A stretch of DNA of 64,000 nt from Planctomycetaceae bacterium. GTDB taxonomy: Bacteria > Planctomycetota > Planctomycetia > Pirellulales > UBA1268. Where the stretch lies: the NCBI GenBank assembly GCA_021300535.1, contig JAJTED010000007.1, forward strand, positions 5,963 through 69,962, given 5' to 3'. This document shows, piece after piece, positions 1 to 64,000 of this stretch. Under the pieces are notes generated by a model. It was not told the DNA's origin, ran no database searches, and worked only from the letters and a program-made list of their open reading frames with translations. Within the stretch, counting starts at the first letter, position 1. Each line of letters starts with the position of its first letter. The position numbers and the translations under genes are program-made.

Positions 1-181
1 CACCGTTGCCAGCGAAAGTCTTGAAGAACAGGGCGGGATAATGCGATCCTGTCGATGTCATTTGTTTCGGGCGTAACCCGCACATGTCGCTTGCCCCGGC
101 CGACGGAACGGTCGTTTTCGCCATAGGGTTCCCGGGCGTGAGCCGCTGGTATACCTGCATTTCAAAGCCCAAGGTTTTGTT

Positions 182-763
182 ATGCGAGGCCTGAGGCGAG
201 CCTGTGAGCCACTTTTAGCCGAGTATTTGGCAGCTTTTCCCTGCGTGGCCATCATCGGGCCTCGGCAGTGTGGCAAGACCACGCTGGCGGGTTCACTGCC
301 CGCCGATTGGCGCCGGTTTGACCTGGAGCGTGGCAGCGACCGGGATCTCGTGGCCCGCGATCCCGACCTCTTCTTCCGGCTCCATCCACGGCAGGTCGTG
401 ATCGACGAGGCGCAACTGCTGCCCGATCTCTTCGCGGCCCTGCGGGTCGCCATCGATGCCGACCGCGCGCGGCGACATTCGGCAGGTGCATGACTATTGG
501 CTGCGTGGCGGCTACCCCGAGCCGTGGCTCAAGCCGGGGGCCCGGTTTCGGGCCACGTGGATGTCGCAGTACGTCAAGACCTATGTCGAACGCGACGTCG
601 GGCTGGTGCCGATCGAGATAAATATACCCACACGCTCGACCGTCGTCGGCTGGCGGCCCTGCGGGAGTTCGTCGCCGAGCGGGGGGGCCGGTATGGCCTC
701 GTGATCACCAACGACAGCGAGCCGCGACTCCTCGACGAGGCGATCCCGTTCTCGCACCTCTGA
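182..763 (+). pseudogene. Remnant of an AAA+ ATPase of the AAA_14/DUF4143 type (fragmented, internally deleted)
   Basis: Three collinear fragments in two frames. 182-~470 has Walker A 'GPRQCGKTT' and 'VVIDEAQ'. 456-~610 (other frame) has 'WLRGGYPEP' and 'YVKTYVERDVG'. ~640-763 (first frame again) has a C-terminal 'LREFVAERGGRYGLVITND'. Together this is about half the ~390-400 aa expected. The segments normally between the fragments are absent. Confidence 0.7.
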
Positions 764-818
764 TTCGCCGGGGGCGCATACCCAGCGAACGTCCGGTTCG
801 AAGTGGGCAGGCTCATCC

Positions 819-1185
819 GGCATGGACGGCGGGGTGGTTTTCGTGCCCGGTGTCCCCGGGTTTCCACCCGGGGCTTTTTGGGTTCAGCACGCCTCTCGCA
901 CAAGAAGCCCCCGGCGGAAGCCGGGGAGAATGATGCAGGCGAACCTGCGGCATCGTGCCGCAGTTCGCTTGGCGGGCCTCCGCCCGCTCACGAAAACCCA
1001 GCCCCTCCGGGCCTGGCGTTCACACAAAAAAAGCCCCCGGCGGAAGCCGGGGGACTCCGGGTGGCATGCCTTCCCTGGTGCCATGCTGTGTGGGTTTGAA
1101 CCGCAGAATTGCGTGCCGTCGTGCGGCATGGATGGCGGGCTGTTATTTACGCCCGGTGTCCCCGGGCACCCGCCCGGGGCTTGCT
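819..1185 (-). repeat. Hairpin-capped fold-back repeat family, locus 1 (orientation opposite to the reference unit at 16929)
   Basis: Half copy 819-884 ends in hairpin CCCCGGGT-ttcc-ACCCGGGG (854-873) followed by CTTTTT. A degenerate copy starts at 901 (hairpin 908-926). A full copy spans 1026-1185, with hairpins CCCCCGGC-ggaa-GCCGGGGG (1034-1053) and CCCCGGGC-accc-GCCCGGGG (1160-1179). The locus lies between the convergent 3' ends of the ATPase remnant and leuA. Confidence 0.9.
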
Positions 1186-1228
1186 GGAATGGTGACGGGA
1201 CGGCTTGCAGCAGCCGCTCGCGTGTCGC

Positions 1229-2773
1229 TCAGCCCGTCTGCGGATGGAGGCGGGGCGTGCCCCCGAGGGCGAGGCGGTTGACCGCCGCGAGGAAGGCCTT
1301 GGCCGCCGCCTCGAGCGAGTCGGTGGAGACGCCGCGGCCGCGCTGCTGCTGGCCGGCGTGCTCGAGCTCCACCGTGACCTCGGCCTGCGCGTCCTTGCCC
1401 ACGGTCACCGCCTGCACGCGGAAGTCGCGGCACACCGTCGTCACCCCCGTGAGCTTCTCGATCGCCAGGAAGATCCCGTCGATCGGGCCGTCGCCCGCCG
1501 TGATCGTCACCGTCTGCGGCACGCCGTTTTGCAGGACCCGCAGGGTGACGGTGGGGGCGGCCCCGGACGCGCTGGTGACCGTGTAGCCCTCGAAGGTGAA
1601 CTGCTCGGGCAGGGCCGCGAACTGCTGCTCGCAGAGGGCGGCGATGTCGCCGTCGTAGATCTCTTTCTTGCGGTCGGCGAGCAGCTTGAACCGCTCGAAC
1701 ACGGTCTGCAGCTGCTCCACCGTGAGCTGGTAGCCGAGGGCCTTGGCCCGGTCGGCGAGCGCCGCCCGGCCGCTGTGCTTGCCGAGCACGAGGTCGGTCC
1801 GCTCCAGGCCCACGTCCTCGGGCCGCATGATCTCGTAGGTCCGCCGCTCCTTGAGCATGCCGTCCTGATGGATGCCGGCCTCGTGGGCGAAGGCGTTGCG
1901 GCCCACGATCGCCTTGTTGCGGGGCACCTGGATGCCGGTCACGTTGGCGACCAGCCGGCTCGTGGGCACGAGCTTCTGCGTCACGATCCGGGTGTCGACG
2001 CCGTAGTAGTCGCCGCGGGTCTTGAGCGCCATCACCACCTCCTCGAGCGAGCAGTTGCCCGCCCGCTCGCCGATCCCGTTGATCGTGCATTCCACCTGGC
2101 CGGCCCCCGCCTCGACGGCGGCCAGGCTGTTGGCCACGGCGAGGCCGAGGTCGTCGTGGCAGTGCACGCTGATCACGGCCCGGTCGATGTTCGGCACGCG
2201 GTCGCGGAGGCTCTTGATCACGTGGTGCATCTGGCTGGGCGTGGCGTAGCCCACGGTGTCGGGGATGTTGACCGTCGTCGCCCCGGCGGCGATCACCGCC
2301 TCGACGACGCGGCACAGGAAGTCGATCTCCGTGCGGGCCGCGTCCTCGGGGGAAAACTCGATGTCGTCACAGTGGTTGCGGGCCCGGGTCACGCCCGCCA
2401 CGGCGCGGGCGAGCACCTCCTCCTCGTTCATCCGCAGCTTGAACTCGCGGTGGATGGAGCTGGTGGCGAGGAACACGTGGATCCGCGGCTGCCGGGCATG
2501 CCGCAGGGCCTCCCAGGCGCGGTCGATGTCGGCATCGCTGCAGCGGGCCAGGCCGCACACGGTGGCACCGGAGACGGCGGCCGCGATGTCGCGGACGCTC
2601 TCGAAGTCGCCCGGCGAGGCGATCGGGAAGCCCGCCTCGATCACGTCCACGCCCAGGGCCACCAGCGCCTGGGCGATCTCCATCTTCTCGGTGAGATTCA
2701 TGCTCGCGCCGGGCGACTGCTCGCCGTCGCGGAGCGTGGTGTCGAAGATGCGGACGGATCGGGAAGGCGTCAT
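1229..2773 (-). CDS. leuA: 2-isopropylmalate synthase
   Basis: ORF 1229-2848. 'RIFDTTLRDGEQSPGASM' and 'HCHDDLGLAVANSLAA' are LeuA/HMGL-like signatures, and the C-terminal regulatory (LeuA dimer) region is present. Start moved to ATG 2773 (MTPSRSVRIFDTTLRDGEQ), giving 514 aa. Confidence 0.95.
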   Translation of the reverse strand: MTPSRSVRIFDTTLRDGEQSPGASMNLTEKMEIAQALVALGVDVIEAGFPIASPGDFESVRDIAAAVSGATVCGLARCSDADIDRAWEALRHARQPRIHVFLATSSIHREFKLRMNEEEVLARAVAGVTRARNHCDDIEFSPEDAARTEIDFLCRVVEAVIAAGATTVNIPDTVGYATPSQMHHVIKSLRDRVPNIDRAVISVHCHDDLGLAVANSLAAVEAGAGQVECTINGIGERAGNCSLEEVVMALKTRGDYYGVDTRIVTQKLVPTSRLVANVTGIQVPRNKAIVGRNAFAHEAGIHQDGMLKERRTYEIMRPEDVGLERTDLVLGKHSGRAALADRAKALGYQLTVEQLQTVFERFKLLADRKKEIYDGDIAALCEQQFAALPEQFTFEGYTVTSASGAAPTVTLRVLQNGVPQTVTITAGDGPIDGIFLAIEKLTGVTTVCRDFRVQAVTVGKDAQAEVTVELEHAGQQQRGRGVSTDSLEAAAKAFLAAVNRLALGGTPRLHPQTG

Positions 2774-2983
2774 GGCGTCGGGCCGCAGGCAAACTCGGGG
2801 GGTGGCGGTCGATCGGCCGCGGGCCGGATCGAGGGTGAAATCGGGCAAGTCCGCATCCTACACGCCGCGCCAGCCGCAGGCATCCCGGCCGTGACTCCCC
2901 CGCGGGATTCGGGTTTTCATAGAATCGGGCGGTGGTGTTGCCCCAGGTGGTCGGCACGGGCCGGTCGTGCCGGAGGAGCGCGG

Positions 2984-4561
2984 ATGGTTTCGGAAACGCG
3001 TGACGATTCACAGGTGCAGGCTGCCGCCAGGGCGGAGGTCCACGGGCACCAGCAGCCGCGCGGCTCCGGCCGGGGGCGGCTGCACCGCGGCCTCACCGGG
3101 GTGGCCGTGTTGGCGGCCGGGGCGGCGGCGTGGTGGTGGCTCGCGACCCATCATCTTGGGGATGGCGGACATGCCGACGTCGCCCCGCCCGCGACCGCCG
3201 CGCCGACGGCCGATCTCGTCACCCTGCCGGCGGGCGATGCGGCCGCGCGGATCACGCTGGTGACGGCCGAACGGCGCCGGCTACGGGATCACCTCACCGT
3301 GCCGGGCCGCCTCGACTACGACGCCCGGTATCGCCTCGACTATGAGTCGCCCGTGGACGGCATCGTGTCCCGCGTCTTCGCCAAGGTGCGGCAACGCGTC
3401 GCCAAGGGGGAGTCGCTCGCCGAGGTGTCGAGCCCCGCCGTGGGCACCGCGCGGGACGATGTTCGCAAGCGGGAAGACGACCGCCAGATCGAGCGCAAGG
3501 CCGCCGAGTGGGAGGCCACGATCGCCACCAACGTCGCGGCGCTGCTGGCGGCTCTCGAAAGCCATCCGCCCCTCGCGGAGATCGAGACGCAGTTCAAGGA
3601 CCGCGTCCTCGGCAACTACCGCGAGACGATTCTCGGGGCGTACTCGCGGCTCCTGTATGTGGAGAAGGTCGATGCCGGCACCCGGCAGCTGGGGACGGGG
3701 GGCGTGCTCTCCGGCCGGATCGTGGACGAGCGGACCAGCAATCTGGAGGTCGCGAAGGCGAGCTTCACCGCCACCTGCGAGGAGGCGCTGTTTCAAACCC
3801 GCCAGAACCGCGACAAGGCCCGGGCCCGGCTCGACCAGGCCGAGCGGCTCGTGCAGGTGGCCCGCGAGCATTTGCGGACGCTCGTCGGCAGCAAGCTCGA
3901 GGCCGACGTCGGCGGCCAGGGGGCGGCGGATGGCGTGGCCGACGTCGAGGCGCAGGGCGATGCCGGAACCTTGAGCACGCTCGTCCTGCGGACGCCGTTC
4001 GCGGGCATCGTGGAGGACGTGTTCGTGGCCCGGGGCGAGCGGGTCCAGGCGGGCGACCGCCTGTTCGTCGTGGCCGACACGGCCACGCTCTGGGTGCGGG
4101 CCCAGATTCACGAGCGGCAGTGGACGACGGTCGAGGTGGAGGAGGGGCAGAAGGTGGCCGTCAACGTGCCCGGGTCGGCCGAGCACAATACGACGGCCCG
4201 GATCAACCACGTGGGCGCGACGGTCGAAGCCGAGTCGCGGAGCGTGCCCCTCGTGGCCGAATTGGAGAACGACGACGCCCACTACAAGCCGGGGATGTTC
4301 GTGTGGGTCGACCTGCCGCAGGGGCAGGAGCGGGAGGGGCTGGCGGTGCCAGCGGCGGCCGTGATGCGGCACGCCGGCCAGGCGTTCGTGTTCGTGCCCG
4401 CCGGTGTCGGCCGCTACCGCCGCGTCGACGTCGTCGTCGGCGAGGGCGCCGAGGGCTACGTGGAAGTGAAGTCCGGCCTCGAGGCGGGGCAGCAGGTGGT
4501 GGCCGAAGGCGCGTTCCTCCTCAAGAGCGAACTGCTCCTCGAGCAGGAAGCGTCCGGTTGA
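2984..4561 (+). CDS. Efflux RND transporter periplasmic adaptor (membrane fusion protein)
   Basis: C-terminal 525 aa of ORF 1205-4561; the upstream part of that ORF is antisense to leuA. It has one N-terminal TM segment (GVAVLAAGAAAWWWLA) and a long helical/coiled-coil middle. The lipoyl/beta-barrel region reads 'VLRTPFAGIVEDVFVARGERVQAGDRLFVVAD'. The gene ends 19 nt before the RND pump gene. Confidence 0.85.
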   Translation: MVSETRDDSQVQAAARAEVHGHQQPRGSGRGRLHRGLTGVAVLAAGAAAWWWLATHHLGDGGHADVAPPATAAPTADLVTLPAGDAAARITLVTAERRRLRDHLTVPGRLDYDARYRLDYESPVDGIVSRVFAKVRQRVAKGESLAEVSSPAVGTARDDVRKREDDRQIERKAAEWEATIATNVAALLAALESHPPLAEIETQFKDRVLGNYRETILGAYSRLLYVEKVDAGTRQLGTGGVLSGRIVDERTSNLEVAKASFTATCEEALFQTRQNRDKARARLDQAERLVQVAREHLRTLVGSKLEADVGGQGAADGVADVEAQGDAGTLSTLVLRTPFAGIVEDVFVARGERVQAGDRLFVVADTATLWVRAQIHERQWTTVEVEEGQKVAVNVPGSAEHNTTARINHVGATVEAESRSVPLVAELENDDAHYKPGMFVWVDLPQGQEREGLAVPAAAVMRHAGQAFVFVPAGVGRYRRVDVVVGEGAEGYVEVKSGLEAGQQVVAEGAFLLKSELLLEQEASG

Positions 4562-4580
4562 CCGGCGGGAAGGGGGCGCG

Positions 4581-7500
4581 GTGCTGACAGGTGTCATCGA
4601 ATGGTCGCTTGGCAACCGGGCGTTGGTGGTCGCGCTGTTCGTGCTCATGGCCGTGGGCGGCCTCTACGCCGCCACGCAGATCCCCGTCGACGCCGTGCCC
4701 GACCTGGTGAACGTTCAGGTGCAGGTGGTCACCGAGGCGGGCTCGCTGCCGCCGCTCGAGGTGGAGCGGTCCGTGACCTATCCCGTCGAGATGGCGATGA
4801 GCGGCCTGCCCGACGTCGAGGAGATGCGGAGCGTCTCCCGGCTGGGCATCTCGCTGGTCACGATCGTGTTCCGCGAGGGCACCGACATCTACCTGGCCCG
4901 GCAACTGGTCGCCGAGCGGCTGCCGGCGGCCCGGGCGGGCATGACGCTCGCCGCCGCCGACCCGCAACTCGGCAGCTTGAGCACGGCCCTCGGCGAGATC
5001 CTGCAGTTCGAGGTCCGCGGGCCGGGCCGCAGTCTCATGGACCTGCGCAGCATCCTCGAATGGGACATCGCCCCGGTGATGCGCAAGGTGCCCGGGGTGA
5101 CCGACATCAACGCCCACGGCGGGCACGCCAAGAGCTACGAGGTGCAGGTCGATCCCGACCGACTGGCGTCGCACGGGATCGCGCTCGGCGAACTGCTGGC
5201 CGCCCTGGAGCGGAACAACTCCAGCACCGGCGGTGGCTACATCGTCAAGAACGGCGAGCAGCGGTTCATCCGCGGCGAGGCGCTGCTCAAGTCCGTGGCT
5301 GACATCGAGAAGGTGGTCGTCCGCAGCCCCGCCGGCGGCGTGCCGGTGCTCGTCCGCGACGTCGGCACGGTGAGCGTGGCGCCGCTGGTCCGGCAGGGCG
5401 CCGCCACCCGGGACGGCCGCGGCGAAATCGTGACCGGGATGGTGATGATGGTCCGCGGTCAGAACAGCCGGCGGGTCGTGGCGGCCGCCAAGGAGCAGCT
5501 GGCGGCCATCCGCGGCACGCTCCCGCCCGGCGTGGAGCTGGAAATCATCTACGACCGCTCGGAGCTCATCGCCCGCACGCTCGACACGGTGCTGCACAAC
5601 CTCGCCGAGGGCGGCCTGCTGGTGATCGGCGTGCTGCTGCTGCTCCTGGGCAACGTGCGGGCCGGCCTGATCGTCGCCCTGGCGATCCCGCTCTCGATGC
5701 TCTGCGCCGCGAACCTGATGTGGGCTGTCGGCATCCCGGCGAGCCTGATGAGCCTGGGGGCGATCGATTTCGGGCTCGTCGTCGACAGCTCGGTGATCAT
5801 GGTGGAGAACTGCGTGCGCCGGCTGGGCCTCGCACCGCCTGGGGCCGCGAAGCTCGCGGTCGTCCGCGACGCCGCGGTGGAGGTCCGTGGGCCGACGATG
5901 TTCGGTGAGCTGATCATCGCCATCGTCTACCTGCCGATCCTGTTTCTGGAGGGCACCGAGGGGAAGCTGTTCCGGCCGATGGCGCTGACGGTGCTGTTCG
6001 CGCTGGCGGGATCGCTCGTCATCTCCCTGACGCTCATGCCCGTGCTGGCGGCCACCGTGCTCGGCCGCGAGGAGGAGCACGAGCCGCTGGTGATGCGGGC
6101 CTTCCACCGCCTGTATCGCCCGCTGGCCCGGTTCGCGGTCCATCATCCGCTGGTCATCTCGCTGGCGGCCGCCGGGCTCGTGGCGGCGAGCGTGCCCGTG
6201 GCGCTGCGGCTGGGGGCGGAGTTCATGCCGCGGCTCGACGAAGGGGACATTCTCATCGAGGTCACGCGGTTGCCGACCGCCACGCTCGAGGACGCCGTTC
6301 CCATGGGAACGCGGATCGAGCGGCTGCTGGGCGAGTTTCCGGAGGTGCGGACGGTGTTCTGCAAGACGGGCCGGCCGGAGATCGCCAACGACATCATGGG
6401 CGTGCAGCAGACCGACGTCTGGGTGCTGCTCCGGCCGCGCGGACAGTGGCCGCGGGAGGTGTCACGGGACGAGCTCGTGGAGCGGATGTCGACGGCGCTG
6501 GCGGCGTCCGTTCCCGGCGCCACGTTCGGATTCAGCCAGCCGATTGAGATGCGGGTCGACGAGCTGGTGGCCGGCGTGAAGGCCGACGTGGCGGTGCTGG
6601 TCTACGGGGACGATCTGGCGACGCTTGGCGACCTCGGCAAGCGGATCGAGGGCGTGCTGCGCGGCATCCCCGGCGCGGCCGACGTGCGGGCCGACTGGCA
6701 GGCCGACGTGCCCACGCTGCAGGTGGACGCCCGCCAGGACCAGCTCGCCCGGCACGGCATCGACGGTGCCGACGTCATGCAGACGGTGGCCGCGCTCGGC
6801 GGGATCCAGGTCGGCGTGATCTACGAGGGCCGGCCGCGGTTCCCGCTGATGGTGCGGTTTCCCCGGGCGTGGCGCGAGAACGAGGGCCTCGTGCCGCAGA
6901 TTCCGGTCGAGGCGGCGGGCGGCCGTCCCGTGCCGTTGGGCGAGCTGGCCGACGTCCGGGTGGACGAGAGCCCGCCGTCGATCGAGCACGAGAACTCGCG
7001 GCGGCGGACGTTCGTGTCGGCCAACGTCCGCGGCCGTGACGTGGCGAGTTTCGTGAAGGAAGCCCGGGCGCGGATCGCCACCGAGGTGCCGCTGCCGCCG
7101 GGCTACGCCCTCGGCTGGGGCGGCGATTTCGAGAACCTGCTGTCGGCGAGCCGCCGGCTGGCGCTGATCACGCCGCTCGTGCTCGGCCTGATCGCCCTGC
7201 TCCTCTACGCGAGCTTCAAGTCGCTGCGGCTGGCAACGCTGATCTTCGTGGCCGTGCCCGTGGCGGCCTCCGGCGGCGTGGCGGCCCTGGCCCTGCGGGG
7301 CATGCCCTTTTCCATCGCGGCCGGCGTCGGGTTCGTGGCCCTGTTCGGCGTGGCGGTGCTCAACGGGCTGGTGTGGGTGGCCGGCGCCGAGCACGCCCGG
7401 GAGTCGGGGCTCGGCCCCCGGGAGGCGGCGCTTGCCACGGCCGACGTGCGGATCCGGCCGGTCCTGATGACGGCGCTCGTCGCCGCGCTCGGCTTCCTGC

Positions 7501-7658
7501 CGATGGCGCTGGCGTCCAGCGCCGGGGCAGAAATCCAGCGGCCGCTGGCGACCGTGGTGATCGGCGGCATCGTGACGAGTACGCTGTTGACGGCGTTCGT
7601 GGTGCCGGCGATCTACCCCTGGTTCGCCCCGCGGACGCGGACCGCCACCCCGCACTGA
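4581..7658 (+). CDS. CzcA/CusA-family heavy-metal-efflux (HME) RND transporter
   Basis: 1025 aa starting at GTG, with typical RND 12-TM layout and two large periplasmic loops. N-terminus 'IEWSLGNRALVVALFVLMAVGG'. The TM4 motif 'AIDFGLVVDSSVIMVEN' resembles the HME 'DFG-D-x-x-VEN' signature. Substrate not assignable. Confidence 0.9.
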   Translation: MLTGVIEWSLGNRALVVALFVLMAVGGLYAATQIPVDAVPDLVNVQVQVVTEAGSLPPLEVERSVTYPVEMAMSGLPDVEEMRSVSRLGISLVTIVFREGTDIYLARQLVAERLPAARAGMTLAAADPQLGSLSTALGEILQFEVRGPGRSLMDLRSILEWDIAPVMRKVPGVTDINAHGGHAKSYEVQVDPDRLASHGIALGELLAALERNNSSTGGGYIVKNGEQRFIRGEALLKSVADIEKVVVRSPAGGVPVLVRDVGTVSVAPLVRQGAATRDGRGEIVTGMVMMVRGQNSRRVVAAAKEQLAAIRGTLPPGVELEIIYDRSELIARTLDTVLHNLAEGGLLVIGVLLLLLGNVRAGLIVALAIPLSMLCAANLMWAVGIPASLMSLGAIDFGLVVDSSVIMVENCVRRLGLAPPGAAKLAVVRDAAVEVRGPTMFGELIIAIVYLPILFLEGTEGKLFRPMALTVLFALAGSLVISLTLMPVLAATVLGREEEHEPLVMRAFHRLYRPLARFAVHHPLVISLAAAGLVAASVPVALRLGAEFMPRLDEGDILIEVTRLPTATLEDAVPMGTRIERLLGEFPEVRTVFCKTGRPEIANDIMGVQQTDVWVLLRPRGQWPREVSRDELVERMSTALAASVPGATFGFSQPIEMRVDELVAGVKADVAVLVYGDDLATLGDLGKRIEGVLRGIPGAADVRADWQADVPTLQVDARQDQLARHGIDGADVMQTVAALGGIQVGVIYEGRPRFPLMVRFPRAWRENEGLVPQIPVEAAGGRPVPLGELADVRVDESPPSIEHENSRRRTFVSANVRGRDVASFVKEARARIATEVPLPPGYALGWGGDFENLLSASRRLALITPLVLGLIALLLYASFKSLRLATLIFVAVPVAASGGVAALALRGMPFSIAAGVGFVALFGVAVLNGLVWVAGAEHARESGLGPREAALATADVRIRPVLMTALVAALGFLPMALASSAGAEIQRPLATVVIGGIVTSTLLTAFVVPAIYPWFAPRTRTATPH

Positions 7659-7690
7659 GGCCGACGACCGGCCCGAAGGCTCTCCCGCCG

Positions 7691-7990
7691 ATGACGCTCC
7701 GCGAGTTTCAGACGCTGATCCGCACCATGTATCACGACAAGGACGCGGCCCGCGGCGTCGAGGGCACGTTCATGTGGCTGACCGAGGAGATCGGCGAGCT
7801 GGCGACCGCGCTGCGCAGCGGCACCCACGAGGAGCGGGCCCTGGAGTTCGCGGATGTGCTGGCCTGGCTGGCGACGATCGCCAATGTCGTGGACGTCGAT
7901 CTGGAGGAAGCGGTCGGCCGCAAGTACGGCACCGGCTGCCCCGGCTGCGGCCGCTTCGCCTGCACCTGCCCCGACGCGGAGAAGCCGTGA
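7691..7990 (+). CDS. MazG-like nucleotide pyrophosphohydrolase domain protein
   Basis: 100 aa (C-terminal part of ORF 7373-7990). Contains 'WLTEEIGELATAL...ALEFADVLAWLATIAN', the all-alpha NTP-PPase motif pair. C-terminal Cys cluster 'CPGCGRFACTCP'. Its stop codon shares one base with the next gene's ATG. Confidence 0.75.
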   Translation: MTLREFQTLIRTMYHDKDAARGVEGTFMWLTEEIGELATALRSGTHEERALEFADVLAWLATIANVVDVDLEEAVGRKYGTGCPGCGRFACTCPDAEKP

Positions 7991-10131
7991 TGCGGCCGGC
8001 GTCGGTCTGGTTGCTGCGGCTGCTCCCGGCGCTGCTCCTCCCCGTGTCGCTCGGCCGGCCGGCGCCGGCCGCGGAGCCGAGGCCGGCCGACTCCGCCGTG
8101 ACCGTGGGGTTCGACGGCGGCTATCGCACCAACGCCTGGACGCCGGTGACCGTGGCGGGTGATGGCATCGCGCCGGGCGACGTGCTCCATGTGTGGGCCG
8201 AGGATCCCGATGGCCAGTTCGTCCGCTCGCCGCCCGGCGTGGCCGCTGCCGGCGCCGACGGCCGCCCGGCGGCGCGGTTCACGGTGCGGTTTGGAAGGCC
8301 GACGGGCCGACTCCGCATCGAGCGGGCCGGGGCGGCCGGTGCCGCGATCGTCGAACGCCGGCTGCCCGAGCCGTTGCCCTCGACGGCGCGGATCGTGCTC
8401 TGCGCGGGCGACCTGCCGGCGATCGACGAGGCCGCGCGGATCATCGCCCGCGAGGGCGAACCGGTCCCGCGGGTGCTGCCGCTCACCGCGGGCCGCACGG
8501 CCGCCGGTGCCGCGGCCCGCGACTACGACGCCGTCGAGGCGATCGTCGTCTGCGGCCGCGCCGTGGCAGATCTTCCCGCAGACGTCATGCAGGGCATCGA
8601 TGCCTGGGTGCGATGCGGCGGCCGGCTCGTCCTGGTGGCCGGCGGCTCGGCGGAAGGGCTGCCGCCGACCGCCGCCGGCTGGCTGCCGGCGGCCTGCAAC
8701 CGAACCGTGACCCTGCGTCGGCTCGGCGGCCTCGAGACCCACGCCCGCGCCGGACGGCTGCCGCCCCGCGCGGCGGCCGGCGTGCGGGTGCCGGTGTTCT
8801 CAGCCGCCGGTCCGCTGCCCGGCGTCGTCGACGTGACGGAGGGGTCGGGCGGCTCCGGCACGCCGCTGGTCGTGCGGCGGTGTCACGGCCTGGGCACGAT
8901 CGCCTGGCTCGGCGTCGACATCGACGAGGAGCCATTTCGCGACTGGCCGGGCAGCGGCACGCTCCTGGCGAACCTGCTCGGTGGCCGCCCCGAGCCGCTC
9001 GATGGCGAGGGCGCGGCCGCGGGGTCTGGCCGCGACACGGATCTGGCGATGCAGCTGCGGACGGCAATCGAGCGGTTCGTGGCCACCGCGGCGTCGCCTG
9101 CCGTGACGCCGGTGCCGTTCGAGGTCGTCGCGGCGATCGGGCTGCTCTATGTGCTCTGCCTGTACCCGCTCGACTGGTGGTTCGTGTCGCGGGCCGGCGG
9201 CCGGCCCTGGGTGGCGTGGAGTTCGTTGGCGGTGCTCGTCACGGCCTTCACCGCGGTCGCCTGGGGCGTGCATGCCGCCCGCCAGCCGCGGTCCGCGCCG
9301 GGGGGCCGGACGTGCACCGTGACGGAAGTCGTGGACATCGACGCCGTCGGCGGTGGCGTGCGCGGCAGCGGCTGGGCGGCCGTCTACTCGGCCGTCAACG
9401 ACCGGCTCGACGTGGGCCTCGAGGTCGAGCCGGCCGCCGAGCGGGCGGTGAGCTGGTGGGGGGACGCCGGCCGCGGCTTCGCCGCAGTCGATGCGGCGAT
9501 GCCGCACCCGGCGTTGGCCGCCGCCGACTACGCCTATGCGGGGTCGCTGGCGGCGCTCGCGGGCGTGCCGATCGCGGCGGCGTCGAGCCGCGTGTTCGAG
9601 GCGGAGTGGCATGCCCAGCGGTCGCAGGCCGCGGTCACGGCCGACCTCGTCGCCGCGGCGCAGGGCACGCTGCGCGGCACGCTCGCCCACCATTTGCCGA
9701 TGACGCTGGAGGACTGCCGGCTCGTGCATGGCGGCTGGCTGTACGACGTGGGCCGGCTGGAGCCCGGGCAGCGGTACGACACGGCGGGAGGCCGCGGGCC
9801 GCGGTCGCTGGCCGCGGCGCTCACCCGCCGGTCGGCCGTCAAGGAGCGGGACGTCGCGGCCCGCTGGAATCCCGCCGCGGCCGACGCGGAGCGGATCCTG
9901 GAGGTCGCGGGCTTTCACGCCGCGGCCGGGGGCGCGGCCTACACACGCGGCGGCGGCGGCCGGCTCGCGCGGCTCGACCTCACGCCGCTGGTGCGGCTCG
10001 ATCGCGCGGTGCTCGTCGGGGTCGCGGCCCGGGGGCAGGCGGCCTGGTCGTTCACGGGGGGGCAGGCGCCGGCTCGGGGCCTGTATCGTATCGTGATCCC
10101 GGTGGCTCCGGCCGCCGCCACGGAACGGTGA
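7990..10131 (+). CDS. Hypothetical envelope protein (signal peptide, two central TM helices)
   Basis: 713 aa from the internal ATG of ORF 7774-10131. Signal-like N-terminus 'MRPASVWLLRLLPALLLPVSLG'. Central hydrophobic pair 'AIGLLYVLCLYPLDWWF' and 'WSSLAVLVTAFTAVAWGV'. No motif I can assign. Coding is supported by length, frame consistency and coupling to its neighbours. Confidence 0.7.
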   Translation: MRPASVWLLRLLPALLLPVSLGRPAPAAEPRPADSAVTVGFDGGYRTNAWTPVTVAGDGIAPGDVLHVWAEDPDGQFVRSPPGVAAAGADGRPAARFTVRFGRPTGRLRIERAGAAGAAIVERRLPEPLPSTARIVLCAGDLPAIDEAARIIAREGEPVPRVLPLTAGRTAAGAAARDYDAVEAIVVCGRAVADLPADVMQGIDAWVRCGGRLVLVAGGSAEGLPPTAAGWLPAACNRTVTLRRLGGLETHARAGRLPPRAAAGVRVPVFSAAGPLPGVVDVTEGSGGSGTPLVVRRCHGLGTIAWLGVDIDEEPFRDWPGSGTLLANLLGGRPEPLDGEGAAAGSGRDTDLAMQLRTAIERFVATAASPAVTPVPFEVVAAIGLLYVLCLYPLDWWFVSRAGGRPWVAWSSLAVLVTAFTAVAWGVHAARQPRSAPGGRTCTVTEVVDIDAVGGGVRGSGWAAVYSAVNDRLDVGLEVEPAAERAVSWWGDAGRGFAAVDAAMPHPALAAADYAYAGSLAALAGVPIAAASSRVFEAEWHAQRSQAAVTADLVAAAQGTLRGTLAHHLPMTLEDCRLVHGGWLYDVGRLEPGQRYDTAGGRGPRSLAAALTRRSAVKERDVAARWNPAAADAERILEVAGFHAAAGGAAYTRGGGGRLARLDLTPLVRLDRAVLVGVAARGQAAWSFTGGQAPARGLYRIVIPVAPAAATER

Positions 10132-10138
10132 CAACGGC

Positions 10139-11080
10139 ATGATCGAGACCATCGACCTGACCAAGAAGTACGGCGACTTCTCCGCGCTGGAGTCGCTCGA
10201 CCTGCGGCTCGCGCAGGGCGACCTGTTCGGCTTCATCGGCCCCAACGGCGCCGGCAAGACGACGACGATCCGCATCCTCTCCACGCTCCTGGCCCCGACC
10301 TGGGGCGAGGCCTATGTCTGCGGCCACTCCATCTACACCCACCCGCGCGAGATCCGTCGCGCCATCGGCTACATGCCCGACATCTTCGGCGTGTACGACG
10401 ACATGCGGGTCATCGAGTACCTGGAGTTCTTCGCCGCCGCCTACCGGATCGCGGGGCCCGCGCGGCGGCAGGTGGCGGAGCGGTCGCTGGAACTGGTCGA
10501 CCTCGTGGCCAAACGCGACGAGCTCGTCACGAGCCTGTCCCGCGGCATGACCCAGCGGCTGGGCCTGGCGCGGGTGCTGCTCCACGATCCGCAGGTGCTC
10601 CTCCTCGACGAGCCGGCCAGCGGCCTCGATCCGCGGGCCCGGATCGAGATGCGGAACCTGCTCAAGCGGCTCCAGGGCATGGGGAAGACGATCCTGGTCT
10701 CCAGCCACATCCTTCCGGAGCTGGCCGACATCTGCAATCGCGTGGGCATCATCGAATACGGCCGGCTCTTGGCCTGCGGGAACGTGCAGGATCTGCTCGC
10801 CCAGGTCCGCGGCCGGCCCACGCTTCGCATCCAGGTCGCGGGATCGCCCGCGGCGGCGGCCCGGTCGCTGGAGCGGTGCCCCGAGGTCGCGGCCGTGACG
10901 GTCCGTGACGGCGAACTTGTGGTCGCCATCGCCGACGGCGTGGTCGACCGGTCGCCGATCGCCGCCCGCCTGGTGGCCGACGGCCATGGCCTGGTTTCGC
11001 TGCGGGAGCAGGAAGTGAACTTGGAGACCGCGTTTCTGGAACTCACCCGGGGCTCGCTGGCCAGGCCGGCGGACGGGTAG
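10139..11080 (+). CDS. ABC transporter ATP-binding protein (ABC-2 type)
   Basis: Walker A 'GPNGAGKTT', signature 'LSRGMTQRL', Walker B 'LLLDEPASGLD', H-loop 'VSSH'. 313 aa including a C-terminal accessory domain. Confidence 0.92.
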   Translation: MIETIDLTKKYGDFSALESLDLRLAQGDLFGFIGPNGAGKTTTIRILSTLLAPTWGEAYVCGHSIYTHPREIRRAIGYMPDIFGVYDDMRVIEYLEFFAAAYRIAGPARRQVAERSLELVDLVAKRDELVTSLSRGMTQRLGLARVLLHDPQVLLLDEPASGLDPRARIEMRNLLKRLQGMGKTILVSSHILPELADICNRVGIIEYGRLLACGNVQDLLAQVRGRPTLRIQVAGSPAAAARSLERCPEVAAVTVRDGELVVAIADGVVDRSPIAARLVADGHGLVSLREQEVNLETAFLELTRGSLARPADG

Positions 11081-11138
11081 TCTTGACGGCCTGGGCCGGC
11101 GTGGACCGGCCCGATCTTCGTCCCGGAGGAACCAACGC

Positions 11139-11897
11139 ATGCGAATCGACCGCGTGGTGTGCGGATGTTGCGTCATGGCAGCGTGCCTGATGGCGGCGCG
11201 TGGCCCGGCCCAGGGCCCGGAACCGCTCGCCCCGCCCGCGGCCGCCGCCGCGTCGCCGGCCGACATGGGCTACGCGCTCGGCTATCGGATCGGCGAGCAG
11301 ATCGCCGCCGAGCATCGCGAGATGGGCACGCCGATCGATCATGCGGCACTGGCCCGCGGGCTGACCGACGCGGTGACGGCCGCGAAGCCGCGGCTCGACG
11401 AGGGGGGCTTTCGCCGGGCCCTCGCGGCGCTCGAGGCCGCGATGCAGCAGAAGCAGCGGGAGTTCGCCGACCGGATGCGGGCCGCCGCGCAGACGAACCT
11501 GCAGAAGGGGACGAAGTTTCTCGCGGACAACGCCGCCCGCAAGGGAGTGACCGCGCTGCCCAGCGGCTTGCAGTATGAGGTGCTCGTGGACGGAGCCGGC
11601 CCCAAGCCCGCGGCCGACCATGTCGTCGTGGCCCACTACCGCGGCACGCACATCGACGGCAGCGAGTTCGACGGCACCGATCCGCAGGGCGACCCGGCCT
11701 CGTTTCCGCTCCGCGGTGTGGTGCCGGGCTGGCAGGAGGCGCTGCCGCTGATGAAGGCCGGCTCGAAATGGCGGATCTATCTGCCGCCGGCCCTCGGGTA
11801 TGGCGAGCAGGGGTCGCCACCGGCGATCGAGCCGAACGAGGTGCTGGTGTTCGAGATCGAGCTGATCAGCAGTCGCCCCGCCGGCGCGGGCCGCTGA
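11139..11897 (+). CDS. FKBP-type peptidyl-prolyl cis-trans isomerase (FkpA-like, secreted)
   Basis: Signal-like N-terminus, helical FKBP_N-like region, and a C-terminal FKBP domain: 'GLQYEVLVDGAGPKP...VVAHYRGTHIDGSEFD' and 'VVPGWQEALPLMKAGSKWRIYLPPALGYG'. Confidence 0.9.
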   Translation: MRIDRVVCGCCVMAACLMAARGPAQGPEPLAPPAAAAASPADMGYALGYRIGEQIAAEHREMGTPIDHAALARGLTDAVTAAKPRLDEGGFRRALAALEAAMQQKQREFADRMRAAAQTNLQKGTKFLADNAARKGVTALPSGLQYEVLVDGAGPKPAADHVVVAHYRGTHIDGSEFDGTDPQGDPASFPLRGVVPGWQEALPLMKAGSKWRIYLPPALGYGEQGSPPAIEPNEVLVFEIELISSRPAGAGR

Positions 11898-11922
11898 GCA
11901 CTGGGGCGGCGCGGCCGGGGGC

Positions 11923-13212
11923 ATGACCGTGAGTCGCTGCGGGATTTCCGTCGGTCTGGTCCGGGCCGGCCCCGTCTCCGGACGCCTGCGGGTGGACGTC
12001 CTGCGGGTTTCGTCGGCCGTCGCCCTCGTGGCGGCGGCATGTGCCGCGATCGCCGCCGCGCCGCCGGCCGACCGGTACGCGGCCGCCCGCGAGCGAATGG
12101 TCCGCGACGAAATCGCCGCCGGCGGCGTCGTCGATCCCCGGGTGCTCGAGGCGATGCGGCTCACGCCCCGGCACGAGTTCGTGCCGGCCGGGCAAAGGCA
12201 CCTCGCCTACTTCGACATGGCCCTCCCGATCGGCGCCGCCCAGACGATCTCCGGGCCGTTCGTGGTCGCCTCGATGACGGAGCAGCTGGCGCCGAGGCCG
12301 ACCGACCGCGTGCTGGAGATCGGCACGGGAAGCGGATATCAGGCGGCGGTGCTGGCGCCGCTGGTGGGGATGGTGTATTCGATCGAGATTCACGAGTCGC
12401 TCGGGGAGCGGGCCGCCCGCACGCTCGCCCGGCTCGGCTATCGCAATGTGGTCACCAAGATCGGCGACGGCTTCCGCGGCTGGCCCGAGCATGCGCCGTT
12501 CGACAAGATCATCGTCACCTGCTCGCCGGAGAACGTGCCGCAGCCGCTGGTGGATCAACTGGCCGAGGGGGGGCGGATGGTGATCCCGCTCGGCGAGCGG
12601 TTCGAGCAGACGCTCGTCCTGCTCACGAAGCGGCAGGGCAAGCTGACCCGCGAGGCCCTGGCGTCCACGCTCTTCGTGCCGATGACGGGCCAGGCGGAGG
12701 ACGAGCGACAGGTGAAGCCCGACGGTGGCCGGCCCGCGGTTCGCAATGGCGGCTTCGAGGCCGCGCTGCCCGATTCGCAGCAGCCGGCGGCCTGGTACTA
12801 CGGCCGCCAGATGGAAGTCGTCGCCGAGGCCGCCGTGCCGGAGGGAACGCGGTTCCTGAGGCTGGCGAACGCGCAGCCGGGCCGGCCGGCACAGGTGTTT
12901 CAAGGGTTTCCGGTGGATGGCTCGCGGGTCGGGAGGTTGCGGATCGAGGCCTGGCTGCGCGGCGACCGGCTGCAGGCAGGCGCGGCGGCCGCGGAACTCC
13001 CCGGGATCGCGGTGCGGTTTCAGGACGAGACGCGGTCCCGGTCAAGCACTGCCCGGATCGGACCCTGGGAAGGGACGTTCGCCTGGCGTCCGGTGGACGG
13101 GGTCGTGCTCGTGCCGCCCTGGGCCCGCGAGGCCATTCTCCAGGTGGGGATGATGGGGGGCACGGGCCGCCTCGACGTGGATGACGTGCGGATTACCGGG
13201 CTGGAGAAATAA
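11923..13212 (+). CDS. pcm: Protein-L-isoaspartate O-methyltransferase fused to a C-terminal jelly-roll (CBM4_9-like) domain
   Basis: PCMT core with the SAM motif 'VLEIGTGSGYQAAVLA', plus 'ISGPFVVASM' and 'LAEGGRMVIPLG'. N-terminal hydrophobic segment 'VSSAVALVAAACAAIAAA'. An extra ~155 aa (12745-13209) begins 'NGGFEAALP...W'. Confidence 0.85.
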   Translation: MTVSRCGISVGLVRAGPVSGRLRVDVLRVSSAVALVAAACAAIAAAPPADRYAAARERMVRDEIAAGGVVDPRVLEAMRLTPRHEFVPAGQRHLAYFDMALPIGAAQTISGPFVVASMTEQLAPRPTDRVLEIGTGSGYQAAVLAPLVGMVYSIEIHESLGERAARTLARLGYRNVVTKIGDGFRGWPEHAPFDKIIVTCSPENVPQPLVDQLAEGGRMVIPLGERFEQTLVLLTKRQGKLTREALASTLFVPMTGQAEDERQVKPDGGRPAVRNGGFEAALPDSQQPAAWYYGRQMEVVAEAAVPEGTRFLRLANAQPGRPAQVFQGFPVDGSRVGRLRIEAWLRGDRLQAGAAAAELPGIAVRFQDETRSRSSTARIGPWEGTFAWRPVDGVVLVPPWAREAILQVGMMGGTGRLDVDDVRITGLEK

Positions 13213-13416
13213 CCGCTTCCGGCGGGCGAACGGGGCTTTTTCAGGGAAAAACGCCTGGTTTTTGCGGCGCATCGAGGTGGCGCACCAGGGGCCGCAAGGT
13301 TTCTCCAGGCTGCTTGATTTACGCAATCGGCAAACTATCTTTGCCCTGTCGAGCGTCCCTCCCCCCTGAAATTGGTTCGGGGTCGGCGACGTCCGCAGCG
13401 GGAAAATCCACGGAGA

Positions 13417-14583
13417 ATGATCGCAATGTTGGCGCAGCGTCGCTGGATGAGAATGGCTGGAGTCGTCACGTTCGTCGCCGTCGCCGCAGCGACCTGTGAC
13501 GTGCAGGCCGGATGGCATCATCGCTATCGCGGCTACGGTTCGTCGGGTGGTTCTTCCGGTGGTTCCTCGGGCGGTTCGTCCGGCGGCTCCTCAGGCGGCT
13601 CCTCAGGCGGTTCGTCCGGGGGCAGCTACAGCTCGTATGGCGGCGGCTCGTCCGGCGGCAGCTACGGTTCGTACGGCTCCTACGGCTCGCATGGCAGCTG
13701 GGGTTCGCATCACGCCTACAAGCGGGCCATGCGCGCCTATCGTCACGGCTCCTCGGGCGGTTCCTCCGGCGGTTCCTCCGGCGGCAGCTCGGGTGGCTCG
13801 GCGGGGTACAGCTACGGTTCTGCGGGCGGGTCGTCCGGTGGTTCATCGGGTGGTTCGTACGGTGGCTCGTCCGGCGGTAGTTCGGGCGGCTCGTACGGCG
13901 GTTACGCCGCGCCGGCCTACTCGGCTGGCTACTCGTCCGGGATGCCGATCGAGTCGTATCGCGTGATCGGTGAGACGCCCTCGATGCCGGGCGGCGAGAT
14001 CATCGGCGCGCCCGTTCCGGCCGCGACCGATTCGACCCGCGTCGAGACGGTGCCGGCCGACGGTGCCCTGCTGGTCGTCGAGGTGCCCGCCGCCGCGAAG
14101 CTCTTCGTGAACGGCGCCGCGACCTCGTCGCAGGGGGCGGTGCGGCGGTTCCTGTCGCGCGGCCTCGTGGCCGGCAAGCAGTATGAGTTCGTCGTTCGCA
14201 TGGCGATCGATCGAGACGGCACCACGGCGGAGGAGACGAAGGTCGTCTCGCTCACCGCCGGCGGCCGCTCGCAGGTCGCCTTCTCGACGGCGGCTGCGGC
14301 CCCGGCGAAGACCAGCCTCACGCTGCACGTCCCCGCCGACGCCAAGGTCTGGCTGGCCGGCAGCGCGACGGCCTCGACGGGCGTCGTGCGGCAGTTCGAG
14401 ACCTCGAACCTGAAGGCCGGGCAGACCTGGCGGAACTACGAGATCCGCGTCGCGACCGTCGTCGACGGCCGCGAGCAGACGGTGTCGAAGGTGATCGACC
14501 TCGCCGCCGGCCAGGCGGTGGAGCTCACGCTCGACCCGGCCACGCGGACGGCTGCGGCGGACGCCACCGCCAGCCTCCGCTGA
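13417..14583 (+). CDS. Secreted Gly/Ser-rich protein with two TIGR03000-type (Planctomycetes-specific) domains
   Basis: Signal peptide 'MAGVVTFVAVAAATCDVQA', then a (GGSS)n/GSY low-complexity region. Two repeats follow: 'LLVVEVPAAAKLFVNGAATSSQGAVRRFLSRGLVAGKQYEF..' and 'LTLHVPADAKVWLAGSATASTGVVRQFETSNLKAGQTWRNYEI..'. The start could be 13417, 13426 or a later Met. Upstream lies a TTGATT-N16-TATCTT promoter-like pair (13314-13341). Confidence 0.85.
   Translation: MIAMLAQRRWMRMAGVVTFVAVAAATCDVQAGWHHRYRGYGSSGGSSGGSSGGSSGGSSGGSSGGSSGGSYSSYGGGSSGGSYGSYGSYGSHGSWGSHHAYKRAMRAYRHGSSGGSSGGSSGGSSGGSAGYSYGSAGGSSGGSSGGSYGGSSGGSSGGSYGGYAAPAYSAGYSSGMPIESYRVIGETPSMPGGEIIGAPVPAATDSTRVETVPADGALLVVEVPAAAKLFVNGAATSSQGAVRRFLSRGLVAGKQYEFVVRMAIDRDGTTAEETKVVSLTAGGRSQVAFSTAAAAPAKTSLTLHVPADAKVWLAGSATASTGVVRQFETSNLKAGQTWRNYEIRVATVVDGREQTVSKVIDLAAGQAVELTLDPATRTAAADATASLR
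13531..13940 (+). repeat. Coding low-complexity tandem repeat (12-nt GGC GGY TCS TCS periodicity) encoding (GGSS)n / GSY tracts
   Basis: Direct reading of 13531-13940: repeated 'ggtggttc(c/g)tc(c/g)ggcgg(c/t)tc..' blocks in two sub-arrays separated by 'HHAYKRAMRAYRH'. Confidence 0.85.
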
Positions 14584-14694
14584 TCTTCCCGGAGCGGCTG
14601 ATTTCCTGACGCACGCGCTCCCGCGTGGCCCCGTGCCGCGCGGGAGCGTCGCGTTTCCGGGGCGGGGTTCGGGTACCATGGGGCCGGCCGTGCC

Positions 14695-16375
14695 ATGGCA
14701 TACCGATCCCTCAAGAACATCCTCGGCGAGACCAGCCTGGAGCGGAAGTGCCGCTTCCTGTTCGGGCTCTGCCTGTTCGTGCTCATCGCCGGCAGTTTCT
14801 GGTGGTATGGCAGCCGGACCGAGCAGCTGGTCTACGCGACCACGCGGAACACCGGTCGCCAACTGGTGGATGCCTACATGCTCCAGTACCACTGGCAGAA
14901 GCTGGAGCCCGAGCAGAAGTACACCGACCTCATCAAGCGGCTGGCCAGCGACCTGGGCAATCCCACCTTCGACTCTTCCCAGCTGTTGCGTCCCGATGCG
15001 ACGGCGGCCGAAAGGGCCACGTACCGGAGGCTCGACCTCGCGGTGCTCGACTACTTCCGGGCCCGGCCGGCGGCTTCCGCCGCCGCGTCCGCCGGCAGCG
15101 GTCCCGTGGGCTTCGGCGGCGACGCCGGCGAGTATCGCGAGTTCCGCACCGAGGACAATTCCGAATACCACTATTACCAGCCGATTCGGGCCAAGCAGAA
15201 CTGCCTCGTCTGCCACGTGGCCCGGAGTGGCGCGGTGGGGGCGGCGGCCGAGGCGGGCGGGCAGCGGCTCGCCCCTCAACCGGGCGATCCTCCTGGCGAC
15301 GGCGATCATGACCGTGTTCCTCGCCATGCTCGCGGCCTACGCGATCGTCCGGTACGTGATCGTCAAGCCGCTCGAGCACCTCCGCGACGTGAGCGACGAG
15401 ATCCGCCGCGGCAACGTCCAGGCGCGGGCCGAAATCCACACCGCCGACGAGTTCGAGGAGCTCGGCGTGGCCTTCAACCGCATGCTCCGCGGCCTGATCG
15501 ACTCCCAGGAGGAGCTCCGCAAGACGAATGCCACGCTCGACGAGAAGGTGGACGAACTGGCCCAGGCCAACCTCAACCTCTACGAGATGAACCGGCTCAA
15601 GGGAGACTTCCTCGCCACCATGAGCCACGAGCTGCGGACCCCGCTCAACAGCATCATCGGCTTCTCCGACGTGCTCGGCTCGATCCAGTCGCTCGACGAC
15701 AAGCAGCGCCGCTACGTGGAGAACATTCGCACCTCCGGGCGGATGCTCCTGGAGATGATCAACGACATCCTCGACCTTGCCAAGATCGAGGCCGGCAAGA
15801 TGGATGTCCGGCCGGCCCCGTTCCGGGTCGAGACGGTCGTCTCGGCCCAGTGCGACATGGCGCGGCCGCTCGCCGAGCGGAAGCGGATCGACTTGTCGTA
15901 CGACGTAGGGCCCGGGCTCGACGCCGTCGAACAGGATCAGGCCAAGGTGCAGCAGATCCTCGCGAATCTGCTGTCCAATGCCGTGAAGTTCACGCCCGAA
16001 GGCGGGCAGGTGGAGGTCGTGGCCCGGCTCGACGGGCCGGGCGACGAGCCGGCGGCCGACTTCGTGCTCGAGGTGCTCGACACGGGCGTCGGGATCGCGG
16101 AGGAGGAGCAGCAGACGATCTTCGAGAAGTTCCGGCAGGGCCGCGTGTTCCAGCAGGGGGACGATGCCATGACTCGGGAGTACTCCGGCACCGGCCTCGG
16201 GCTCTCGATCGTCCGCGAGCTCTGCCGCCTGCTCGGCGGGGATGTGGCCGTGGAGAGTCAGCTCGGCCGCGGCAGCCGGTTCACCGTCCACCTGCCGCTG
16301 CGGCTCGCCCGCGCGGACGAGGGAGGGAGCGGCGGGTCAGCACCGGCCGCTGTGGCGGCCCGGGCGGCAGGCTGA
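14695..16375 (+). pseudogene. Sensor histidine kinase (heme-c CXXCH sensor domain, HAMP, HisKA, HATPase_c) interrupted by a frameshift
   Basis: The N-terminal 174+ aa are in the frame of ORF 14695: a TM helix 'FLFGLCLFVLIAGSFWW', 'YHYYQPIRAKQNCLVCH', and CXXCH at 15202-15216. The rest is in the frame of ORF 14633: TM2 'LNRAILLATAIMTVFLAMLAAYAIV', a HAMP domain, H-box 'SHELRTPLNSI', N-box 'NLLSNAVKFTPEGG', 'DTGVGI' and 'GTGLGLSIV'. The frame switch lies between 15217 and 15275. Confidence 0.8.
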
Positions 16376-16408
16376 CGGGATATGGCCTCACGACCAGAGA
16401 GTGGCGCG

Positions 16409-16885
16409 ATGTCGGGAGACAAGAAACAGGCGGAAGTCGTGCTCTTCACCGACGGGGCCTGCAGCGGCAATCCCGGCCCGGGCGGCTGGGCGTTCATCCT
16501 CCGTCATCCCGGCACCGGCCGCGAGGTGCAGGACTCCGGCGCCGAGGCCGAGACCACCAACAACCGCATGGAGCTGACCGCGGTGGTGCATGGCCTCAGG
16601 CAGCTCAAGCGGCCCGCCGTGGTCGAGCTCGTCACCGACAGCGTGTACGTGGGCACGGGCCTGGCGGAGTGGCTTCCCCGCTGGAAACAGCAGGGCTGGC
16701 GGCGCAAGGAGAAGGGCCGCCTCGTGCCGATCAAGAACGAGGACCTGTGGCGGGAGCTCGACCGGCTGGCGACGGCCCACACGATCCGCTTCTCCCACGT
16801 CGCCGGCCATTCCGGCCATCCGGAGAACGAGGCCTGCGACCGCATGGCCGTGGCGGCCTACAAGCGGCTGCAGGGGCGGGCGTAG
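16409..16885 (+). CDS. rnhA: Ribonuclease HI
   Basis: 'LFTDGACSGNPGPGGWAF', 'TNNRMELTAV', 'LVTDSVYV' and 'VAGHSGHPENEACDRMA' carry the DEDD catalytic residues. The start may instead be 16382. Confidence 0.93.
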   Translation: MSGDKKQAEVVLFTDGACSGNPGPGGWAFILRHPGTGREVQDSGAEAETTNNRMELTAVVHGLRQLKRPAVVELVTDSVYVGTGLAEWLPRWKQQGWRRKEKGRLVPIKNEDLWRELDRLATAHTIRFSHVAGHSGHPENEACDRMAVAAYKRLQGRA

Positions 16886-16928
16886 GGGGGCGTCGGGGTT
16901 TGCGAGTGGGGTGGCTCGCGTGAGTCCC

Positions 16929-17450
16929 AAGAAGCCCCGGGTGGAAACCCGGGGACACCGGGCATGAACACCACCCCGCCATCCATGCTGCATAAGGGCA
17001 CGTGCTGCGCCAGTTCAAACCTGCAGCGCATGGCATACGGGACGAGATACGACCCGGAGTCCCCCGGCTTCCGCCGGGGGCTTTTTGTGGGGCTGTCACG
17101 CGACAAGAAGCCCCGGGTGGAAACCCGGGGACACCGGGCATGAAAACCACCCCGCCATCCATGCTTCATAAGGGCACGTGCTGCGCCGGTTCAAACCCGC
17201 ATCGCATGGCATACGGGACGAGATACGCCCCGGAGTCCCCCGGCTTCCGCCGGGGGCTTTTTGTGGGGCTGTCACGCGACAAGAAGCCCCGGGTGGAAAC
17301 CCGGGGACACCGGGCATGAACACCTCCCCGCCATCCATGCTGCATAAGGGCACGTTCTGCGCCGGTTCAAACCTGCATCGCATGGCATACGGGACGAGAT
17401 ACGACCCGGAGTCCCCCGGCTTCCGCCGGGGGCTTTTTGTGCCGTTCACG
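16929..17450 (+). repeat. Hairpin-capped fold-back repeat family, locus 2: three tandem 176-bp units (reference orientation)
   Basis: Units start at 16929, 17105 and 17281. Each begins AAGAAG-CCCCGGGT-ggaa-ACCCGGGG-ACACCGGGCATGAA and ends CCCGGAGT-CCCCCGGC-ttcc-GCCGGGGG-CTTTTTGTG. Units are nearly identical by eye. The array lies between rnhA and recG. Confidence 0.95.
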
Positions 17451-17524
17451 TGTGGCAAACCGCGAGCGGTGCGGTGGGCGTCACGGTTTTGGTTGCGACC
17501 TTCCAGCTCGCTTAAACTGCGGCC

Positions 17525-19666
17525 ATGACCGCACCGCCTGCCGATCGCGAGCCGAGCCTGGGCACACCGCTGGAGCGGCTCGTGGGCGTGGGGACGGCGC
17601 GGGCCGAGAGGCTCACCAGGCTCGGGCTCGTCACGGTGCGTGATGCCGTGATGCACTTTCCCCGGGAATACCGCGACTTCTCCGGGGCCCATGCGGTTGC
17701 CGACCTGCGGGCCGGGGAGCACGCGTCGGTCGCCGGCGAAGTGGTGGATGTCGGCGCGAAGACGCTGTTCTCGGGGCGGCACATGCTCTCGGTCCGCATC
17801 GCCACCGCCGCTGGGAGCGTGCGGGCCGTGTGGTTCGGGATGCCGTTCATGGCGAAGCGGTTCGCGAAGGGGATGCGGGTGGTGATCGCCGGCCAGCCGC
17901 GGCACAAGGCGGGCGTCTGGGAGTTCGCGCACCCCGACGTCCGCTGGCTCGGTGAGACCGAGGAGGCCCACGCTTCCGACTGGCTCGCCGTCTATCCTCT
18001 GGCGGAGGGCGTGCAGCAGACGCACGTGCGGATGGCGGTGCTGGCCGCCCTCGGCCACGCCGCCGGCATCGTGCCCGAGGCGTTCCCGCCGGACATGCTG
18101 GCCGCGAAGGAGCTGCTGCCGATCGAGCGGGCGCTCCGCGAGATCCACGTGCCGTCGAGCCGGGAGATGATCGACGCCGCCCGGCGGCGGTTCGTTTACC
18201 AGGAGCTGTTCATGCTCCAGCTCGCCCTGCGGATGCATCGCCGCCACCAGCAGGTGCGACGGACCGCGCCGCTGGTGCCGGTCGACGCCCGGCTCGACGC
18301 CCGCATTCGGGCCCGCTTTCCCTTCGCGTTCACGCCGGCCCAGCGGCGGGTGTGCGGCGAGATCGCGGCCGACCTGGGACGGGCGGAGCCGATGAACCGG
18401 CTGCTCCAAGGCGATGTGGGCAGTGGCAAGACGGCCGTCGCGATCTATGCCATGCTCGCCGCGGCCGCCACGCCGGTGGCCGCCGCGGGGGCCGCGGGGG
18501 CCGTGATGCTCGAGGAAGGCAGGCCGTTGCGGCACCAGGCGGCGATCATGGCGCCCACGGAGCTGCTGGCCCGGCAGCACATGGCGACGCTGGAGCGGCT
18601 GCTCGCCGGCACCGGCACCGAGGTGCAGATGCTCGTGGGTGGCCAGACGGCGCGGCAGCGGGAAGCGGTGCTCGGGCGGATCGCATCCGGCCAAGCGGCG
18701 ATCGTCGTCGGCACGCAGGCGCTGATCTGCGGAACGGCGCGATTCAAGAGCCTGGGACTCGTCGTCATCGACGAGCAGCACCGCTTCGGCGTGCTCCAGC
18801 GGGCGGTTCTCCAGCAGGGCGAAGCCGAGCCTCACACCCTGGTGATGACCGCCACGCCGATCCCGCGCACGATCGCCCACGCCGTGTACGGCGATCTCGA
18901 CGTCTCGGTGCTCGACGAGCAGCCGCCGGGTCGGCAGCCGGTCGCCACCTACCGCGTCGGCCCCGGCGACCTCGACCGGTGGTGGGACTTTTTTCGCAAG
19001 AAACTGGCCGCGGGCCGCCGCGGCTACGTGGTCGTGCCGGCGGTGGAGGAATCGAAGCGCGACCTGGCGAGCATCGCCAGCGCCTACGAGTCTCTGGCGA
19101 ACGGCCCGCTGGAGGCCTTCCGGCTCGGCCTGGTGCACGGGCGGATGAAGGCCAAGGAGAAGGCGGCCGTGATGGAGGCCTTCCGTTCCGGGGCGATCGA
19201 CGTGCTCGTGGCGACGAGCGTGATCGAGGTGGGGATCGACGTGCCGCAGGCCACGATCATGACGATCCTCGACGCCGAGTCGTTCGGCCTGGCGCAGCTG
19301 CACCAGCTCCGCGGCCGCGTGGCCCGCGGGGCGACGCAGGGCATCTGCGGGGCCGTCGTCGCCGTCCAGGACGAGCCGCATCCGCGAATCGACGCCTTCG
19401 TGGCCACGACCGACGGCTTCGCGCTGGCCGAGCGGGATCTCGCGCTCCGCGGTCCGGGCGACCTGGTAGGCACGCGGCAGAGCGGCGTGCCGCCGCTCTA
19501 TCTCGCCGACCTGCTCCGCGACGGATCGGTCGTGGCGGAGGCTCGCGGCGACGCCCTGGCTCTCTTTGATCGCGATCCGGAACTCACCGACGACTCGCTC
19601 CTGCGGCTCAAGGAGCTTATTCTCATGCGCTGGGGCGAGACGCTCGGCCTCGGCCAGATCGGCTGA
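17525..19666 (+). CDS. recG: ATP-dependent DNA helicase RecG
   Basis: 713 aa with an N-terminal wedge/OB region. Helicase motif I 'GDVGSGKT', motif II 'VIDEQHRFG', 'MTATPIPRT', 'QLHQLRGRVARG'. Confidence 0.95.
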   Translation: MTAPPADREPSLGTPLERLVGVGTARAERLTRLGLVTVRDAVMHFPREYRDFSGAHAVADLRAGEHASVAGEVVDVGAKTLFSGRHMLSVRIATAAGSVRAVWFGMPFMAKRFAKGMRVVIAGQPRHKAGVWEFAHPDVRWLGETEEAHASDWLAVYPLAEGVQQTHVRMAVLAALGHAAGIVPEAFPPDMLAAKELLPIERALREIHVPSSREMIDAARRRFVYQELFMLQLALRMHRRHQQVRRTAPLVPVDARLDARIRARFPFAFTPAQRRVCGEIAADLGRAEPMNRLLQGDVGSGKTAVAIYAMLAAAATPVAAAGAAGAVMLEEGRPLRHQAAIMAPTELLARQHMATLERLLAGTGTEVQMLVGGQTARQREAVLGRIASGQAAIVVGTQALICGTARFKSLGLVVIDEQHRFGVLQRAVLQQGEAEPHTLVMTATPIPRTIAHAVYGDLDVSVLDEQPPGRQPVATYRVGPGDLDRWWDFFRKKLAAGRRGYVVVPAVEESKRDLASIASAYESLANGPLEAFRLGLVHGRMKAKEKAAVMEAFRSGAIDVLVATSVIEVGIDVPQATIMTILDAESFGLAQLHQLRGRVARGATQGICGAVVAVQDEPHPRIDAFVATTDGFALAERDLALRGPGDLVGTRQSGVPPLYLADLLRDGSVVAEARGDALALFDRDPELTDDSLLRLKELILMRWGETLGLGQIG

Positions 19667-19685
19667 CCCATTCTGAAGGCATGCG

Positions 19686-19976
19686 ATGTTTGCGTTCGCT
19701 TATGCAATCAAGTCGTATCTGCAGCCGCTGGTGGCGTTGCAAGTGGCCCAGCAGACGCTCGCCAATGCGGGCTTTCAGATCTTCGACGTGGCCCAGCCCG
19801 GCAAGGTCACCGTCGGGGGCACCCATCCCGGCGCCGGCATCCTGGTCACGGCCGTCTCGATCGACTGCGAGGGGGGATCGGCGACCGTGATCAATGCATT
19901 TTGTCCTCATCAGGCGGCCGCCCCATCGGCCCAGCAGATGGCCGAAACGGTGTTCGCGACGATTCAGGCGTCGTGA
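19686..19976 (+). CDS. Hypothetical small protein (96 aa)
   Basis: ORF begins 20 nt after the recG stop. The translation has ordinary globular composition (MFAFAYAIKSYLQPLVALQV...), unlike the Arg/Pro-rich junk in the alternative frames. No recognisable motif. Confidence 0.45.
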   Translation: MFAFAYAIKSYLQPLVALQVAQQTLANAGFQIFDVAQPGKVTVGGTHPGAGILVTAVSIDCEGGSATVINAFCPHQAAAPSAQQMAETVFATIQAS

Positions 19977-20857
19977 TGGCCGCGGTTCCGCGGGCTCTGC
20001 CAGGCGCGACGCAGCGGTGTCACGACGGCGAGGATGAGTCCGCCCAGGGCCAGGCCCGTGACCGCCTCGGCGGTGTGGCCCAGGAGCCCGGCTGCCGGGA
20101 GGGAGTGCACCGCGGTCTCGATCGCGTGGTGCATGGCGGGCCATGAGTGAACGACGAGGCCGCCGCCGACCAGGAACATCGCCACGGTGCCAGCGATCGC
20201 GAGGCCGCGCATCAGCCACGGAGCGGCGGCCACGATCGCCCGGCCGACGAGCCGCGGGCCGGACCGGCGGGCCGCCGCCAGCCACAGTCCTAGGTCGTCG
20301 AGCTTCACGATCGCGGCGACCAGGCCATAGACGCCGCCGGTCATGCCCAGGCCGAGGGCCGCGAGGACCGCGGCCCGCACGGGGAACGGCGCCGCCGCGG
20401 CGACGCCGAGGGCGATGACGATGATCTCGGCCGAGAGAATGAAGTCGGTGCGGATCGCGCCGCTGATCCGCTCGCGCTCGGATGGCTGGTGCGGGTGCGT
20501 GCCGTGGGCGGTCTGATGGCGGCCGTGGTGCCACGCATGCCAGATCTTCTCGGCACCCTCGAAGCACAGGTACGCGCCGCCGACGAGCAAGAGCGGCTTG
20601 ATCGCCCAGGGGGCGAGGGCCGACAGGGCCAGTGCGGCCGGCACGAGGATCAGCTTGTTGAGGAACGACCCTTTGGCGACGGCCCAGACGACGGGCAACT
20701 CCCGGTCGGCTCCGATCCCGGCGACCTGTCGGGCGTTGAGGGCCAGGTCGTCGCCGACGACGCCGGCCGTTTTGTGGGCCGCCGCTTTCGTGAGCGCAGC
20801 GACGTCGTCGAGCGCACCGGCGATGTCGTCGAGCAGCAAGAGCAGGCTGGAAGCCAT
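19964..20857 (-). CDS. DUF808 family inner-membrane protein (YedI-like)
   Basis: 'SLLLLLDDIAGALDDVAALTKAAAHKTAGVVGDDLALNARQVAGIGADRELPVVWAVAKGSFLNKLILVP' closely follows the YedI/DUF808 N-terminal pattern. Start set at the Met of 'MASSLLLLLDD' (20857). Confidence 0.88.
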   Translation of the reverse strand: MASSLLLLLDDIAGALDDVAALTKAAAHKTAGVVGDDLALNARQVAGIGADRELPVVWAVAKGSFLNKLILVPAALALSALAPWAIKPLLLVGGAYLCFEGAEKIWHAWHHGRHQTAHGTHPHQPSERERISGAIRTDFILSAEIIVIALGVAAAAPFPVRAAVLAALGLGMTGGVYGLVAAIVKLDDLGLWLAAARRSGPRLVGRAIVAAAPWLMRGLAIAGTVAMFLVGGGLVVHSWPAMHHAIETAVHSLPAAGLLGHTAEAVTGLALGGLILAVVTPLRRAWQSPRNRGHHDA

Positions 20858-20874
20858 CGCCGGTCCTCGAACCT

Positions 20875-22008
20875 TCAGCAGGTCCGAATCGGCTCGGCGG
20901 CCCGCCACGCCGTGCCGTCCCGCTCGACACGATGGTAGAGCGTGTCACGCTCCACGGGCTCGCGGCCGGCCTCGCGGATCAGCCGCTTGATCTCCTCCAC
21001 GGAGAGCACCTCCGGGGTCGTGGCCCCGGCGTCGTGGTAGATGAGCTCGTGCCGCACCGTGCCGTCGATGTCGTCGGCGCCGTAGGCGAGGGCCGCCTGG
21101 GCCGTGCCGATCCCGAGCATGATCCAGTAGGCCTTCATGTGGTCGAAGTTGTCGAGCACGAGGCGACTGATCGCCATCGTCCGCAGGCTGAAGGCGGCCG
21201 AGGGCTTGGGAATGTGGGAGAGCCGGGTGTTCTCGGGGTGGAAGGCCAGCGGGATGAAGGTCTGGAAGCCGCCGGTCTCGTCCTGCAACTCGCGGAGCCG
21301 CAGCAGGTGATCGGTGCGGTGGAAGGCGTTCTCGATGTGGCCGTAGAGCATGGTGGCGTTGCTCCGCAGGCCGAGTTCGTGGGCCGTGCGGTGGATCGCG
21401 AACCACTCCTTCGTGTCGGCCTTGTGCTCGCAGATCTTGTCGCGGACCTCGGGATGGAAGATCTCGGCGCCGCCGCCAGGCAGGCTGCCGAGCCCCGCGT
21501 CCTTCATCTCCACGAGGATGTCGCGAATCGACCGCTTCGTGAGGTGGGCGAACCAGTTGATCTCGACCGGCGTCCAGGCCTTGAGGTGGAGCGTCGGGTA
21601 GGCGTCGTGGAGGAGGCGGACGACGTTCAGGTACCAGTCGTAATCCTTCTGGTGGTGCAGCCCGCCGACGATGTGCATCTCCGTCGAGCCGGCCTCCACG
21701 GCCTCCCGGCCGCGGGCCAGGATTTGCTCGTCGCTCATCACGTAGCCCCGGGCCTCGCGGAGGTCGGCGCGGAACGCGCAGAACGTGCAGCGGTAGACGC
21801 AGACGTTCGTGGGATTGAGATGGGTGTTGATGTTGTAGTAGCCGAAGTTGCCGTTCTTCCGCTCGCGGACGAGGTTCGCCAATTCGCCGAGCTCGTGGAT
21901 CGAAATCCGCTCATCCCAGAGCATCTCGGCATCGGCGGCGGACAGCCGCTCGCCCGCCTCCACCTTTTCGCGGACGGGGTCGAGCGATGGAAGAACGGCA
22001 CGGATCAT
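20875..22008 (-). CDS. mqnE: Radical-SAM menaquinone (futalosine pathway) enzyme, aminofutalosine synthase MqnE type (MqnE/MqnC family)
   Basis: 377 aa. CxxxCxxC cluster 'NVCVYRCTFCAF', 'GGLHH', 'LRELQDETGGFQTFIPLAF', and C-terminal 'DIDGTVRHELIYHDAGA'. The MqnE-versus-MqnC call comes from the C-terminal pattern and the menaquinone gene context and is not certain. Confidence 0.8.
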   Translation of the reverse strand: MIRAVLPSLDPVREKVEAGERLSAADAEMLWDERISIHELGELANLVRERKNGNFGYYNINTHLNPTNVCVYRCTFCAFRADLREARGYVMSDEQILARGREAVEAGSTEMHIVGGLHHQKDYDWYLNVVRLLHDAYPTLHLKAWTPVEINWFAHLTKRSIRDILVEMKDAGLGSLPGGGAEIFHPEVRDKICEHKADTKEWFAIHRTAHELGLRSNATMLYGHIENAFHRTDHLLRLRELQDETGGFQTFIPLAFHPENTRLSHIPKPSAAFSLRTMAISRLVLDNFDHMKAYWIMLGIGTAQAALAYGADDIDGTVRHELIYHDAGATTPEVLSVEEIKRLIREAGREPVERDTLYHRVERDGTAWRAAEPIRTC

Positions 22009-22096
22009 GGGGGAATCTCGGGAAAGGAAATGTGGCGGGGAACGTGGCTGCTACCACAAGAACCGCAGGGAACGGATTTCCGCAACCCGGCCGCCG

Positions 22097-23050
22097 TCAG
22101 GCCCATAAATCCGCGGCGATCGCCACGAGCAGCACCAGGCCGATGGCGGCGTTGGCCGTGAAAAACGCCTGGTTGACCCGCGACAGGTCGTCGGGCCGCA
22201 CCAGGGCATGCTCCCAGACGAGCAGCCCCGCGATCGCGGCCCAGGCGAGCCAATAGATCCAGCCGAGTTCAGGCACGACGGCCGGCAGGGCCGCGAGCAC
22301 GACGAGCGTGGCGGCGTGCAGCCACTTCGCCAGACCGAGGGCCCGCGGGATGCCGATCCGGGCGGGGATGCTCCGCAGTCCGTGGGCGGCGTCGAAGGCG
22401 GCGTCCTGACAGGCGTAGATGATGTCGAAGCCGGCCACCCAGAGCGTGACGGCGCCGCCGAGCAGGGCCGCCGGCAGGAGGTCGGCGGGCGTTGTGAGGA
22501 TCGTCAGACCGCGGAGCGCGATCCAGGCCGCGACCGGAGCGAACCCGAGCGCGGCCCCGAGCCACAGATGGGCCAGGGCCGTGAACCGCTTGGCGTAGCT
22601 GTAGCCGAGCAACCAGGCGAGGACCGGCACCGAGAGCACCAGCGGCATCCAGTTGGGCAGGAAGAACAGCGTCGCGCCGATGAAGGCGGCCGACGACGCG
22701 ACCACGAGCCCGAGCACCTCGGCCACGCCCACGTCCCCCCGGGGCAGGTGCCGCGCGGCCGTCCGTGGGTTGGCGGCATCGATCGTGCGGTCTACGAGCC
22801 GGTTGAAGGCCATGGCCGCCGTCCGGGCGGCGACCATGCAGAGGAGGATGCCCGCCGCCGGCCGCAGCCAGCCGCCAGGCCCGGCGGTGAGCCCCGGGTC
22901 GATCCCGCGTTGGGCGGCGAGCAGGGCGGCGGTCACGGCGAAGGGCAGGGCGAAAACGGTGTGGCTGAACCGCACCAGTTCGAGGTAGGTCCGGAGGCGG
23001 CTAAGGGCCGACGTGGGCCGCGCGGAGTCGCCCGTGGTGACGGTCGCCAT
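22097..23050 (-). CDS. UbiA-family polyprenyltransferase (MqnP-like, menaquinone/quinone prenylation)
   Basis: 317 aa polytopic membrane protein. UbiA motifs 'NRLVDRTIDAANPRTAARHLP' and 'YACQDAAFDAAHGLRS'. Sits between mqnE and ubiX. Confidence 0.88.
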   Translation of the reverse strand: MATVTTGDSARPTSALSRLRTYLELVRFSHTVFALPFAVTAALLAAQRGIDPGLTAGPGGWLRPAAGILLCMVAARTAAMAFNRLVDRTIDAANPRTAARHLPRGDVGVAEVLGLVVASSAAFIGATLFFLPNWMPLVLSVPVLAWLLGYSYAKRFTALAHLWLGAALGFAPVAAWIALRGLTILTTPADLLPAALLGGAVTLWVAGFDIIYACQDAAFDAAHGLRSIPARIGIPRALGLAKWLHAATLVVLAALPAVVPELGWIYWLAWAAIAGLLVWEHALVRPDDLSRVNQAFFTANAAIGLVLLVAIAADLWA

Positions 23051-23658
23051 CAGGTCGCCTCCCCCCAGCGGCGCATGAGCGTGTGGGCGACGCCGAGCTG
23101 GTCGCAGATCCGCGCCACGACGAAGTCCACGAGGTCGGCCACGGTCGCGGCGCCGTGATAGAAGCCGGGCGCGGCCGGGAGCACGACGGCCCCGGCCTCG
23201 TGGATGGCCTGCATGTTCTTGAGCTGCGGCAGCGAGAGCGGCGTCTCGCGGGGCACGACCACGAGCTTCCGCCGTTCCTTGAGGTGCACCTCCGCCGCAC
23301 GGTGGACGAGGTTCTCGCCCATTGCGTGGGCCACGGCGGCCAGCGTGCTGCCGCTGCAGGGACAGATGACCATCGCCGCGGTCAGGAACGAGCCGCTGGC
23401 GATCGGTGCCATCAGGTTCTTGTAGTGGTGGTAGGTGCAGCGGCCGGCGGTCGGCGGTGCCTTGCCGAGGAGGGCGGAGAGATCGAACCGGTCGAGATCG
23501 ATGCGGCGGTCGGTCTCCGTGGCGAACACGGCCTGCCCGGAGGGGCTGACCGTGAGGTGGATGTCGCAGCCCGCGGCGAGCAGCACCTCGACGAGCCGGA
23601 CGCCATACGGGGCGCCGGAGGCTCCGGTGATCGCGACGACGATGGGGAGGTCGGCCAC
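23050..23658 (-). CDS. ubiX: UbiX-family flavin prenyltransferase
   Basis: 'IVVAITGASGAPYGVRLVEVL', 'MVICPCSGSTLAAVAHAMGENLVHRAAEVHLKERRKLV', 'PAAPGFYH'. 202 aa. Confidence 0.92.
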   Translation of the reverse strand: MADLPIVVAITGASGAPYGVRLVEVLLAAGCDIHLTVSPSGQAVFATETDRRIDLDRFDLSALLGKAPPTAGRCTYHHYKNLMAPIASGSFLTAAMVICPCSGSTLAAVAHAMGENLVHRAAEVHLKERRKLVVVPRETPLSLPQLKNMQAIHEAGAVVLPAAPGFYHGAATVADLVDFVVARICDQLGVAHTLMRRWGEAT

Positions 23659-23659
23659 G

Positions 23660-24430
23660 TCAGCCCGCCTTTCCCGAGACCCGGGTCGCCAGCGTGAGCG
23701 TGGCGATGCCGAACGTGAGCGGGATCATTTCGACCGTGTCGAAGCCGGCGGCCCGGACCAGCGTGGCCAGCCGTTCGCCGCTGGGAAACTCCTCGACGCT
23801 CTTGTTGAGGTAGGTGTAGGCGTCGGAGCGATTGCGGGCCACGGCGTTTCCCAGGAAGGGAAGCACGCGGCGGAAATACCAGAGGTAGCCGCCGCGGACG
23901 AGGGCGTTTCGCGGCAGGGAGAACTCGAGGATCGCGAGCCGGCCGCCCGGCTTGAGCACGCGGCCCATTTCGGCGAGCCCCCGGGCGGTGTCGGCGATGT
24001 TCCGCAGGCCGAAGGCCACCGTCACGAGGTCGAACGTCGCGGCGGGGAAGGGGAGGGCCTGGGCGTCGGCCTCGATCCACTCCACGCTCTTGCCGGCGGC
24101 GCGGGCCTTCTCCACGCCGCGGTCGAGCATCGGCCGGCAGAAGTCGCTGGCGACGATCCGCACGCCCGGCCTGGCCGCGCGGGCGTAGGCGAGCGCCAGG
24201 TCGCCGGTGCCGGTGCAGACGTCGAGCATCGCCCCGGCCGGTGGCGGCGGAGCCCGGCGGACGGTGACGTGCCGCCACCAGACGTCGATCCCGCCCGAGA
24301 GCATGCGGTTGACGAGGTCATAACGGGGCGCGATCTCGGCGAACATGCCGCGGACCTTCGCCCCGCTCTTGTCGACCGCGTTGTGCGCGGCGGCCGGCTG
24401 GCCTATGGTGGCGGTCGATTCAGCGATCAC
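23660..24430 (-). CDS. ubiE: Demethylmenaquinone / ubiquinone-menaquinone C-methyltransferase (UbiE/MenG)
   Basis: 'VRGMFAEIAPRYDLVNRMLSGGIDVWWR', the SAM motif 'MLDVCTGTGDLA', 'FGLRNIAD' and 'VLKPGGRLAILEFS'. Confidence 0.92.
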   Translation of the reverse strand: MIAESTATIGQPAAAHNAVDKSGAKVRGMFAEIAPRYDLVNRMLSGGIDVWWRHVTVRRAPPPPAGAMLDVCTGTGDLALAYARAARPGVRIVASDFCRPMLDRGVEKARAAGKSVEWIEADAQALPFPAATFDLVTVAFGLRNIADTARGLAEMGRVLKPGGRLAILEFSLPRNALVRGGYLWYFRRVLPFLGNAVARNRSDAYTYLNKSVEEFPSGERLATLVRAAGFDTVEMIPLTFGIATLTLATRVSGKAG

Positions 24431-24453
24431 GCGGTCACTCCCGGACTTCGGCC

Positions 24454-25230
24454 ATGCGGTGGCATTGTCACGAACTCTTTCATCGTATGCCGGAGGGGGC
24501 GGTCGCGGGAGGGATCGCGGTCGTGATCGACGTCCTCCGGGCCTCGACGACGATCATCACGGCCCTCGCCAACGGAGCGGCTCGCGTGCGGCCCATGGCC
24601 GATGTCGCGGCGGCGAGGGCCTCTGCCGCGGCCCTCGGACCTGGCGCCGTCCTCGGGGGCGAGCGCGGGGGCGTGCGGATCGACGGCTTCGATCTGGGCA
24701 ACTCGCCGGCCGAGTATGCCCGCGATCGCGTCGCCGGCCGTTCGCTCGTGATCACGACCACCAATGGCACGGCCGCGCTGGCGGCCTGCCGCGCCGCGCG
24801 GGAGATCGTGGTGGGGGCGATCGTGAACCGGTCGGCCGTGGCGGCCGCCGTCCGGCAGCTCGCGGCGGCGGCGGACTGCGGCGATGCGCATCTCGTCTGC
24901 GCCGGCACCGATGGCACCGTGACGGCGGAGGACGTGCTGGCCGCCGGGGCGATCCTCGACGCGGCGCTCCGTGACGCCCCGGCCGAAGAACTCGACGCCC
25001 CGGCCCGTGCCGCGCTCGCAGCGTTTCGTGGCGTGGCCGGCGCGGTCGATCCCAGGGCCGCGCTCGCGGCCGAGTTCCGCCGGGCGCCGGGCGGGGCGAA
25101 CCTCGTCGCCCTGGGCATGGAAGCCGATCTGCCTCTCTGCGCGACGCTGGATGCGGTCGCGGTCGTCCCCCGCCTCGACGTGGCCAGCGGCTGGCTGACT
25201 GAAATGGTGCCGAACGCCGAATCTCGGTAA
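24454..25230 (+). CDS. 2-phosphosulfolactate phosphatase (ComB) family protein
   Basis: 'IAVVIDVLRASTTIITAL', 'GFDLGNSP', 'LVITTTNGTAAL' and 'VCAGTDGTVTAEDVLAAGAI' match the ComB-family pattern. The true start may be the Met at 24487. Confidence 0.8.
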   Translation: MRWHCHELFHRMPEGAVAGGIAVVIDVLRASTTIITALANGAARVRPMADVAAARASAAALGPGAVLGGERGGVRIDGFDLGNSPAEYARDRVAGRSLVITTTNGTAALAACRAAREIVVGAIVNRSAVAAAVRQLAAAADCGDAHLVCAGTDGTVTAEDVLAAGAILDAALRDAPAEELDAPARAALAAFRGVAGAVDPRAALAAEFRRAPGGANLVALGMEADLPLCATLDAVAVVPRLDVASGWLTEMVPNAESR

Positions 25231-25288
25231 GGTACCGGCCGCCCCGGATTCGCCAGATACGGTGGCGGGCACCTTTTCGAGAGTCATC

Positions 25289-26935
25289 ATGCAAAACCAG
25301 AACGATCAGTCGCGGATGGACCGGATCGTGTCCCTCGCCAAGCGGCGCGGCTTCGTCTTTCAGTCGAGCGAGATCTACGGCGGCTTGAACGGCTTCTGGG
25401 ACTACGGCCCCCTCGGCGTGGCCCTGAAGCGCAACCTCAAGGACGCCTGGTGGCATGACATGGTCGCCGGCCACGACGAACTGGCCACGCTCACCGGCGC
25501 CCCGTCGCCCTACGAGATGACCGGCCTCGACTGCACGATCATCATGCACCCGCAGGTCTGGAAGTGCTCGGGCCACTTCGACCTGTTTCACGACTGGATG
25601 ATCGACTGCCGGGAGTCGAAGCGCCGCTACCGCTACGACCACCTCCACGGCCGCTGGGCGGCCCACCGCGGCAAGAAGGTGTTCGTGACCACCGACGCCT
25701 CGGGGGACGAGGCGGCCCCCGCGACCGTGGCCCGGGCCCAGAAGTTCTTCGGGCTGCGGGCCAAGCAGGTGGACGAGATCGAGTGGGGCGGAGGACTGGA
25801 GTCGCTCCAGCAGGCGATCGCGGCCGGTTCCGCCACCCTGGCCGACACGCTTGGCCCCGACGCCACCGCCCCCGGCTCGCTCACCGAGCCGCGGGAGTTC
25901 AACCTCATGTTCGAGACGCGGATCGGGGCCCTGGCGGGCGACGACGAGGATCGCGCCTTCCTCCGTCCCGAGACCGCCCAGGGGATTTTCGTGAACTTCA
26001 AGAACGTGCTCGACACGTCGCGGGTTCGCGTGCCGTTCGGGATCGCCCAGGTGGGCAAGAGCTTCCGCAACGAGATCACGCCGCGGAACTTCACGTTTCG
26101 CTCGCGGGAGTTCGAGCAGATGGAGATCGAGTTCTTCTGCAAGCCGGCCGACTCGGCGGCCTGGTATCGCTATTGGCGGGATCGCCGCTGGAAGTGGTAT
26201 CTCGACCTCGGGCTCACGGCGGGCAGGCTGCAGCTCCGCGAGCACGCCGCCGACGAGCTCTCGCACTACTCCGTGGGCACTGCCGACATCGAGTATGCGT
26301 TCCCGTTTCTCGCCGCCGGCGAGTTCGGCGAGCTGGAGGGCATCGCCCATCGCGGCGACTTCGACCTGCGGAGCCACATGGAGGGCAAGCTCGTCCGCCA
26401 GGACGGCGGGCTGGTCGTCGAGACCGGCCCGGATGGCAAGCCGCGGCACAAGGGGAGCGGCAAGGACCTCTCCTACTTCGACGACATCACGCGGGAGCGG
26501 TTCGTGCCGCACGTGATCGAACCCTCGGCCGGGGCGGACCGGGCCACGCTCGCCTTTCTCTGCGACGCCTACCACGAGGACGAGGTGCCCGACGAGGACG
26601 GCAAGCCGCGGAGCCGCACCGTGCTCAAGCTCCATCCGCGGCTCGCGCCCGTCAAGGCGGCGATCCTGCCGCTGGTGAAGAAGGACGGGATGCCCGAGGT
26701 GGCGATCGATCTCTACCGGGCCCTCAAGCCGCACATGGCCTGCCAGTACGACGAGAAGGGCTCCGTGGGCCGGCGCTACGCCCGGCAGGACGAGGCGGGC
26801 ACGCCCTGGTGCCTGACGGTCGACGGCCAGTCGCTCGCCGACCGGACGGTGACGCTCCGCGACCGCGATTCGCTCGTGCAGCAGCGGGTGGCGATCGATG
26901 AGGTCGTGGACCTGCTCCGCGACAAACTGTCATGA
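25289..26935 (+). CDS. glyQS: Glycine--tRNA ligase (class II, alpha2 type)
   Basis: 'RRGFVFQSSEIYGGLNGFWDYGPLG', 'LRPETAQGIFVNF', 'GKSFRNEITPRNFTFRSREFEQMEIEFF', 'VIEPSAGADRATLAFL'. Start set at ATG 25289 (MQNQND). Confidence 0.95.
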   Translation: MQNQNDQSRMDRIVSLAKRRGFVFQSSEIYGGLNGFWDYGPLGVALKRNLKDAWWHDMVAGHDELATLTGAPSPYEMTGLDCTIIMHPQVWKCSGHFDLFHDWMIDCRESKRRYRYDHLHGRWAAHRGKKVFVTTDASGDEAAPATVARAQKFFGLRAKQVDEIEWGGGLESLQQAIAAGSATLADTLGPDATAPGSLTEPREFNLMFETRIGALAGDDEDRAFLRPETAQGIFVNFKNVLDTSRVRVPFGIAQVGKSFRNEITPRNFTFRSREFEQMEIEFFCKPADSAAWYRYWRDRRWKWYLDLGLTAGRLQLREHAADELSHYSVGTADIEYAFPFLAAGEFGELEGIAHRGDFDLRSHMEGKLVRQDGGLVVETGPDGKPRHKGSGKDLSYFDDITRERFVPHVIEPSAGADRATLAFLCDAYHEDEVPDEDGKPRSRTVLKLHPRLAPVKAAILPLVKKDGMPEVAIDLYRALKPHMACQYDEKGSVGRRYARQDEAGTPWCLTVDGQSLADRTVTLRDRDSLVQQRVAIDEVVDLLRDKLS

Positions 26936-27756
26936 AGCCCGCCCTGGCTACCGTTTCGAGCCTGCAGGCGCCGCTGGTGACGATCCTGGAGGACTACGCC
27001 GCGGGCCACGTGGACGCGATCGACCTGTGGCTCGGCCATGCCGACGCGTTCGTGGCGGAGCAGGGCGTCGCGGCCCTCGCGGATCGGCTCGCCGCCCACG
27101 GCATCGCCGCGGTGGCCGCGTCCTTTCAGGGTGGCCTGCTCACGAGCCAGGGCGACGCCCGCCGGGAGCACTGGCGGCACTTCGAGGATCGGCTCGCGTT
27201 GTGCCGCGATCTCGGCATCCCTGTGCTCGTGGTCGCCGGCGACGCGTTCGGCCCCCTGGCGGCCGAGGATCTGGGCCGACTCTCGGCCAGTCTCGTCGAG
27301 GCGGCGAAGCGGGCGGCCGACGTCGGCATCCGGTTGGCGCTCGAGTTCGACGCCCGGGCGAGCTTCCCCAACAACCTGCAGTCGGCGGTCGCGGTGGTCG
27401 AGGACGTCGGCTCACCGGCCCTCGGCGTGTGCCTCGACTGGTTCCACTGGACCGTGGGGCCGAGCAAGCCGCTCGACCTCTGGCTGCTGTCGCGGGACAA
27501 CCTCGCCCACGTGCAGTTGTCGGACATCGCCGATGTGCCCCGCGAGATGGCCGCCGACGCCGATCGGATCCTGCCGGGCGAAGGCAGTTCTCCGTGTGAC
27601 GACCTGATTCGCCGCTTGCGGGAGATCGGCTACGCGGCCGCGGTCGCCGTCGAGACACCCAATCCCCGCCTGTGGAGCATCCCGCCACGGCAGTTCGGCG
27701 AGGTCGCGTTCACGGCGGTGCGGAAGCTGCTGGGCCAGGCGGACGAGCGGGGGTGA
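26932..27756 (+). CDS. Sugar phosphate isomerase/epimerase (xylose-isomerase-like TIM barrel) family protein
   Basis: 274 aa. The pattern 'IRLALEF...', 'LGVCLDWFHW', 'AHVQLSD' and 'ILPGEG' is typical of AP_endonuc_2/TIM-barrel proteins. ATGA overlap with the glyQS stop. Confidence 0.7.
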   Translation: MKPALATVSSLQAPLVTILEDYAAGHVDAIDLWLGHADAFVAEQGVAALADRLAAHGIAAVAASFQGGLLTSQGDARREHWRHFEDRLALCRDLGIPVLVVAGDAFGPLAAEDLGRLSASLVEAAKRAADVGIRLALEFDARASFPNNLQSAVAVVEDVGSPALGVCLDWFHWTVGPSKPLDLWLLSRDNLAHVQLSDIADVPREMAADADRILPGEGSSPCDDLIRRLREIGYAAAVAVETPNPRLWSIPPRQFGEVAFTAVRKLLGQADERG

Positions 27757-27772
27757 TGTGGCGCGCACGCAC

Positions 27773-28032
27773 GAACGGCACAAAAAGCCCCGGGCGGGAG
27801 CCCGGGGACTCCGGGTGGCATCTCGTCCCGGGTGCCATGCGGCGTGAGTCTGCATCGGGAAATCACGTGCCGTCGTGCCGTCGTGCCGTCGTTCCGTCGT
27901 GCGGTCGTGGATGGCGGGCTGGTTTTTGTGCCCGGTGTCCCCGGGTTTCCACCCGGGGCTTCCTGCCGCGCCGACTCCACAAAAAGCCCCCGGCGGGAGC
28001 CGGGGGACTCCGGGTATGCAAACCATCCCGGC
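27773..28032 (-). repeat. Hairpin-capped fold-back repeat family, locus 3 (one full 184-nt-core copy plus one terminal-arm copy)
   Basis: Full copy ~27779-27962 with hairpins CCCCGGGC-ggga-GCCCGGGG (27788-27807) and CCCCGGGT-ttcc-ACCCGGGG near 27940-27959. It contains an internal octamer run, cgtgccgt x ~5.6 (27866-27910). A second left-arm copy has hairpin CCCCCGGC-ggga-GCCGGGGG (27987-28006). Confidence 0.92.
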
Positions 28033-28065
28033 CTGACGCAACGCACGTTCGCGGCCGGCGTGCTG

Positions 28066-28707
28066 TCAGGGATATTCCTTGAGCAGGTTGCTGCGGGCCT
28101 CGATTTCGTCGATCGGCCGCAGCCGCTGTGATGCTCCTGGCGGCAGGATCGGGAAGTGGCGGGAGCCGGTCAGCGCATCGACGAGTTCGTGGCAAAAACC
28201 CGGATGGGTCACCCAGAGCGACGGATCGTAGCGCCGAAGGTCGACGGCGACGGAGTAGCTGCGGAGCGTCTTGCGGCGTCGCTTCACATATTGCGGGAAG
28301 AAGGAAATGGCCAGTTCCCGCAACGTGCGATAAATCGGGTCTCGGTGCCGAAGGAACGGGCTGTTGCTCTTCGAGATCGCGCCCCAGCAGCCGCCGCGGC
28401 GGAATAGGGCGATGACGTGGTCCACGTCGCCGCGGGCCGCGCCCAGGTCCATGAGCAATGGCGGCTGCCCTGCGAGCCAGAGCCCACAGGCTGCGACGAA
28501 CGCCGCCTCGACGCAGTGGGCCGTCCCGGCCCGCAGCGTTTCCACGACGGAGCGGGCCGTGGGACCGTCGTGCTGGTGGTTCCAGGGGATCGCATTGACG
28601 AAGTCCTGAATCCGCTCCGGCGTGCGCAGATTCGCGAGCCGGGTCGCGAGCGGCCGCGGCAGGCCGAGGCCGATTCCGAGTTGCACGCCAGTTGCGCGGG
28701 CCATCAC
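28066..28707 (-). CDS. Hypothetical protein (possible papain/transglutaminase-like Cys-His fold)
   Basis: 213 aa with ordinary composition. 'GTAHCVEAAFVAACGLW' followed by 'VDHVIALF' and 'WGAISKSN' is arranged like a Cys...His catalytic pair, but this is a weak guess. The gene is visibly less GC-rich than its neighbours (two 60-nt lines counted at 60% and 58% G+C). Confidence 0.65.
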   Translation of the reverse strand: MMARATGVQLGIGLGLPRPLATRLANLRTPERIQDFVNAIPWNHQHDGPTARSVVETLRAGTAHCVEAAFVAACGLWLAGQPPLLMDLGAARGDVDHVIALFRRGGCWGAISKSNSPFLRHRDPIYRTLRELAISFFPQYVKRRRKTLRSYSVAVDLRRYDPSLWVTHPGFCHELVDALTGSRHFPILPPGASQRLRPIDEIEARSNLLKEYP

Positions 28708-28890
28708 CAGATTCCTGAAAACTCAATTCCGTGACGCGGAGCGTACCACCGGTCGCCGCCCGTGACAGCGGTGCTGGCGCCTTTTGATGTTGCGCCAAGT
28801 GGCTCGAAAGAGCGTCGCCGCTGCAGGAATCCGGTGGCAACCGTTGTTTTGCAGATCCTTTGAATTGGGGATCGGTCTCATCACCCGTCC

Positions 28891-29146
28891 AGGAAGCCCC
28901 GGGTGGAAACCCGGGGACACCGGGTATGAAAACCGTCCCGCCATCCATGCCGAATGACGGTGCGCCATTTCCCGGTGCAAACCCACATTGCATGGCACCA
29001 GGTAAGGCATGCTACCCGGAGTCCCCGGGCTCCCGCCCGGGGCTTTTTGTGGGGTCGGCGGGGCAGGAAGCCCCGGGTGGAAACCCGGGGACACCGGGTA
29101 TGAAAACCGTCCCGCCATCCATGCCGAATGACGGTGCGGGAAACCC
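28891..29146 (+). repeat. Hairpin-capped fold-back repeat family, locus 4 (one full copy plus one half copy, 174-nt period)
   Basis: Full copy 28891-29052: AGGAAG-CCCCGGGT-ggaa-ACCCGGGG ... CCCCGGGC-tccc-GCCCGGGG (29023-29042)-CTTTTTGTGG. A second copy starts at 29065 and breaks off near 29146. Confidence 0.92.
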
Positions 29147-29221
29147 AAAAGTGGCTGGCCGACGGCCCGATCCCATACAATCCTCGTCGTCGCGGTTCGA
29201 GTGCCCTGGAGATCTTTCTCG

Positions 29222-30364
29222 ATGAGAAGGTTCCGGTTTGCCGTCGCGTTCGTTGTGGCCCTGCTGGCCGCCGGCTTCTCGGCCGAGGCCCGGGCCGGCC
29301 GATTCTGGTGTCGTGGTCCCTACGTCGCGCCGACCTTCGCCTACGGCAACGGCGGCTACGCCGCCGGCTACAGCACCGCGGTCACCCGCTGGGGCTGGAG
29401 TGGCTGGTGTGGTCCGCGGTGGGGCGGCTGGTGCGCGCCGCGTTGGAACTGGTGCGGACCGCGCTGGGGCTGGGGATGCAGGCCGTGGGGCTACGGGACT
29501 TGGGGTTGGGGATGCGTGCCTTGGTATGGCGCGACGACGTGGGGCTGCGCAGACGCCGTCTCTCTTTCCGTGTCGGGCGGCAACGCGACGTTCTTCTCCG
29601 GATCGCTCGTGCCCTATCCGGTCTATGGCGGCTGGGGCTATCCGGCCATATGGGTGCCTGGTGAGTATGGCTGGTACGGCTATCCGTATGGCACCGTGCT
29701 GCCGGCGAGATTCGCGCCGCAATTCGGGCCGGCCGGCGTGTTGCCGTTTCTCGGCCTCGGCGCGGCGACGGCCAACGCGAACGCCGGCGCGCTCGTCGCG
29801 CGAACCTCGTCCGCGTCGCGGCCGGTGATTGCCGCCGCGCCGCAGCCGTCTGGTCGGCCCGCGGTGGTTCGCGCGAGCACGGGCATCGCGCGGCTCCGCG
29901 CGGCGCGGCTCGTGGCCGTGGGCGACCGGCATCTGCGGGGCGCGCAGGGCGACCCGGTGCGGCTGACGGCTGCGCTCGACGCGTATCGCCGGGCCGCCGC
30001 CATCGCGCAGGACCAGCCCGACATTCAGCTGCGGCAGTCGCTCGTGCTCGTGGCGCTCGACCGCCAGGATCAGGCCGACGCGGCGATCGGCCGCGCCGTG
30101 GCCATCGACGGGCGCCTCGCGGCCGTGCCGGCCCCGCCGGCGGCCGGTCGCCAGGCCGTCGCGGCCGATCCAGTTTTCGGCGACCGTCCGGCCGGCGGGT
30201 CGCCACCGTTCGCGGTGCGCGGCGCCGCGATCCTGCGAGAGATCGCCGCCCAGGGCGAAGGCGACGACGGGGCCGGCCGCGTCGTCGCGACGCTCGCCGA
30301 CCGCTGGTCGCAGCGGTTCGACGGCCGCCTCGGGGCGCTGGCGGCGATCTCCGCCACGCCCTGA
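29222..30364 (+). CDS. Secreted Trp/Gly/Cys-rich protein with helical (TPR-like) C-terminal half
   Basis: Signal peptide 'MRRFRFAVAFVVALLAAGFSAEA'. The block 'TRWGWSGWCGPRWGGWCAPRWNWCGPRWGWGCRPWGYGTWGWGCVPWYGATTWGC' has 14 Trp and 6 Cys in 55 aa. A Tyr/Gly/Trp-rich stretch follows, then 'LRAARLVAVGDRHL...LDAYRRAAAIAQDQPDIQLRQSLVLVAL'. Confidence 0.7.
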   Translation: MRRFRFAVAFVVALLAAGFSAEARAGRFWCRGPYVAPTFAYGNGGYAAGYSTAVTRWGWSGWCGPRWGGWCAPRWNWCGPRWGWGCRPWGYGTWGWGCVPWYGATTWGCADAVSLSVSGGNATFFSGSLVPYPVYGGWGYPAIWVPGEYGWYGYPYGTVLPARFAPQFGPAGVLPFLGLGAATANANAGALVARTSSASRPVIAAAPQPSGRPAVVRASTGIARLRAARLVAVGDRHLRGAQGDPVRLTAALDAYRRAAAIAQDQPDIQLRQSLVLVALDRQDQADAAIGRAVAIDGRLAAVPAPPAAGRQAVAADPVFGDRPAGGSPPFAVRGAAILREIAAQGEGDDGAGRVVATLADRWSQRFDGRLGALAAISATP

Positions 30365-30401
30365 CCTCGTCCAGGGCGGAAACGGCGGTATCCTTGGGGA
30401 G

Positions 30402-31763
<1,362 letters not shown>

Positions 31764-32001
31764 CGGTCGTGCGGGGCCTGCATGGCATCGCGGCGACGCG
31801 AGCGGTGCCGCGTGAGGTAGACTCTGCTGCCGACACCGAGCGCAAGCGTTTTGGAACGTCACCCCAGTGCGGGAGGCGCGGGGGTCGGCGAACGCTCGAC
31901 GAGCGTGCGGCCGCCGCGGCCGCAGCGAGGAGACTTTTGCCGCCCCCAAGCCGGCTTGGGCTGACAACGGCCCCCACTTCGTCATGCCCGCCGCCCGAAT
32001 C

Positions 32002-33072
32002 ATGAACCACACCCGCGCCACCTCTACCAGCCTCGTCCGCCCCGACATCGCGGCCCTGGCGGGCTACGTTCCCGGCGAGCAGCCGCAGGGGGGCGACTGG
32101 ATCAAGCTCAACACCAACGAGAATCCCTACCCGCCGTCCCCCGCCGTGGCGCGGGCCGTCGCCGCGGCCGTGGCGGGCCGCACGCTCGCCAAGTATCCCG
32201 ATCCGGTGGCCACGGCGTTCCGCCGGCGGGCCGGGGACGTGCTCGGCGTCGATCCCGACTGGATCATCTGTGGCAACGGCAGCGACGACCTGCTCACGAT
32301 CCTCGTCCGTACCTTCGTCGGGGCGGGGGAGCGGCTGCGGATGCCCTACCCGAGCTACATCCTCTACCGCACGCTCGCCGGCCTCCAGGGGGCGGGGTGC
32401 GACGAGTTTCACTACGCCCGCGACTGGTCGCTCGACGACGGCTTCGCCGCGGCCGCCGCCGACATCCGGCTGGCGATCATCGCCAATCCCAACAGCCCAT
32501 CGGGCACCCTGCTGGCTCCGGATCGTGTCCGTGAGCTCGCCGCTCGGCTGCCCTGCGGCCTGGTCGTGGACGAGGCCTACGGCGACTTCGCCGCCACGAA
32601 CTGCCTCGATCTCGTCCGCGAAAACGAGCGGGTGATCGTCACGCGGTCGTTCAGCAAGTCCTACGCGCTGGCCGGCCTGCGGTTCGGCTTCGCCGTCGCC
32701 CAGCCGACGGTGATCGAGCAGCTGCTCAAGGTGAAGGACTCGTACAACTGCGACACGCTGTCGATCGCCGCCGCCACCGCGGCCATCGACGACCAGGCCT
32801 GGCTGGCGGCGAATCGGGCGCAGATCATCGCCACCCGCCGGCGGCTGACCGACGAGTTGCGGCGGCTCGGATACGACGCCTTGGAAAGCCAGGCGAACTT
32901 CGTGTGGTGCACGCACCCCGAGCGGCCGCACCGGCCCATCTACGAGGCCCTCAAGGCCGCGGGCATCCTCATCCGCTACATGCACTACGCCGGCTGGGGC
33001 GACGGCCTTCGCGTGTCGGTCGGCACCGACGCGGAGATCGACGCCTTCCTCGCCCGCATGCGTTCCCTCTGA
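32002..33072 (+). CDS. hisC: Histidinol-phosphate aminotransferase
   Basis: 'LNTNENPYPPSP', 'NPNSPSG', 'VDEAYGDF' and 'RSFSKSYALAGLRFGF' (PLP lysine). The start is either ATG 32002 or 31984. Confidence 0.93.
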   Translation: MNHTRATSTSLVRPDIAALAGYVPGEQPQGGDWIKLNTNENPYPPSPAVARAVAAAVAGRTLAKYPDPVATAFRRRAGDVLGVDPDWIICGNGSDDLLTILVRTFVGAGERLRMPYPSYILYRTLAGLQGAGCDEFHYARDWSLDDGFAAAAADIRLAIIANPNSPSGTLLAPDRVRELAARLPCGLVVDEAYGDFAATNCLDLVRENERVIVTRSFSKSYALAGLRFGFAVAQPTVIEQLLKVKDSYNCDTLSIAAATAAIDDQAWLAANRAQIIATRRRLTDELRRLGYDALESQANFVWCTHPERPHRPIYEALKAAGILIRYMHYAGWGDGLRVSVGTDAEIDAFLARMRSL

Positions 33073-33109
33073 TCAGGTTTCCCATTTCTCGTTCCCGCCG
33101 GTCCATCCC

Positions 33110-33706
33110 ATGCCCCGCGCCGCCACCGTCTCCCGCAAGACCGCCGAAACCGACATCCGCCTCACGCTCGACCTCGACGGCATCGGCGCCGCCGAGATTC
33201 GCACCGGGATCGGCTTCTTCGACCACATGCTCACGCTGCTCGCCGGGCACTCGCTCTGCGACCTGAAGGTGGCCTGCACGGGCGACCTGCACGTCGACGG
33301 TCACCACACGGTGGAGGACGTGGGCCGGGCCCTGGGTACCGCGCTGGTCGAGTGCCTCGGCGACCGGCGCGGCATCCGCCGCTACGGCCACGCGATCATT
33401 CCTATGGACGAGGCGTTGGCGACCGTGGCCGTCGATCTCGGCGGCCGTGCCGCGTGCGTGTTTGCCGTGGAGTTCCCGGTGCCGACGATCGGCACGTTCG
33501 ACGCCCAGCTCGTGGAGGTGTTTTGGGAGAGTGTGGCCGCCACGGCGGGCATGAACTTCCACGCCGTGCTGCACCACGGCCGCAACGGCCATCACATCGC
33601 CGAGGCGGTCTTCAAGGCCGCGGCCCGCGGTCTCCGTGTCGCTGTCGAGCCCGACCCCCGCCAGCCCGGCATCCCGAGTACGAAGGGCACGCTCACGAGC
33701 AAGTGA
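33110..33706 (+). CDS. hisB: Imidazoleglycerol-phosphate dehydratase
   Basis: 'RKTAETDIRLTLDLDG', 'GFFDHML', 'VDGHHTVEDVGRALG', 'GRNGHHIAEAVFKAAARGL'. 198 aa. Confidence 0.95.
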   Translation: MPRAATVSRKTAETDIRLTLDLDGIGAAEIRTGIGFFDHMLTLLAGHSLCDLKVACTGDLHVDGHHTVEDVGRALGTALVECLGDRRGIRRYGHAIIPMDEALATVAVDLGGRAACVFAVEFPVPTIGTFDAQLVEVFWESVAATAGMNFHAVLHHGRNGHHIAEAVFKAAARGLRVAVEPDPRQPGIPSTKGTLTSK

Positions 33707-33714
33707 GCGTGCCC
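33685..33714. repeat. GC-rich hairpin (12-bp stem GGGCACGCTCAC / GTGAGCGTGCCC, loop gagcaa) overlapping the hisB stop codon; copy 1 of 2
   Basis: Read directly. The hisB TGA (33704-33706) lies in the 3' arm. The 28-nt core gcacgctcacgagcaagtgagcgtgccc recurs at 33798-33825. Confidence 0.85.
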
Positions 33715-33797
33715 GGCCGGTCCGGGCAACCCTTGGCGTTGCCCGCGACCGGCCCAGCCGGCAAAGGCCAGGATGGCTTTGCCGGCGTGCAGTCGGC

Positions 33798-33825
33798 GCA
33801 CGCTCACGAGCAAGTGAGCGTGCCC
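33798..33825. repeat. Second copy of the 28-nt hisB-terminal hairpin, 16 nt from the 3' end of the convergent gene 33841-35814
   Basis: Exact 28-nt repeat of 33687-33714, 111 nt downstream. Two further small hairpins lie between the copies (gggcaac..gttgccc and ccggcaaag..ctttgccgg). Confidence 0.85.
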
Positions 33826-33840
33826 AGGCGGCGGCACCAT

Positions 33841-35814
33841 TCAACGGCCGCCGGGCCGCTTGGCTGGTGGCCCGCCGATGACGCGGATGTCCTTGTCGAG
33901 CGGCAGGCCGGTCTGGGGCCGCTCGCGGAGGATCGCGAGCGCCTGGGGCGATACGGTCCGCAGGGACGACATCGACAGATAGCCGGGTGCGCGGACGACC
34001 ACCCGGGCGATCGCGGCGGAATCGGGGCCCGACAGGTCGGTGATCCCGGGGAACTGGGCGCTGAAGCTCGGGCAGTCGGCCAGCGCGCGGGCCGTTTCCA
34101 CGGACAGCGACTTCAGCCCGGGCATGACGAGCTCCACCCCCACGTGTCGGCCGAGCCAGGCTGCCGCTTCCGGCGTGAGCGACTCGACCGCCAGCAGTCG
34201 CAGACTGCCCCGCTGCCGCCACAGCCCGCGGGCGACGTCCTCGGGAATGTGGCGGAGACCGAGTTCCAGGGTCTCGGTATGCCGACGGAACGCCGCCGCC
34301 GCGTCCGCGTCGAGCGCCACCAGGCCGCGCAGCTGGATCGTGCCGCGTCGGGACGCCAAGGCCTGCGCCACGCCGGTGGTGAGATGGCCGATCCGCGGCA
34401 GCCATCCATCCCACATCTCGACGGCCGCCAGTCCCTGGGCGGCTTCCGGCGAAAGCCGCGCGATCCCGTGGAGCTGGATTTGGGGGCCGGTCTTCCGTCC
34501 CAACGCGTCGGCCGTCTCGGGCCCGATCGATTCCAAGCCGCTCAGGCGCAGCAGCGCATGCGAGCCCATGTACACACCACCGCCACGCGGCGCGTCGGTG
34601 CCGCGACGCAGGCCGTCCTCCGGTTCGAGCAGGGCGGTGGCGGCTACGGCATCGAGCCGGCGAAGATTCGGCAGGTCGAGCCCCTCCTGTTCCCGCCCGA
34701 GTGCCCGGGCGACTTCAGGATCCAGGCGTTCCAAGCCGGAAAGCACGAGGCGGGACGGTCCCTCGGCGAGCAGCCGCGCCTCCTCGGGCGTGACCGCGGT
34801 CACGCCGAGTTCGAGTTCCCCCGGAAAGGCGACCAGTTCCCGCGCGGTCTCCGCCGAGATCTCCGTGATCCCGGCCAGCGCCAGTGACGTGTGGACGCCC
34901 GCCCAGTGCCGGGCCACTTCAGGTGGAAACGACTGCAGTCCGCCGAAGCTGAACATGGTGGCGAACTGGCCTTTGGGCTCGGGCCGCATCAGCAGGGCCG
35001 CCACGTCCGGCGTCAGGGTCGCGACGCCGTCGAGCCAGATGGCACCGGCCGTGCCGGCGTGGATCGCCTGCGCCATGTCGGGCGTGAGCTGCTGGAGGCC
35101 CGAAAGGTCGACGGTCCCCTTGAAGGTGGCCAGCGACCGCAGGGCCGCGACCGAGATTTCGCCGAGGCCCGTGAGCCGGAGAATGCCGCCCTGCGGGTGG
35201 CCGCGGCCCCGGATCGCCGCTGCCACGTTCTCCGGCAGGCTGGTCAGACCGGGGAGCGACACGTCGCGAACCCCGGCCAGGGCCGAGGCGGCTGCCGGTT
35301 CCAGGGCGGTGATCGCGGGAAGCCGCAGGCGGCCGTTGAAACTGCCCAGGCCGCGGGCCGCCTCGGGGGACAGCCGCTCGACGGCGGGCAGATGGAGAAA
35401 ATCCGACCAGTTGTTGGCGACACGCTGCCACTCGGGGGCGCGGGTTTCCGCCAAAAAATCCATGACCCTCAACAGCAGCAGTCCTTGATGCGACGCCCGC
35501 CGCGGTGCGTGGGACAGTTCCTGCCAGAAGCGGTCGATCTGTTCCGGTGTCATCCCGGCGGCCTTGAAGGCGGCTTCGAACTGGGCGTCGCTCGATCCGG
35601 CGAGCGGCGGCTTCGCGGCCTGCTGACTCCGGATCGTGGCCGCGTCCTTGGCGGTGAGCTCAGTGATCGTGAGGAGATCGACCGGCGGCACGGGATTCGC
35701 CGCTCGGGCCAGACCGCACAAGACCGTCATGCCGAGCCAGGCCCCGCAGGCCAGCCAGGGCACGACGGTCGCGGGGCGACGGGCACCCGGCGCAGGCCGC
35801 GGCTGCGGTCTCAT
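33841..35814 (-). CDS. Secreted LRR-like repeat protein
   Basis: 657 aa. N-terminal hydrophobic segment 'VVPWLACGAWLGMTVLCGLARA'. About 20 tandem ~24-25-aa repeats of the form L-x-L-x-G-L-x-x-[LI]-[ST]-P-[ED]-x-A-x-x-L, e.g. 'LDLSGLQQLTPDMAQAI', 'LVLSGLERLDPEVARAL', 'LRLSGLESIGPETADAL'. ATGA overlap with the upstream gene. Confidence 0.8.
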   Translation of the reverse strand: MRPQPRPAPGARRPATVVPWLACGAWLGMTVLCGLARAANPVPPVDLLTITELTAKDAATIRSQQAAKPPLAGSSDAQFEAAFKAAGMTPEQIDRFWQELSHAPRRASHQGLLLLRVMDFLAETRAPEWQRVANNWSDFLHLPAVERLSPEAARGLGSFNGRLRLPAITALEPAAASALAGVRDVSLPGLTSLPENVAAAIRGRGHPQGGILRLTGLGEISVAALRSLATFKGTVDLSGLQQLTPDMAQAIHAGTAGAIWLDGVATLTPDVAALLMRPEPKGQFATMFSFGGLQSFPPEVARHWAGVHTSLALAGITEISAETARELVAFPGELELGVTAVTPEEARLLAEGPSRLVLSGLERLDPEVARALGREQEGLDLPNLRRLDAVAATALLEPEDGLRRGTDAPRGGGVYMGSHALLRLSGLESIGPETADALGRKTGPQIQLHGIARLSPEAAQGLAAVEMWDGWLPRIGHLTTGVAQALASRRGTIQLRGLVALDADAAAAFRRHTETLELGLRHIPEDVARGLWRQRGSLRLLAVESLTPEAAAWLGRHVGVELVMPGLKSLSVETARALADCPSFSAQFPGITDLSGPDSAAIARVVVRAPGYLSMSSLRTVSPQALAILRERPQTGLPLDKDIRVIGGPPAKRPGGR

Positions 35815-38800
35815 TGTCCACCTCCGGCCGGTGTGGCCGATTGCTTGGTGATCATCGCTTCACATGCCGCCCGGGCGCGGCCGGCCGCCGCGGCCAGCGC
35901 GGTGTTCGGCGACCGGGCCAGTTCGGCGAGACGCTCCCCCATCCACGTGATCGAGGCGGCCGCATCGATCGCGGCGTCTGGCGGCGGCTCCAGACGCCGG
36001 GCGAGCATCCGCGCGGCGCGGCGCACGTCGCCGCGACCGGCGGCTCGGGCCGCCGCGTCGAGGATCGCGGGCAGGGGCTCGTCGCCGTAGGGATCGAGTT
36101 CCGCCACGGCCGCGAGCGCGACGAAATCGACCTCGTCGTCGAGCATTCGCACGAGCACGGGCAGCGCGGCGGGCACCACCAGCGCCTGCCTGCCGATCTC
36201 CGCCACGGCGGCCGCCCGCTTCAGGGGATCGGCGCTGTGGGTGTCGACCTCGGGATACTCGACGAGATACGTGTAGGTGGTGCCGAATCGGGAGAGCTGA
36301 CCGCGGGCCGCCGCCGCGACCTGCGGCGGGCCGTCCGCAGCCAGACGGTGCAGCACCTTGGCATCGACCATCCGCAGTGCGTCGAGCCGGCGCAGGACGT
36401 CGATGGCCGCGAGCTGCTCGGTCGGGCGGGAGTTGTCGAGCAGAATCCGCGCGAACGCCTCGTCTCCGTGGCAGCGGAACTGGGGCCGGTTGTCCGAGAC
36501 GAGTCGATCGATCGCGGCCCGTCGTTCCTGGTAGGCCTTCAGGCCAGCCAGCCGCGCAGGCGGCGTATCGGCTCCCAGCGCCGCGACGGCGGCCCGCAGT
36601 TTCGCGTCGCCGCGCATGGCGGCCTCGGCGTCCGCCGGCGTCCGCGGCGGAGTGGCCGCGCCGCGGCGCCGGATCCGGTGCACGGCGTTTTCGTGGAGAT
36701 TGAAGGTGACGAGCGTGTCTCCGAGCCGCTCGATGTTCGTCCACCGCAGGGAGTCGGGCTGTGGCAGATACCAGACGCCGTCGGTGTCGAGGAGCCGGCC
36801 GGGGCCCGCGAACAGATGGCCGTCGAGCACCGCCATGCCCGCCAACACCTCGGGGACGAAGGTCTGTTCCTCGGTGACGAACCCCAGCAGCGGGACGTGT
36901 CCGCAGTCGTCGAGGTCGATCTCGTAGGGCACGCGTGAATACAGCGACCAGTTGGCGACCGCCTTGCGGCCGCCGTCCCAGAACAGACCGCGGATGCTGC
37001 CCATGAGCACCCGCCGCCAGCCACCGTCCCGGAGACTGTGGCACCACAGGCCGCTGCGTGACCGGTCGCCGCCGACGGTCAGCCAGAGCCGATGCCGCAC
37101 CGGATCGGCCAGCATGCCGGTGATCTCGTAGGGCTCGCCGCCATCGAGCTGATGACGCGGCACAACGGCGGCAGTGGAGGCGAACGTCGCGGCGCCGGTG
37201 TCCGGGGCGTAGGTCGCCAGGCCGCGCGGCACGGCCATGTACAGGCGGCCGTCGAGCCAGGCCATCCGTCCGATGCTGTTCGAAGGCAGACCGTCTTGTT
37301 CGCCGACCGCCGTCAGGCCGCGGCCATCGACGACGAACAGGCCGTGCCCGAAGGTGCCGATGAATGCCCGGCCGTCACCGGCGGCCAGCCCGGTGACCGC
37401 CTCCGTCGGCAGGTCGAAGGCCGCCACCTCGGCGAGCAGCCCGCCGCCGGGGCCGCAGCGGGTCAACAGGTGGGGCCAGGCCAGAGCCGCGCCGGGGCCG
37501 CCCCCCTTCGGTGCCGCCGCGGCCCAGAGTAACAGGATCGAGCTGCCCTGGTCGGCCGCCTGGCGATCGACCGCCGCGGCGACGAGCCGCGGTTGGCCGG
37601 GCGGGGCGTTGGTGAACGTCACCGGCTCGATCACGTAATCTGCCCAGGGGCCGACCGGTGGCGGCGGGGGCGGGGCGACCTCGCCCTTGCCGGCCTGCGG
37701 ATCGAAGCGGTTGCCGATGATCCGCCGGTAGCGGGCGATCTGCGACCGCGTCTCGCCGGAATACGCCCGTGCCTTCAGCAACGCCTCGACGCGCCGGTGC
37801 AGGCCGCCGGCCTGGCCCTCGGTCATGACCACCGCATGGGCGAACAGCTCGGGGCTGCGCATCAGGAGACCGCCGTCACCGCTTTGCTCCGCCGTGGCGA
37901 CGAGCGCTTCCGCGTATGCCGTCGCCCGCCCCTCGAAGGCGAGTCGCTGGAGCGCCACGGCGGCGATCTGCGCGACGGTCTTGTAGGCGGCCATCTCGAA
38001 GAATGTCCATGGCGGATCGGCCTTCCGGAAATAGATGTCGAGGATGCGTTCCGCCGCCGTCAGGCTCCGGGCGCCGGGCTGGTTCAGCAGGCACGACAGG
38101 CCGACGATTTGCAGCGCCGGATCGGAGCCGCCGACGAGGCCATCGACGAGCGGCGTGATCTCGTCCAAGGGCGGACGAGCGGGGCGATCCATGACCGCCA
38201 TGAAGAGCGCGGTGTGATACTGATTGGCGAAGGCCTCGCGGGCGATGACGACCCCGGCGTCCTTTTGCCACACCGTGAAGCTGGGGCCGTTCGGCAGTCG
38301 ATCGGCCAGCGCCTCCGTCGCCAGTTCCCGCTGCAGGCCGGTGATGTACCGCATGAACTCGGCGGCGGTCGGACGCGGCGCTCCCGGGACGAGACGGTCG
38401 ACGAGCGCGAGCTGCCGCACGAGGACGAATCCCGTCGTGGGCCGCTCGGCGGCGCGGCGAAACGCGAGGACGCGATCCGCGGTCGCCCGCTCCACGGCAC
38501 GGATGCGGTCGCGGATCTCCGCCTCCTCTGCCGACGCGGGGGCCGGCGTCGGCGACCAGATGCTGTGCAGCAGTTCGACGGGAAACAGCGCCTCCCAGGC
38601 CAGGGATTCGGTCGTCCGCTCGTAGAAGTCGCCGATCAACTCCGCCTGTCGCAGCCGCGCCTGCGCCACGTCCACGGGCCGCGCATCGGCCGGCAGGGCC
38701 GCCTGGCTGAACGCGTTCGCCAGGTCGAACGTTTCCCGGCAGGGATGGAGAACGTAGGCCGCTTCGGCCAGCCGGGACGCCTGCGGCCCGTCGCCGATCC

Positions 38801-39725
38801 GGTCGAGCCGCCGTGCCCGTTCGAGGAGCAGTTTCGCCTCCGCGGTCGGGCTGGCGGTCTCGGGCTCGACCGCGCCGGCCAACATGTCGGCCAACGCCGC
38901 CGCGATCGCATCGCGGGCCGCGCCGGTCTTGGCGGGCGTGCTGACGGTCCGCTCCCGCCGCTTCCCGTCCTTGAGCGGCAGCAGGGCCAGTGCGATCACG
39001 AACGTGTCCCCCTCGCGCCGCAGGCTACCCTCGAGCAGCAAGGCCGACGCCCGGAGATCGAGCTCGGTGCCGGTCAGGTCGCGCTCGGTGGTGAGTCGGC
39101 GGAGCTGTTCCCGCTCGAGGACGACGACGTCGGGAAGCCGCTGCAGATCCTGCGCGGCGAACACCGACAGCGCCCGGGCGGTGGCCACGGTGGAGCCCGT
39201 CTCCTCCTCGCTCCGCAGGCCGACGATTCCGACCAGCCGGCGGCTCTCCGCGGCCGCGCGGAGTTTTCGCAGGCCCGTGCGCAGGTCCGCCAGCAGCACT
39301 GCCCGGTCGGCGAGCAGGTCGGCGGCCGCCCATTCGCCGTCCGCGAGCCGAATGCCGGTGCGGGTCTCCACCACCCGCACCCGCACCCGCGGCGGCGTCT
39401 CCGCGGAGCCCGCGTCGAGCATCACGATGGCGTCGGCCGCGAGCAGCTGGCCGAGTTTCATGCCCGCCGCGGCGTCGCCGGCAGCGGCCAACTTCAGTTC
39501 ATCGACCACACGGGCGACGGCCTGCCGCTCCACGAGCCGCACGCCCGCGTCGCTCGACAGGTCGGTCGTGAGCAGATCGGCGAGCGGGGCCCGCGTCGCC
39601 GCGGTGGGTACGATGGCCACCGTCGGGGGGGGAGGCTCCGCGGCCGCTGCACGGGAAACCCATGCCAGGCCGCAGGCCGCGATCGAGGCCAGGCAAGCCG
39701 CACGGTAAACGGAAACGATGTGCAT
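35811..39725 (-). CDS. Giant secreted multidomain protein: tandem CsgG/LpoB-like modules, helical region, Reg_prop-like beta-propeller, HEAT-like repeats
   Basis: 1304 aa with signal peptide 'ACLASIAACGLAWVSRAAAA'. Module 1 reads 'VAIVPTAATRAPLADLLTTDLSSDAGVRLVERQAVARVVDELKL'. Module 2 reads 'VGIVGLRS...VVVLEREQLRRLTTERDL'. A propeller-type motif 'DGLPSNSIGRMAWLDGRLYMA' is encoded at 37237-37295. The C-terminus is HEAT-like: 'ALPVLVRMLDDEVDFVALAAVAELDPYGDEPLPAILDAA'. Confidence 0.85.
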   Translation of the reverse strand: MHIVSVYRAACLASIAACGLAWVSRAAAAEPPPPTVAIVPTAATRAPLADLLTTDLSSDAGVRLVERQAVARVVDELKLAAAGDAAAGMKLGQLLAADAIVMLDAGSAETPPRVRVRVVETRTGIRLADGEWAAADLLADRAVLLADLRTGLRKLRAAAESRRLVGIVGLRSEEETGSTVATARALSVFAAQDLQRLPDVVVLEREQLRRLTTERDLTGTELDLRASALLLEGSLRREGDTFVIALALLPLKDGKRRERTVSTPAKTGAARDAIAAALADMLAGAVEPETASPTAEAKLLLERARRLDRIGDGPQASRLAEAAYVLHPCRETFDLANAFSQAALPADARPVDVAQARLRQAELIGDFYERTTESLAWEALFPVELLHSIWSPTPAPASAEEAEIRDRIRAVERATADRVLAFRRAAERPTTGFVLVRQLALVDRLVPGAPRPTAAEFMRYITGLQRELATEALADRLPNGPSFTVWQKDAGVVIAREAFANQYHTALFMAVMDRPARPPLDEITPLVDGLVGGSDPALQIVGLSCLLNQPGARSLTAAERILDIYFRKADPPWTFFEMAAYKTVAQIAAVALQRLAFEGRATAYAEALVATAEQSGDGGLLMRSPELFAHAVVMTEGQAGGLHRRVEALLKARAYSGETRSQIARYRRIIGNRFDPQAGKGEVAPPPPPPVGPWADYVIEPVTFTNAPPGQPRLVAAAVDRQAADQGSSILLLWAAAAPKGGGPGAALAWPHLLTRCGPGGGLLAEVAAFDLPTEAVTGLAAGDGRAFIGTFGHGLFVVDGRGLTAVGEQDGLPSNSIGRMAWLDGRLYMAVPRGLATYAPDTGAATFASTAAVVPRHQLDGGEPYEITGMLADPVRHRLWLTVGGDRSRSGLWCHSLRDGGWRRVLMGSIRGLFWDGGRKAVANWSLYSRVPYEIDLDDCGHVPLLGFVTEEQTFVPEVLAGMAVLDGHLFAGPGRLLDTDGVWYLPQPDSLRWTNIERLGDTLVTFNLHENAVHRIRRRGAATPPRTPADAEAAMRGDAKLRAAVAALGADTPPARLAGLKAYQERRAAIDRLVSDNRPQFRCHGDEAFARILLDNSRPTEQLAAIDVLRRLDALRMVDAKVLHRLAADGPPQVAAAARGQLSRFGTTYTYLVEYPEVDTHSADPLKRAAAVAEIGRQALVVPAALPVLVRMLDDEVDFVALAAVAELDPYGDEPLPAILDAAARAAGRGDVRRAARMLARRLEPPPDAAIDAAASITWMGERLAELARSPNTALAAAAGRARAACEAMITKQSATPAGGGQ

Positions 39726-39848
39726 GGTGACGGAAGGCGGGGGAACGCCGAAGGGCCGACACCTTCGTAAGACCGGCGACCTGTGCCGATCTTGGCCCCG
39801 GCTCCGTGACGGGTCAGACTAGCCGGGCTGGTCGGGGCACCGCAACCC

Positions 39849-40478
39849 GTGGATCGCGAACCGGTGGGACCCAAGATGCGGCCGTCCGGCCCGTCTCATG
39901 GATTGACACGGAGCGGTATCGGTTTGGAAACGTCCGACGAGCAACTCGTGGCCGCCTGGCGGCAGGCCGGCGACCGCGGGGCGCTCGATGAGCTCGCCGT
40001 CCGGCACCTGACCACGGTCCGCCGCATGATCCATTCGATGATCCTCAACGATGCGGCCGCGGACGATCTGGCGCAGGACGTGCTCCTCCGCGCCTTTCGC
40101 AGCCTCGACGACTTTCAGGGCCGGTCCAAGTTCACGACCTGGCTGTACCGGATCGCCATGAACACGGTCCACGACGCGCTCGACCGCAGGCGACGTTCGC
40201 CCATCGACGATCGGGCCGAACTGCCCCGGGACGCGGCCGTGCGGGACGCGGGCGTCGGGGCGGAAGTCGAGCGGGACGAGTTCGACGGGGCCGTGGGCCG
40301 GGCGCTGCAGGCCCTCCCGCCGAAACTCCGCGCCGCCATCGTGCTCGTGGCGATCGAGGAACTCGACCCGGCCGCAGCCGCGCGGATCGAGGGCTGCACG
40401 CGGGCCACCATCTACTGGCGGCTGCACGAAGCCCGCAAGCGGCTCGCCCACGCCCTGCGGGAGCAGGTGAAACCATGA
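39849..40478 (+). CDS. RNA polymerase ECF-type sigma-70 factor
   Basis: Region 2: 'DDLAQDVLLRAFRSLDDFQGRSKFTTWLYRIAMNTVHDALDRRRR'. Region 4: 'LPPKLRAAIVLVAIEELDPAAAARIEGCTRATIYWRLHEARKRL'. The true start may be the Met at 39876. Confidence 0.92.
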   Translation: MDREPVGPKMRPSGPSHGLTRSGIGLETSDEQLVAAWRQAGDRGALDELAVRHLTTVRRMIHSMILNDAAADDLAQDVLLRAFRSLDDFQGRSKFTTWLYRIAMNTVHDALDRRRRSPIDDRAELPRDAAVRDAGVGAEVERDEFDGAVGRALQALPPKLRAAIVLVAIEELDPAAAARIEGCTRATIYWRLHEARKRLAHALREQVKP

Positions 40479-41263
40479 CGCCCGACCCGCGACAGCCGTC
40501 GCGATCCGGCCCCGACATCGACGTCCGCCTTCGCGAGTGGCGCCGCCGCCGGGACGTGGCGGCGGATGCAGCCGGCCGCGTCAGGCGCATCGCAGCGGCG
40601 GTCCGCGCCGCCGACGTGGCTGCGATCCGTCCGGCCATCGCTCCGCCCGTCCGCTGGGTTGAGCGGACCGGCTGGTTCGCTGCGGGCCTCGCGGCGGCCG
40701 CCATGGTGGCATGCGTGGCGTGGCGAAATGGAGCCAGCGACGAGACGGCGAACTGGCCGCCGAGCGTGCGGTTCGCCGCCGCCGACATCGCCGCCCGTGC
40801 CGAGGTCTTGGCCGGCATGGAGCAGACGTTCGCGGGGCGGCTCGCGTGGGTTGCGGAGCACGATCAGACGGTGACCGTGGGGCTGGCGGACGGCTCGGCC
40901 GCGGCCACGTCGGTCGCCGTGCGAATCGTCGTGCTCACCCGGCGTGGCCCGGCCGCGCGGTGGGAGCCGGCGTGGCAGACGGACGTCGTTGTCCGCGACG
41001 AGCAGGTCGTGGACGTCGCCGCCGGCGCCCACGGCGACGGGCGGCTCAAACTGTGGGCCCATTGCCTGCCCGACGGGGCGATCGCGGTGGACGGTGAGTT
41101 GACGCTCGCGATGCATGCGGTGCCGCTGCGGGCTTCCTACGGCGGCGTCCAGAAGGCGGGCCTCCCGCGCCGGGTGACCGGCGACGGCGCGGCGGACGTC
41201 GAGTGGCAGGTGATCCAGACGGTGGTGCCACTTCGTCCTGCGACCGGGAAGGAGGTCGGATGA
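40475..41263 (+). CDS. Putative anti-sigma factor (single-pass membrane protein)
   Basis: 262 aa. ATGA overlap with the sigma factor stop. Arg-rich cytoplasmic N-terminus, one TM helix 'WFAAGLAAAAMVACVAW', and a ~175-aa extracytoplasmic domain. No zinc-binding HxxxCxxC motif. The call rests on position and topology only. Confidence 0.6.
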   Translation: MTPDPRQPSRSGPDIDVRLREWRRRRDVAADAAGRVRRIAAAVRAADVAAIRPAIAPPVRWVERTGWFAAGLAAAAMVACVAWRNGASDETANWPPSVRFAAADIAARAEVLAGMEQTFAGRLAWVAEHDQTVTVGLADGSAAATSVAVRIVVLTRRGPAARWEPAWQTDVVVRDEQVVDVAAGAHGDGRLKLWAHCLPDGAIAVDGELTLAMHAVPLRASYGGVQKAGLPRRVTGDGAADVEWQVIQTVVPLRPATGKEVG

Positions 41264-42342
41264 CACTCCGGGGTGCAGTTCTCCGCGGCGTCGCTGCGGC
41301 GAGCCTTGCGATCGTCGTGGCCGACGTCGCAGCCGGTGACGATGCCCTCGTGGTGGCGCCGTCCGATGCCCGCACCAACTACTTCGCCGGCCGCGCGGCG
41401 GACTGTGGCACCGTCATCCGGGGGGGCGCCGCCGTCGAGGGCAGCCTTGCATGGGTGCTGGCGGTCGGGGGCCGCTCCCTGGCGAACGGCGCCGTGGCTG
41501 TGCGGCATCCCGGCCGTGGCGCCACGAACGCCATGGTCACGGTGCCCTTTCCCGCCGGTCGCGAGGGCGTGGTGGCGGAGGCCACGTTGACGACGGTTCT
41601 GGCCGACGCCGCCGGCAACCGGCTCGGCACGGCGACGCGGCCGGTGCGGATTTTTCCGGCCGATCCGTTTTTCGACCGCCGGCGCTGGCTCGAAGGGCTG
41701 CGGATCGCGGTCGTCGATCCGGACGGCGGTACCGAGAAGCTGCTCACCGCCGCGGGAGTGCCGCTGCTGTTCGCGCGGGCCGACGCCGACATCGCCGCGC
41801 TGCGGCCGCAGGTGGTGATCGTCGGCGAGGGGTTGGCGTGGGCCGAGCATCCGCGGCTGGCAGCGGATCTCGTCGGCCTCTGCGGCCGGGGCACGAACGT
41901 GCTTTGTCTCGCCCCCGCAACCGGAGCGTTCCCGCTGCCGGACCCTGCCGACACGATCGGCGACGGCGTCGCCGACCGGCTCGCGCTGCGCCAGGCCGAC
42001 GTCGTCGGCGACCTCGACGGGCGGCTCGATTGGCGGGATTGGTCGGCGCGCGGCTCCACCGTGGTCAGCCGCCTGGCGATCGTCGCCGACCGCGAGGCGG
42101 TGGTGGCGCGGGCCGGCGGCACGCCCCGCGGCTGGCCGTGGCTCGAGGCGCGGTTTGCCGACCGCGAGTCAGGCCGGCCGGCGGGCACGTTCGTCGTCTG
42201 CGGCCTCGGCATCGTCGCCCACTGGGAGGAGACGCCGGCAGCCCGCTACCTTTTCGCGGCGCTCCTCGCCCGCCTCACGCCCCCGGCCGCCGACGCCGGC
42301 CCGTCACCAGATCCCCGTTCCCATCAGGAGAGCCCCCGATGA
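41260..42342 (+). CDS. Hypothetical secreted protein
   Basis: 360 aa. GGAGG (41251-41255) lies upstream of ATG 41260, which overlaps the previous stop (ATGA). Signal-like N-terminus 'LRGVAAASLAIVVADVAAG'. No motif recognised. Confidence 0.7.
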   Translation: MTLRGAVLRGVAAASLAIVVADVAAGDDALVVAPSDARTNYFAGRAADCGTVIRGGAAVEGSLAWVLAVGGRSLANGAVAVRHPGRGATNAMVTVPFPAGREGVVAEATLTTVLADAAGNRLGTATRPVRIFPADPFFDRRRWLEGLRIAVVDPDGGTEKLLTAAGVPLLFARADADIAALRPQVVIVGEGLAWAEHPRLAADLVGLCGRGTNVLCLAPATGAFPLPDPADTIGDGVADRLALRQADVVGDLDGRLDWRDWSARGSTVVSRLAIVADREAVVARAGGTPRGWPWLEARFADRESGRPAGTFVVCGLGIVAHWEETPAARYLFAALLARLTPPAADAGPSPDPRSHQESPR

Positions 42343-43397
42343 TCATCGTGTCCCTTCGGCCTGCAGTCGTCCGCGTCCTCAAATGCGTCGTTTCCCTGGT
42401 CGCCGTCGTGCTCGCGGCGGCACCCGCGGTCGCCGAGCAGGCGGCCGCGACGCCACTCGTGCCTGTGGCGCTCCTGCCCTTCCAAGATCGCGCCACCGAG
42501 GGGGCCGCGCCCCGTCCCGGCGGGCCGGTCGGCGACGGCGGCAAGGTCACCGACCTCCTGTTCGCGGAGCTGGTCGTCGAGCCCGCGCTGATGCTCATCG
42601 AGCGTGAGGACATCCGCAAGCTGCTCGACGAGCAGGAATTGAACCTCACGGGTCTGGCCAACCCCGCCACGGCGACCCGCGTCGGTCAGCTCACCGGCGC
42701 CAAGATCCTGATCGCCGGCTCCGTGTTCCGCGTCGACAACTCGCAGTATCTCGTCGCCAAGATCATCGGCACCGAGACCAGCCGCGTGCTCGGCGCGAGC
42801 GTCAAGGGCACGGCCCGCGACGACCTCGGAGGTCTGGCCGACCGTCTGGCCACGGAGATCGTCAAGGTGGTGACCGAGCGGGGGGGCGAGCTGCTGCCCA
42901 AGGTCGTGACCCGCGACGACCGGCTCGCGGATCTGAAAAAGGCGTTGCCGGCGGGGGAGCGGCCGACCCTGTTCGTGGAAATCAAGGAGCAGCACATCGC
43001 CCCGGTCGTGGCCATCGTCGCCGGGCCGGGGGGCCTGGTCGTCATCGATCCCGCGGCGGAGACGGAGATGACGCTGTTCGCGAAGGAGGCCGGCTTCGCG
43101 GTCGTCGACCCCAAGGAAGGCAAGCGGTCCGCGGCCGCGGTGCTCGTGCTCGGCGAGGCGATCAGCGAGCCCGCCGTGCGGCACGGGAACCTGATCTCGG
43201 CGAAGGCCAGGCTGGAGGTGAAGGCGGTCGATCAGGCCACGGGCAAGGTGCTGGCCATCGATCGGCAGACGACCGTGGCCACCGACCTCACCGAGCAGAT
43301 CGCCGCGAAGACGGCGCTGCAGGAGGCGTCGGCCTTGATCGCCGAGCGGCTGCTGCCGAAGATCGCGGGCTTCAGGCCGACGGAGCGGGCGCCCTGA
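42339..43397 (+). CDS. Secreted CsgG/LpoB/FlgO-like domain protein
   Basis: 352 aa with an ATGA overlap with the previous stop. Signal peptide 'VVSLVAVVLAAAPAVA'. 'VALLPFQDR...KVTDLLFAELVVEPALMLIEREDIRKLLDEQELNLTG...RVGQLTGAKILIAGSVF' matches the module found twice in the 1304-aa protein. Confidence 0.8.
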   Translation: MIIVSLRPAVVRVLKCVVSLVAVVLAAAPAVAEQAAATPLVPVALLPFQDRATEGAAPRPGGPVGDGGKVTDLLFAELVVEPALMLIEREDIRKLLDEQELNLTGLANPATATRVGQLTGAKILIAGSVFRVDNSQYLVAKIIGTETSRVLGASVKGTARDDLGGLADRLATEIVKVVTERGGELLPKVVTRDDRLADLKKALPAGERPTLFVEIKEQHIAPVVAIVAGPGGLVVIDPAAETEMTLFAKEAGFAVVDPKEGKRSAAAVLVLGEAISEPAVRHGNLISAKARLEVKAVDQATGKVLAIDRQTTVATDLTEQIAAKTALQEASALIAERLLPKIAGFRPTERAP

Positions 43398-43631
43398 GCC
43401 CGCCCGGCCCCGCGGAGCCGGCGTGAGCCTGGGTGCTCGCGGGACTGCCGGGAAGCCCGAATCGTCAGATGAGGGAATCCGCGTCGCTCCACCCGCAGCC
43501 AGGATGGCGAAGTGCAGCGGCGACTTTGGCCGCCCCCGAAGCCGGTGCTCCATCAAAGTCGAATGGGCGTAACCTACTCGCGGCTTGTGCTGTTGCGGGT
43601 TCTCCAGTCGTGGGCTCGGTTTGACATGCGC

Positions 43632-43798
43632 GAACGGCACAAAAAGCCCCCGGCGGGAGCCGGGGGACGCCGGGTTGCATCTCATCCCGGGTGCCATGCG
43701 ATGTGGGGTTGAACCGGGAAATCACGGTGCGTGATGCGGCATGGACGGCGGGATGGTTTTCACACCTGGAGTCCCCGGGTTGCCACCCGGGGCTTCTT
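43632..43798 (-). repeat. Hairpin-capped fold-back repeat family, locus 5 (single full copy)
   Basis: GAACGGCAC-AAAAAG-CCCCCGGC-ggga-GCCGGGGG-ACGCCGGG ... CCTGGAGT-CCCCGGGT-tgcc-ACCCGGGG-CTTCTT. Lies between convergent genes ending at 43397 (+) and 44267 (-). Confidence 0.9.
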
Positions 43799-43992
43799 GG
43801 GCCGGTGACGGGACCGATCGCCTGTGTACGGGTGGTCAAAACACGATTCGCCGAGGCAACACCAGTCCCAAGAGGCAGACTGGCTCAACGACGGGGCGAG
43901 AAGTGCGAGTTATGCCCAAGTCGAATGCGGTCTACCTGTGCGTGGACAAAACCCTCCATGGCACTGTTGTTCGGCACGAGGGTTGCGGTTTC

Positions 43993-44103
43993 TCCCTCTC
44001 CTTCTCCTTCTGGGAGAGGGGCGGGGTGAGGGTGCAGGCAATCGCCGCAGCTTCGGCAGCACCCTCACCCGGCCTCCGGACGGCCTCTCCCCGAGAGGAG
44101 AGG
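43993..44103. repeat. Composite of three GC-rich inverted repeats (structured intergenic element)
   Basis: Hairpin 1: ccctctc(43995-44000)...gagaggg(44014-44020). Hairpin 2: GGTGAGGGTGC (44025-44035) / GCACCCTCACC (44059-44069), with an inner gccg-cagctt-cggc. Hairpin 3: CCTCTCC (44084-44090) ccgaga GGAGAGG (44097-44103). Confidence 0.75.
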
Positions 44104-44266
44104 CGAGATCGGCGACGCTGCCGTCAAGCCGCACATGTCGTGCCGAACAGAGGTGCCTGCATGGCCTTTGTCCACGTGTTTGTCCCCTGGGCCGACCGGC
44201 GGAAACGCCAAGGGTTTCCCCGGCCGGCATGCCTCGCATCCTGCTCGGGCAGACTTGTTCCACATG

Positions 44267-45013
44267 CTACGAGTCGCCGGTGTGGCTCTCCCGGTCGTCC
44301 GCGGGATTCTCCGTCACGCTCTCGATTCGCCCGTCCCGCAGCCGCACCACCCGGCGGGCCCGGGCGGCGATGTCGGGCTCGTGGGTCACCAGCACGATCG
44401 TACGGCCGGCGCGGTTGAGGGCGGCGAGCATGTCCATGATCTCGTGGCTGGTCGCCGTGTCGAGATTGCCCGTCGGCTCGTCGGCGAGGATGAGCGCGGG
44501 ATTGTTGACCAGGGCCCGCGCGATCGCCACCCGCTGCTGCTGACCGCCGGAAAGCTGGGTCGGCCGGTGGCCGAGTCGATCGGCCAAGCCCACCAGCCGG
44601 GCCAGCGCCAGGCAGCGGCCGTGGTCGCCCGGCTGCCTGGGCCGATAGGCCAGCGGCAGCGCGATGTTTTCCACCACGCTCAGTTGCGGGATCAGGTTAT
44701 ACGATTGGAAAACGAAGCCCAGCGTGCGGCCGCGAACGCGGGAGAGCGCCGCATCGTCGAGCCGGGCCACATCCCGCCCCGCCAGCACGTAGCTTCCGGA
44801 GGTCGGCCGGTCGAGGCAGCCGAGCACGTTCAAGAGCGTGCTCTTGCCCGAGCCCGACGACCCCATGATCGCCACGAAGTCGCCGCGCCGCAGATCGAGC
44901 GACACGCGGTCGAGGGCCCGCACCTCCTGCCCCTCGAGCCGGTAGAGCTTCGACACGTCGCGGATGCTGGCCACGACGTCCGCTCCCTGTGCGACGGCGG
45001 CCGGTTCACTCAT
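44267..45013 (-). CDS. ABC transporter ATP-binding protein (MacB/LolD-type)
   Basis: Walker A 'GSSGSGKSTLLN', Q-loop 'FVFQSYNLIP', signature 'LSGGQQQRVAIARAL', Walker B 'ILADEPTGNLD', 'VLVTHE'. Confidence 0.93.
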   Translation of the reverse strand: MSEPAAVAQGADVVASIRDVSKLYRLEGQEVRALDRVSLDLRRGDFVAIMGSSGSGKSTLLNVLGCLDRPTSGSYVLAGRDVARLDDAALSRVRGRTLGFVFQSYNLIPQLSVVENIALPLAYRPRQPGDHGRCLALARLVGLADRLGHRPTQLSGGQQQRVAIARALVNNPALILADEPTGNLDTATSHEIMDMLAALNRAGRTIVLVTHEPDIAARARRVVRLRDGRIESVTENPADDRESHTGDS

Positions 45014-46331
45014 GGCGAAGCGCCTCGATCGGGTCCAGGGCGGCCGCCCGCCGGGCTGGATAGAGGCCGAACACGATCCCTAAGCCGACTGAGATCGCAA
45101 ACGCGACCGCGATCGACCAGGGCACGAGCGGCGGGTCGAGGCCGCGGATGTCGGGCGGCAGCGCGGCCCAGACCCGCGGCAGCAACGACTCCACGCCCCG
45201 GAGTGCCAGCGCCACCGCCGGCCGGCAGAGAAACCCGGCCGCCACGCCGAGCAGGCCGCCGGCGCCGGAGAGCACGATCGTCTCGCAGAGAAACTGCCGG
45301 ATGATCTCCCCCCGCGTGGCCCCCAGGGCCCGCCGGATGCCGATCTCCCGCGTCCGCTCGGTGACCGTGGCGAGCATGATGTTCATGATCCCGATCCCTC
45401 CCACGAGCAACGAGATGCCGGCGATGACGAGGAGCAGGACGTTGAACATCATCCGCACCGTCTTCGCCTGCTCGAGCAGTTCCTGGGGCACGACCACGGC
45501 GTAGTCCTCGGTCTTGTGATACCGCTTGAGCAGGTCGCGAATCATGTCGGCGGTCGCCGGCACCCGCGCCAGGTCGGCGAGGACGACCGTGATCTGGTCG
45601 AGCTCCACCGTCTCGGCGGTCCAGGAGCCCTGCTGCTCGGCGACAATCCGATCTCCGATCCGGGCCCGGAACGTGGAGAGCGGGAGGTAGACATCGCGGT
45701 CGAACTGCCGCGCCGCGAGGCTGCCGCCGATGGCCGCCGCAGCGGTTCGCGGGGCGGCCACGCCGACCACCACGTAGAACTCCTGTCCCACCAGCACGGC
45801 CGCGCCGAGCGGATCGTCGATGGGAAACAGCCGTTCGGCCACCTCGTGGGCCAGCACGACCACGTTGTCGCAGCGGTCGAGGTCATGGTCGGAGAGCCCG
45901 CGGCCGCGGGCGATCGCGAGCTTGTTGGCCGCGAAGTAGTCCGGCGTGCAGCCGATCACGACGCCGTCGAGTGCCCGCTCGCCGCACCGCACCTCCCGGC
46001 TGATCTGCCGCAGCGGCACCGCCCGCACCAGTCCCGGAACGTTGGTGCGGATCCGGTCCTCATCGGCCCGCAGCAGACCGTAGGCGATGCCGAACCCATC
46101 GCTGGCTTTCTCGTTCGGGTCGGAGGGCGGCTTGATGCTCCGCACGATGATGCTCGTGGCGCCGAGGGCCTCGATCTGCCGCTGAGCCTGGATGGCGACC
46201 CCCTCACCCATGGCCACCAACCAGATCACGGCCGTGACGCCGATCAGGATCCCGAGCACCGCCAGCGCCGAGCGGAGCTTGTGCAGCAGCAGGCTGCGAA
46301 CCCCGGCCCGCAACTGCTGCCAGATGCTCAC
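45006..46331 (-). CDS. ABC transporter permease (MacB-like periplasmic core + FtsX domain)
   Basis: 441 aa. N-terminal TM 'ALAVLGILIGVTAVIWLV', a large periplasmic domain, and a C-terminal FtsX-type bundle with 'TERTREIGIRRALGATRGEIIRQFL'. 8-nt overlap with the ATPase gene. Confidence 0.9.
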   Translation of the reverse strand: MSIWQQLRAGVRSLLLHKLRSALAVLGILIGVTAVIWLVAMGEGVAIQAQRQIEALGATSIIVRSIKPPSDPNEKASDGFGIAYGLLRADEDRIRTNVPGLVRAVPLRQISREVRCGERALDGVVIGCTPDYFAANKLAIARGRGLSDHDLDRCDNVVVLAHEVAERLFPIDDPLGAAVLVGQEFYVVVGVAAPRTAAAAIGGSLAARQFDRDVYLPLSTFRARIGDRIVAEQQGSWTAETVELDQITVVLADLARVPATADMIRDLLKRYHKTEDYAVVVPQELLEQAKTVRMMFNVLLLVIAGISLLVGGIGIMNIMLATVTERTREIGIRRALGATRGEIIRQFLCETIVLSGAGGLLGVAAGFLCRPAVALALRGVESLLPRVWAALPPDIRGLDPPLVPWSIAVAFAISVGLGIVFGLYPARRAAALDPIEALRHE

Positions 46332-47872
46332 GACCGCGCGGCGGCCGGTGTCCGCAGGCCCGGATTCGCCCCTCCGTCGCCATGGTGGTCCCTGGTTGGG
46401 TTGCCATCGCCCTCGGGCAGAGCGTCGCCGAGCACCGCCCGGGGATTGAGGAGCACCACCTCCCCGGGCTCGAGGCCCGACGTGATCTCGACAAACGCCT
46501 CGCTGGCCTCCCCCAGCTTCACGGTCCGCCGCTCGACTCCCCCGGCCTTCTGCACGGCACAGACATGGCTGCCCCGCTGCTCGGCGACCGCCGCCACGGG
46601 CACGGCGATCACGGCCTCGAGTGCGGCGACCACGATCTCCACCTCCGCCGTCAGGCCCGGCCGCAACAGCGGCGACTGGTCGTCTATCTTGACCCGGACC
46701 TCGTACCGCTTGGCGGTGTCCATGTATCCGGTGGAGTTGGGCCGGGTGGCGACTTTCGTCACACTGCCGGTGAACTGGTTGCCCTGCACATCGATCCGGG
46801 CCCGCATGCCCGGGCGGATCTTCTCGACCCGCGATTCATGCACGCCCACGTCCGCCCGCATGGTGCTCAAGTCGGGCAACTGCAGGATCGTCTGGGCCTC
46901 GTTGACCTTGGCTCCGATCTTGATGCCGCCGTCGCGATCCCAGCGTGGCGTCGGCGGATAGATCACGACCCCGTCCTTGGGGGCCGTAATCCGGCACTTC
47001 GCCAGTTGCTGTTCAAGCCGTTCGAGCTTCAACGTCTCGAGCGTCAGTGCCGCCGTCTCGCTCTCCTTCTTGGCGGCATTGGCATCCCGCTTGCTTTCGA
47101 GTTCCGTCATCATCTTCGGCTTCGTAAACCGTTCGAGGACGTCGAGGGCGATCGTGGCGGTGTCTTCGTCGAGCTTCGCCCGCTCGGCTGCCGACTTGTG
47201 CTTCTCGAGCTCCTGCGGCGTGATGTAGCCCTTGCGAAACATCTTCTCGAAGTGGGTGACGAGGTTGCGGTTCGCCTGGAGCCGCTCGCGGGCCCCGGTG
47301 AGATCCGACCGCAGCTTGTGCTGCTCCTTGCGAAAGGTGCCCTCGGCATACTCCTCGACGGCGATGACCGCCGCCGCATGGTCCTTCTCGGCCTGGATCT
47401 GCGCGGCCCGCGCCTTCTCCAGCGCGATTTTCTGGGCGGTGAGATCTTCCGAAATCTTCGCCGAGTCGAGCACGACAATCGTGTCGCCAACCTTCACCTG
47501 GGAGCCATCGGCCACGAGCTCGATGATCGTCGAGCCCCCCCTGACATCGCAGCGGATGTCGACGTTTTCGTCGCTGGACAGCGTCGCGGTCTCGGTGACG
47601 GAGATCGTCAGGTCTTGCCGGGCGACGGTATGGGAGGGGTGATTGGCAAACGGGTCACGGGCGGCGCCGGAATCGAAGCGGGCCAGAATCGCGGGCGTGG
47701 CCGCCGCCAGTCCGCCGGCCGCGGCCAGGATCGCCAGCAGCCGCCACGGCATCCGCCGGTGTGCCGCCGGCTCGGCCACGGGCGGGCCGTCGAGGATCGC
47801 GGCGATGGCGTTCGCGGGGATCGCCACCGCGGGTCGCGACTGCACGCTCGATTCCGCGATCGCATCTGCCAT
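46328..47872 (-). CDS. Efflux transporter periplasmic adaptor (HlyD/MacA family)
   Basis: 514 aa. TM anchor 'WRLLAILAAAGGLAAA', lipoyl motif 'ELVADGSQVKVGDTIVVLD', a long coiled coil, then 'ITAPKDGVVIY' and the beta-barrel/MPD region. 4-nt overlap with the permease gene. Confidence 0.9.
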   Translation of the reverse strand: MADAIAESSVQSRPAVAIPANAIAAILDGPPVAEPAAHRRMPWRLLAILAAAGGLAAATPAILARFDSGAARDPFANHPSHTVARQDLTISVTETATLSSDENVDIRCDVRGGSTIIELVADGSQVKVGDTIVVLDSAKISEDLTAQKIALEKARAAQIQAEKDHAAAVIAVEEYAEGTFRKEQHKLRSDLTGARERLQANRNLVTHFEKMFRKGYITPQELEKHKSAAERAKLDEDTATIALDVLERFTKPKMMTELESKRDANAAKKESETAALTLETLKLERLEQQLAKCRITAPKDGVVIYPPTPRWDRDGGIKIGAKVNEAQTILQLPDLSTMRADVGVHESRVEKIRPGMRARIDVQGNQFTGSVTKVATRPNSTGYMDTAKRYEVRVKIDDQSPLLRPGLTAEVEIVVAALEAVIAVPVAAVAEQRGSHVCAVQKAGGVERRTVKLGEASEAFVEITSGLEPGEVVLLNPRAVLGDALPEGDGNPTRDHHGDGGANPGLRTPAAARS

Positions 47873-47905
47873 GGGGGGCCTTTCGGAGGCGTTGCGAGGC
47901 TGCGT

Positions 47906-50731
47906 TTAGTCTAGCGTGTCGGCGGCCGGCGCTGGCAGCGGCTCGGCGGCGGGCTTTCCTGCCGCCGGAGGCTTCCCGTCGGCGTCGGCGCCGAGCGGCG
48001 GCGGCGACTTCACCTCCTCCAAATGGTCGAGCCACTCCTGCGGCACCGGGGGCGGGAGTTCCAGGTCCTCGCCTGTCGCGTCGTCGGCGCGGCACAGCGG
48101 CTTGTCGATCCAGAGCCCGTCGTCGGCGAGTTCCATCACGCCCAGTTCCCGCGCCAACACCGCCCGCGTCTGGTAGTACCGCAGCCACACGCTCGTCAGG
48201 GCATCCTGGCTGTTGCGGAGGGCATCCGTGGCGGTGACGTAGTTGATGATCGTCGTGGGGCCGAGCCGGTCAGTGGCCGGCTGGGGGGCACCCGTGCCGT
48301 CGGCGGCGGGCGGGGGGGGAGGCGGCGCCGGCTGCCCGAGCGTGAGCCGCGTCTCGTCAACGCGGCGGACGGCGATGATGACCGCCCGGCGCTGCGTCTC
48401 GAGATTCAGCCGGTCGAGCTCCAGCTGCCGGAGCAGCTGCCGGAGATTGAGCTTGACCTGATCCTCGAACCGGATCTGCCGGCGCCGCTGCTGCTGGTAC
48501 TGGAGAATGGCCTGCCGCCAGCTGTTGCGTTCTTGCAGCCGGGTGAGCGGCGGGTCGAACTGCACGCCCGCCGAGAGCGAGCCGGTGGGGGCGCGAAAGC
48601 GGGCCGCGTTGTTACCCGTCGTCGAGATGTCCCCCTCCAGCTTGAGATCGAGGTCCGCGAGCAACTTGACGGCGTTGTATTGAATGAGCCGCCACTGGTC
48701 CACGAGCGCGGCCCGGGTGTTCATCCAGTCGAGCCGGTTGGCTCGGGCAATCTCGAACGCCATGTCGGGGTCGAGCTGCTCTGGGGTCACGCCAATCGCT
48801 TCGACCCGGGCCCGGGCCTGGATCAGCGACATCTCGTCGACGGCCCCCGAGATCTCGGACACGAGCGCGACGACCTTGTCGGCCGTGTCGCGGAGCCTGG
48901 TTTCGGTCGGCTGTCCCGCGGGCTCGAGCCGCTTGATCTCCTCGTCGGCCCTGCGGATCCGGGCCAGCAACTCCGCGAGGTCGTCGGCCAGGATGCGCAT
49001 CTCGCGGTCGAACGCCTTCCGTTCGGCGGGCTGCATGCCGGCCAGCCGCCCCGCCGCCTGCGTGGCCGCCCGCTCGAGGTCGCCGTTCACGGCGGCGGCC
49101 TGCGCCTCGACGCGGCCGCGGAGTTCGCCGAGCCTGGCGATGCCCGTGCGGATCAGTTCCCGATCGGCCTCGTCCTCGCGGGCGTCGCGGGCCGCGGCTG
49201 CATCGCGATTGTCTTCGGTCGCATCGGCCGGCGCGGGCAGTTCAAGCGGCCCGGGGGGATCCTTGGTCCGCGGATCCTCCGTCGCCTCGAGCGGCTCGTT
49301 CTCGCCGCCGGTTTCTGCGGCGAGCAAGGTGCCGAGCTCTTTCTGCAGGGCCAGCAACGGCGGGCTGACGAACTGGAACGCCGCGAGAAACGACTCGTCG
49401 AGGGCCACCGGTGTGTCGGAGGGGATGGAGAGCGTGGTGACCTTGTAGGCTTCCACGCGGTCGGTGAGCTGCGTCTTTGCTGTCGCCAGGTTCGCCCGGT
49501 TCGTCTGCACGTTCTGCCGGAGCTGGTCGACCTGCACGAGATCGATCTGGCCGGCGTCGAGCTGGGCCTCCATTTTCACGAGCGACCGCTCCTGGTCGGC
49601 GAGCAGTTGCTCGAGATTGCGGATCCGCTGCCGGGACTGCAGCAGTCCGAAAAACCCTCCCAGGTTGCCGACATCCCCGCCGGCGACGCCCACGCCTCCA
49701 CCGCCTCCGCCGGCTCCAGGAAACCCGAGCAGGCCGCCGCCGAAGAACGTGCCGCCGACGTTGCCAAAACCGCCGATGCCGGTGCCGGTGAATCCCTCGA
49801 AGCCCGTGCCGCCGAAGAACCCGCCGCGCCGCTGAACGCCTGCGCCCGCCGGAATACCGAAGGCGACGTTGAGGAAGAATCCCTGCCGGTAGAACTGCAG
49901 CGACCGGAGGTTGTAGAGGAGCGTCCGCTCGACGATGGTGAGCGGCTCGAGGGCCCAGGCTCGGCCGGCCCGGCGGAGCAGCGGCTGCACGAGGTTGAAG
50001 TTTACGAGCGAGACGTTGCGATACCGATCCGGCCCCGCGAACTGCCACATGATCGAGTTCGCGACCCCGACGACGAGCTGGCCGGCGGTCGCAAAATATT
50101 TTCGGGCCTGCAGGTTCGTGTCGGTGCTCCAGGTCGTGGACGGTCCGCCAGCCCCGAGGGGCCCGATGGTGCGATAGCGGGTGGCATTGCCGCCGTAGAA
50201 CTGCACGTCGAACGCGAAGCGTTCGGTGCTGACGTCGAGGGCCGAGAGGTAGAGTTCCTCCTGTTCGTTCTGCCAGTCGATCGAGTTCAGGTAGGCGAGC
50301 CGGAGGGCCGAGTCGAGCGTGAGCTTGACGGCTCCCGAATCCGTGAGCTCGACCACTTCGGAGAGCCGTGCCCGCCAGTCTGGATTGTCGAGCGTGGTGC
50401 GGTCGCCGTTGGCGTGCCACCGTGGCCAGCCCTTCTTGCCGTCCACGCAGTGCATGTAGCGATGGGCCGTGGGATCGTCCGGCGGCATCGGCGGCTTGAT
50501 CTGGCTATAGGCGTCGTAGAACCGGCTCCGCTCATCCTGGCGGACGTTGTAGTTCGCCGGCAGGTTCCACCGCGGGTCGCAGGATTTTTCCGCGAGCAGC
50601 GTGCTCACCTCGCGGTCGGCCTGGGCATAGAAGCGGCCGCGGGTGCAGCCGGAAGCCGCGCAGGCGGCCAGGGCCGCGAGTGCGGCGGCCACCCTGTGGT
50701 TGTGTCGGCCGTCCTCATATGGATCGGCCAA
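47906..50731 (-). CDS. Outer-membrane efflux protein (TolC-like), unusually long, with Gly/Phe-rich insert
   Basis: 941 aa. Lipoprotein-like 'ALAALAACAASGC'. OEP-type helices 'LTLDSALRLAYLNSIDWQNEQEELYLSALDVS' and 'MAFEIARANRLDWMNTRAALVDQWRLIQ'. Insert 'GGFFGGTGFEGFTGTGIGGFGNVGGTFFGGGLLGFPGAGGGGGGVGVAGGDVGNLGGFFG' is encoded at ~49640-49861. First gene of the MacAB-type operon. Confidence 0.8.
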   Translation of the reverse strand: MADPYEDGRHNHRVAAALAALAACAASGCTRGRFYAQADREVSTLLAEKSCDPRWNLPANYNVRQDERSRFYDAYSQIKPPMPPDDPTAHRYMHCVDGKKGWPRWHANGDRTTLDNPDWRARLSEVVELTDSGAVKLTLDSALRLAYLNSIDWQNEQEELYLSALDVSTERFAFDVQFYGGNATRYRTIGPLGAGGPSTTWSTDTNLQARKYFATAGQLVVGVANSIMWQFAGPDRYRNVSLVNFNLVQPLLRRAGRAWALEPLTIVERTLLYNLRSLQFYRQGFFLNVAFGIPAGAGVQRRGGFFGGTGFEGFTGTGIGGFGNVGGTFFGGGLLGFPGAGGGGGGVGVAGGDVGNLGGFFGLLQSRQRIRNLEQLLADQERSLVKMEAQLDAGQIDLVQVDQLRQNVQTNRANLATAKTQLTDRVEAYKVTTLSIPSDTPVALDESFLAAFQFVSPPLLALQKELGTLLAAETGGENEPLEATEDPRTKDPPGPLELPAPADATEDNRDAAAARDAREDEADRELIRTGIARLGELRGRVEAQAAAVNGDLERAATQAAGRLAGMQPAERKAFDREMRILADDLAELLARIRRADEEIKRLEPAGQPTETRLRDTADKVVALVSEISGAVDEMSLIQARARVEAIGVTPEQLDPDMAFEIARANRLDWMNTRAALVDQWRLIQYNAVKLLADLDLKLEGDISTTGNNAARFRAPTGSLSAGVQFDPPLTRLQERNSWRQAILQYQQQRRRQIRFEDQVKLNLRQLLRQLELDRLNLETQRRAVIIAVRRVDETRLTLGQPAPPPPPPAADGTGAPQPATDRLGPTTIINYVTATDALRNSQDALTSVWLRYYQTRAVLARELGVMELADDGLWIDKPLCRADDATGEDLELPPPVPQEWLDHLEEVKSPPPLGADADGKPPAAGKPAAEPLPAPAADTLD

Positions 50732-50903
50732 AAGCGGGGCGAAACTTTACCGGATATGCAGGCTGGGCGGCGGGGGTGGTTTGCGGTGCTCGGCCGTAGG
50801 CTTTTCTCAGGCCGCACAGGCCTCCCAGCCGATATTTTCGGCATGGTGTGTGTGGCCGACTCCGCCCGGGGTCCATGCGCACGAAAGCCCGGTACACGCC
50901 CCG

Positions 50904-52391
50904 ATGGCTCGCGCTGCCAGACCGCTCGCACTGTTCGTGCCACGATCGATCGCGGTCGCGCATGCGCTCGTTGTCGCGGCGGCCTGCGGCGGGCAGCCCG
51001 ATCCGCTCGGGTACCCGGAATCGGTGGGCGACCCGCCGCGCTCGGGAGTGCCGGTGCGGCGGGCCGACGAGCCACAGGTGCCGGGGGGCCTCGACCCGTT
51101 TCGCGCGCCGGCCGAAGCGAAAACCCCGGAGGGCCTGCTCGCCTGGTTTCAGGAGCCGGTGCCGGCGTCGCCCTGCGATCGCACGCTCGTCGATCCCGCG
51201 TGGATGGGGCCCGGTGAACTGGCCTATCGGCTTTCCGACACCCGCTGCGACTGCTCCCGCGACCACTCGCGGGCGTTTCGTTCGGAGATCCTCGAACGGC
51301 TCTGGATCTCGGCCGACTATCTCCTCTGGGCGACGTCGCCGCAGGCGCTGCCGCCGCTCGTGACGTCGAGCCCGGCAGGGACGCTGCCGGCCGACATCGG
51401 CGTTCTCGGCAGGCCGGGCACGCAGATTCTCTTCGGCAACGAGACGGCCGATGGCCCGATGCGGTCCGGTGGCCGGATCGCCATGGGCTACTGGTGGAAC
51501 CCCAGGCAGCTCGGCGGCGTGCGGGCGGAATATTTCGGGCTCACCAATGCCAGCGACCGCGGGAATTTTCCATCGGCGGCGGGCAGCCCGTGGCTCGCGC
51601 GGCCCTTTGTCGACGCTACCACCGGCCTGCCGGCAGCGGTCGTGGTGCCGCCGCCGGCCACGGTCCCTGCCGACGTGTCGCTCTTGTCACAGGAGATCTC
51701 GGCTGTGCAGGTGGCCCGCTTCAGCGGCTTCGACCTGCTGCTCATGCACGCGCTGGCCTGCGAGAAGTTCCATCGCCGCTACCTCGTCGGCGGCTACCGC
51801 TACCTCTTGCTCGACGACGCGGTCACGATCCGCGACGCCGCCAGCATTTCGACGGGCACCCCTGGCGGCCTGCCTCTCCAGACGATCGTGGCCAGGGACT
51901 CGTTCCGGTCCATTTCGCAGTTCAACGGCGGTGAGATCGGGATCATGGAGCGGTGGTGGCGGCAGCGGATGTCGCTGGCGGTGACGGGCAAGGTAGCCCT
52001 CGGGGCCAGCGGAATCGGCACGACGATCAACGGCCAGACGCAGACCACCCAGACCACGGCCGCGGGCACGTCGATCGTGTCCGATACGTCCGGTGGCCTG
52101 CTCGCCCAGCCGAGCAACATCGGCGGCTATGGTTCGACGCTGTTCGCGGCCGTGGGCGAGGCGGGCGTCAACGCCGACTACGCCCTGTGGTCGCAGTGCC
52201 GCCTCTCGCTCGGCTTCACGTTCCTCTATTGGACGACCGTCGGCCGTGCCGCGGGCCAGATCGACCGGGCCGTGAACCCCACGCCGTTCGGCGGGGGATC
52301 CGTGGTCGGCACCGCGGCCCCTGCATTCAGGCTCCGCACGAGCGACTTCTGGGCCACGGGTCTGAACATCGGCCTCGAATACCAGTTCTGA
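50904..52391 (+). CDS. BBP7-family (formerly DUF1551) outer-membrane beta-barrel protein
   Basis: 495 aa from the internal ATG of ORF 50643-52391. Signal/lipobox-like 'AVAHALVVAAACGG'. 'ERLWISADYLLWATSPQALPPLVTSSP', 'RSGGRIAMGYWW' and 'GVRAEYFGL' fit the family, and the terminal 'GLNIGLEYQF' has an aromatic C-terminus typical of OM barrels. Confidence 0.8.
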   Translation: MARAARPLALFVPRSIAVAHALVVAAACGGQPDPLGYPESVGDPPRSGVPVRRADEPQVPGGLDPFRAPAEAKTPEGLLAWFQEPVPASPCDRTLVDPAWMGPGELAYRLSDTRCDCSRDHSRAFRSEILERLWISADYLLWATSPQALPPLVTSSPAGTLPADIGVLGRPGTQILFGNETADGPMRSGGRIAMGYWWNPRQLGGVRAEYFGLTNASDRGNFPSAAGSPWLARPFVDATTGLPAAVVVPPPATVPADVSLLSQEISAVQVARFSGFDLLLMHALACEKFHRRYLVGGYRYLLLDDAVTIRDAASISTGTPGGLPLQTIVARDSFRSISQFNGGEIGIMERWWRQRMSLAVTGKVALGASGIGTTINGQTQTTQTTAAGTSIVSDTSGGLLAQPSNIGGYGSTLFAAVGEAGVNADYALWSQCRLSLGFTFLYWTTVGRAAGQIDRAVNPTPFGGGSVVGTAAPAFRLRTSDFWATGLNIGLEYQF

Positions 52392-52578
52392 TCGGGCTCG
52401 ATGCGGTCACCGTGGCTTCTGCCCCCCAGGGCGTGGCGTAGAGCCTGGGCTTTCCGCCGCCTCCCCGACTGGAGGCCGAATCGAACGCGTCCGCATGCGA
52501 CGATGTCACGCATGGCGGCGAGTCTCTGCGCTCCGCGCGGCACTGCTGACCGGCGGGCGCAGGCTGCCGCCGAGGGGA

Positions 52579-53880
52579 TCAGGCGCGGATCCGTTCGACC
52601 TTGCCCACCACGAGGCCGTAGCAGATGGCGCCGGCGAGGGCCGTGGCGGCGATGAACGTGATGGCCGGGGCGAAGTCGCCCCCCTTCACGAGCTGGCCGA
52701 TCACGATCGGCACACCCACGCTCGCCAGGTTGCCCACGAAGTTGAACATCCCGCCGGTGAGGCCCAGGAGCCGCTCCGGCGCGATCGCCGACACCAGCGA
52801 CCAGGTGATCGACGCCAGGCCGTTGCCGAAGAAGGCGAGCGACAAGAAGAGGATCACGAGCGTGGGGTTTTCGACATAGTTCGCCCCGATGATGCTCGAC
52901 GAGATCAAGAGCCCGGCGATGATCGGCAGCTTGCGGGCCAGGCCGAGCGACCATCCGGCACGCACGAGCCGGTCGGAAAGGATTCCCGAGCAGTTCACTC
53001 CCGCGAACGCGGCCAGGAATGGCACGGAGCCGAGCAGGCCCGCCTTGATGAAGTCCATGCCGCGAAAATCGACGAGGTATGTGGGAAACCACGTCAGGAA
53101 AAACCAGAGCGTGGAGGTGAGGCAGAACTGCCCGAGGTAAAGCCCCCAGAGCTTCCGATGGGAGAGCACCGTGCCGAGGTCAGCCCAGGGGAAGCCATCG
53201 GCACTCGTCTTCTGCCTGGCGGCGAGATCGACGAAGCCGCCGCCGGCGCGGATCAGCGCGATTTCGGCGGCGTTCGCTGCTCGGCTCTCCAGCGGCTCAC
53301 GGTAGAGGGCATACCAGACGGCCGCCCAGAGAACGCCCACCCCCCCGGTGACGAGAAACACCATCTGCCAGCCGAACGCATTCTGGACCGCGTAGAGCAG
53401 GGGAGAGAGACAGGCGAGGCCCACGAACTGGCCCGATGTATAGAAGCCGACGGCCGTGGCCCGCTCCCGCTCCGGAAACCAGGTTGTCACGACTCGGCTG
53501 TTGATCGGATATGACGGCGCCTCCAGCGCCCCCACGAGCAGCCGCAGGCCGATCAGCCCCGCCACGCTTCCCACGAAGCCCAGGCCGATCGTCGCGAGCG
53601 ACCACAGGGCGATGGCAACCGGATACAGCACACGCGGTGGAATGCGATCCACGAGCCAGCCGCCGGGCACCTGCAGGGCTGCGTACGTCCAGCCAAAGGC
53701 GGCGAGGATCCAGCCCTTCTGGGCATCGTCGAACCCGAGGTCCTTCGCGAGCTGCGGGGCCGCGACCGAAAGATTGGCCCGGTCGAGGTAATTGATCACC
53801 ACCGACACGAAGAGCAGCACCGCGACGAAAGAGCGGGCCCGCGTCGGCCGTTCCGTAGTCTCGCTGCCTGGGCTTACCAC
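52579..53880 (-). CDS. dgoT: MFS transporter (D-galactonate/acid-sugar transporter type)
   Basis: 433 aa, 12-TM MFS. '[18 protein letters not shown]' and '[10 protein letters not shown]' fit the ACS/anion:cation symporter family. Overlaps the dgoD stop by 7 nt. The symbol is inferred from operon context. Confidence 0.8.
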
Positions 53881-55022
53881 TCGGCGAAGCTCCCGTCTGC
53901 ATGCCGCCAGATCGGGTTCCGCCAGCGGTGGCCCACGGCCGCCCGCTCCTTGACGTACTCCTCGTTGACGTCGATGCCGAGGCCCGGGCCGCTTGGAATC
54001 TTCACGTACCCGTCGGCGTAGTCGAAGACCTCGGGATTCTTGACGTAGTCGAGGAGGTCGTTGCCCTGGTTGTAATGGATGCCGAGGCTCTGCTCCTGGA
54101 TGAAGGCGTTGTAGCAGTTGGCGTCGAGCTGCAGGTTCACGGCCAGCGCGATGGGGCCGAGCGGGCAGTGGAGGGCGATCGCCACGTCATAGGCCTCGGC
54201 CATCGAGGCGATCTTCTTGGTTTCCGTGATGCCGCCGGCATGTGACGGGTCGGGCTGCAGAATGTCGACGTGGCCGGCCTCGAGAATCTTCTTGAAATCC
54301 CACCGCGAGCAGAGCCGCTCGCCGAGGGCGATCGGGGCGCTCGTGAGCGGGGCGATCTCGGCGAGGGCCTCTGCATGCTCGCTCAACACCGGCTCCTCGA
54401 TGAACATGAGCCGATAGGGCTCGAGCAGCTTCACGAGCACCTTCGCCATCGGCTTGTGCACGCGGCCGTGGAAATCGACGCCGATCCCGAAGTGGGGCCC
54501 GAGCGCCTCGCGGATCGCCGCCACGTTGGCGAGCACCTGATCGACCTTGTCGTGGGTGTCGATGAACTGCAGCTCTTCAGAGGCGTTCATCTTGATCGCC
54601 GTGAATCCGCGGGCGGCCCGCTCCTGCGCCTGGGCCGCCGTCTCCCCGGGGCGATCGCCGCCCACCCAGGAATAGACGCGAATCCGATCGCGAACCTTGC
54701 CACCGAGCAGTTCATACACCGGCACGCCGAGCGCCTTGCCCTTGATGTCCCACAGGGCCTGGTCGATGCCCGCCAGCGCGCTCATGTGGATCGCGCCGCC
54801 GCGGTAGAAGCCGCCGCGGTAGAGGACGGTCCAGTGATCCTCGATCTGGCGCGGATCCTTGCCGATCAAATAATCGGCCAGCTCATCCACCGCCGCGGCC
54901 ACGGTCTGGGCCCGGCCTTCGACCACCGGCTCCCCCCAGCCGACGATGCCCGCGTCGGTCTGTACCTGCAAAAAGCACCACCGCGGAGGCACGATATAGG
55001 TCGTGAGCTTTGTGATCTTCAT
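53874..55022 (-). CDS. dgoD: D-galactonate dehydratase (enolase superfamily)
   Basis: '[41 protein letters not shown]', '[21 protein letters not shown]', 'DFHGRVH', 'FIEEP'. 382 aa. Confidence 0.93.
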
Positions 55023-55034
55023 GGCCGAGACTCC

Positions 55035-55676
55035 TCAGGTTGGCCGGCAGCCGCGATAGGCGGCGACGAATGCGTCGCCGGCCCGGCGGACGTCGGCCGG
55101 GCTCATTCCGGGCTTGTAGAGCGCTGCGCCGAGCCCGAAGCCGTTCGCCCCGGCGGCGACGAACGCGGCCATGTTCTCCGGTGAAACGCCCCCCACGGGC
55201 ACGAGCGGCACGTCCCGCGGAAACACGGCCCGCCACGCCTTCGCCACGCCAGGGCCGATCTGCTCGGCGGGAAAGAGCTTGAGCATGTCGGCGCCGGCAT
55301 CGAGCGCCGCAAAGCCCTCGGTGGGCGTGGCCACGCCGGGTGCGCTCCAGAGGCCGGCGGCCTTCGTCGACCGGATCACGTCGGGATTCGCGTTCGGCGA
55401 CACGATGAGCGTGCCGCCAGCAGCCGCCACGGAGTGCACCTGCTGCGTGGTGAGTACGGTGCCCGCGCCGATCCGGGCTCGATCACCGAATGCGGCAGCA
55501 AGCCGGCGAATGCTCTCGAGCGGCTGCGGTGAATTGAGCGGCACCTCGATCACCCGGAACCCCGCATCGATGAGAGCCTGACCGATGGCGACGGCCTCGT
55601 CGGGCATGACGCCACGGAGGATCGCGATCAAGGGCAGGGTCGTGAAGTGGGGATCGGCAGCACGCTGGTCAGCCAT
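55035..55676 (-). CDS. dgoA: 2-dehydro-3-deoxy-6-phosphogalactonate aldolase
   Basis: KDPG/KHG aldolase fold: 'LIAILRGVMPDEAVAIGQALIDAGFRVIEVPLNSPQPLESI', 'GAGTVLT', 'LKLFPA'. Start set at the Met of 'MADQRAADPHF' (55676). Confidence 0.88.
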   Translation of the reverse strand: MADQRAADPHFTTLPLIAILRGVMPDEAVAIGQALIDAGFRVIEVPLNSPQPLESIRRLAAAFGDRARIGAGTVLTTQQVHSVAAAGGTLIVSPNANPDVIRSTKAAGLWSAPGVATPTEGFAALDAGADMLKLFPAEQIGPGVAKAWRAVFPRDVPLVPVGGVSPENMAAFVAAGANGFGLGAALYKPGMSPADVRRAGDAFVAAYRGCRPT

Positions 55677-56667
55677 GCGCGGCACTCCGGGACGAATGGC
55701 CAGTAACAGACACGAGCCCCGCCGCCCTGGCAACCTGCCAGAGGCCCGCAGCCGCACTGTCGCCGAGCACGCGGGCCTGGGGCACGCCGAAAGCCGCGAC
55801 CGCCTCCGAGTATCGTCCGCAGAGTGCCTCGTCGCCGATCAGCACGATCGCCGGCAGCGGCTGCCCGCGGTACGCCGCGATCGCGCTCCTGATCTCTTCC
55901 CCCACGAGCAGTCCGGAGAGGTAGTCGAGCGCGGCGGCCGGCGGCAGTGCGCCCGTGAGATAGAGGCTGCGGGTCGTGAAGAGCCGACCCGCCACGCCTT
56001 CGGGGCCGCTCTCCCGGGCGACGGCGAGACCCCGGGCAAACGCGGCTGCCGTCGCGGCGGCGCTGATCGTGTCGGCTCCGGCCTCCCGTGCCGGCTTGCC
56101 GAGCAGCGAGTGGTGCCGGAGCAGGGCGAAAAGTTCGCCGGTCATGAACGTGTCAAAGCTGGTGATCCGTCCGTCACGCACCCGCACCCACTTGGAGTGT
56201 GTTCCCGGCAGCACGACGAGCGACTCGGTGGCGAGGGCCGGTTCCCGGGCGAATGAGCCCACGATCTGCGTCTCCTCGCCCCGCAGCACGTTTGGCAGCG
56301 GCCCGCGCTGGATCACGCCCGGCACGAGATGGATTCGCCCCGCCTCCGAATCGAAGGCGAGCAGCCCACGAGCAATCGCTGCAGCATCGGCGGGGCAGTC
56401 GACGTACGGCACCTCCCGCCAGCCCTGGCGGCTGCCCACCATGCCCGCGGCAACCACAGGGAGTGAAGCCACCGCCTGATCACGGCCACGCCAGGCCGCC
56501 ACGACCTCGTGAAACGCCCCGGCAAACCCGCCCGCCGGCAGGTGCTGGATGCCCCACGGCTTGGCGATCGAGTCGATGACGCCCCCGTCAGCGGCCAAGA
56601 GATAGCCGCGGAGCGACGACGTGCCCCAGTCGAGGCCAATCACGGCAGGTCGCAGGACCGCGGTCAT
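55669..56667 (-). CDS. dgoK: 2-dehydro-3-deoxygalactonokinase
   Basis: 'VIGLDWGTSSLRGYLL', 'LPGTHSKWV' and 'FMTGELFALL' follow the DgoK pattern. Start set at the Met of 'MTAVLRPAVIGLDWG' (56667). 8-nt overlap with dgoA. Confidence 0.88.
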   Translation of the reverse strand: MTAVLRPAVIGLDWGTSSLRGYLLAADGGVIDSIAKPWGIQHLPAGGFAGAFHEVVAAWRGRDQAVASLPVVAAGMVGSRQGWREVPYVDCPADAAAIARGLLAFDSEAGRIHLVPGVIQRGPLPNVLRGEETQIVGSFAREPALATESLVVLPGTHSKWVRVRDGRITSFDTFMTGELFALLRHHSLLGKPAREAGADTISAAATAAAFARGLAVARESGPEGVAGRLFTTRSLYLTGALPPAAALDYLSGLLVGEEIRSAIAAYRGQPLPAIVLIGDEALCGRYSEAVAAFGVPQARVLGDSAAAGLWQVARAAGLVSVTGHSSRSAAHG

Positions 56668-56837
56668 GCGCGGAGGATACCAAAGTGGTGAGAGGCGGTC
56701 AGCGTTTGCATGCGTGGGCGTTTCTTGCGGGCCCGCACGGGGGCGGTTGGATGACGTAACTCGCGGGACCGGCCAGCCACCTTGCCGTCGCCGTCTGGCG
56801 GTCATGCCAGGGGATGCCGCACGTGCGCCGGCCGCGG

Positions 56838-58148
56838 CTACTCGTTGACGTACGTCTCGAGGAACCGGGCCAGACTGTGGAAGTCGCTGCCACGGTCCAC
56901 GTACCGCACCACGGTGACCAGCGTGTTGGGATCGACGAGCTCCTCGAAGGGCACGTAGTTGAGGTCGAGCTGGCCCGACACGCTCACCATCACGCCGTCG
57001 AGGCCGCGCTCGGCGAGCGCCCGGTAGCCGCCCACGCCCAGCTGGCTGCCGAGCATGACGTCGAAGGCATGGGGCTTGGCGCAGCGGGCCTCGTAGCCGA
57101 GCTGCAGGCCCACCACCTTCCGCGACCGGCCCGTCTGCTTCTTGAACTCATCGCTCACGAGCTTGGCGAACATCCGGCCGAGCTGGACGTGCGAGATCGA
57201 GATGTGGCCGTGGTCGTCCCGCGGAATGCCCTCCAGAGCCTTGGCGGGCAGGTACTCGGCCAGCCCCTCGGCCATCACGATCACGCCGTACTGCTTGCCC
57301 TCCTGTTCCTCGCGGACCCGCATCGTCTTCACGATCCGGGCCACGACCTCGTCGATGTTCATCACCGGCTTGACCCGGGTCTCGCCGTTCGGGCCGGTGA
57401 CCGTCTCCTCGCCGCGGAACTTGCCGTGGATGTCTTCCACGCTGATCACCAGGCTCGCCTCGCCGGCGATCGCGGCGCCGTACGACAGCCAGCCGGCGCT
57501 GCGGCCCATCGTCTCGCAGAGGAAGTAGGCCCGGCTCGCCTCGGCGTCGTAGAGGAGGTTGCGGATCTCGCCACCCAGCGTGTCGACCGCGGTGAAGTAG
57601 CCGAACGTGAAGTCGATGCCCATGTAGTCGTTGTCGATCGTCTTCGGCAGGTGGACGACTGGGATCCGCTTGCTCCCCGCCGGCAGCCGGTCCTGGTAGA
57701 GCTTGAACTTGTTGGCCGTCTTCAGCGTGTCGTCGCCGCCGATCGAGATCAGGGCCTCGACGCCGAGCGACCGCAGTCCCTCGTAGGCGTTCTTCAGCGG
57801 CCCGACCCGCTCCGCGTCGTCGAAATGGCTGGGATGGGAGACGTGCTTGCCGGGATTCGTGCGGGCCGTGCCGATCATGATCCCCTGGCCGCTCCGCGTC
57901 CGCTTGAGGAACTCGGGCGTGATCTTGATGTAGTCGCGGCCCTCGGCCAGCGGCCTGGCGGGGGAGTAGTCGGCGAGCGACGAGTAGCCGTGCTTCATGC
58001 CGATCACCTCGGTGCCCTCGCGCATGAAGGAGGTGGCGGCGGTGGAGATCACGGCGTTGGCCCCGGGGGCGGGGCCGCCGGCGAAGAGGATGGCGACGCG
58101 GCGGAAGTGGTGGGCGGCCTTCGGGGGGCGGGACAGCGATTCGGGCAT
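56838..58148 (-). CDS. pfp: Diphosphate--fructose-6-phosphate 1-phosphotransferase (PPi-dependent phosphofructokinase)
   Basis: 'VAILFAGGPAPGANAVI'. 'IGGDDTLKTA' (Asp where ATP-PFKs have GGDGS) and 'PKTIDNDY' (Lys where ATP-PFKs have PGTIDND) are the classical PPi-specificity residues. Start set at the Met of 'MPESLSRPPK' (58148). Confidence 0.88.
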   Translation of the reverse strand: MPESLSRPPKAAHHFRRVAILFAGGPAPGANAVISTAATSFMREGTEVIGMKHGYSSLADYSPARPLAEGRDYIKITPEFLKRTRSGQGIMIGTARTNPGKHVSHPSHFDDAERVGPLKNAYEGLRSLGVEALISIGGDDTLKTANKFKLYQDRLPAGSKRIPVVHLPKTIDNDYMGIDFTFGYFTAVDTLGGEIRNLLYDAEASRAYFLCETMGRSAGWLSYGAAIAGEASLVISVEDIHGKFRGEETVTGPNGETRVKPVMNIDEVVARIVKTMRVREEQEGKQYGVIVMAEGLAEYLPAKALEGIPRDDHGHISISHVQLGRMFAKLVSDEFKKQTGRSRKVVGLQLGYEARCAKPHAFDVMLGSQLGVGGYRALAERGLDGVMVSVSGQLDLNYVPFEELVDPNTLVTVVRYVDRGSDFHSLARFLETYVNE

Positions 58149-58336
58149 GAGTCTCTCTATCTCCTGGCGGCGAGGGTGGGTTCGTGAACCGTGGGGATGA
58201 CGTCTGCGGAACAGTGGGGGCAGGCGAGGGGATCGGCGTGAGGATGGCGAGCGTGGCGGTCCTCCGTCAGCGAGCCAACTCATGCCGTCCCCGAGCCGTG
58301 GCGGACGTGCCGGTGTCGCTACCGTGCTTCAACCGC

Positions 58337-59680
58337 CTACCCCGCCAGCATCCGTTCCACGAAGGTGGTGTCGACCTGGGCCTCGTGGAAGGCGGTGTTG
58401 GAGAGCACCTTGAGGTGCAGCGGGACGGTGGTCTTGATGCCCTCGATCCGCAGCTCCTTGAGGGCGCGGATCATGGTATCGATCGCGTCCTTGCGGGTGT
58501 GCTGATGGACGATCAGCTTGCCGACGAGCGAGTCGTAGTGGGGGGGGACGACGTAGCCGGTGGTGGCGTGGGAGTCCCAGCGGACGCCGAACCCGCCGGG
58601 GGCGATGATCCGCTCGATCCGGCCCGGGCAGGGGCGGAAGTTGGCGTCGGGATCCTCGGCGTTGATCCGGCACTCGATCGCATGGCCGCGGGGCACGATG
58701 TCGGCCTGCTTCAGGTCGAGCTTCTCGCCGGCCGCCACGCGGATCTGCGCCTTGAGGAGGTCGATGCCCGTGACCATTTCGCTCACGGGATGCTCCACCT
58801 GGATCCGGGCGTTGACCTCGATGAAGTAGAAGTTGTCCTGCTGGTCGACGATGAACTCGACCGTGCCGGCGGAGAAGTAGTTGGCCGTCTTGGCGAGCCG
58901 CACCGCCGCCTCCGCCATCTTTTGGCGGATCGCCTGAGGGAGCCGGGGCGAGGGGCTCTCCTCGATCAGTTTCTGGTGCCGCCGCTGGGTCGAGCAGTCG
59001 CGCTCCCAGAGGTGGAACACGTTGCCGTGCTGGTCGCCGAGGATCTGGATTTCGACGTGCCGCGGCCGCTCGACGTATTTCTCAATGTAGATGCCGGGGT
59101 TGCCGAAGGCCGCCTGGGCCTCGGCCGAGGCCTGCTGCCAGGCGCTCGCCAGGGCCAGGTCGTTGGCCGCCACCCGCATGCCCTTGCCGCCGCCGCCGGC
59201 CGTGGCCTTGAGGAGCACGGGGAAGCCGATCTCCTTGGCGATCCGCACCGCCTCCTGCTCGTTGGCGATCAGTCCCTCGCTGCCGGGCACCGTGGGCACG
59301 CCCGCCTCGCGGGCGAGCGCCCGGGCCGAGTTCTTGTCGCCCACCCGCTGCATCGCCTCGGGCGTGGGGCCGATGAAGCCGATGTCGCAAGACCGGCAGA
59401 CCTCGGCGAAGTGCGCGTTCTCCGAGAGGAAGCCGTAGCCCGGGTGGATGGCCTGCACGTTCCCGATCTCGGCCGCGCTGATCACCCGGTCGATCCGCAG
59501 GTAGCTGTCGGCGGCCCGGGCCGGACCGACGCAGATCGCCTCGTCGGCGAGCTCCAGATACGGCGCACCGCGGTCCGCCTCGCTGAAGATGGCCACCGTT
59601 TCGACGCCGAGCTCGCGGCAGGCGCGGATCACCCGCAGGGCGATCTCACCGCGATTGGCGATCAGGATCCGTTTGTACAT
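58337..59680 (-). CDS. accC: Acetyl-CoA carboxylase, biotin carboxylase subunit
   Basis: '[25 protein letters not shown]', '[12 protein letters not shown]', '[13 protein letters not shown]', '[14 protein letters not shown]'. 447 aa. Confidence 0.96.
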
Positions 59681-59696
59681 GGATGCTGCTGCGTGG

Positions 59697-60176
59697 TCAG
59701 CCTTCGGGATCGACCTTGATCAGTGGCTGGCCAAACTCGACCGGCGCCCCGTTCTCGACGAGGATCGCCACCACCTGGCCCGACAGGCCGGCGGGGATCT
59801 CGTTGAACACCTTCATGGCCTCCACGATGCAAACCGTCTTCTCGGGGCCGATCCGGTCACCGACCTTGACGAACGCGGCTGCATCGGGGCCGGAGGCCCG
59901 GTAGAAGGTGCCCACCATGGGGCTCTTAATGACGAGCATTCGGGCGTCGGCGGCGGACTCCTTGGCCGGGGCCGCCTCGGCGGCCGCCGAGGCCGGCCGG
60001 GGTGCGGCCGGGGCGGGGGCGGAGTAGGCGACGACCTCGCCACCCCGGCGGATCCGCACGCGGTTGTCGGCCTGTTTGAGGTCGAGTTCCGAGAGATCGT
60101 GCTCCTTCATGAGCTCGATCAGCCGCCGGACCTTCTTGACGTCGAAGATGTCGCCGGGATTTTGTGCAGCACACAT
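59697..60176 (-). CDS. accB: Acetyl-CoA carboxylase, biotin carboxyl carrier protein
   Basis: 159 aa with an Ala/Pro linker and a biotinyl domain: '[10 protein letters not shown]', '[13 protein letters not shown]' (biotinyl Lys in EAMK). 16 nt upstream of accC. Confidence 0.93.
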
Positions 60177-60295
60177 GGCGGTTCGATTGGTCTCCAGACC
60201 CGTGGCCGCGTGCCGGCCAAGTCGCGGGAAGGTAGCCCGCTGGCGCGGTTTCAGTCAAGGTAAACTCAGGTTTCGTCGCGGGGCGCAGGGCATCA

Positions 60296-61099
60296 GTGCC
60301 CGCGGCTCCCCTCGCAAAGGCGGCCCTTTTTTGTGGGGCCGAAAGCCCGACCATGCCGACCGAGCCCCCACCTGAAGACCTCGTCAGGCTGCCGCCGCGC
60401 GACCCGCAGGCCAGCAAGCGCGACCATGGCCGAGTGGTGGTCGTCGGCGGCGCGCCAGGCATGGCCGGCGCGCCGGCGCTTGCGGCGATGGCGGCGCTCA
60501 AGAGCGGCGCCGGGCTCGTCGAACTGCTGGTGCCTGACTCGGTCGCGGCGATCGCGGCGGCGTTCGATCCCTGCGTGATGACGCGGGGATTGCCGGCGGA
60601 GGCCGAGGGGGGGTTCGCCGCCGCGGCCGAGGACACCCTCGTCGCGCGGCTCACAGCCGCCGATGCGGGCGTCGTCGGGCCGGGCATCGGCCGGACCGCC
60701 GCGGTTCGCGACATCGTGCGGCGGCTGTGGCGCGACGTCTCCGCACCCGTCGTCTTCGACGCCGACGCGCTGTGGGCGTTGTCGGCCGCGGAGATCGACG
60801 CCGTCGTCGTCTTCAAGGGCGCGGGCACGCTCGTCGTCGCCCCGGGTCGGCAGGCCCGCAACGACACGGGCAACCCCGGCATGGCCACGGCCGGCACGGG
60901 CGACGTGCTCGCGGGCGTGATCGCGGCGATCCTCGGTCAGGGCCTCGCGCCGCTCGACGCGGCCCGGCTCGGCGTGTGGGTGCATGGCCGGGCGGGCGAC
61001 GCCGCGGCGGCCGACCTGGGCGAGATCTCGATGACGGCCCGCGACCTCCTCGATCGGCTGCACGTGGGCTTCCGCGCGGCCGACTGCCGCCCCCAGTAG
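60296..61099 (+). CDS. nnrD: NAD(P)H-hydrate dehydratase-like protein (YjeF C-terminal/carbohydrate kinase family), apparently lacking an internal segment
   Basis: 'KRDHGRVVVVGGAPGMAGAPALAAMAALKSGAGLV', 'GPGIG', 'VFDADAL', 'FKGAGTLV', 'GNPGMATAGTGDVLAG'. Only ~21 aa separate 'DADAL' from 'VFKG', and no 'TPHxGE' motif is present. The start may be the Met at 60353. Confidence 0.75.
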   Translation: MPAAPLAKAALFCGAESPTMPTEPPPEDLVRLPPRDPQASKRDHGRVVVVGGAPGMAGAPALAAMAALKSGAGLVELLVPDSVAAIAAAFDPCVMTRGLPAEAEGGFAAAAEDTLVARLTAADAGVVGPGIGRTAAVRDIVRRLWRDVSAPVVFDADALWALSAAEIDAVVVFKGAGTLVVAPGRQARNDTGNPGMATAGTGDVLAGVIAAILGQGLAPLDAARLGVWVHGRAGDAAAADLGEISMTARDLLDRLHVGFRAADCRPQ

Positions 61100-61344
61100 C
61101 GGCGGTCGCTGACCGTCGATGCCCTGATCCCGTGCCATCCCACAGGTTCTGCGGCCCGCCTCCATCCGACACCGGTCTCGGCCGCCCGCGCGATCGTCGT
61201 GCATCTGGACGGGTTCGCTCCCCGTCGGTCGGTGGTCGCGGCGTCGGGAATCCCCGGAATGTCTTTGCAGGCGGCAACGCCGCTGGCATTGTCTGTTGGC
61301 GTTTGGTAATTCTAAACGCTATCATGCAGTGAGGAGAGGACCAC

Positions 61345-62514
61345 ATGCAGCAGGCTTCCCGCGCCATCGATCGGCCGCTGTGGCGAGGTCGCATCGAGCA
61401 GGAATGGCGTGAGCGGCGGGTCGTGTGGCTCGCCGGCCCGCGCCGACTCGGCAAGACGACGCTCGTCCGGTCGCTGCCCGACATCGCCTACTTCGACTGC
61501 GACCTGCCGAGCGTTCGCAGGGATGCGGATGACACGGAGGCGTTTTTGCGGCGGCATCGTGGCCGGCGGATCGTGCTCGACGAGATTCACCGTCTTGCCG
61601 ACCCATCGGCGCTGCTGAAGATCGCGGCCGACCACTTTCCCGACGTGCACGTGCTGGCCACCGGGTCGTCGATGCTCGGAGCCAGCGCCCGGTTTCGCGA
61701 CACGCTCGCCGGGCGCAAACGCACGGTCCGTCTGCTGCCGGTGCTGCATCGCGAGCTGTCGGCATTTGGCATCGGTTCTCCCGAGCGACGACTCCTCCAC
61801 GGGGGGCTGCCGGAACAACTGACGGCGACCGGTCTGCCCGAGAAGGATTTCGCAGAGTGGATCGAGGCGTTTTGGGCCCGCGACATCCTCGAACTGTTTT
61901 CGATCGGCAAACGATACTCCTTTCTCCGCTTCCTCGAGCTGCTCTGGGCCCAGAGTGGCGGCTTGTGCGAACTGACCAAGTTCACGGCCCCCTGCGAGGC
62001 GAGCCGGCAGACACTCGCCAATTATCTCGATATCTTCGCGGCGACGGGGGTCGTGCATGTCCTGCGGCCATTCGCCACGCATCCCACGCGTGAAATCGTG
62101 GCCATGCCGAAGGTCTATGCATTCGACACGGGGTTCGTCTGCCACGCACGCTCGATCGACTCGCTCCGGGTCGACGACAAGGGGCCTCTCTTCGAGCATC
62201 TCGTTCTTGACGAACTGCTCTTCGAAGCCGGGGCCGAGGAAATCCGCCATTGGCGCGACAAACAGAAGCATGAGGTCGACTTCGTTTGGACGCCTCGCGG
62301 CAGGCCGCCCGTCGCGATCGAATGCAAGTGGCGGGTGGCGCGGTTCGATCCGACGGCCATGCACTCGTTCGCCACGCTCCACCCCAAGGCCGCGTTTTGG
62401 CTCGTGGCGGAGGATCGGCACTCGTGGACGACGCGTCGCTACGGGGCCATCGAGTTGACCGAGTGCGGTCCTGAACACCTGCCCGAACTGATGGCCCGGC
62501 ATCGCAGGCGATGA
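61345..62514 (+). CDS. AAA+ ATPase with C-terminal DUF4143/restriction-endonuclease-like region
   Basis: 389 aa. GAGGAGAGG Shine-Dalgarno-like run ahead of ATG 61345. Walker A 'GPRRLGKTT', Walker B 'IVLDEIH', 'LATGSS', and C-terminal 'HEVDFVWTPRGRPPVAIECKW'. Confidence 0.85.
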   Translation: MQQASRAIDRPLWRGRIEQEWRERRVVWLAGPRRLGKTTLVRSLPDIAYFDCDLPSVRRDADDTEAFLRRHRGRRIVLDEIHRLADPSALLKIAADHFPDVHVLATGSSMLGASARFRDTLAGRKRTVRLLPVLHRELSAFGIGSPERRLLHGGLPEQLTATGLPEKDFAEWIEAFWARDILELFSIGKRYSFLRFLELLWAQSGGLCELTKFTAPCEASRQTLANYLDIFAATGVVHVLRPFATHPTREIVAMPKVYAFDTGFVCHARSIDSLRVDDKGPLFEHLVLDELLFEAGAEEIRHWRDKQKHEVDFVWTPRGRPPVAIECKWRVARFDPTAMHSFATLHPKAAFWLVAEDRHSWTTRRYGAIELTECGPEHLPELMARHRRR

Positions 62515-62528
62515 CTGAGGACAGCGGT

Positions 62529-63245
62529 TCAGCTTCGCCGCGCCAGCGCGGCGAGGCGGGTGACCTCGGCGACGCCGTCATCGCGGGCGATCCACAGCCG
62601 CAGGCCCGGGGCGGGCGTCACGCGGTGGCCGCCGGTGAACGACCCGAAGGCGGGCAGCACGAGCGTGGTGGCTTCGGCCACGAAGCAGCGATCGGCGATC
62701 TGGTCGCCGCCGGGTGAGCGGATCGAGACCGTGGGGTGCAGATGCCCCGAGATCGTGAAGCCGGCGTGGTCGGAGCAGGTGAGCGGCGCGGACGGCTCGT
62801 GCACGAAGTGCCACTCGCCATCCGCCAGATGCGGCAGGCAGGCGTCGATGCCGAGCGTCGCCGGCACCTTCCCGAGCGTGCGGTCGTGGTTGCCGATCAC
62901 GAGCAGTACCTCCGTCGCGGTGAACTGCCGCCGCGTCGCGGTGAACTCGGCGAACACGCGATCCGTGCAGCCGCTCTTCGCGTGGAACAGATCGCCCACG
63001 ATCACGAGCCGCCGGGCGGAGGTTTCGTGGACGAGCCGTGCGAGGCGGGCGAGGTCGGCCTGGGACGAGCCCTCGGGCACGGGGATGCCGGCCTTACGAA
63101 AAGTCGCCGCCTTGCCGAGGTGCAGGTCGGCGACGAGGAGCGTGGCGGACGCGGGCAGAAAGGCGGCACGGCCCGGTAGGAGAGCGATACCGGCCTCCGT
63201 GTGGCCGGCTTCCGCCGGCGTGGCGATGGCGATCTGCATGGGCAT
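62529..63245 (-). CDS. pdeM: Ligase-associated DNA damage response endonuclease PdeM (metallophosphoesterase)
   Basis: 'LLVADLHLGK', 'LVIVGDLFH', 'LLVIGNHD', 'ISGHLHP', 'LPAFGSFTGG'. 238 aa, immediately downstream of an Lhr-type helicase gene. Confidence 0.85.
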   Translation of the reverse strand: MPMQIAIATPAEAGHTEAGIALLPGRAAFLPASATLLVADLHLGKAATFRKAGIPVPEGSSQADLARLARLVHETSARRLVIVGDLFHAKSGCTDRVFAEFTATRRQFTATEVLLVIGNHDRTLGKVPATLGIDACLPHLADGEWHFVHEPSAPLTCSDHAGFTISGHLHPTVSIRSPGGDQIADRCFVAEATTLVLPAFGSFTGGHRVTPAPGLRLWIARDDGVAEVTRLAALARRS

Positions 63246-63265
63246 CCTCCGTGCGCCGGCCGCGG

Positions 63266-64000
63266 TCAGCCGTCGGCCGCCTGCTCCAGGTCGCGGGCCA
63301 TGTCGGCGATCTGGGTGAGCCAGTCCTTCGTCGTCAGCCGCGACTGGACGAACTCCGCCCAGATCGGAAACGCCAGCGGCGAAAGCCGGGGCGTCTCCAC
63401 GATGCGGATGTCCCGCGTCGCGACCGCCTCGAGCGTATCGTGCAGCCGGCGAAACTCGAACTGCCGCTCCAGCACCTCGCGGCGGGCCTGGGCGAGGAGC
63501 ATGTTGTCGGCGTCGTGCTCGGCGAGCACGTCGAAGATCAGCCCGGCCGAGGCCTGCGTCTGCCGGTCGCTCCGCCGGCCGCCCTGCACGAGCCCGGCCA
63601 CGCGGGCGATCTCGCGGAAGTGCCGCCGCGCCATCTCCGTGCCGTTCATGCAGGCGAGCAGGTCGTCGAGCAGGTTCGTGGGGGAGAGCAGCCGCCGCCA
63701 GGCCCGCGGGTCGGCCGCGAAGGCGTCGCGGCCCGCCAGTTCGAAGCCCCAGTCGTTGACGGCCATCGTGAGCGTGGCCGGATTGCTGCGGGCGATCCGC
63801 CAGGCGACGAGCGCCGCCAGCCCCTCGTGCACGAGCCGCCCCGCGAAGGGGAAGAGGAAGAAGTGCAGCCCGTCACGGCCTTGCCACCGCTCCACCAGCA
63901 GCGTGTCGGCGTCGGGCAGCCGGCTCCACTTCGACTGCACGGCGAGCAGTGGCAGCACGGCGGCCACTTCCCGCGGCGCGTGCCGCCCGCCGCCGGGGGA
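63266..64000 (-). CDS. lhr: Ligase-associated DEXH-box helicase (Lhr-like), C-terminal part only (gene runs off the window)
   Basis: The ORF is open to the window edge. Its C-terminal region 'FLFPFAGRLVHEGLAALVAWRIAR...NDWGFEL...EMARRHFREIARVAGLV' resembles the Lhr/DEAD_assoc tail, and the gene is paired with pdeM. Confidence 0.7.
   Translation of the reverse strand, partial: SPGGGRHAPREVAAVLPLLAVQSKWSRLPDADTLLVERWQGRDGLHFFLFPFAGRLVHEGLAALVAWRIARSNPATLTMAVNDWGFELAGRDAFAADPRAWRRLLSPTNLLDDLLACMNGTEMARRHFREIARVAGLVQGGRRSDRQTQASAGLIFDVLAEHDADNMLLAQARREVLERQFEFRRLHDTLEAVATRDIRIVETPRLSPLAFPIWAEFVQSRLTTKDWLTQIADMARDLEQAADG

Follow-up and report, generated by a model that had tools for sequence, protein, structure and literature searches.

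A new family of modular, hairpin-ended MITE/BIME-like repeats and putative bidirectional terminators in freshwater Pirellulales

Introduction

Bacterial MITEs, such as the Correia/NEMIS elements of Neisseria, RUP, MITEAba12 and Nezha, are non-coding elements of 100-400 bp with terminal inverted repeats (TIRs) and a target-site duplication (TSD). They occur in tens to hundreds of intergenic copies, differ in presence and absence among relatives, and can fold back over their entire length. Correia elements can act on transcripts as terminators or processing sites. A second class of repeats comprises RIME (Rhizobium-specific intergenic mosaic elements) and ERIC/IRU, which are elements of 100-130 bp or more composed of large palindromes, with an intergenic, dispersed and lineage-specific distribution. 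A third class consists of the REP/BIME/REPIN-RAYT systems of enterobacteria and pseudomonads: palindromes of 20-35 nt that are found as singlets, as inverted doublets forming a long hairpin, and as clusters in which orientation alternates and long linkers take turns with short ones, preferentially at the 3' ends of genes and between convergent gene pairs. REPs are defined by a conserved tag, GTAG (or CGTC), that borders the stem on one side and stays unpaired; their proposed roles are those of terminators or mRNA stabilisers, and GTAG-tagged REPs are described in the PVC group (PMC3733652). A literature search on such repeats in Planctomycetota returned this REP survey (PMC3733652) only, and repeat families of the kind reported here appear to be little described in this phylum.

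Here we describe a repeat family built around a fold-back unit, denoted U, that shares the structural and distributional properties of MITEs listed above. It differs from them in that no parent insertion sequence with matching ends was found in 1.48 Mb of flanking DNA, in that each end of the inner unit is a perfect hairpin, in that half-elements and head-to-tail arrays are common, and in its modular composition (modules P, U, E and X) with nesting in other palindromic repeats. With REP/BIME systems the family has in common the small palindromes as singlets and inverted doublets, the clusters with their alternating orientations and linkers, and the preference for gene 3' ends and convergent pairs. 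Unlike them, U lacks a GTAG/CGTC tag, the 1.48 Mb searched yielded no RAYT, the long form has outer inverted repeats and an 8-bp TSD, and the spacer within the doublet is long (~100 nt) and conserved. Like RIME and ERIC/IRU, the family is intergenic, built from palindromes, dispersed and lineage-specific; it has no sequence relationship to them, and to our knowledge neither is known for such long tandem arrays or for outer repeats combined with a duplication. U also resembles bidirectional Rho-independent terminators, in that one end combines an all-G+C stem of 8 bp with a loop of 4 nt and a T5 run, with a mirror hairpin with CTTCTTG on the other strand at the other end, and a concentration between convergent genes. 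In contrast to U copies, ordinary terminators do not share 80% identity across 170 nt from locus to locus and have neither inverted-repeat arms nor TSDs.

Results

Copies in the window

The window, that is the whole stretch of 64 kb (64,000 nucleotides) analysed here, has a G+C content of 70.7%. A single array, at 16928-17441, is detected by Tandem Repeats Finder (score 972), with 2.9 copies of period 176 and 96% matches, corresponding to three 176-bp units at 16929-17449 that are mutually 96% alike. The units start with AAGAAG-CCCCGGGT-GGAA-ACCCGGGG-ACACCGGG and close with CCCGGAGT-CCCCCGGC-TTCC-GCCGGGGG-CTTTTTGTG. The array is flanked by decayed remnants of the arm modules P and E, of which the left one aligns with the proximal part of the P arm of other copies (TTTGC..GGG..CG.C.CGT.A..CC, followed by AAGAAG). 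The features of the array are:

16903-16928, plus strand: decayed short remnant of the left arm (module P), 5' of the array (alignment)
16929-17104, plus strand: array unit 1 (nhmmer E=3e-53, match 16929-17096)
16935-16954, plus strand: A-end hairpin of unit 1, CCCCGGGT GGAA ACCCGGGG (-18.3 kcal/mol)
17061-17080, plus strand: B-end hairpin of unit 1, CCCCCGGC TTCC GCCGGGGG (-21.7 kcal/mol; terminator scan)
17081-17089, plus strand: T-run of unit 1, CTTTTTGTG, with a 15-nt linker next to it (terminator scan)
17105-17280, plus strand: array unit 2 (96.6% identity to unit 1; nhmmer match 17105-17272)
17281-17449, plus strand: array unit 3, without linker (97.5% identity; nhmmer match 17281-17447)
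17450-17500, plus strand: decayed right arm (module E), 3' of the array, starting with CCGTTCACGTGTGGCAAACCGCGAG (aligns with the E arms of other copies)

An nhmmer profile of six full copies (window matches down to E 1e-54) was run alongside a self-blast and complemented by a terminator scan. The search yields 7 full and 4 partial unit copies at five loci of the window, all of them intergenic with respect to ORFs called with a codon-usage model. Both the threefold tandem array of ~176-bp units and this copy number had been put forward in an initial annotation made from the sequence: the count is the same, the coordinates lie within a few bases of those given there, and the tandem repeat is confirmed and far beyond chance. 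The remaining features of the window are:

808-878, minus strand: solo 5' half, consisting of the A-end hairpin and arm (nhmmer model positions 2-72, E=3.5e-15)
880-1030, minus strand: module X, a separate ~125-nt repeat closed by a B-type hairpin and T-run (908-927)
1022-1184, minus strand: full unit directly downstream of the minus-strand gene 1229-2773 (nhmmer E=5e-48)
27774-27964, minus strand: full unit whose core holds an expanded 8-bp microsatellite at 27866-27909 (nhmmer)
27974-28030, minus strand: solo 3' part, consisting of the B-end hairpin and T-run (nhmmer model positions 110-165; terminator scan)
28782-28890, plus strand: left arm (P) of a long composite, opening with the outer inverted repeat TTTTGATGTTGCGCC (90% to the P consensus)
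28891-29056, plus strand: full unit (nhmmer E=1.9e-50)
29065-29139, plus strand: 5' half after a full unit, arrangement F5 (nhmmer model positions 1-75, E=1.9e-19)
43585-43631, minus strand: right arm (E) of a composite (blastn 83% to the E consensus; alignment)
43633-43798, minus strand: full unit in a convergent intergenic region (nhmmer E=2e-49)
43799-43870, minus strand: P-like left arm of a composite (alignments)

According to the terminator scan, the B-type hairpin at 908-927 on the minus strand, counted above as the fourth partial copy, closes module X and not a 176-bp unit. Copies of X that are 85-90% identical are found at the fetched loci L006, L015, L019, L024, L028 and L041. The unit at 27774-27964 (minus strand) begins 17 nt past the stop codon of the gene 26932-27756.

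Distribution of the family

Species-representative genomes were scanned with a 28-mer from the 5' hairpin, which gave 45 loci in four GTDB species genomes. The MAG CAZJHQ01 (G+C about 70%) accounts for 41 of the 45; two of the others are in a Planctomycetaceae MAG and one each in two lake-series Pirellulales MAGs. The RNase H-recG locus of CAZJHQ01 (L012) is ~94% identical to the window and holds one unit, compared with three in the window. A degenerate pattern scan of metagenome contigs detected at least 120 loci, and among the matches listed all are from freshwater samples. The DNA fetched around such loci amounts to 1.48 Mb and consists of the 94%-identical MAG, three other Pirellulales/Planctomycetaceae MAGs, which share no genes with the fetched loci, and lake metagenomes. 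It contains 408 non-redundant family matches (185 full-length, about 220 partial), and the family is therefore dispersed and extends beyond the window, to which its copies are not confined. Neither the plasmids of PLSDB nor the viral contigs of IMG/VR gave a family match.

Anatomy of the unit

Module U consists of two ~34-nt inverted terminal modules, each with an 8-bp G+C stem and a 4-nt loop. It has a length of 165-176 bp and contains no conserved ORF. The ends are inverted repeats of 33-41 nt that are 78-88% complementary, with the inner repeat CAAGAAGCCCCGGG…CCCGGGGGCTTTTTG, and U forms a single long hairpin whichever strand is folded, both as RNA and as DNA (z about -4 to -4.8 against dinucleotide shuffles). 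The initial annotation had likewise read the ends as imperfect inverted repeats, each of them a hairpin, and the whole unit as able to fold back; the measured complementarity and a z of about -4.8 on either strand bear this out. Across an alignment of 37 full copies the mean column identity is 81%. Nearly invariant are the 5' end, CAAGAAG-CCCCGGGT-GGAA-ACCCGGGG-ACACCGGG, and the 3' end, ACCCGGAGT-CCCCCGGC-TTCC-GCCGGGGG-CTTTTTGTG, with a more variable centre of ~100 nt. We note that the set of loci is biased, as every locus was fetched through the A-end motif; the 3' end played no part in fetching, and its conservation is therefore independent evidence. The stem variant of hairpin A is two-sided (T:A to C:G), and the fifth pair of hairpin B switches from C:G to G:C at several loci. 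The stems are flanked by AAG and ACACCGGG at the A end, and by GAGT and CTTTTTG at the B end. Readings of the U core as an IHF site or a sigma-70 promoter are not supported.

Modules of U can stand singly or be paired as an inverted doublet, which is the unit of 165-176 bp; they also make up head-to-tail arrays and combine with P, E and X in mosaics. Counted over all loci, there are 101 single full units (F), 49 solo 5' halves and 28 solo 3' parts, together with 21 full units followed by a 5' half (F5), 19 full units preceded by a 3' part (3F) and 19 combinations of a 3' part with a 5' half (35). Arrays extend to five or six units (FFFFF, 3FFFF5). Along the arrays the hairpin types alternate in orientation and the spacers alternate between long (~100 nt) and short (7-25 nt), which is the layout of E. 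coli BIMEs.

The composite form and its insertion sites

The left arm P (~110 nt) precedes U in about 40% of the solitary copies, and the right arm E (~50 nt) follows it in about a third. P opens with TTTTGATGTTGCGC and E closes with GCGCAACATCAAAA; the P-U-E composite of ~345 bp therefore has terminal inverted repeats of its own (14-15 bp). Of the 41 P hits, nearly all have the A hairpin after them, the few exceptions being truncated or offset, and the B hairpin comes before E in 33 of the 34 E hits, the exception being a partial hit of 19 nt. The core between the arms is either U or an inverted pair of X modules; no P-E element lacking a hairpin core was found in this set, which is biased toward core-bearing loci. 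U may therefore be either integral to the composite or an insert nested in it. The outline of the element in the initial annotation is retained, with the refinement that the 176-bp unit forms only the middle, fold-back part of the composite. For the P arm, promoters of the sigma-54 and ECF types were considered and rejected on spacing, as judged by eye.

At three loci with different neighbouring genes (L149, L075 and L157, the last being orthologous to L022 and L120) P-U-E interrupts a copy of a further palindromic repeat, Q. Once P-U-E is taken out, the rejoined flanks match seven uninterrupted Q copies continuously through the junction, leaving 8 extra bases. These are an 8-bp TSD of the Q target CTCACGCC, present as ctcacgcc/CTCGCGCC, ctcacgcc/CGCACGCC and cttgcgtt/CTTGCGAC around the composite, and Q copies accordingly occur both with and without a P-U-E insert. 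The evidence for the duplication comes solely from P-U-E within Q, and its three cases could stem from fewer insertions if Q[P-U-E] later spread as one. For the bare 176-bp U, a comparison of flanks reveals no consistent abutting duplication: the longest shared word has a mean of 5.4, against 5.1 in unrelated flanks (the right-hand flank being read from 8 nt past GTG), and no regular pattern emerged when 120 anchored pairs of flanks were inspected. The word CCGTTC recurs on both sides of U inside P…E and may be a duplication or simply arm sequence.

Comparison with relatives shows the units to be missing from orthologous sites. The spacer between the RNase H and recG genes measures 639 bp in the window (three units) and 284 bp in L012 (one unit), and is reduced to 50, 33 and 21 bp without the element in relatives whose RecG proteins are 88, 86 and 83% identical. 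Three other relatives (88-91%) have different, unrelated palindromic inserts of 110-282 bp at this site. About 90 kb of DNA from relatives with the RNase H-recG locus contains no copy of the unit. Similarly, the spacer after the AP_endonuc_2 gene has 309 bp in the window versus 58 bp in one relative.

Gene context and terminator-like ends

With redundant orthologous loci removed, copies occupy 113 intergenic regions, of which 54 are convergent, 49 co-directional and 10 divergent. The convergent share (48%) compares with 182 of 1069 (17%) in a background of all neighbouring gene pairs within the fetched DNA (odds ratio 5.9, p=4e-16). In 103 of the 113 regions the element is faced by one or more gene ends, and unit orientation is unbiased in the co-directional ones (26 to 23). 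We note that the 10 divergent regions offer no obvious use for a terminator.

The B hairpin (8 of 8 G-C pairs, 4-nt loop, ΔG -21.7 kcal/mol) is followed by CTTTTTGTG, and the A hairpin, read on the opposite strand (7 of 8 G-C pairs), by CTTCTTG. The predicted 3' hairpin with its T-run is of canonical intrinsic-terminator shape, a property absent from the initial annotation. With hairpins at both ends, a transcript arriving from either side would therefore meet a hairpin and a U-rich run at the far end. Judged from shape and position, the U copies probably act as terminators. In a terminator scan of the 64 kb, all 12 sites with at least 7 G-C pairs and a T-run belong to the U family. Other terminator-like sites of the window are weak, mostly intragenic and near the chance number in three of the four scanned stretches; the stretch at 36-56 kb has 14 terminator-like sites versus 6.8 expected, only two of them from the U family. 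One possible native terminator is located at 13241-13258.

Search for a transposase

No transposase domain was detected among the window genes covered by Pfam, namely those at 1-4.5 kb and most of 32-64 kb, with the long ORFs 35811-39620 and 47906-50731 outside the scan and eight other genes recognised by eye only; for 4.5-32 kb the precomputed Pfam annotation of syntenic contigs likewise contains none. The window had been described before as free of transposase and RAYT-like genes, and the scans agree with this. A tblastn search with IS608 TnpA and E. coli RayT found no Y1/RAYT-like ORF below E=0.2 in the 1.48 Mb around ~400 copies, a null result that counts as a lead only. The 20 small genes flanked by copies on both sides are all housekeeping genes without a transposase according to Pfam, and include MraZ, ScpB, SBP_bac_3 (solute-binding protein), RbsD/FucU, a desaturase, a cation efflux protein and SCO1. 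Pairs of A end and B end, or of outer repeats, at distances of 0.35-6 kb enclose TatC, a membrane protein, or nothing, and in no case a plausible transposase gene. A parent insertion sequence with matching ends was not found in the 1.48 Mb of flanking DNA. Because no transposase was found together with the element ends, we regard the U family as non-autonomous. With an outer repeat and a duplication of 8 bp to go by, the search for the missing transposase is narrowed.

Discussion

Classification and proposed mechanism

In our assessment, U is with good probability the fold-back core of a lineage-specific, non-autonomous family of MITE-like mobile elements, hosted by an uncultured freshwater Pirellulales lineage of 70% G+C. 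The repeats constitute a new, unnamed family of modular, hairpin-ended MITE/BIME-like elements that probably serve, secondarily, as bidirectional terminators. Of the features of MITEs, the family has the small size, the lack of coding capacity, the TIRs, a TSD of fixed length (in the composite), and presence/absence at orthologous and paralogous sites. Of the features of Rho-independent terminators, it has the G+C stem-loop followed by a T-run and the position 3' of genes. Of the features of REPs, the palindromic singlets, inverted doublets and clusters are present, the tag and TSD-free insertion are not, and no RAYT gene was found in the 1.48 Mb. The 8-bp TSD, the missing GTAG/CGTC tag and the failure to find a RAYT in this DNA argue against REP/REPIN and for a MITE. 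The initial annotation had proposed a fold-back MITE or REP/BIME-like element without a match to a named repeat or RNA family. The dispersed copies, empty orthologous sites, TIRs and 8-bp TSD substantiate this proposal, as does the absence of an Rfam hit at the gathering threshold; on the REP/BIME side, the BIME-like architecture holds, but membership in REP/REPIN does not. The combination of MITE and terminator is not new in kind, because MITEs and REPs with such a double role are known: Correia, REP and ERIC are repeats that double as terminators or mRNA stabilisers.

We propose that the copies are inserted by a transposase acting in trans, most likely a cut-and-paste or copy-out enzyme of the DDE type because of the terminal inverted repeats and the 8-bp duplication. 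Local recombination or replication slippage after insertion would give rise to the arrays and solo halves, and copies would persist mainly where they are harmless or useful, downstream of genes. There, the outward hairpin and U-run at each end would stop transcription from either side, with the stronger effect expected where CTTTTTGTG follows and the weaker one on the CTTCTTG side, and mRNAs terminated in this way would carry a long hairpin at their 3' end.

Alternative explanations

Several properties of U would fit a REP/REPIN system, in which the hairpins are single-stranded DNA targets of a single-copy HUH tyrosine transposase (RAYT), the doublets are REPINs and the arrays BIMEs. Both ends of U are palindromes of 20 nt in their own right, hairpin modules are common singly as well as in inverted doublets and in arrays of alternating orientation, no duplication abuts the bare U, and an enrichment between convergent genes is reported for REPs (PMC3733652). 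We nevertheless consider this reading unlikely: the U stems have no GTAG or CGTC tag beside them, tblastn reveals no Y1/RAYT-like ORF in 1.48 Mb (a lead only), the copy-flanked genes are housekeeping genes, and the composite carries an 8-bp TSD, which Y1 transposition does not make. It is improbable to a higher degree that the copies are non-mobile terminator or regulatory motifs of the host, that is, one optimal hairpin under strong selection, spread by local duplication and gene conversion. The hairpin with its T-run is indeed the most conserved part of U, every strong terminator-like site of the window is of the U-family type, and one hairpin closes the unrelated modules U and X. This reading is opposed by ~100 nt outside the hairpins that are conserved (81% mean column identity) across loci with unrelated flanks, by the outer inverted repeats, by the 8-bp duplication and the empty sites that match it, by presence/absence at orthologous sites of close relatives, and by copies in divergent promoter regions.

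An RNA-level explanation holds that each 176-nt unit is transcribed and ends at its own terminator, as a multi-copy sRNA gene or a structured cis-regulatory RNA. U closes in a perfect intrinsic-terminator shape, its fold is far below shuffled controls (z about -4.8), tandem sRNA arrays are known elsewhere, and NsiR1 gives a weak sub-threshold match via the terminator. Against this stand the Rfam results, with no family at the gathering threshold in the whole window and, at relaxed E-values in 28700-29210, only hairpin-driven sub-threshold matches (miRNA precursors, SorX, NsiR1). The RNAalifold consensus is the fold-back itself, with 34 pairs, 0 compensatory changes and a centre devoid of conserved structure; neither strand folds better than the other, and G·T wobble variants of the stems, as read from the listed variants, are about equal on either strand. 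The upstream flanks of U fall into at least three unrelated classes, and the copies therefore have no promoter in common. Orientation relative to genes is random, and half-units occur frequently. We consider an independent family of sRNA genes unlikely and assign the RNA-level explanation as a whole a very small probability. In Neisseria and Haemophilus, terminators are known to contain DNA-uptake sequences in the form of inverted repeats, and this similarity speaks for U stems being uptake signals arranged as inverted pairs. The conserved U far exceeds the length of an uptake signal, its copies number tens to low hundreds versus the thousands that are typical, the motif was not seen within genes, and no hint of natural competence is apparent in this lineage; such a function is extremely improbable.

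A further reading places the emphasis on the host. Here the repeat would be a mobile bidirectional terminator cassette in a genome with few native intrinsic terminators, and copies 3' of genes would be kept for ending and stabilising transcripts. We put this forward tentatively, as a possibility that we rather doubt. If it is true, a transposable element supplies much of the Rho-independent termination of its planctomycete host, and the stem-loop-T-run module is the selected part, common to the otherwise unrelated modules U and X.

Significance

As a MITE-like family with empty sites, a TSD and nested insertions, U is a well-defined planctomycete example from an abundant freshwater lineage that is known from metagenomes only. 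Should the terminator reading be true, a selfish element would be the main supplier of a basic gene-expression signal. The repeats also bear on the quality of MAGs in the host group, as they break contigs and may create chimeric joins. The copy number of U shifts locally by tandem amplification and microsatellite expansion. For example, the copy at 27774-27964 varies in the population, with an internal 8-bp microsatellite of 3 to more than 16 repeats; this microsatellite and the length of the arrays are ready-made strain markers. Many contigs end at the same microsatellite copy.

Insertion at the RNase H-recG spacer

The spacer between the RNase H and recG genes is a hot spot. Three relatives carry palindromic inserts at this site, each of them different, and in three other relatives the spacer measures only 21-50 bp. 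In the window, the whole inserted segment, which includes a tandem array of three units of the hairpin-ended repeat family, is flanked by a loose direct repeat. This repeat may be a long duplication made by the insertion, or else a piece of decayed arms.

L058 5891-6080, palindromic insert, RNase H-recG spacer of a relative
L059 5719-6000, palindromic insert, same spacer
L060 1006-1149, palindromic insert, same spacer
Window 16886-16905, left copy of the loose direct repeat, GGGCGTCGGGGTTTGCGA
Window 17475-17497, right copy of the loose direct repeat, GGGCGTCACGGTTTTGGTTGCGA

In one relative, with a RecG 88% identical, the gene shortly downstream of recG encodes the reverse transcriptase of a group II intron (RVT_1 + GIIM; L055 12801-14270, L056 12800-14269); the window lacks this gene.

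Nested palindromic repeats

The 869-bp intergenic region carrying the full family unit at 43633-43798 also holds two further palindromes, one enclosed by the other.

Window 43941-44176, inverted-repeat pair with 51-nt arms
Window 44020-44074, inner (third) palindrome, GGCGGGGTGAGGGTGC / GCACCCTCACCCGGCC

The pair with 51-nt arms is unrelated to the hairpin-ended family. Palindromes of these kinds make up the RNase H-recG spacer in L060 and L059, so the clade is host to several unrelated palindromic repeat families nesting in each other.

Variation at the AP_endonuc_2 locus

The family copy just after the AP_endonuc_2 gene contains an 8-bp microsatellite.

Window 27866-27909, 8-bp microsatellite, CGTGCCGT/CGTGCGGT

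Lake metagenome contigs (L047-L054) carry anywhere between 3 and over 16 repeats of it, and several of these contigs end inside the microsatellite. One further contig (L046 4843-5180) joins the AP_endonuc_2 gene to another downstream gene, IU_nuc_hydro. Here the change of downstream neighbour falls within the element, and the join is either a true rearrangement via the repeat or an assembly chimera.

Source of the most copies and other window features

The MAG with the most family copies (L001-L045, contigs CAZJHQ01...) is titled 'uncultured Candidatus Kuenenia sp.', a title that is probably wrong: its G+C content is about 70%, and its RecG locus is 94% identical to that of the window, whose RecG relatives are labelled Pirellulales or Planctomycetes MAGs.

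Window 13241-13258, terminator-like hairpin with T-run, just past the end of gene 11923-13212
Window 13536-13901, several arrays that overlap one another, their periods being 12, 24 and 36 nt (CGGTTCCTCCGG and the like)

The arrays are probably a low-complexity coding repeat. The hairpin, which may be a native terminator, is the sole one in the window outside the family that, together with a T-run, closely follows a gene end.

Follow-up and report, generated by a model that had tools for sequence, protein, structure and literature searches.

Organization of the locus

The region analysed here, hereafter the window, is a 64,000-nt stretch of the genome of a Planctomycetaceae bacterium (GCA_021300535.1, contig JAJTED010000007.1, positions 5,963-69,962 of the forward strand). 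It contains a large gene on the reverse strand, with a partner gene immediately downstream and, in the divergent orientation, an operon that begins with the gene for an ECF sigma factor (Table 1).

Table 1. Features of the large gene and its surroundings, in positions of the window; residue numbers are those of the large protein
Feature	Position	Strand	Basis
Downstream partner gene, 657 aa, signal peptide then ~23-24-aa LRR-like repeats	33841..35814	-	Repeats, ATGA overlap
Large gene, 1304-aa exported multidomain protein	35811..39725	-	Open reading frame, codon-position GC, full-length homologs
ARM/HEAT-like alpha-solenoid, residues ~1030-1298	35832..36638	-	Modelled helices, designed-ARM match
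Seven-bladed beta-propeller, remotely Reg_prop-like, residues ~693-1022	36660..37649	-	Model, Foldseek, family profile
GLPSNSI motif in propeller	37275-37295	-	Sequence
TPR-like alpha-helical region, residues ~289-682, Pro-rich linker at end	37680..38861	-	Model, Foldseek
CsgG/LpoB-like module 2, residues ~158-288	38862..39254	-	hhalign to module 1; weak Pfam CsgG; model
CsgG/LpoB-like module 1, residues ~29-157	39255..39641	-	Pfam CsgG; low model confidence here
Signal peptide, residues 1-28	39642..39725	-	Cleavage near AAA/AE read from sequence
ECF-type promoter motif AAGAT-N14-GGTCT facing large gene	39770..39793	-	-10-like end 44 nt from ATG
ECF-type promoter motif AAGAT-N14-CGTCT facing sigma operon	39873..39896	+	Motif scan
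ECF sigma factor, likely start TTG 39924, 184 aa; reading frame opens at GTG 39849	39924..40478	+	Pfam, NCBIfam
Anti-sigma candidate, 262 aa	40475..41263	+	ATGA overlap with sigma gene, TM segment, conserved alignment A8
P360, exported ~360-aa protein	41260..42342	+	ATGA overlaps, signal peptide, alignment A10
C350, exported 352-aa CsgG-like protein	42339..43397	+	Pfam CsgG

Is the large open reading frame, which starts with ATG, a single gene? Many long spurious reading frames arise in high-GC DNA, and the homolog at one related locus (L011) is annotated as two separate genes, 297 and 954 aa long, as might be expected if the frame were several genes run together or a chance frame in GC-rich DNA. 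However, its codon-position GC (0.76/0.54/0.88) follows the pattern of coding DNA, collinear full-length homologs exist at 93, 68, 68 and 68% identity and, for a homolog of 1060 aa, at 34%, and confident domain models span the whole length. The codon-position GC and the full-length homologs refute the artefact reading, whose probability we consider negligible; the frame, taken by the earlier note for one gene rather than several, is one real gene encoding an exported protein.

Residues 3-21, which are followed by AAAAE, form the sole hydrophobic segment of the protein, and the N-termini of all its homologs are likewise hydrophobic, in agreement with the signal peptide originally read from the translation. 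Because Cys19 (in IAAC) is not conserved, being Y, R or A in homologs P0003, P0004 and P0006, the protein is not a lipoprotein. The best explanation is that the product is a soluble periplasmic protein.

Domain architecture of the large protein

Behind the signal peptide come two CsgG/LpoB-like modules and then ~390 aa of helices that are TPR-like; a seven-bladed propeller follows, and the C-terminal part is an ARM/HEAT-like solenoid. The Pfam CsgG model (PF03783) matches residues 46-101 of the whole protein with 23 bits, above the cut-off of 20.8, and matches the N-terminal 261 aa alone in two stretches with 28.7 bits. The second module alone reaches E = 0.051, and the profile-profile alignment of module 1 with module 2 (hhalign) has a probability of 91.8% and E = 7.5e-7. 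By this profile comparison the two modules are homologous to each other, and the tandem pair proposed in the earlier note is upheld.

Could the protein be an outer-membrane secretion channel of the CsgG type with accessory domains attached? In favour of this, the Pfam match exceeds the gathering score, and relatives go by the name 'CsgG/HfaB family protein' in some sources. However, the match covers only profile positions ~38-97 of 210, and the C-terminal half of the CsgG profile is unmatched in the large protein by Pfam; the full CsgG domain includes two transmembrane hairpins, from which the barrel is built. The modules are ~125 aa long, and the model of module 2 is a small, compact beta-alpha-beta-alpha-beta-beta-beta-alpha fold (pLDDT 76-89) without long hairpins. 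There is no conserved lipobox cysteine, and none of the genes next to the large gene was identified by Pfam as a curli or holdfast partner (csgE/F/A/B, hfaA/D). A channel is therefore extremely improbable: rather than CsgG pores, the CsgG-like parts appear to be modules of the LpoB/TolB-N type, each of ~125 aa. One paralog exceeds the cut-off of the LpoB model, and hits to LpoB, TolB_N and DUF3280 turn up in isolated members of the family.

The resemblance to TolB, LpoB and the periplasmic core of CsgG lies in the match of the N-terminal modules to the CsgG Pfam model and, for TolB, in the placing of an N-terminal alpha/beta module ahead of a propeller. In contrast to these, the modules of the large protein are duplicated in tandem, lack both a lipobox and pore hairpins, and are separated from the propeller by the ~390 aa of helices; the propeller itself has seven blades and is Reg_prop-like, whereas that of TolB has six. 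Within the helical part, residues ~293-674 are modelled entirely as helix (pLDDT ~80-89), and Foldseek gives weak matches (E about 1e-2) to the TPR proteins LGN, Tom70 and IFT-A, so that the helical region of about 400 aa noticed earlier can now be described as TPR-like.

Residues ~697-1020 are modelled with about 28 strands, that is, seven blades (mean pLDDT 75). BamB, BT4663, BT4673 and PorZ are among the Foldseek matches of the model of the C-terminal half (E 1e-7 to 1e-6), with E of 5e-7 to 2e-6 for BT4663 and BT4673. Reg_prop-like propellers are also found in non-sensor proteins, of which PorZ is an example, and this speaks against a sensor role.

The earlier note had described this region as propeller-like, with a motif typical of two-component-regulator propellers. 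The Pfam Reg_prop model (PF07494) itself is silent, with no match to the isolated propeller (E <= 10), the whole protein or 44 family members (E <= 0.01), but the profile of the 44-member family (A5), compared with the PDB, matches BT4673 (3ott/3va6) with E = 5e-7 over ~175 positions and BT4663 (4a2l) with E = 9e-5, and the alignment runs through the 'GLPsN' motif. The propeller is thus remotely homologous to the ligand-binding sensor propellers of BT4673 and BT4663, and its Reg_prop affinity shows in this family profile and in the comparison of folds.

These two proteins are hybrid two-component sensors of Bacteroides. Like their propellers, that of the large protein has seven blades with a G-L-P-x-N blade motif and is periplasmic, and the structures agree with a Foldseek TM of ~0.35, normalised to the two-domain query, and an rmsd of ~5.3 A. 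Unlike them, the large protein has one propeller instead of two, is unscored by Pfam Reg_prop, and has an ECF sigma factor as the regulator adjoining its gene. It also lacks their signalling parts: Pfam detects no kinase, Y_Y_Y, HisKA/HATPase_c or receiver domain, and there is no membrane anchor or transmembrane domain, the signal peptide being the only hydrophobic segment; the propeller is indeed, as first noted, without an attached kinase.

The C-terminal tail, described at first as HEAT-like repeats, is retained here as a probable ARM/HEAT-like solenoid. Residues ~1030-1297 are modelled as about 16 stacked helices and match designed armadillo-repeat proteins (E = 3e-4 over ~50 residues), and the score against Pfam HEAT_2 is 21 bits, below the cut-off of 27.7. 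This extension is limited to the window's own subfamily; P0006 and the typical members of the family lack it.

A beta-propeller followed by a C-terminal alpha-solenoid is the architecture of the PVC membrane-coat-like proteins (PMC2799638), one of which, gp4978, has been localised to the paryphoplasm (PMC2799638). Such proteins are further characterised by an association with bent internal membranes. The propeller (697-1020) and helices (1030-1297) of this planctomycete protein follow that order, and in Foldseek the C-terminal half has its best matches among IFT, nuclear-pore and coat proteins of eukaryotes (Vps18/HOPS, WDR11, nucleoporins and IFT-A, E 4e-9 to 1e-7). Might the protein be a periplasmic relative that shapes or tethers membranes? 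The coat matches have low TM-scores (~0.3) with an rmsd of 25-33 A, the solenoid is specific to the subfamily, and the propeller is not N-terminal here, since ~690 further residues precede it, and is Reg_prop-like by sequence. The large protein also differs from the coat-like proteins in its explicit export by a signal peptide and in the ECF-linked context of its gene. We therefore regard a coat-like function as very unlikely.

The large protein represents a family

The earlier note had stressed an unusual domain combination. The combination is no oddity, however, but the signature of a large Planctomycetota family that contains 663 representative clusters (50% identity) at E <= 1e-3, in which 43 of 44 sampled members match CsgG. 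Annotation extends to hypothetical or "CsgG/HfaB family" and nothing more; the large protein belongs to a large, undescribed family. Because the ends of the paralogs differ (LRR, Laminin_G_3, DUF1349 or ankyrin), variable binding specificity is suggested. The LRR-like partner, whose start overlaps the stop of the large gene as ATGA, accompanies all HEAT-bearing homologs, on their downstream side, and none of the remaining family members.

Sigma operon and conserved gene cluster

The sigma factor matches Sigma70_r2 (E = 2.8e-16), Sigma70_r4_2 (E = 3.2e-10) and TIGR02937 (90 bits against a cut-off of 42.9). Its start was assigned on the basis of the promoter position, a GGAG at 39910 and a 184-aa gene call in the related locus L002. 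The 262-aa protein encoded next has a cytoplasmic N-terminus of ~65 aa, a single transmembrane segment at residues 65-83 and a periplasmic domain of ~170 aa. Neither the protein nor its seven-member alignment has any match in Pfam, NCBIfam or the PDB, an anti-sigma domain (zf-HC2, RskA, FecR and others) included, and it is from gene position and membrane topology that we take it to be an anti-sigma candidate. C350 matches Pfam CsgG (E = 2.9e-12, profile positions 10-103 of 210) and has more than 526 relatives in metagenomes. The ECF sigma pair seen earlier is consequently confirmed for the sigma factor by Pfam, but it is no stand-alone couple: the genes for the sigma factor, the anti-sigma candidate, P360 and C350 form a four-gene operon joined by ATGA overlaps.

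Related loci contain a conserved cluster of an ECF sigma factor, a single-pass anti-sigma candidate, an exported protein of ~350 aa, a CsgG-like protein of ~350 aa and one to three large family proteins. Their order varies, with at least three arrangements: the large gene is divergent from the sigma gene in the window, L004, L011, L002 and L017-L019, upstream of it on the same strand in L009 and L010, and downstream on the same strand in L007, L012, L014 and L016. The link between the large gene and the ECF sigma factor, proposed from adjacency in the window, is therefore kept across these orders. Neighbours were surveyed in 80 metagenome loci centred on the gene for the CsgG-like protein: P360 lay upstream of that gene in all 31 informative loci, a sigma gene was present in 22 of the 31, and 35 of 38 loci encoded at least one large tandem-module protein. 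Clusters of P360, C350 and a large protein without an adjacent sigma gene were found in L013, L015 and L024. The presence of one to three paralogous large proteins per cluster, together with such sigma-less clusters, is explained by a machine for structure or assembly no less well than by a sensor.

The large gene carries the promoter motif of the sigma operon

The motif AAGAT-N14-NGTCT occurs exactly twice in the 64-kb window, where 0.13 copies are expected; both lie in the 198-bp divergent region, one directed toward each operon. It resembles the autoregulated promoters of ECF sigma factors, in which an AAC-like -35 element is followed after ~16 nt by a CGTC- or TCTGA-like -10 element (RpoE/AlgU consensus). 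Ten aligned upstream regions have CCAAGAT-N14-SGTCTnATGGA in common. Across 0.98 Mb of related loci, 32 of 36 copies stand just upstream of cluster genes (21 before sigma, 9 before large family genes and 2 before P360 or C350), and in 20 of the 45 sigma-carrying sequences tested the motif precedes the sigma gene by a constant distance, including distant low-GC ones. The copy in front of the large gene is conserved in L004, L011, L002, L007, L018 and L019, and is kept in L001, which has no adjacent sigma gene. Because the same ECF-type motif precedes the large gene and the sigma operon, the large gene and its LRR-like partner are very probably transcribed by the neighbouring ECF sigma factor. 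The only direction of coupling visible in the sequence is from the sigma factor to the large gene.

Possible role of the large protein

What might such a protein do? The proposal that we favour, with a confidence a little short of even, is that it is one of the large subunits of an envelope cluster and that it docks to a partner, binds a ligand and relays its presence to the anti-sigma factor. The LpoB/TolB-N/CsgG-type modules would dock it to an envelope partner, most likely C350 and P360, because these are the most constant neighbours. The TPR-like arm, the propeller, the ARM/HEAT tail and the LRR-like partner would then bind a ligand or a polymer in the periplasm, perhaps a glycan by analogy with the Bacteroides sensors, and occupancy would be relayed to the periplasmic domain of the candidate anti-sigma factor, so that the receptor would be induced by the very system it serves, a positive feedback like that of FecA.

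FecA is both a sensor and a member of the regulon of its own sigma factor, and for this reason a flow of signal from the propeller to the anti-sigma factor, as suggested in the earlier note, is compatible with the promoter result. As in FecI/FecR/FecA and in the Bacteroides systems of sigma factor, anti-sigma factor and SusC-like protein, an ECF sigma factor occurs together with a membrane partner that spans the membrane once and with an extracytoplasmic protein, and the gene for the latter has the sigma factor's own promoter type; the putative sensor would for that reason also be a regulon member. In contrast to Fec-type systems, the 262-aa protein has no FecR domain, the planctomycete cluster contains no TonB-dependent transducer, the candidate receptor is a soluble periplasmic protein, and two further conserved exported proteins, P360 and C350, have no counterpart there.

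It is also conceivable, though we consider it doubtful, that the cluster is a new ECF cell-surface signalling device in which soluble periplasmic receptors, each a Reg_prop-type propeller on a TPR arm, use their LpoB/CsgG-like modules to dock to a platform made of the CsgG-like protein and P360, and in this way govern an anti-sigma factor of a novel, single-pass kind. If so, the receptors would stand in for the histidine kinase of hybrid two-component systems and for the TonB-dependent transducer of FecA-type systems, and ligand specificity would come from interchangeable paralogs (HEAT with LRR partner, fused LRR, or LamG ends).

Alternatively, the large proteins, P360 and the CsgG-like protein might constitute an envelope structure or an assembly or secretion apparatus, for instance one that serves a holdfast, a surface fibre or a polymer of the wall. 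The sigma factor would then only switch the cluster on, the anti-sigma factor would sense something else, and the large protein would lie outside signalling. This is a serious possibility, although its probability falls well below even. First, the motif places the large gene in the sigma regulon. Second, the tightest linkage is that among P360, C350 and the large proteins, which persists in the three loci without an adjacent sigma gene, and there are up to three paralogs per cluster. Third, modules of the CsgG, LpoB and TolB-N types are a typical feature of factors for envelope assembly. However, no cluster protein resembles a fibre subunit, an enzyme or a channel, the part of the profile that forms the pore is missing from the CsgG-like proteins, and the nearest sequence relatives of the propeller among solved structures are sensor domains.

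A single gene in a widespread family

Does the 1304-aa open reading frame, which starts with ATG, comprise one gene or several? It is one gene, as the earlier note had taken it to be, because its GC content by codon position (0.76/0.54/0.88) follows the pattern of real genes in 72%-GC DNA and because its product has four collinear, full-length homologs (93, 68, 68 and 68% identity). The opposite-strand reading frames that overlap it carry no coding GC pattern. A further homolog of 1060 aa (34% identity) ends just past the beta-rich region. The relatives with named sources come from metagenome-assembled genomes of Planctomycetota, assigned to Pirellulales, 'Planctomycetaceae UBA4655' and Pirellulaceae. 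In one related locus, L011 (4046-7960), gene calling splits the homolog in two (297 and 954 aa), for which an assembly error, a frameshift or a pseudogene could be responsible.

This protein belongs to an undescribed, widespread family of Planctomycetota and is encoded in a conserved, ECF-controlled envelope cluster. Its domain combination, previously regarded as unusual, instead marks this family: when a profile of residues 290-1110 was run against 1.84 billion representative proteins, 663 clusters were matched at E <= 1e-3, 247 at E <= 1e-10 and 42 at E <= 1e-30, so that the family clusters, defined at 50% identity, number in the hundreds. Most members are ~1020-1090 aa long and match the profile at residues ~300-1010; source records that name them at all use 'hypothetical protein' or 'CsgG/HfaB family protein'. 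An N-terminal CsgG match was found in 43 of 44 sampled full-length members, and the consensus of these 44 retains both module motifs. The HEAT tail is confined to the subfamily of the window; elsewhere in the family, proteins stop behind the propeller or bear LRR, Laminin_G_3, DUF1349 or ankyrin domains.

Domain organization

A soluble, exported protein, it carries in order two N-terminal modules, a helical region, a propeller and a C-terminal solenoid. Its sole hydrophobic segment (residues 3-21) is followed by AAAAE, and we read the N terminus, in agreement with the earlier proposal, as an ordinary signal peptide that would yield a soluble exported product. The sequence 'IAAC' resembles a lipobox; its cysteine is not conserved among the homologs.

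Two CsgG/LpoB-like modules had been proposed to follow, and this assignment holds. Pfam CsgG matches residues 46-101 with 23 bits, above the gathering score of 20.8, and when the N-terminal 261 aa were scanned alone the match extended over two stretches (28.7 bits); module 2 by itself gave E = 0.051. Because the sub-alignments of modules 1 and 2 drawn from the 44 family members match each other (91.8% probability, E = 7.5e-7), the pair is a tandem duplication. Each module spans ~125 aa, and just positions ~38-97 of the 210 in the CsgG profile are matched. The model of module 2 shows a compact beta-alpha-beta-alpha-beta-beta-beta-alpha domain (pLDDT 76-89), and a paralog in locus L012 scores past the LpoB cut-off. 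The modules are named here as being of the LpoB/TolB-N/CsgG-core type, not pores; a CsgG pore was abandoned in view of the partial profile match, the short modules and the lack of a conserved lipobox. Foldseek searches with the N-terminal half returned no match to CsgG, LpoB or TolB, and their only hits were weak ones to TPR proteins, over the helical region. This region (residues ~293-674) is all helix in the model (pLDDT ~80-89), in keeping with the ~400 aa of helix predicted earlier.

Residues ~697-1020 form ~28 strands, equivalent to seven blades, with a mean pLDDT of 75. Foldseek matched this propeller to BamB, WD40 proteins, PorZ and the Bacteroides sensors BT4663 and BT4673. The motif 'GLPSNSI' had suggested a propeller of the Reg_prop type, and this is correct as remote homology, because the 44-member family profile matches BT4673 (3ott) at E = 5e-7 and BT4663 (4a2l) at E = 9e-5, in alignments that run through the 'eGlPsnev...aWldgrLY' blades. 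Pfam Reg_prop itself gave no match at any threshold to the whole protein, the isolated propeller or the 44 family members; we therefore gave up Pfam Reg_prop membership and retain 'remotely related'. Outside the Planctomycetota, a propeller-only similarity was seen in a Kiritimatiellia metagenome-assembled genome (L008, 10001-10213), in which a 72-residue stretch is 45% identical to two of the blades.

The C-terminal residues ~1030-1297 are modelled as a stack of ~16 helices. The HEAT-like repeats proposed for this part are consistent with that model and with a match to designed armadillo-repeat proteins (E = 3e-4), while HEAT_2 itself stays below its cut-off (21 versus 27.7 bits).

A conserved gene cluster

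Features of the gene cluster in the window
Feature	Position	Strand	Description
657-aa gene	33841-35814	-	start overlaps the stop of the 1304-aa gene (ATGA); signal peptide
1304-aa gene	35811-39725	-	large exported protein
Motif copy	39770-39793	-	points at the 1304-aa gene
Motif copy	39873-39896	+	points at the sigma operon
ECF sigma gene		+	first of four divergent genes; Pfam/NCBIfam match
262-aa gene		+	~65-aa cytoplasmic N terminus, one transmembrane segment (residues 65-83), ~170-aa periplasmic domain
P360	41260-42342	+	~360-aa exported protein; ATGA overlaps with its neighbours
C350	42339-43397	+	352-aa exported CsgG-like protein; ATGA overlap

The four divergent genes are linked in series by ATGA overlaps. 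Of the ECF sigma pair previously placed next to the large gene, the sigma factor is clear, and its single-transmembrane 262-aa partner is an anti-sigma candidate. Searches of Pfam, NCBIfam and PDB sequences gave nothing usable for the 262-aa, 360-aa and 657-aa proteins. The 657-aa protein consists of LRR-like repeats of ~23-24 aa ('LxLxGLxxLxPExAxAL').

As the earlier note had advised, the architecture was sought elsewhere together with its neighbouring regulators. The large gene is a conserved member of the cluster: in close and distant relatives alike, family members adjoin the genes for sigma, the 262-aa protein, P360 and C350 in three different orders, being divergent from sigma (the window, L004, L011 and L002), upstream on the same strand (L009 and L010) or downstream on the same strand (L007, L012, L014 and L016). 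Several loci, such as L002, L007, L012 and L014, contain two or three large paralogs. As a homology query, the full 44-member alignment recovered close relatives only; distant gene contexts were reached with a smaller family alignment and by anchoring on the CsgG-like gene.

The metagenome scan anchored on the CsgG-like protein yielded more than 526 relatives, from which 80 loci were kept and annotated with HMMs built for this analysis. P360 lies directly upstream of C350 in all 31 informative loci, and an ECF sigma gene and a 262-like gene are found upstream of C350 in 22 and 21 of these, respectively. Of 38 loci, 35 encode at least one large protein with tandem modules, with one to three per locus, and in 31 of the 38 it comes immediately after C350; a stricter profile, helical plus propeller, gives a match in 16. 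From these counts, P360, C350 and one or more large proteins make up the tightest unit, at whose head sigma and the anti-sigma candidate usually stand. Clusters lacking an adjacent sigma gene occur in L013, L015 and L024.

The 657-aa gene accompanies every HEAT-bearing homolog and is absent beside all other members. In two paralogs, L002 826-4770 (-) and L012 13365-17291 (+), the same N-terminal modules are followed by an LRR fused at the C terminus; no sequence similarity is detectable between the fused LRR and the separate 657-aa type. Because the 657-aa gene tracks the HEAT tail and an LRR is fused in some paralogs, there is a weak hint that the 657-aa protein might bind the tail.

Evolution or exchange is faster in the large proteins than in the regulatory core. 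Comparison of the window with L011 shows the sigma, 262-aa, P360 and CsgG-like proteins to be 98-99% identical, the large protein 85% and the 657-aa partner 88%; in L007 the core is kept at 74-88% identity beside different large paralogs.

A candidate promoter motif

Conserved blocks common to the four closest loci lie on both sides of the divergent intergenic region. Shuffling predicts 0.13 copies of the motif AAGAT-N14-NGTCT in the 64-kb window, which has exactly two, and ten aligned upstream regions (six from the large-gene side and four from the sigma side) have CCAAGAT-N14-SGTCTnATGGA in common. ECF promoters of the RpoE/AlgU type have the consensus GAACTT-N16-TCTGA; the geometry of our motif (AAG, 16 nt, then (C/G)GTCT or TCTnA) resembles it.

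The sigma reading frame opens at GTG 39849, and the plus-strand motif copy lies inside the resulting extension (39849-39923). If the motif is the promoter, sigma would start at TTG 39924, which we consider the likelier start on the sequence: GGAG stands 10 nt upstream, at 39910, and the resulting 184 aa equal the length of the gene call in L002. The nucleotide conservation of 39849-39923 across loci is probably regulatory, not coding.

The strict motif is present at the same offset upstream of sigma in 20 of 45 sigma-carrying sequences, including low-GC distant loci. Among 36 copies in 0.98 Mb of related loci, 21 are upstream of sigma and 7 upstream of large family genes; 2 more precede the large genes of L007 and L011, missed by the labels of the filter, and single copies lie upstream of C350 (L084) and of P360. 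The last, in the sigma-less L024 (8856-8879; AAGAT-N14-GTCT, 40 nt upstream of the gene), suggests that this cluster may be controlled in trans by a sigma factor encoded elsewhere. In L001, the motif is retained before the large gene, and the sigma neighbourhood has been removed by an IS-linked rearrangement. The large gene thus bears a predicted promoter of the sigma type, and the simplest reading is that the motif is the cognate promoter of the sigma factor; if so, the large gene and the 657-aa gene would be members of its regulon.

Possible roles and known systems

What might the large protein do? We tentatively favour a scaffold or receptor, at slightly less than even chances. Its modules would dock it to P360 and C350; the TPR arm, propeller and tail, together with the LRR-like partner, would bind a periplasmic ligand or polymer; and ligand occupancy would be signalled to the 262-aa protein through its ectodomain, giving a FecA-like positive feedback. 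The earlier note had proposed such a handover to the anti-sigma factor, and the results speak neither for nor against it; its interpretation as a whole is supported in part. As the main alternative, the cluster may be pure output, building an envelope structure that sigma merely switches on. The sigma-less clusters and the multiple paralogs fit this equally well, and we hold it to be a real, if rather doubtful, possibility.

Several known systems offer comparisons. The propeller is a remote relative of those of the HTCS sensors, to which its working is likened, but the protein, lacking a kinase, a membrane anchor and a Y_Y_Y domain, is not an HTCS. In its regulatory logic the cluster is like the cell-surface signalling ECF systems, although it contains neither a FecR domain nor a TonB-dependent transducer; we class it as an ECF module with novel accessory proteins. 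The order of alpha/beta module and propeller recalls TolB.

Planctomycetota have unusually many ECF sigma factors, and to our knowledge inputs or outputs have been established for hardly any of them; the planctomycete cell envelope is poorly understood. The cluster is widespread and has a sharply defined candidate promoter, which makes its regulon directly testable. It also offers a candidate sensor: its propeller, to which no kinase is attached, is a relative of known glycan-binding sensor domains. Should the large proteins signal to the anti-sigma factor, they would add a third route by which a ligand-binding propeller in the periplasm is coupled to transcription; should they be outputs only, the cluster would nonetheless define a conserved envelope structure of an uncharacterised kind.

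A 'membrane coat-like' architecture, a propeller followed by an alpha-solenoid, has been reported for PVC bacteria (PMC2799638). The order within 35832-37649 formally matches it, and the top Foldseek matches of the C-terminal half are Vps18/HOPS, WDR11, nucleoporins and IFT-A, all with low TM-scores; the solenoid here is subfamily-specific. Literature searches for ECF with CsgG in Planctomycetes, CsgG in Planctomycetes and Reg_prop with ECF found no description of the cluster, and CsgG goes unmentioned in the main text of the paper that reclassified the ECF sigma factors.

Genomic surroundings

On the side of the 657-aa gene, hisD, a hisC-like aminotransferase gene and hisB (30402-33706, +) converge on its 3′ end and mark the edge of the cluster. 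Within the sigma operon, a mechanically called reading frame of 648 aa (41451-43397, +) is an over-extension whose first ~296 codons are Arg-rich and out of frame. The 352-aa protein gave matches to designer pentatricopeptide proteins, and since no stretch passes alone, we treated these as compositional.

Beyond C350, a MacB-type ABC efflux operon (an ATPase, a MacB/FtsX permease, an HlyD-family adaptor and a 947-aa OEP-domain protein) lies beside a BBP7 porin gene (44267-50746, -; 50631-52391, +). This is typical planctomycete envelope content and has no linkage to the cluster in other loci. Past the CsgG-like gene, GC falls to ~0.66 (43400-44300), and in L011 (1-302) the following gene matches the window over its first 38 codons only (43469-43582) and then diverges. 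We ruled out a rearrangement artefact after 43400: L017, 96% identical, keeps the order of the window in this stretch, and the divergence is therefore a strain-level difference.
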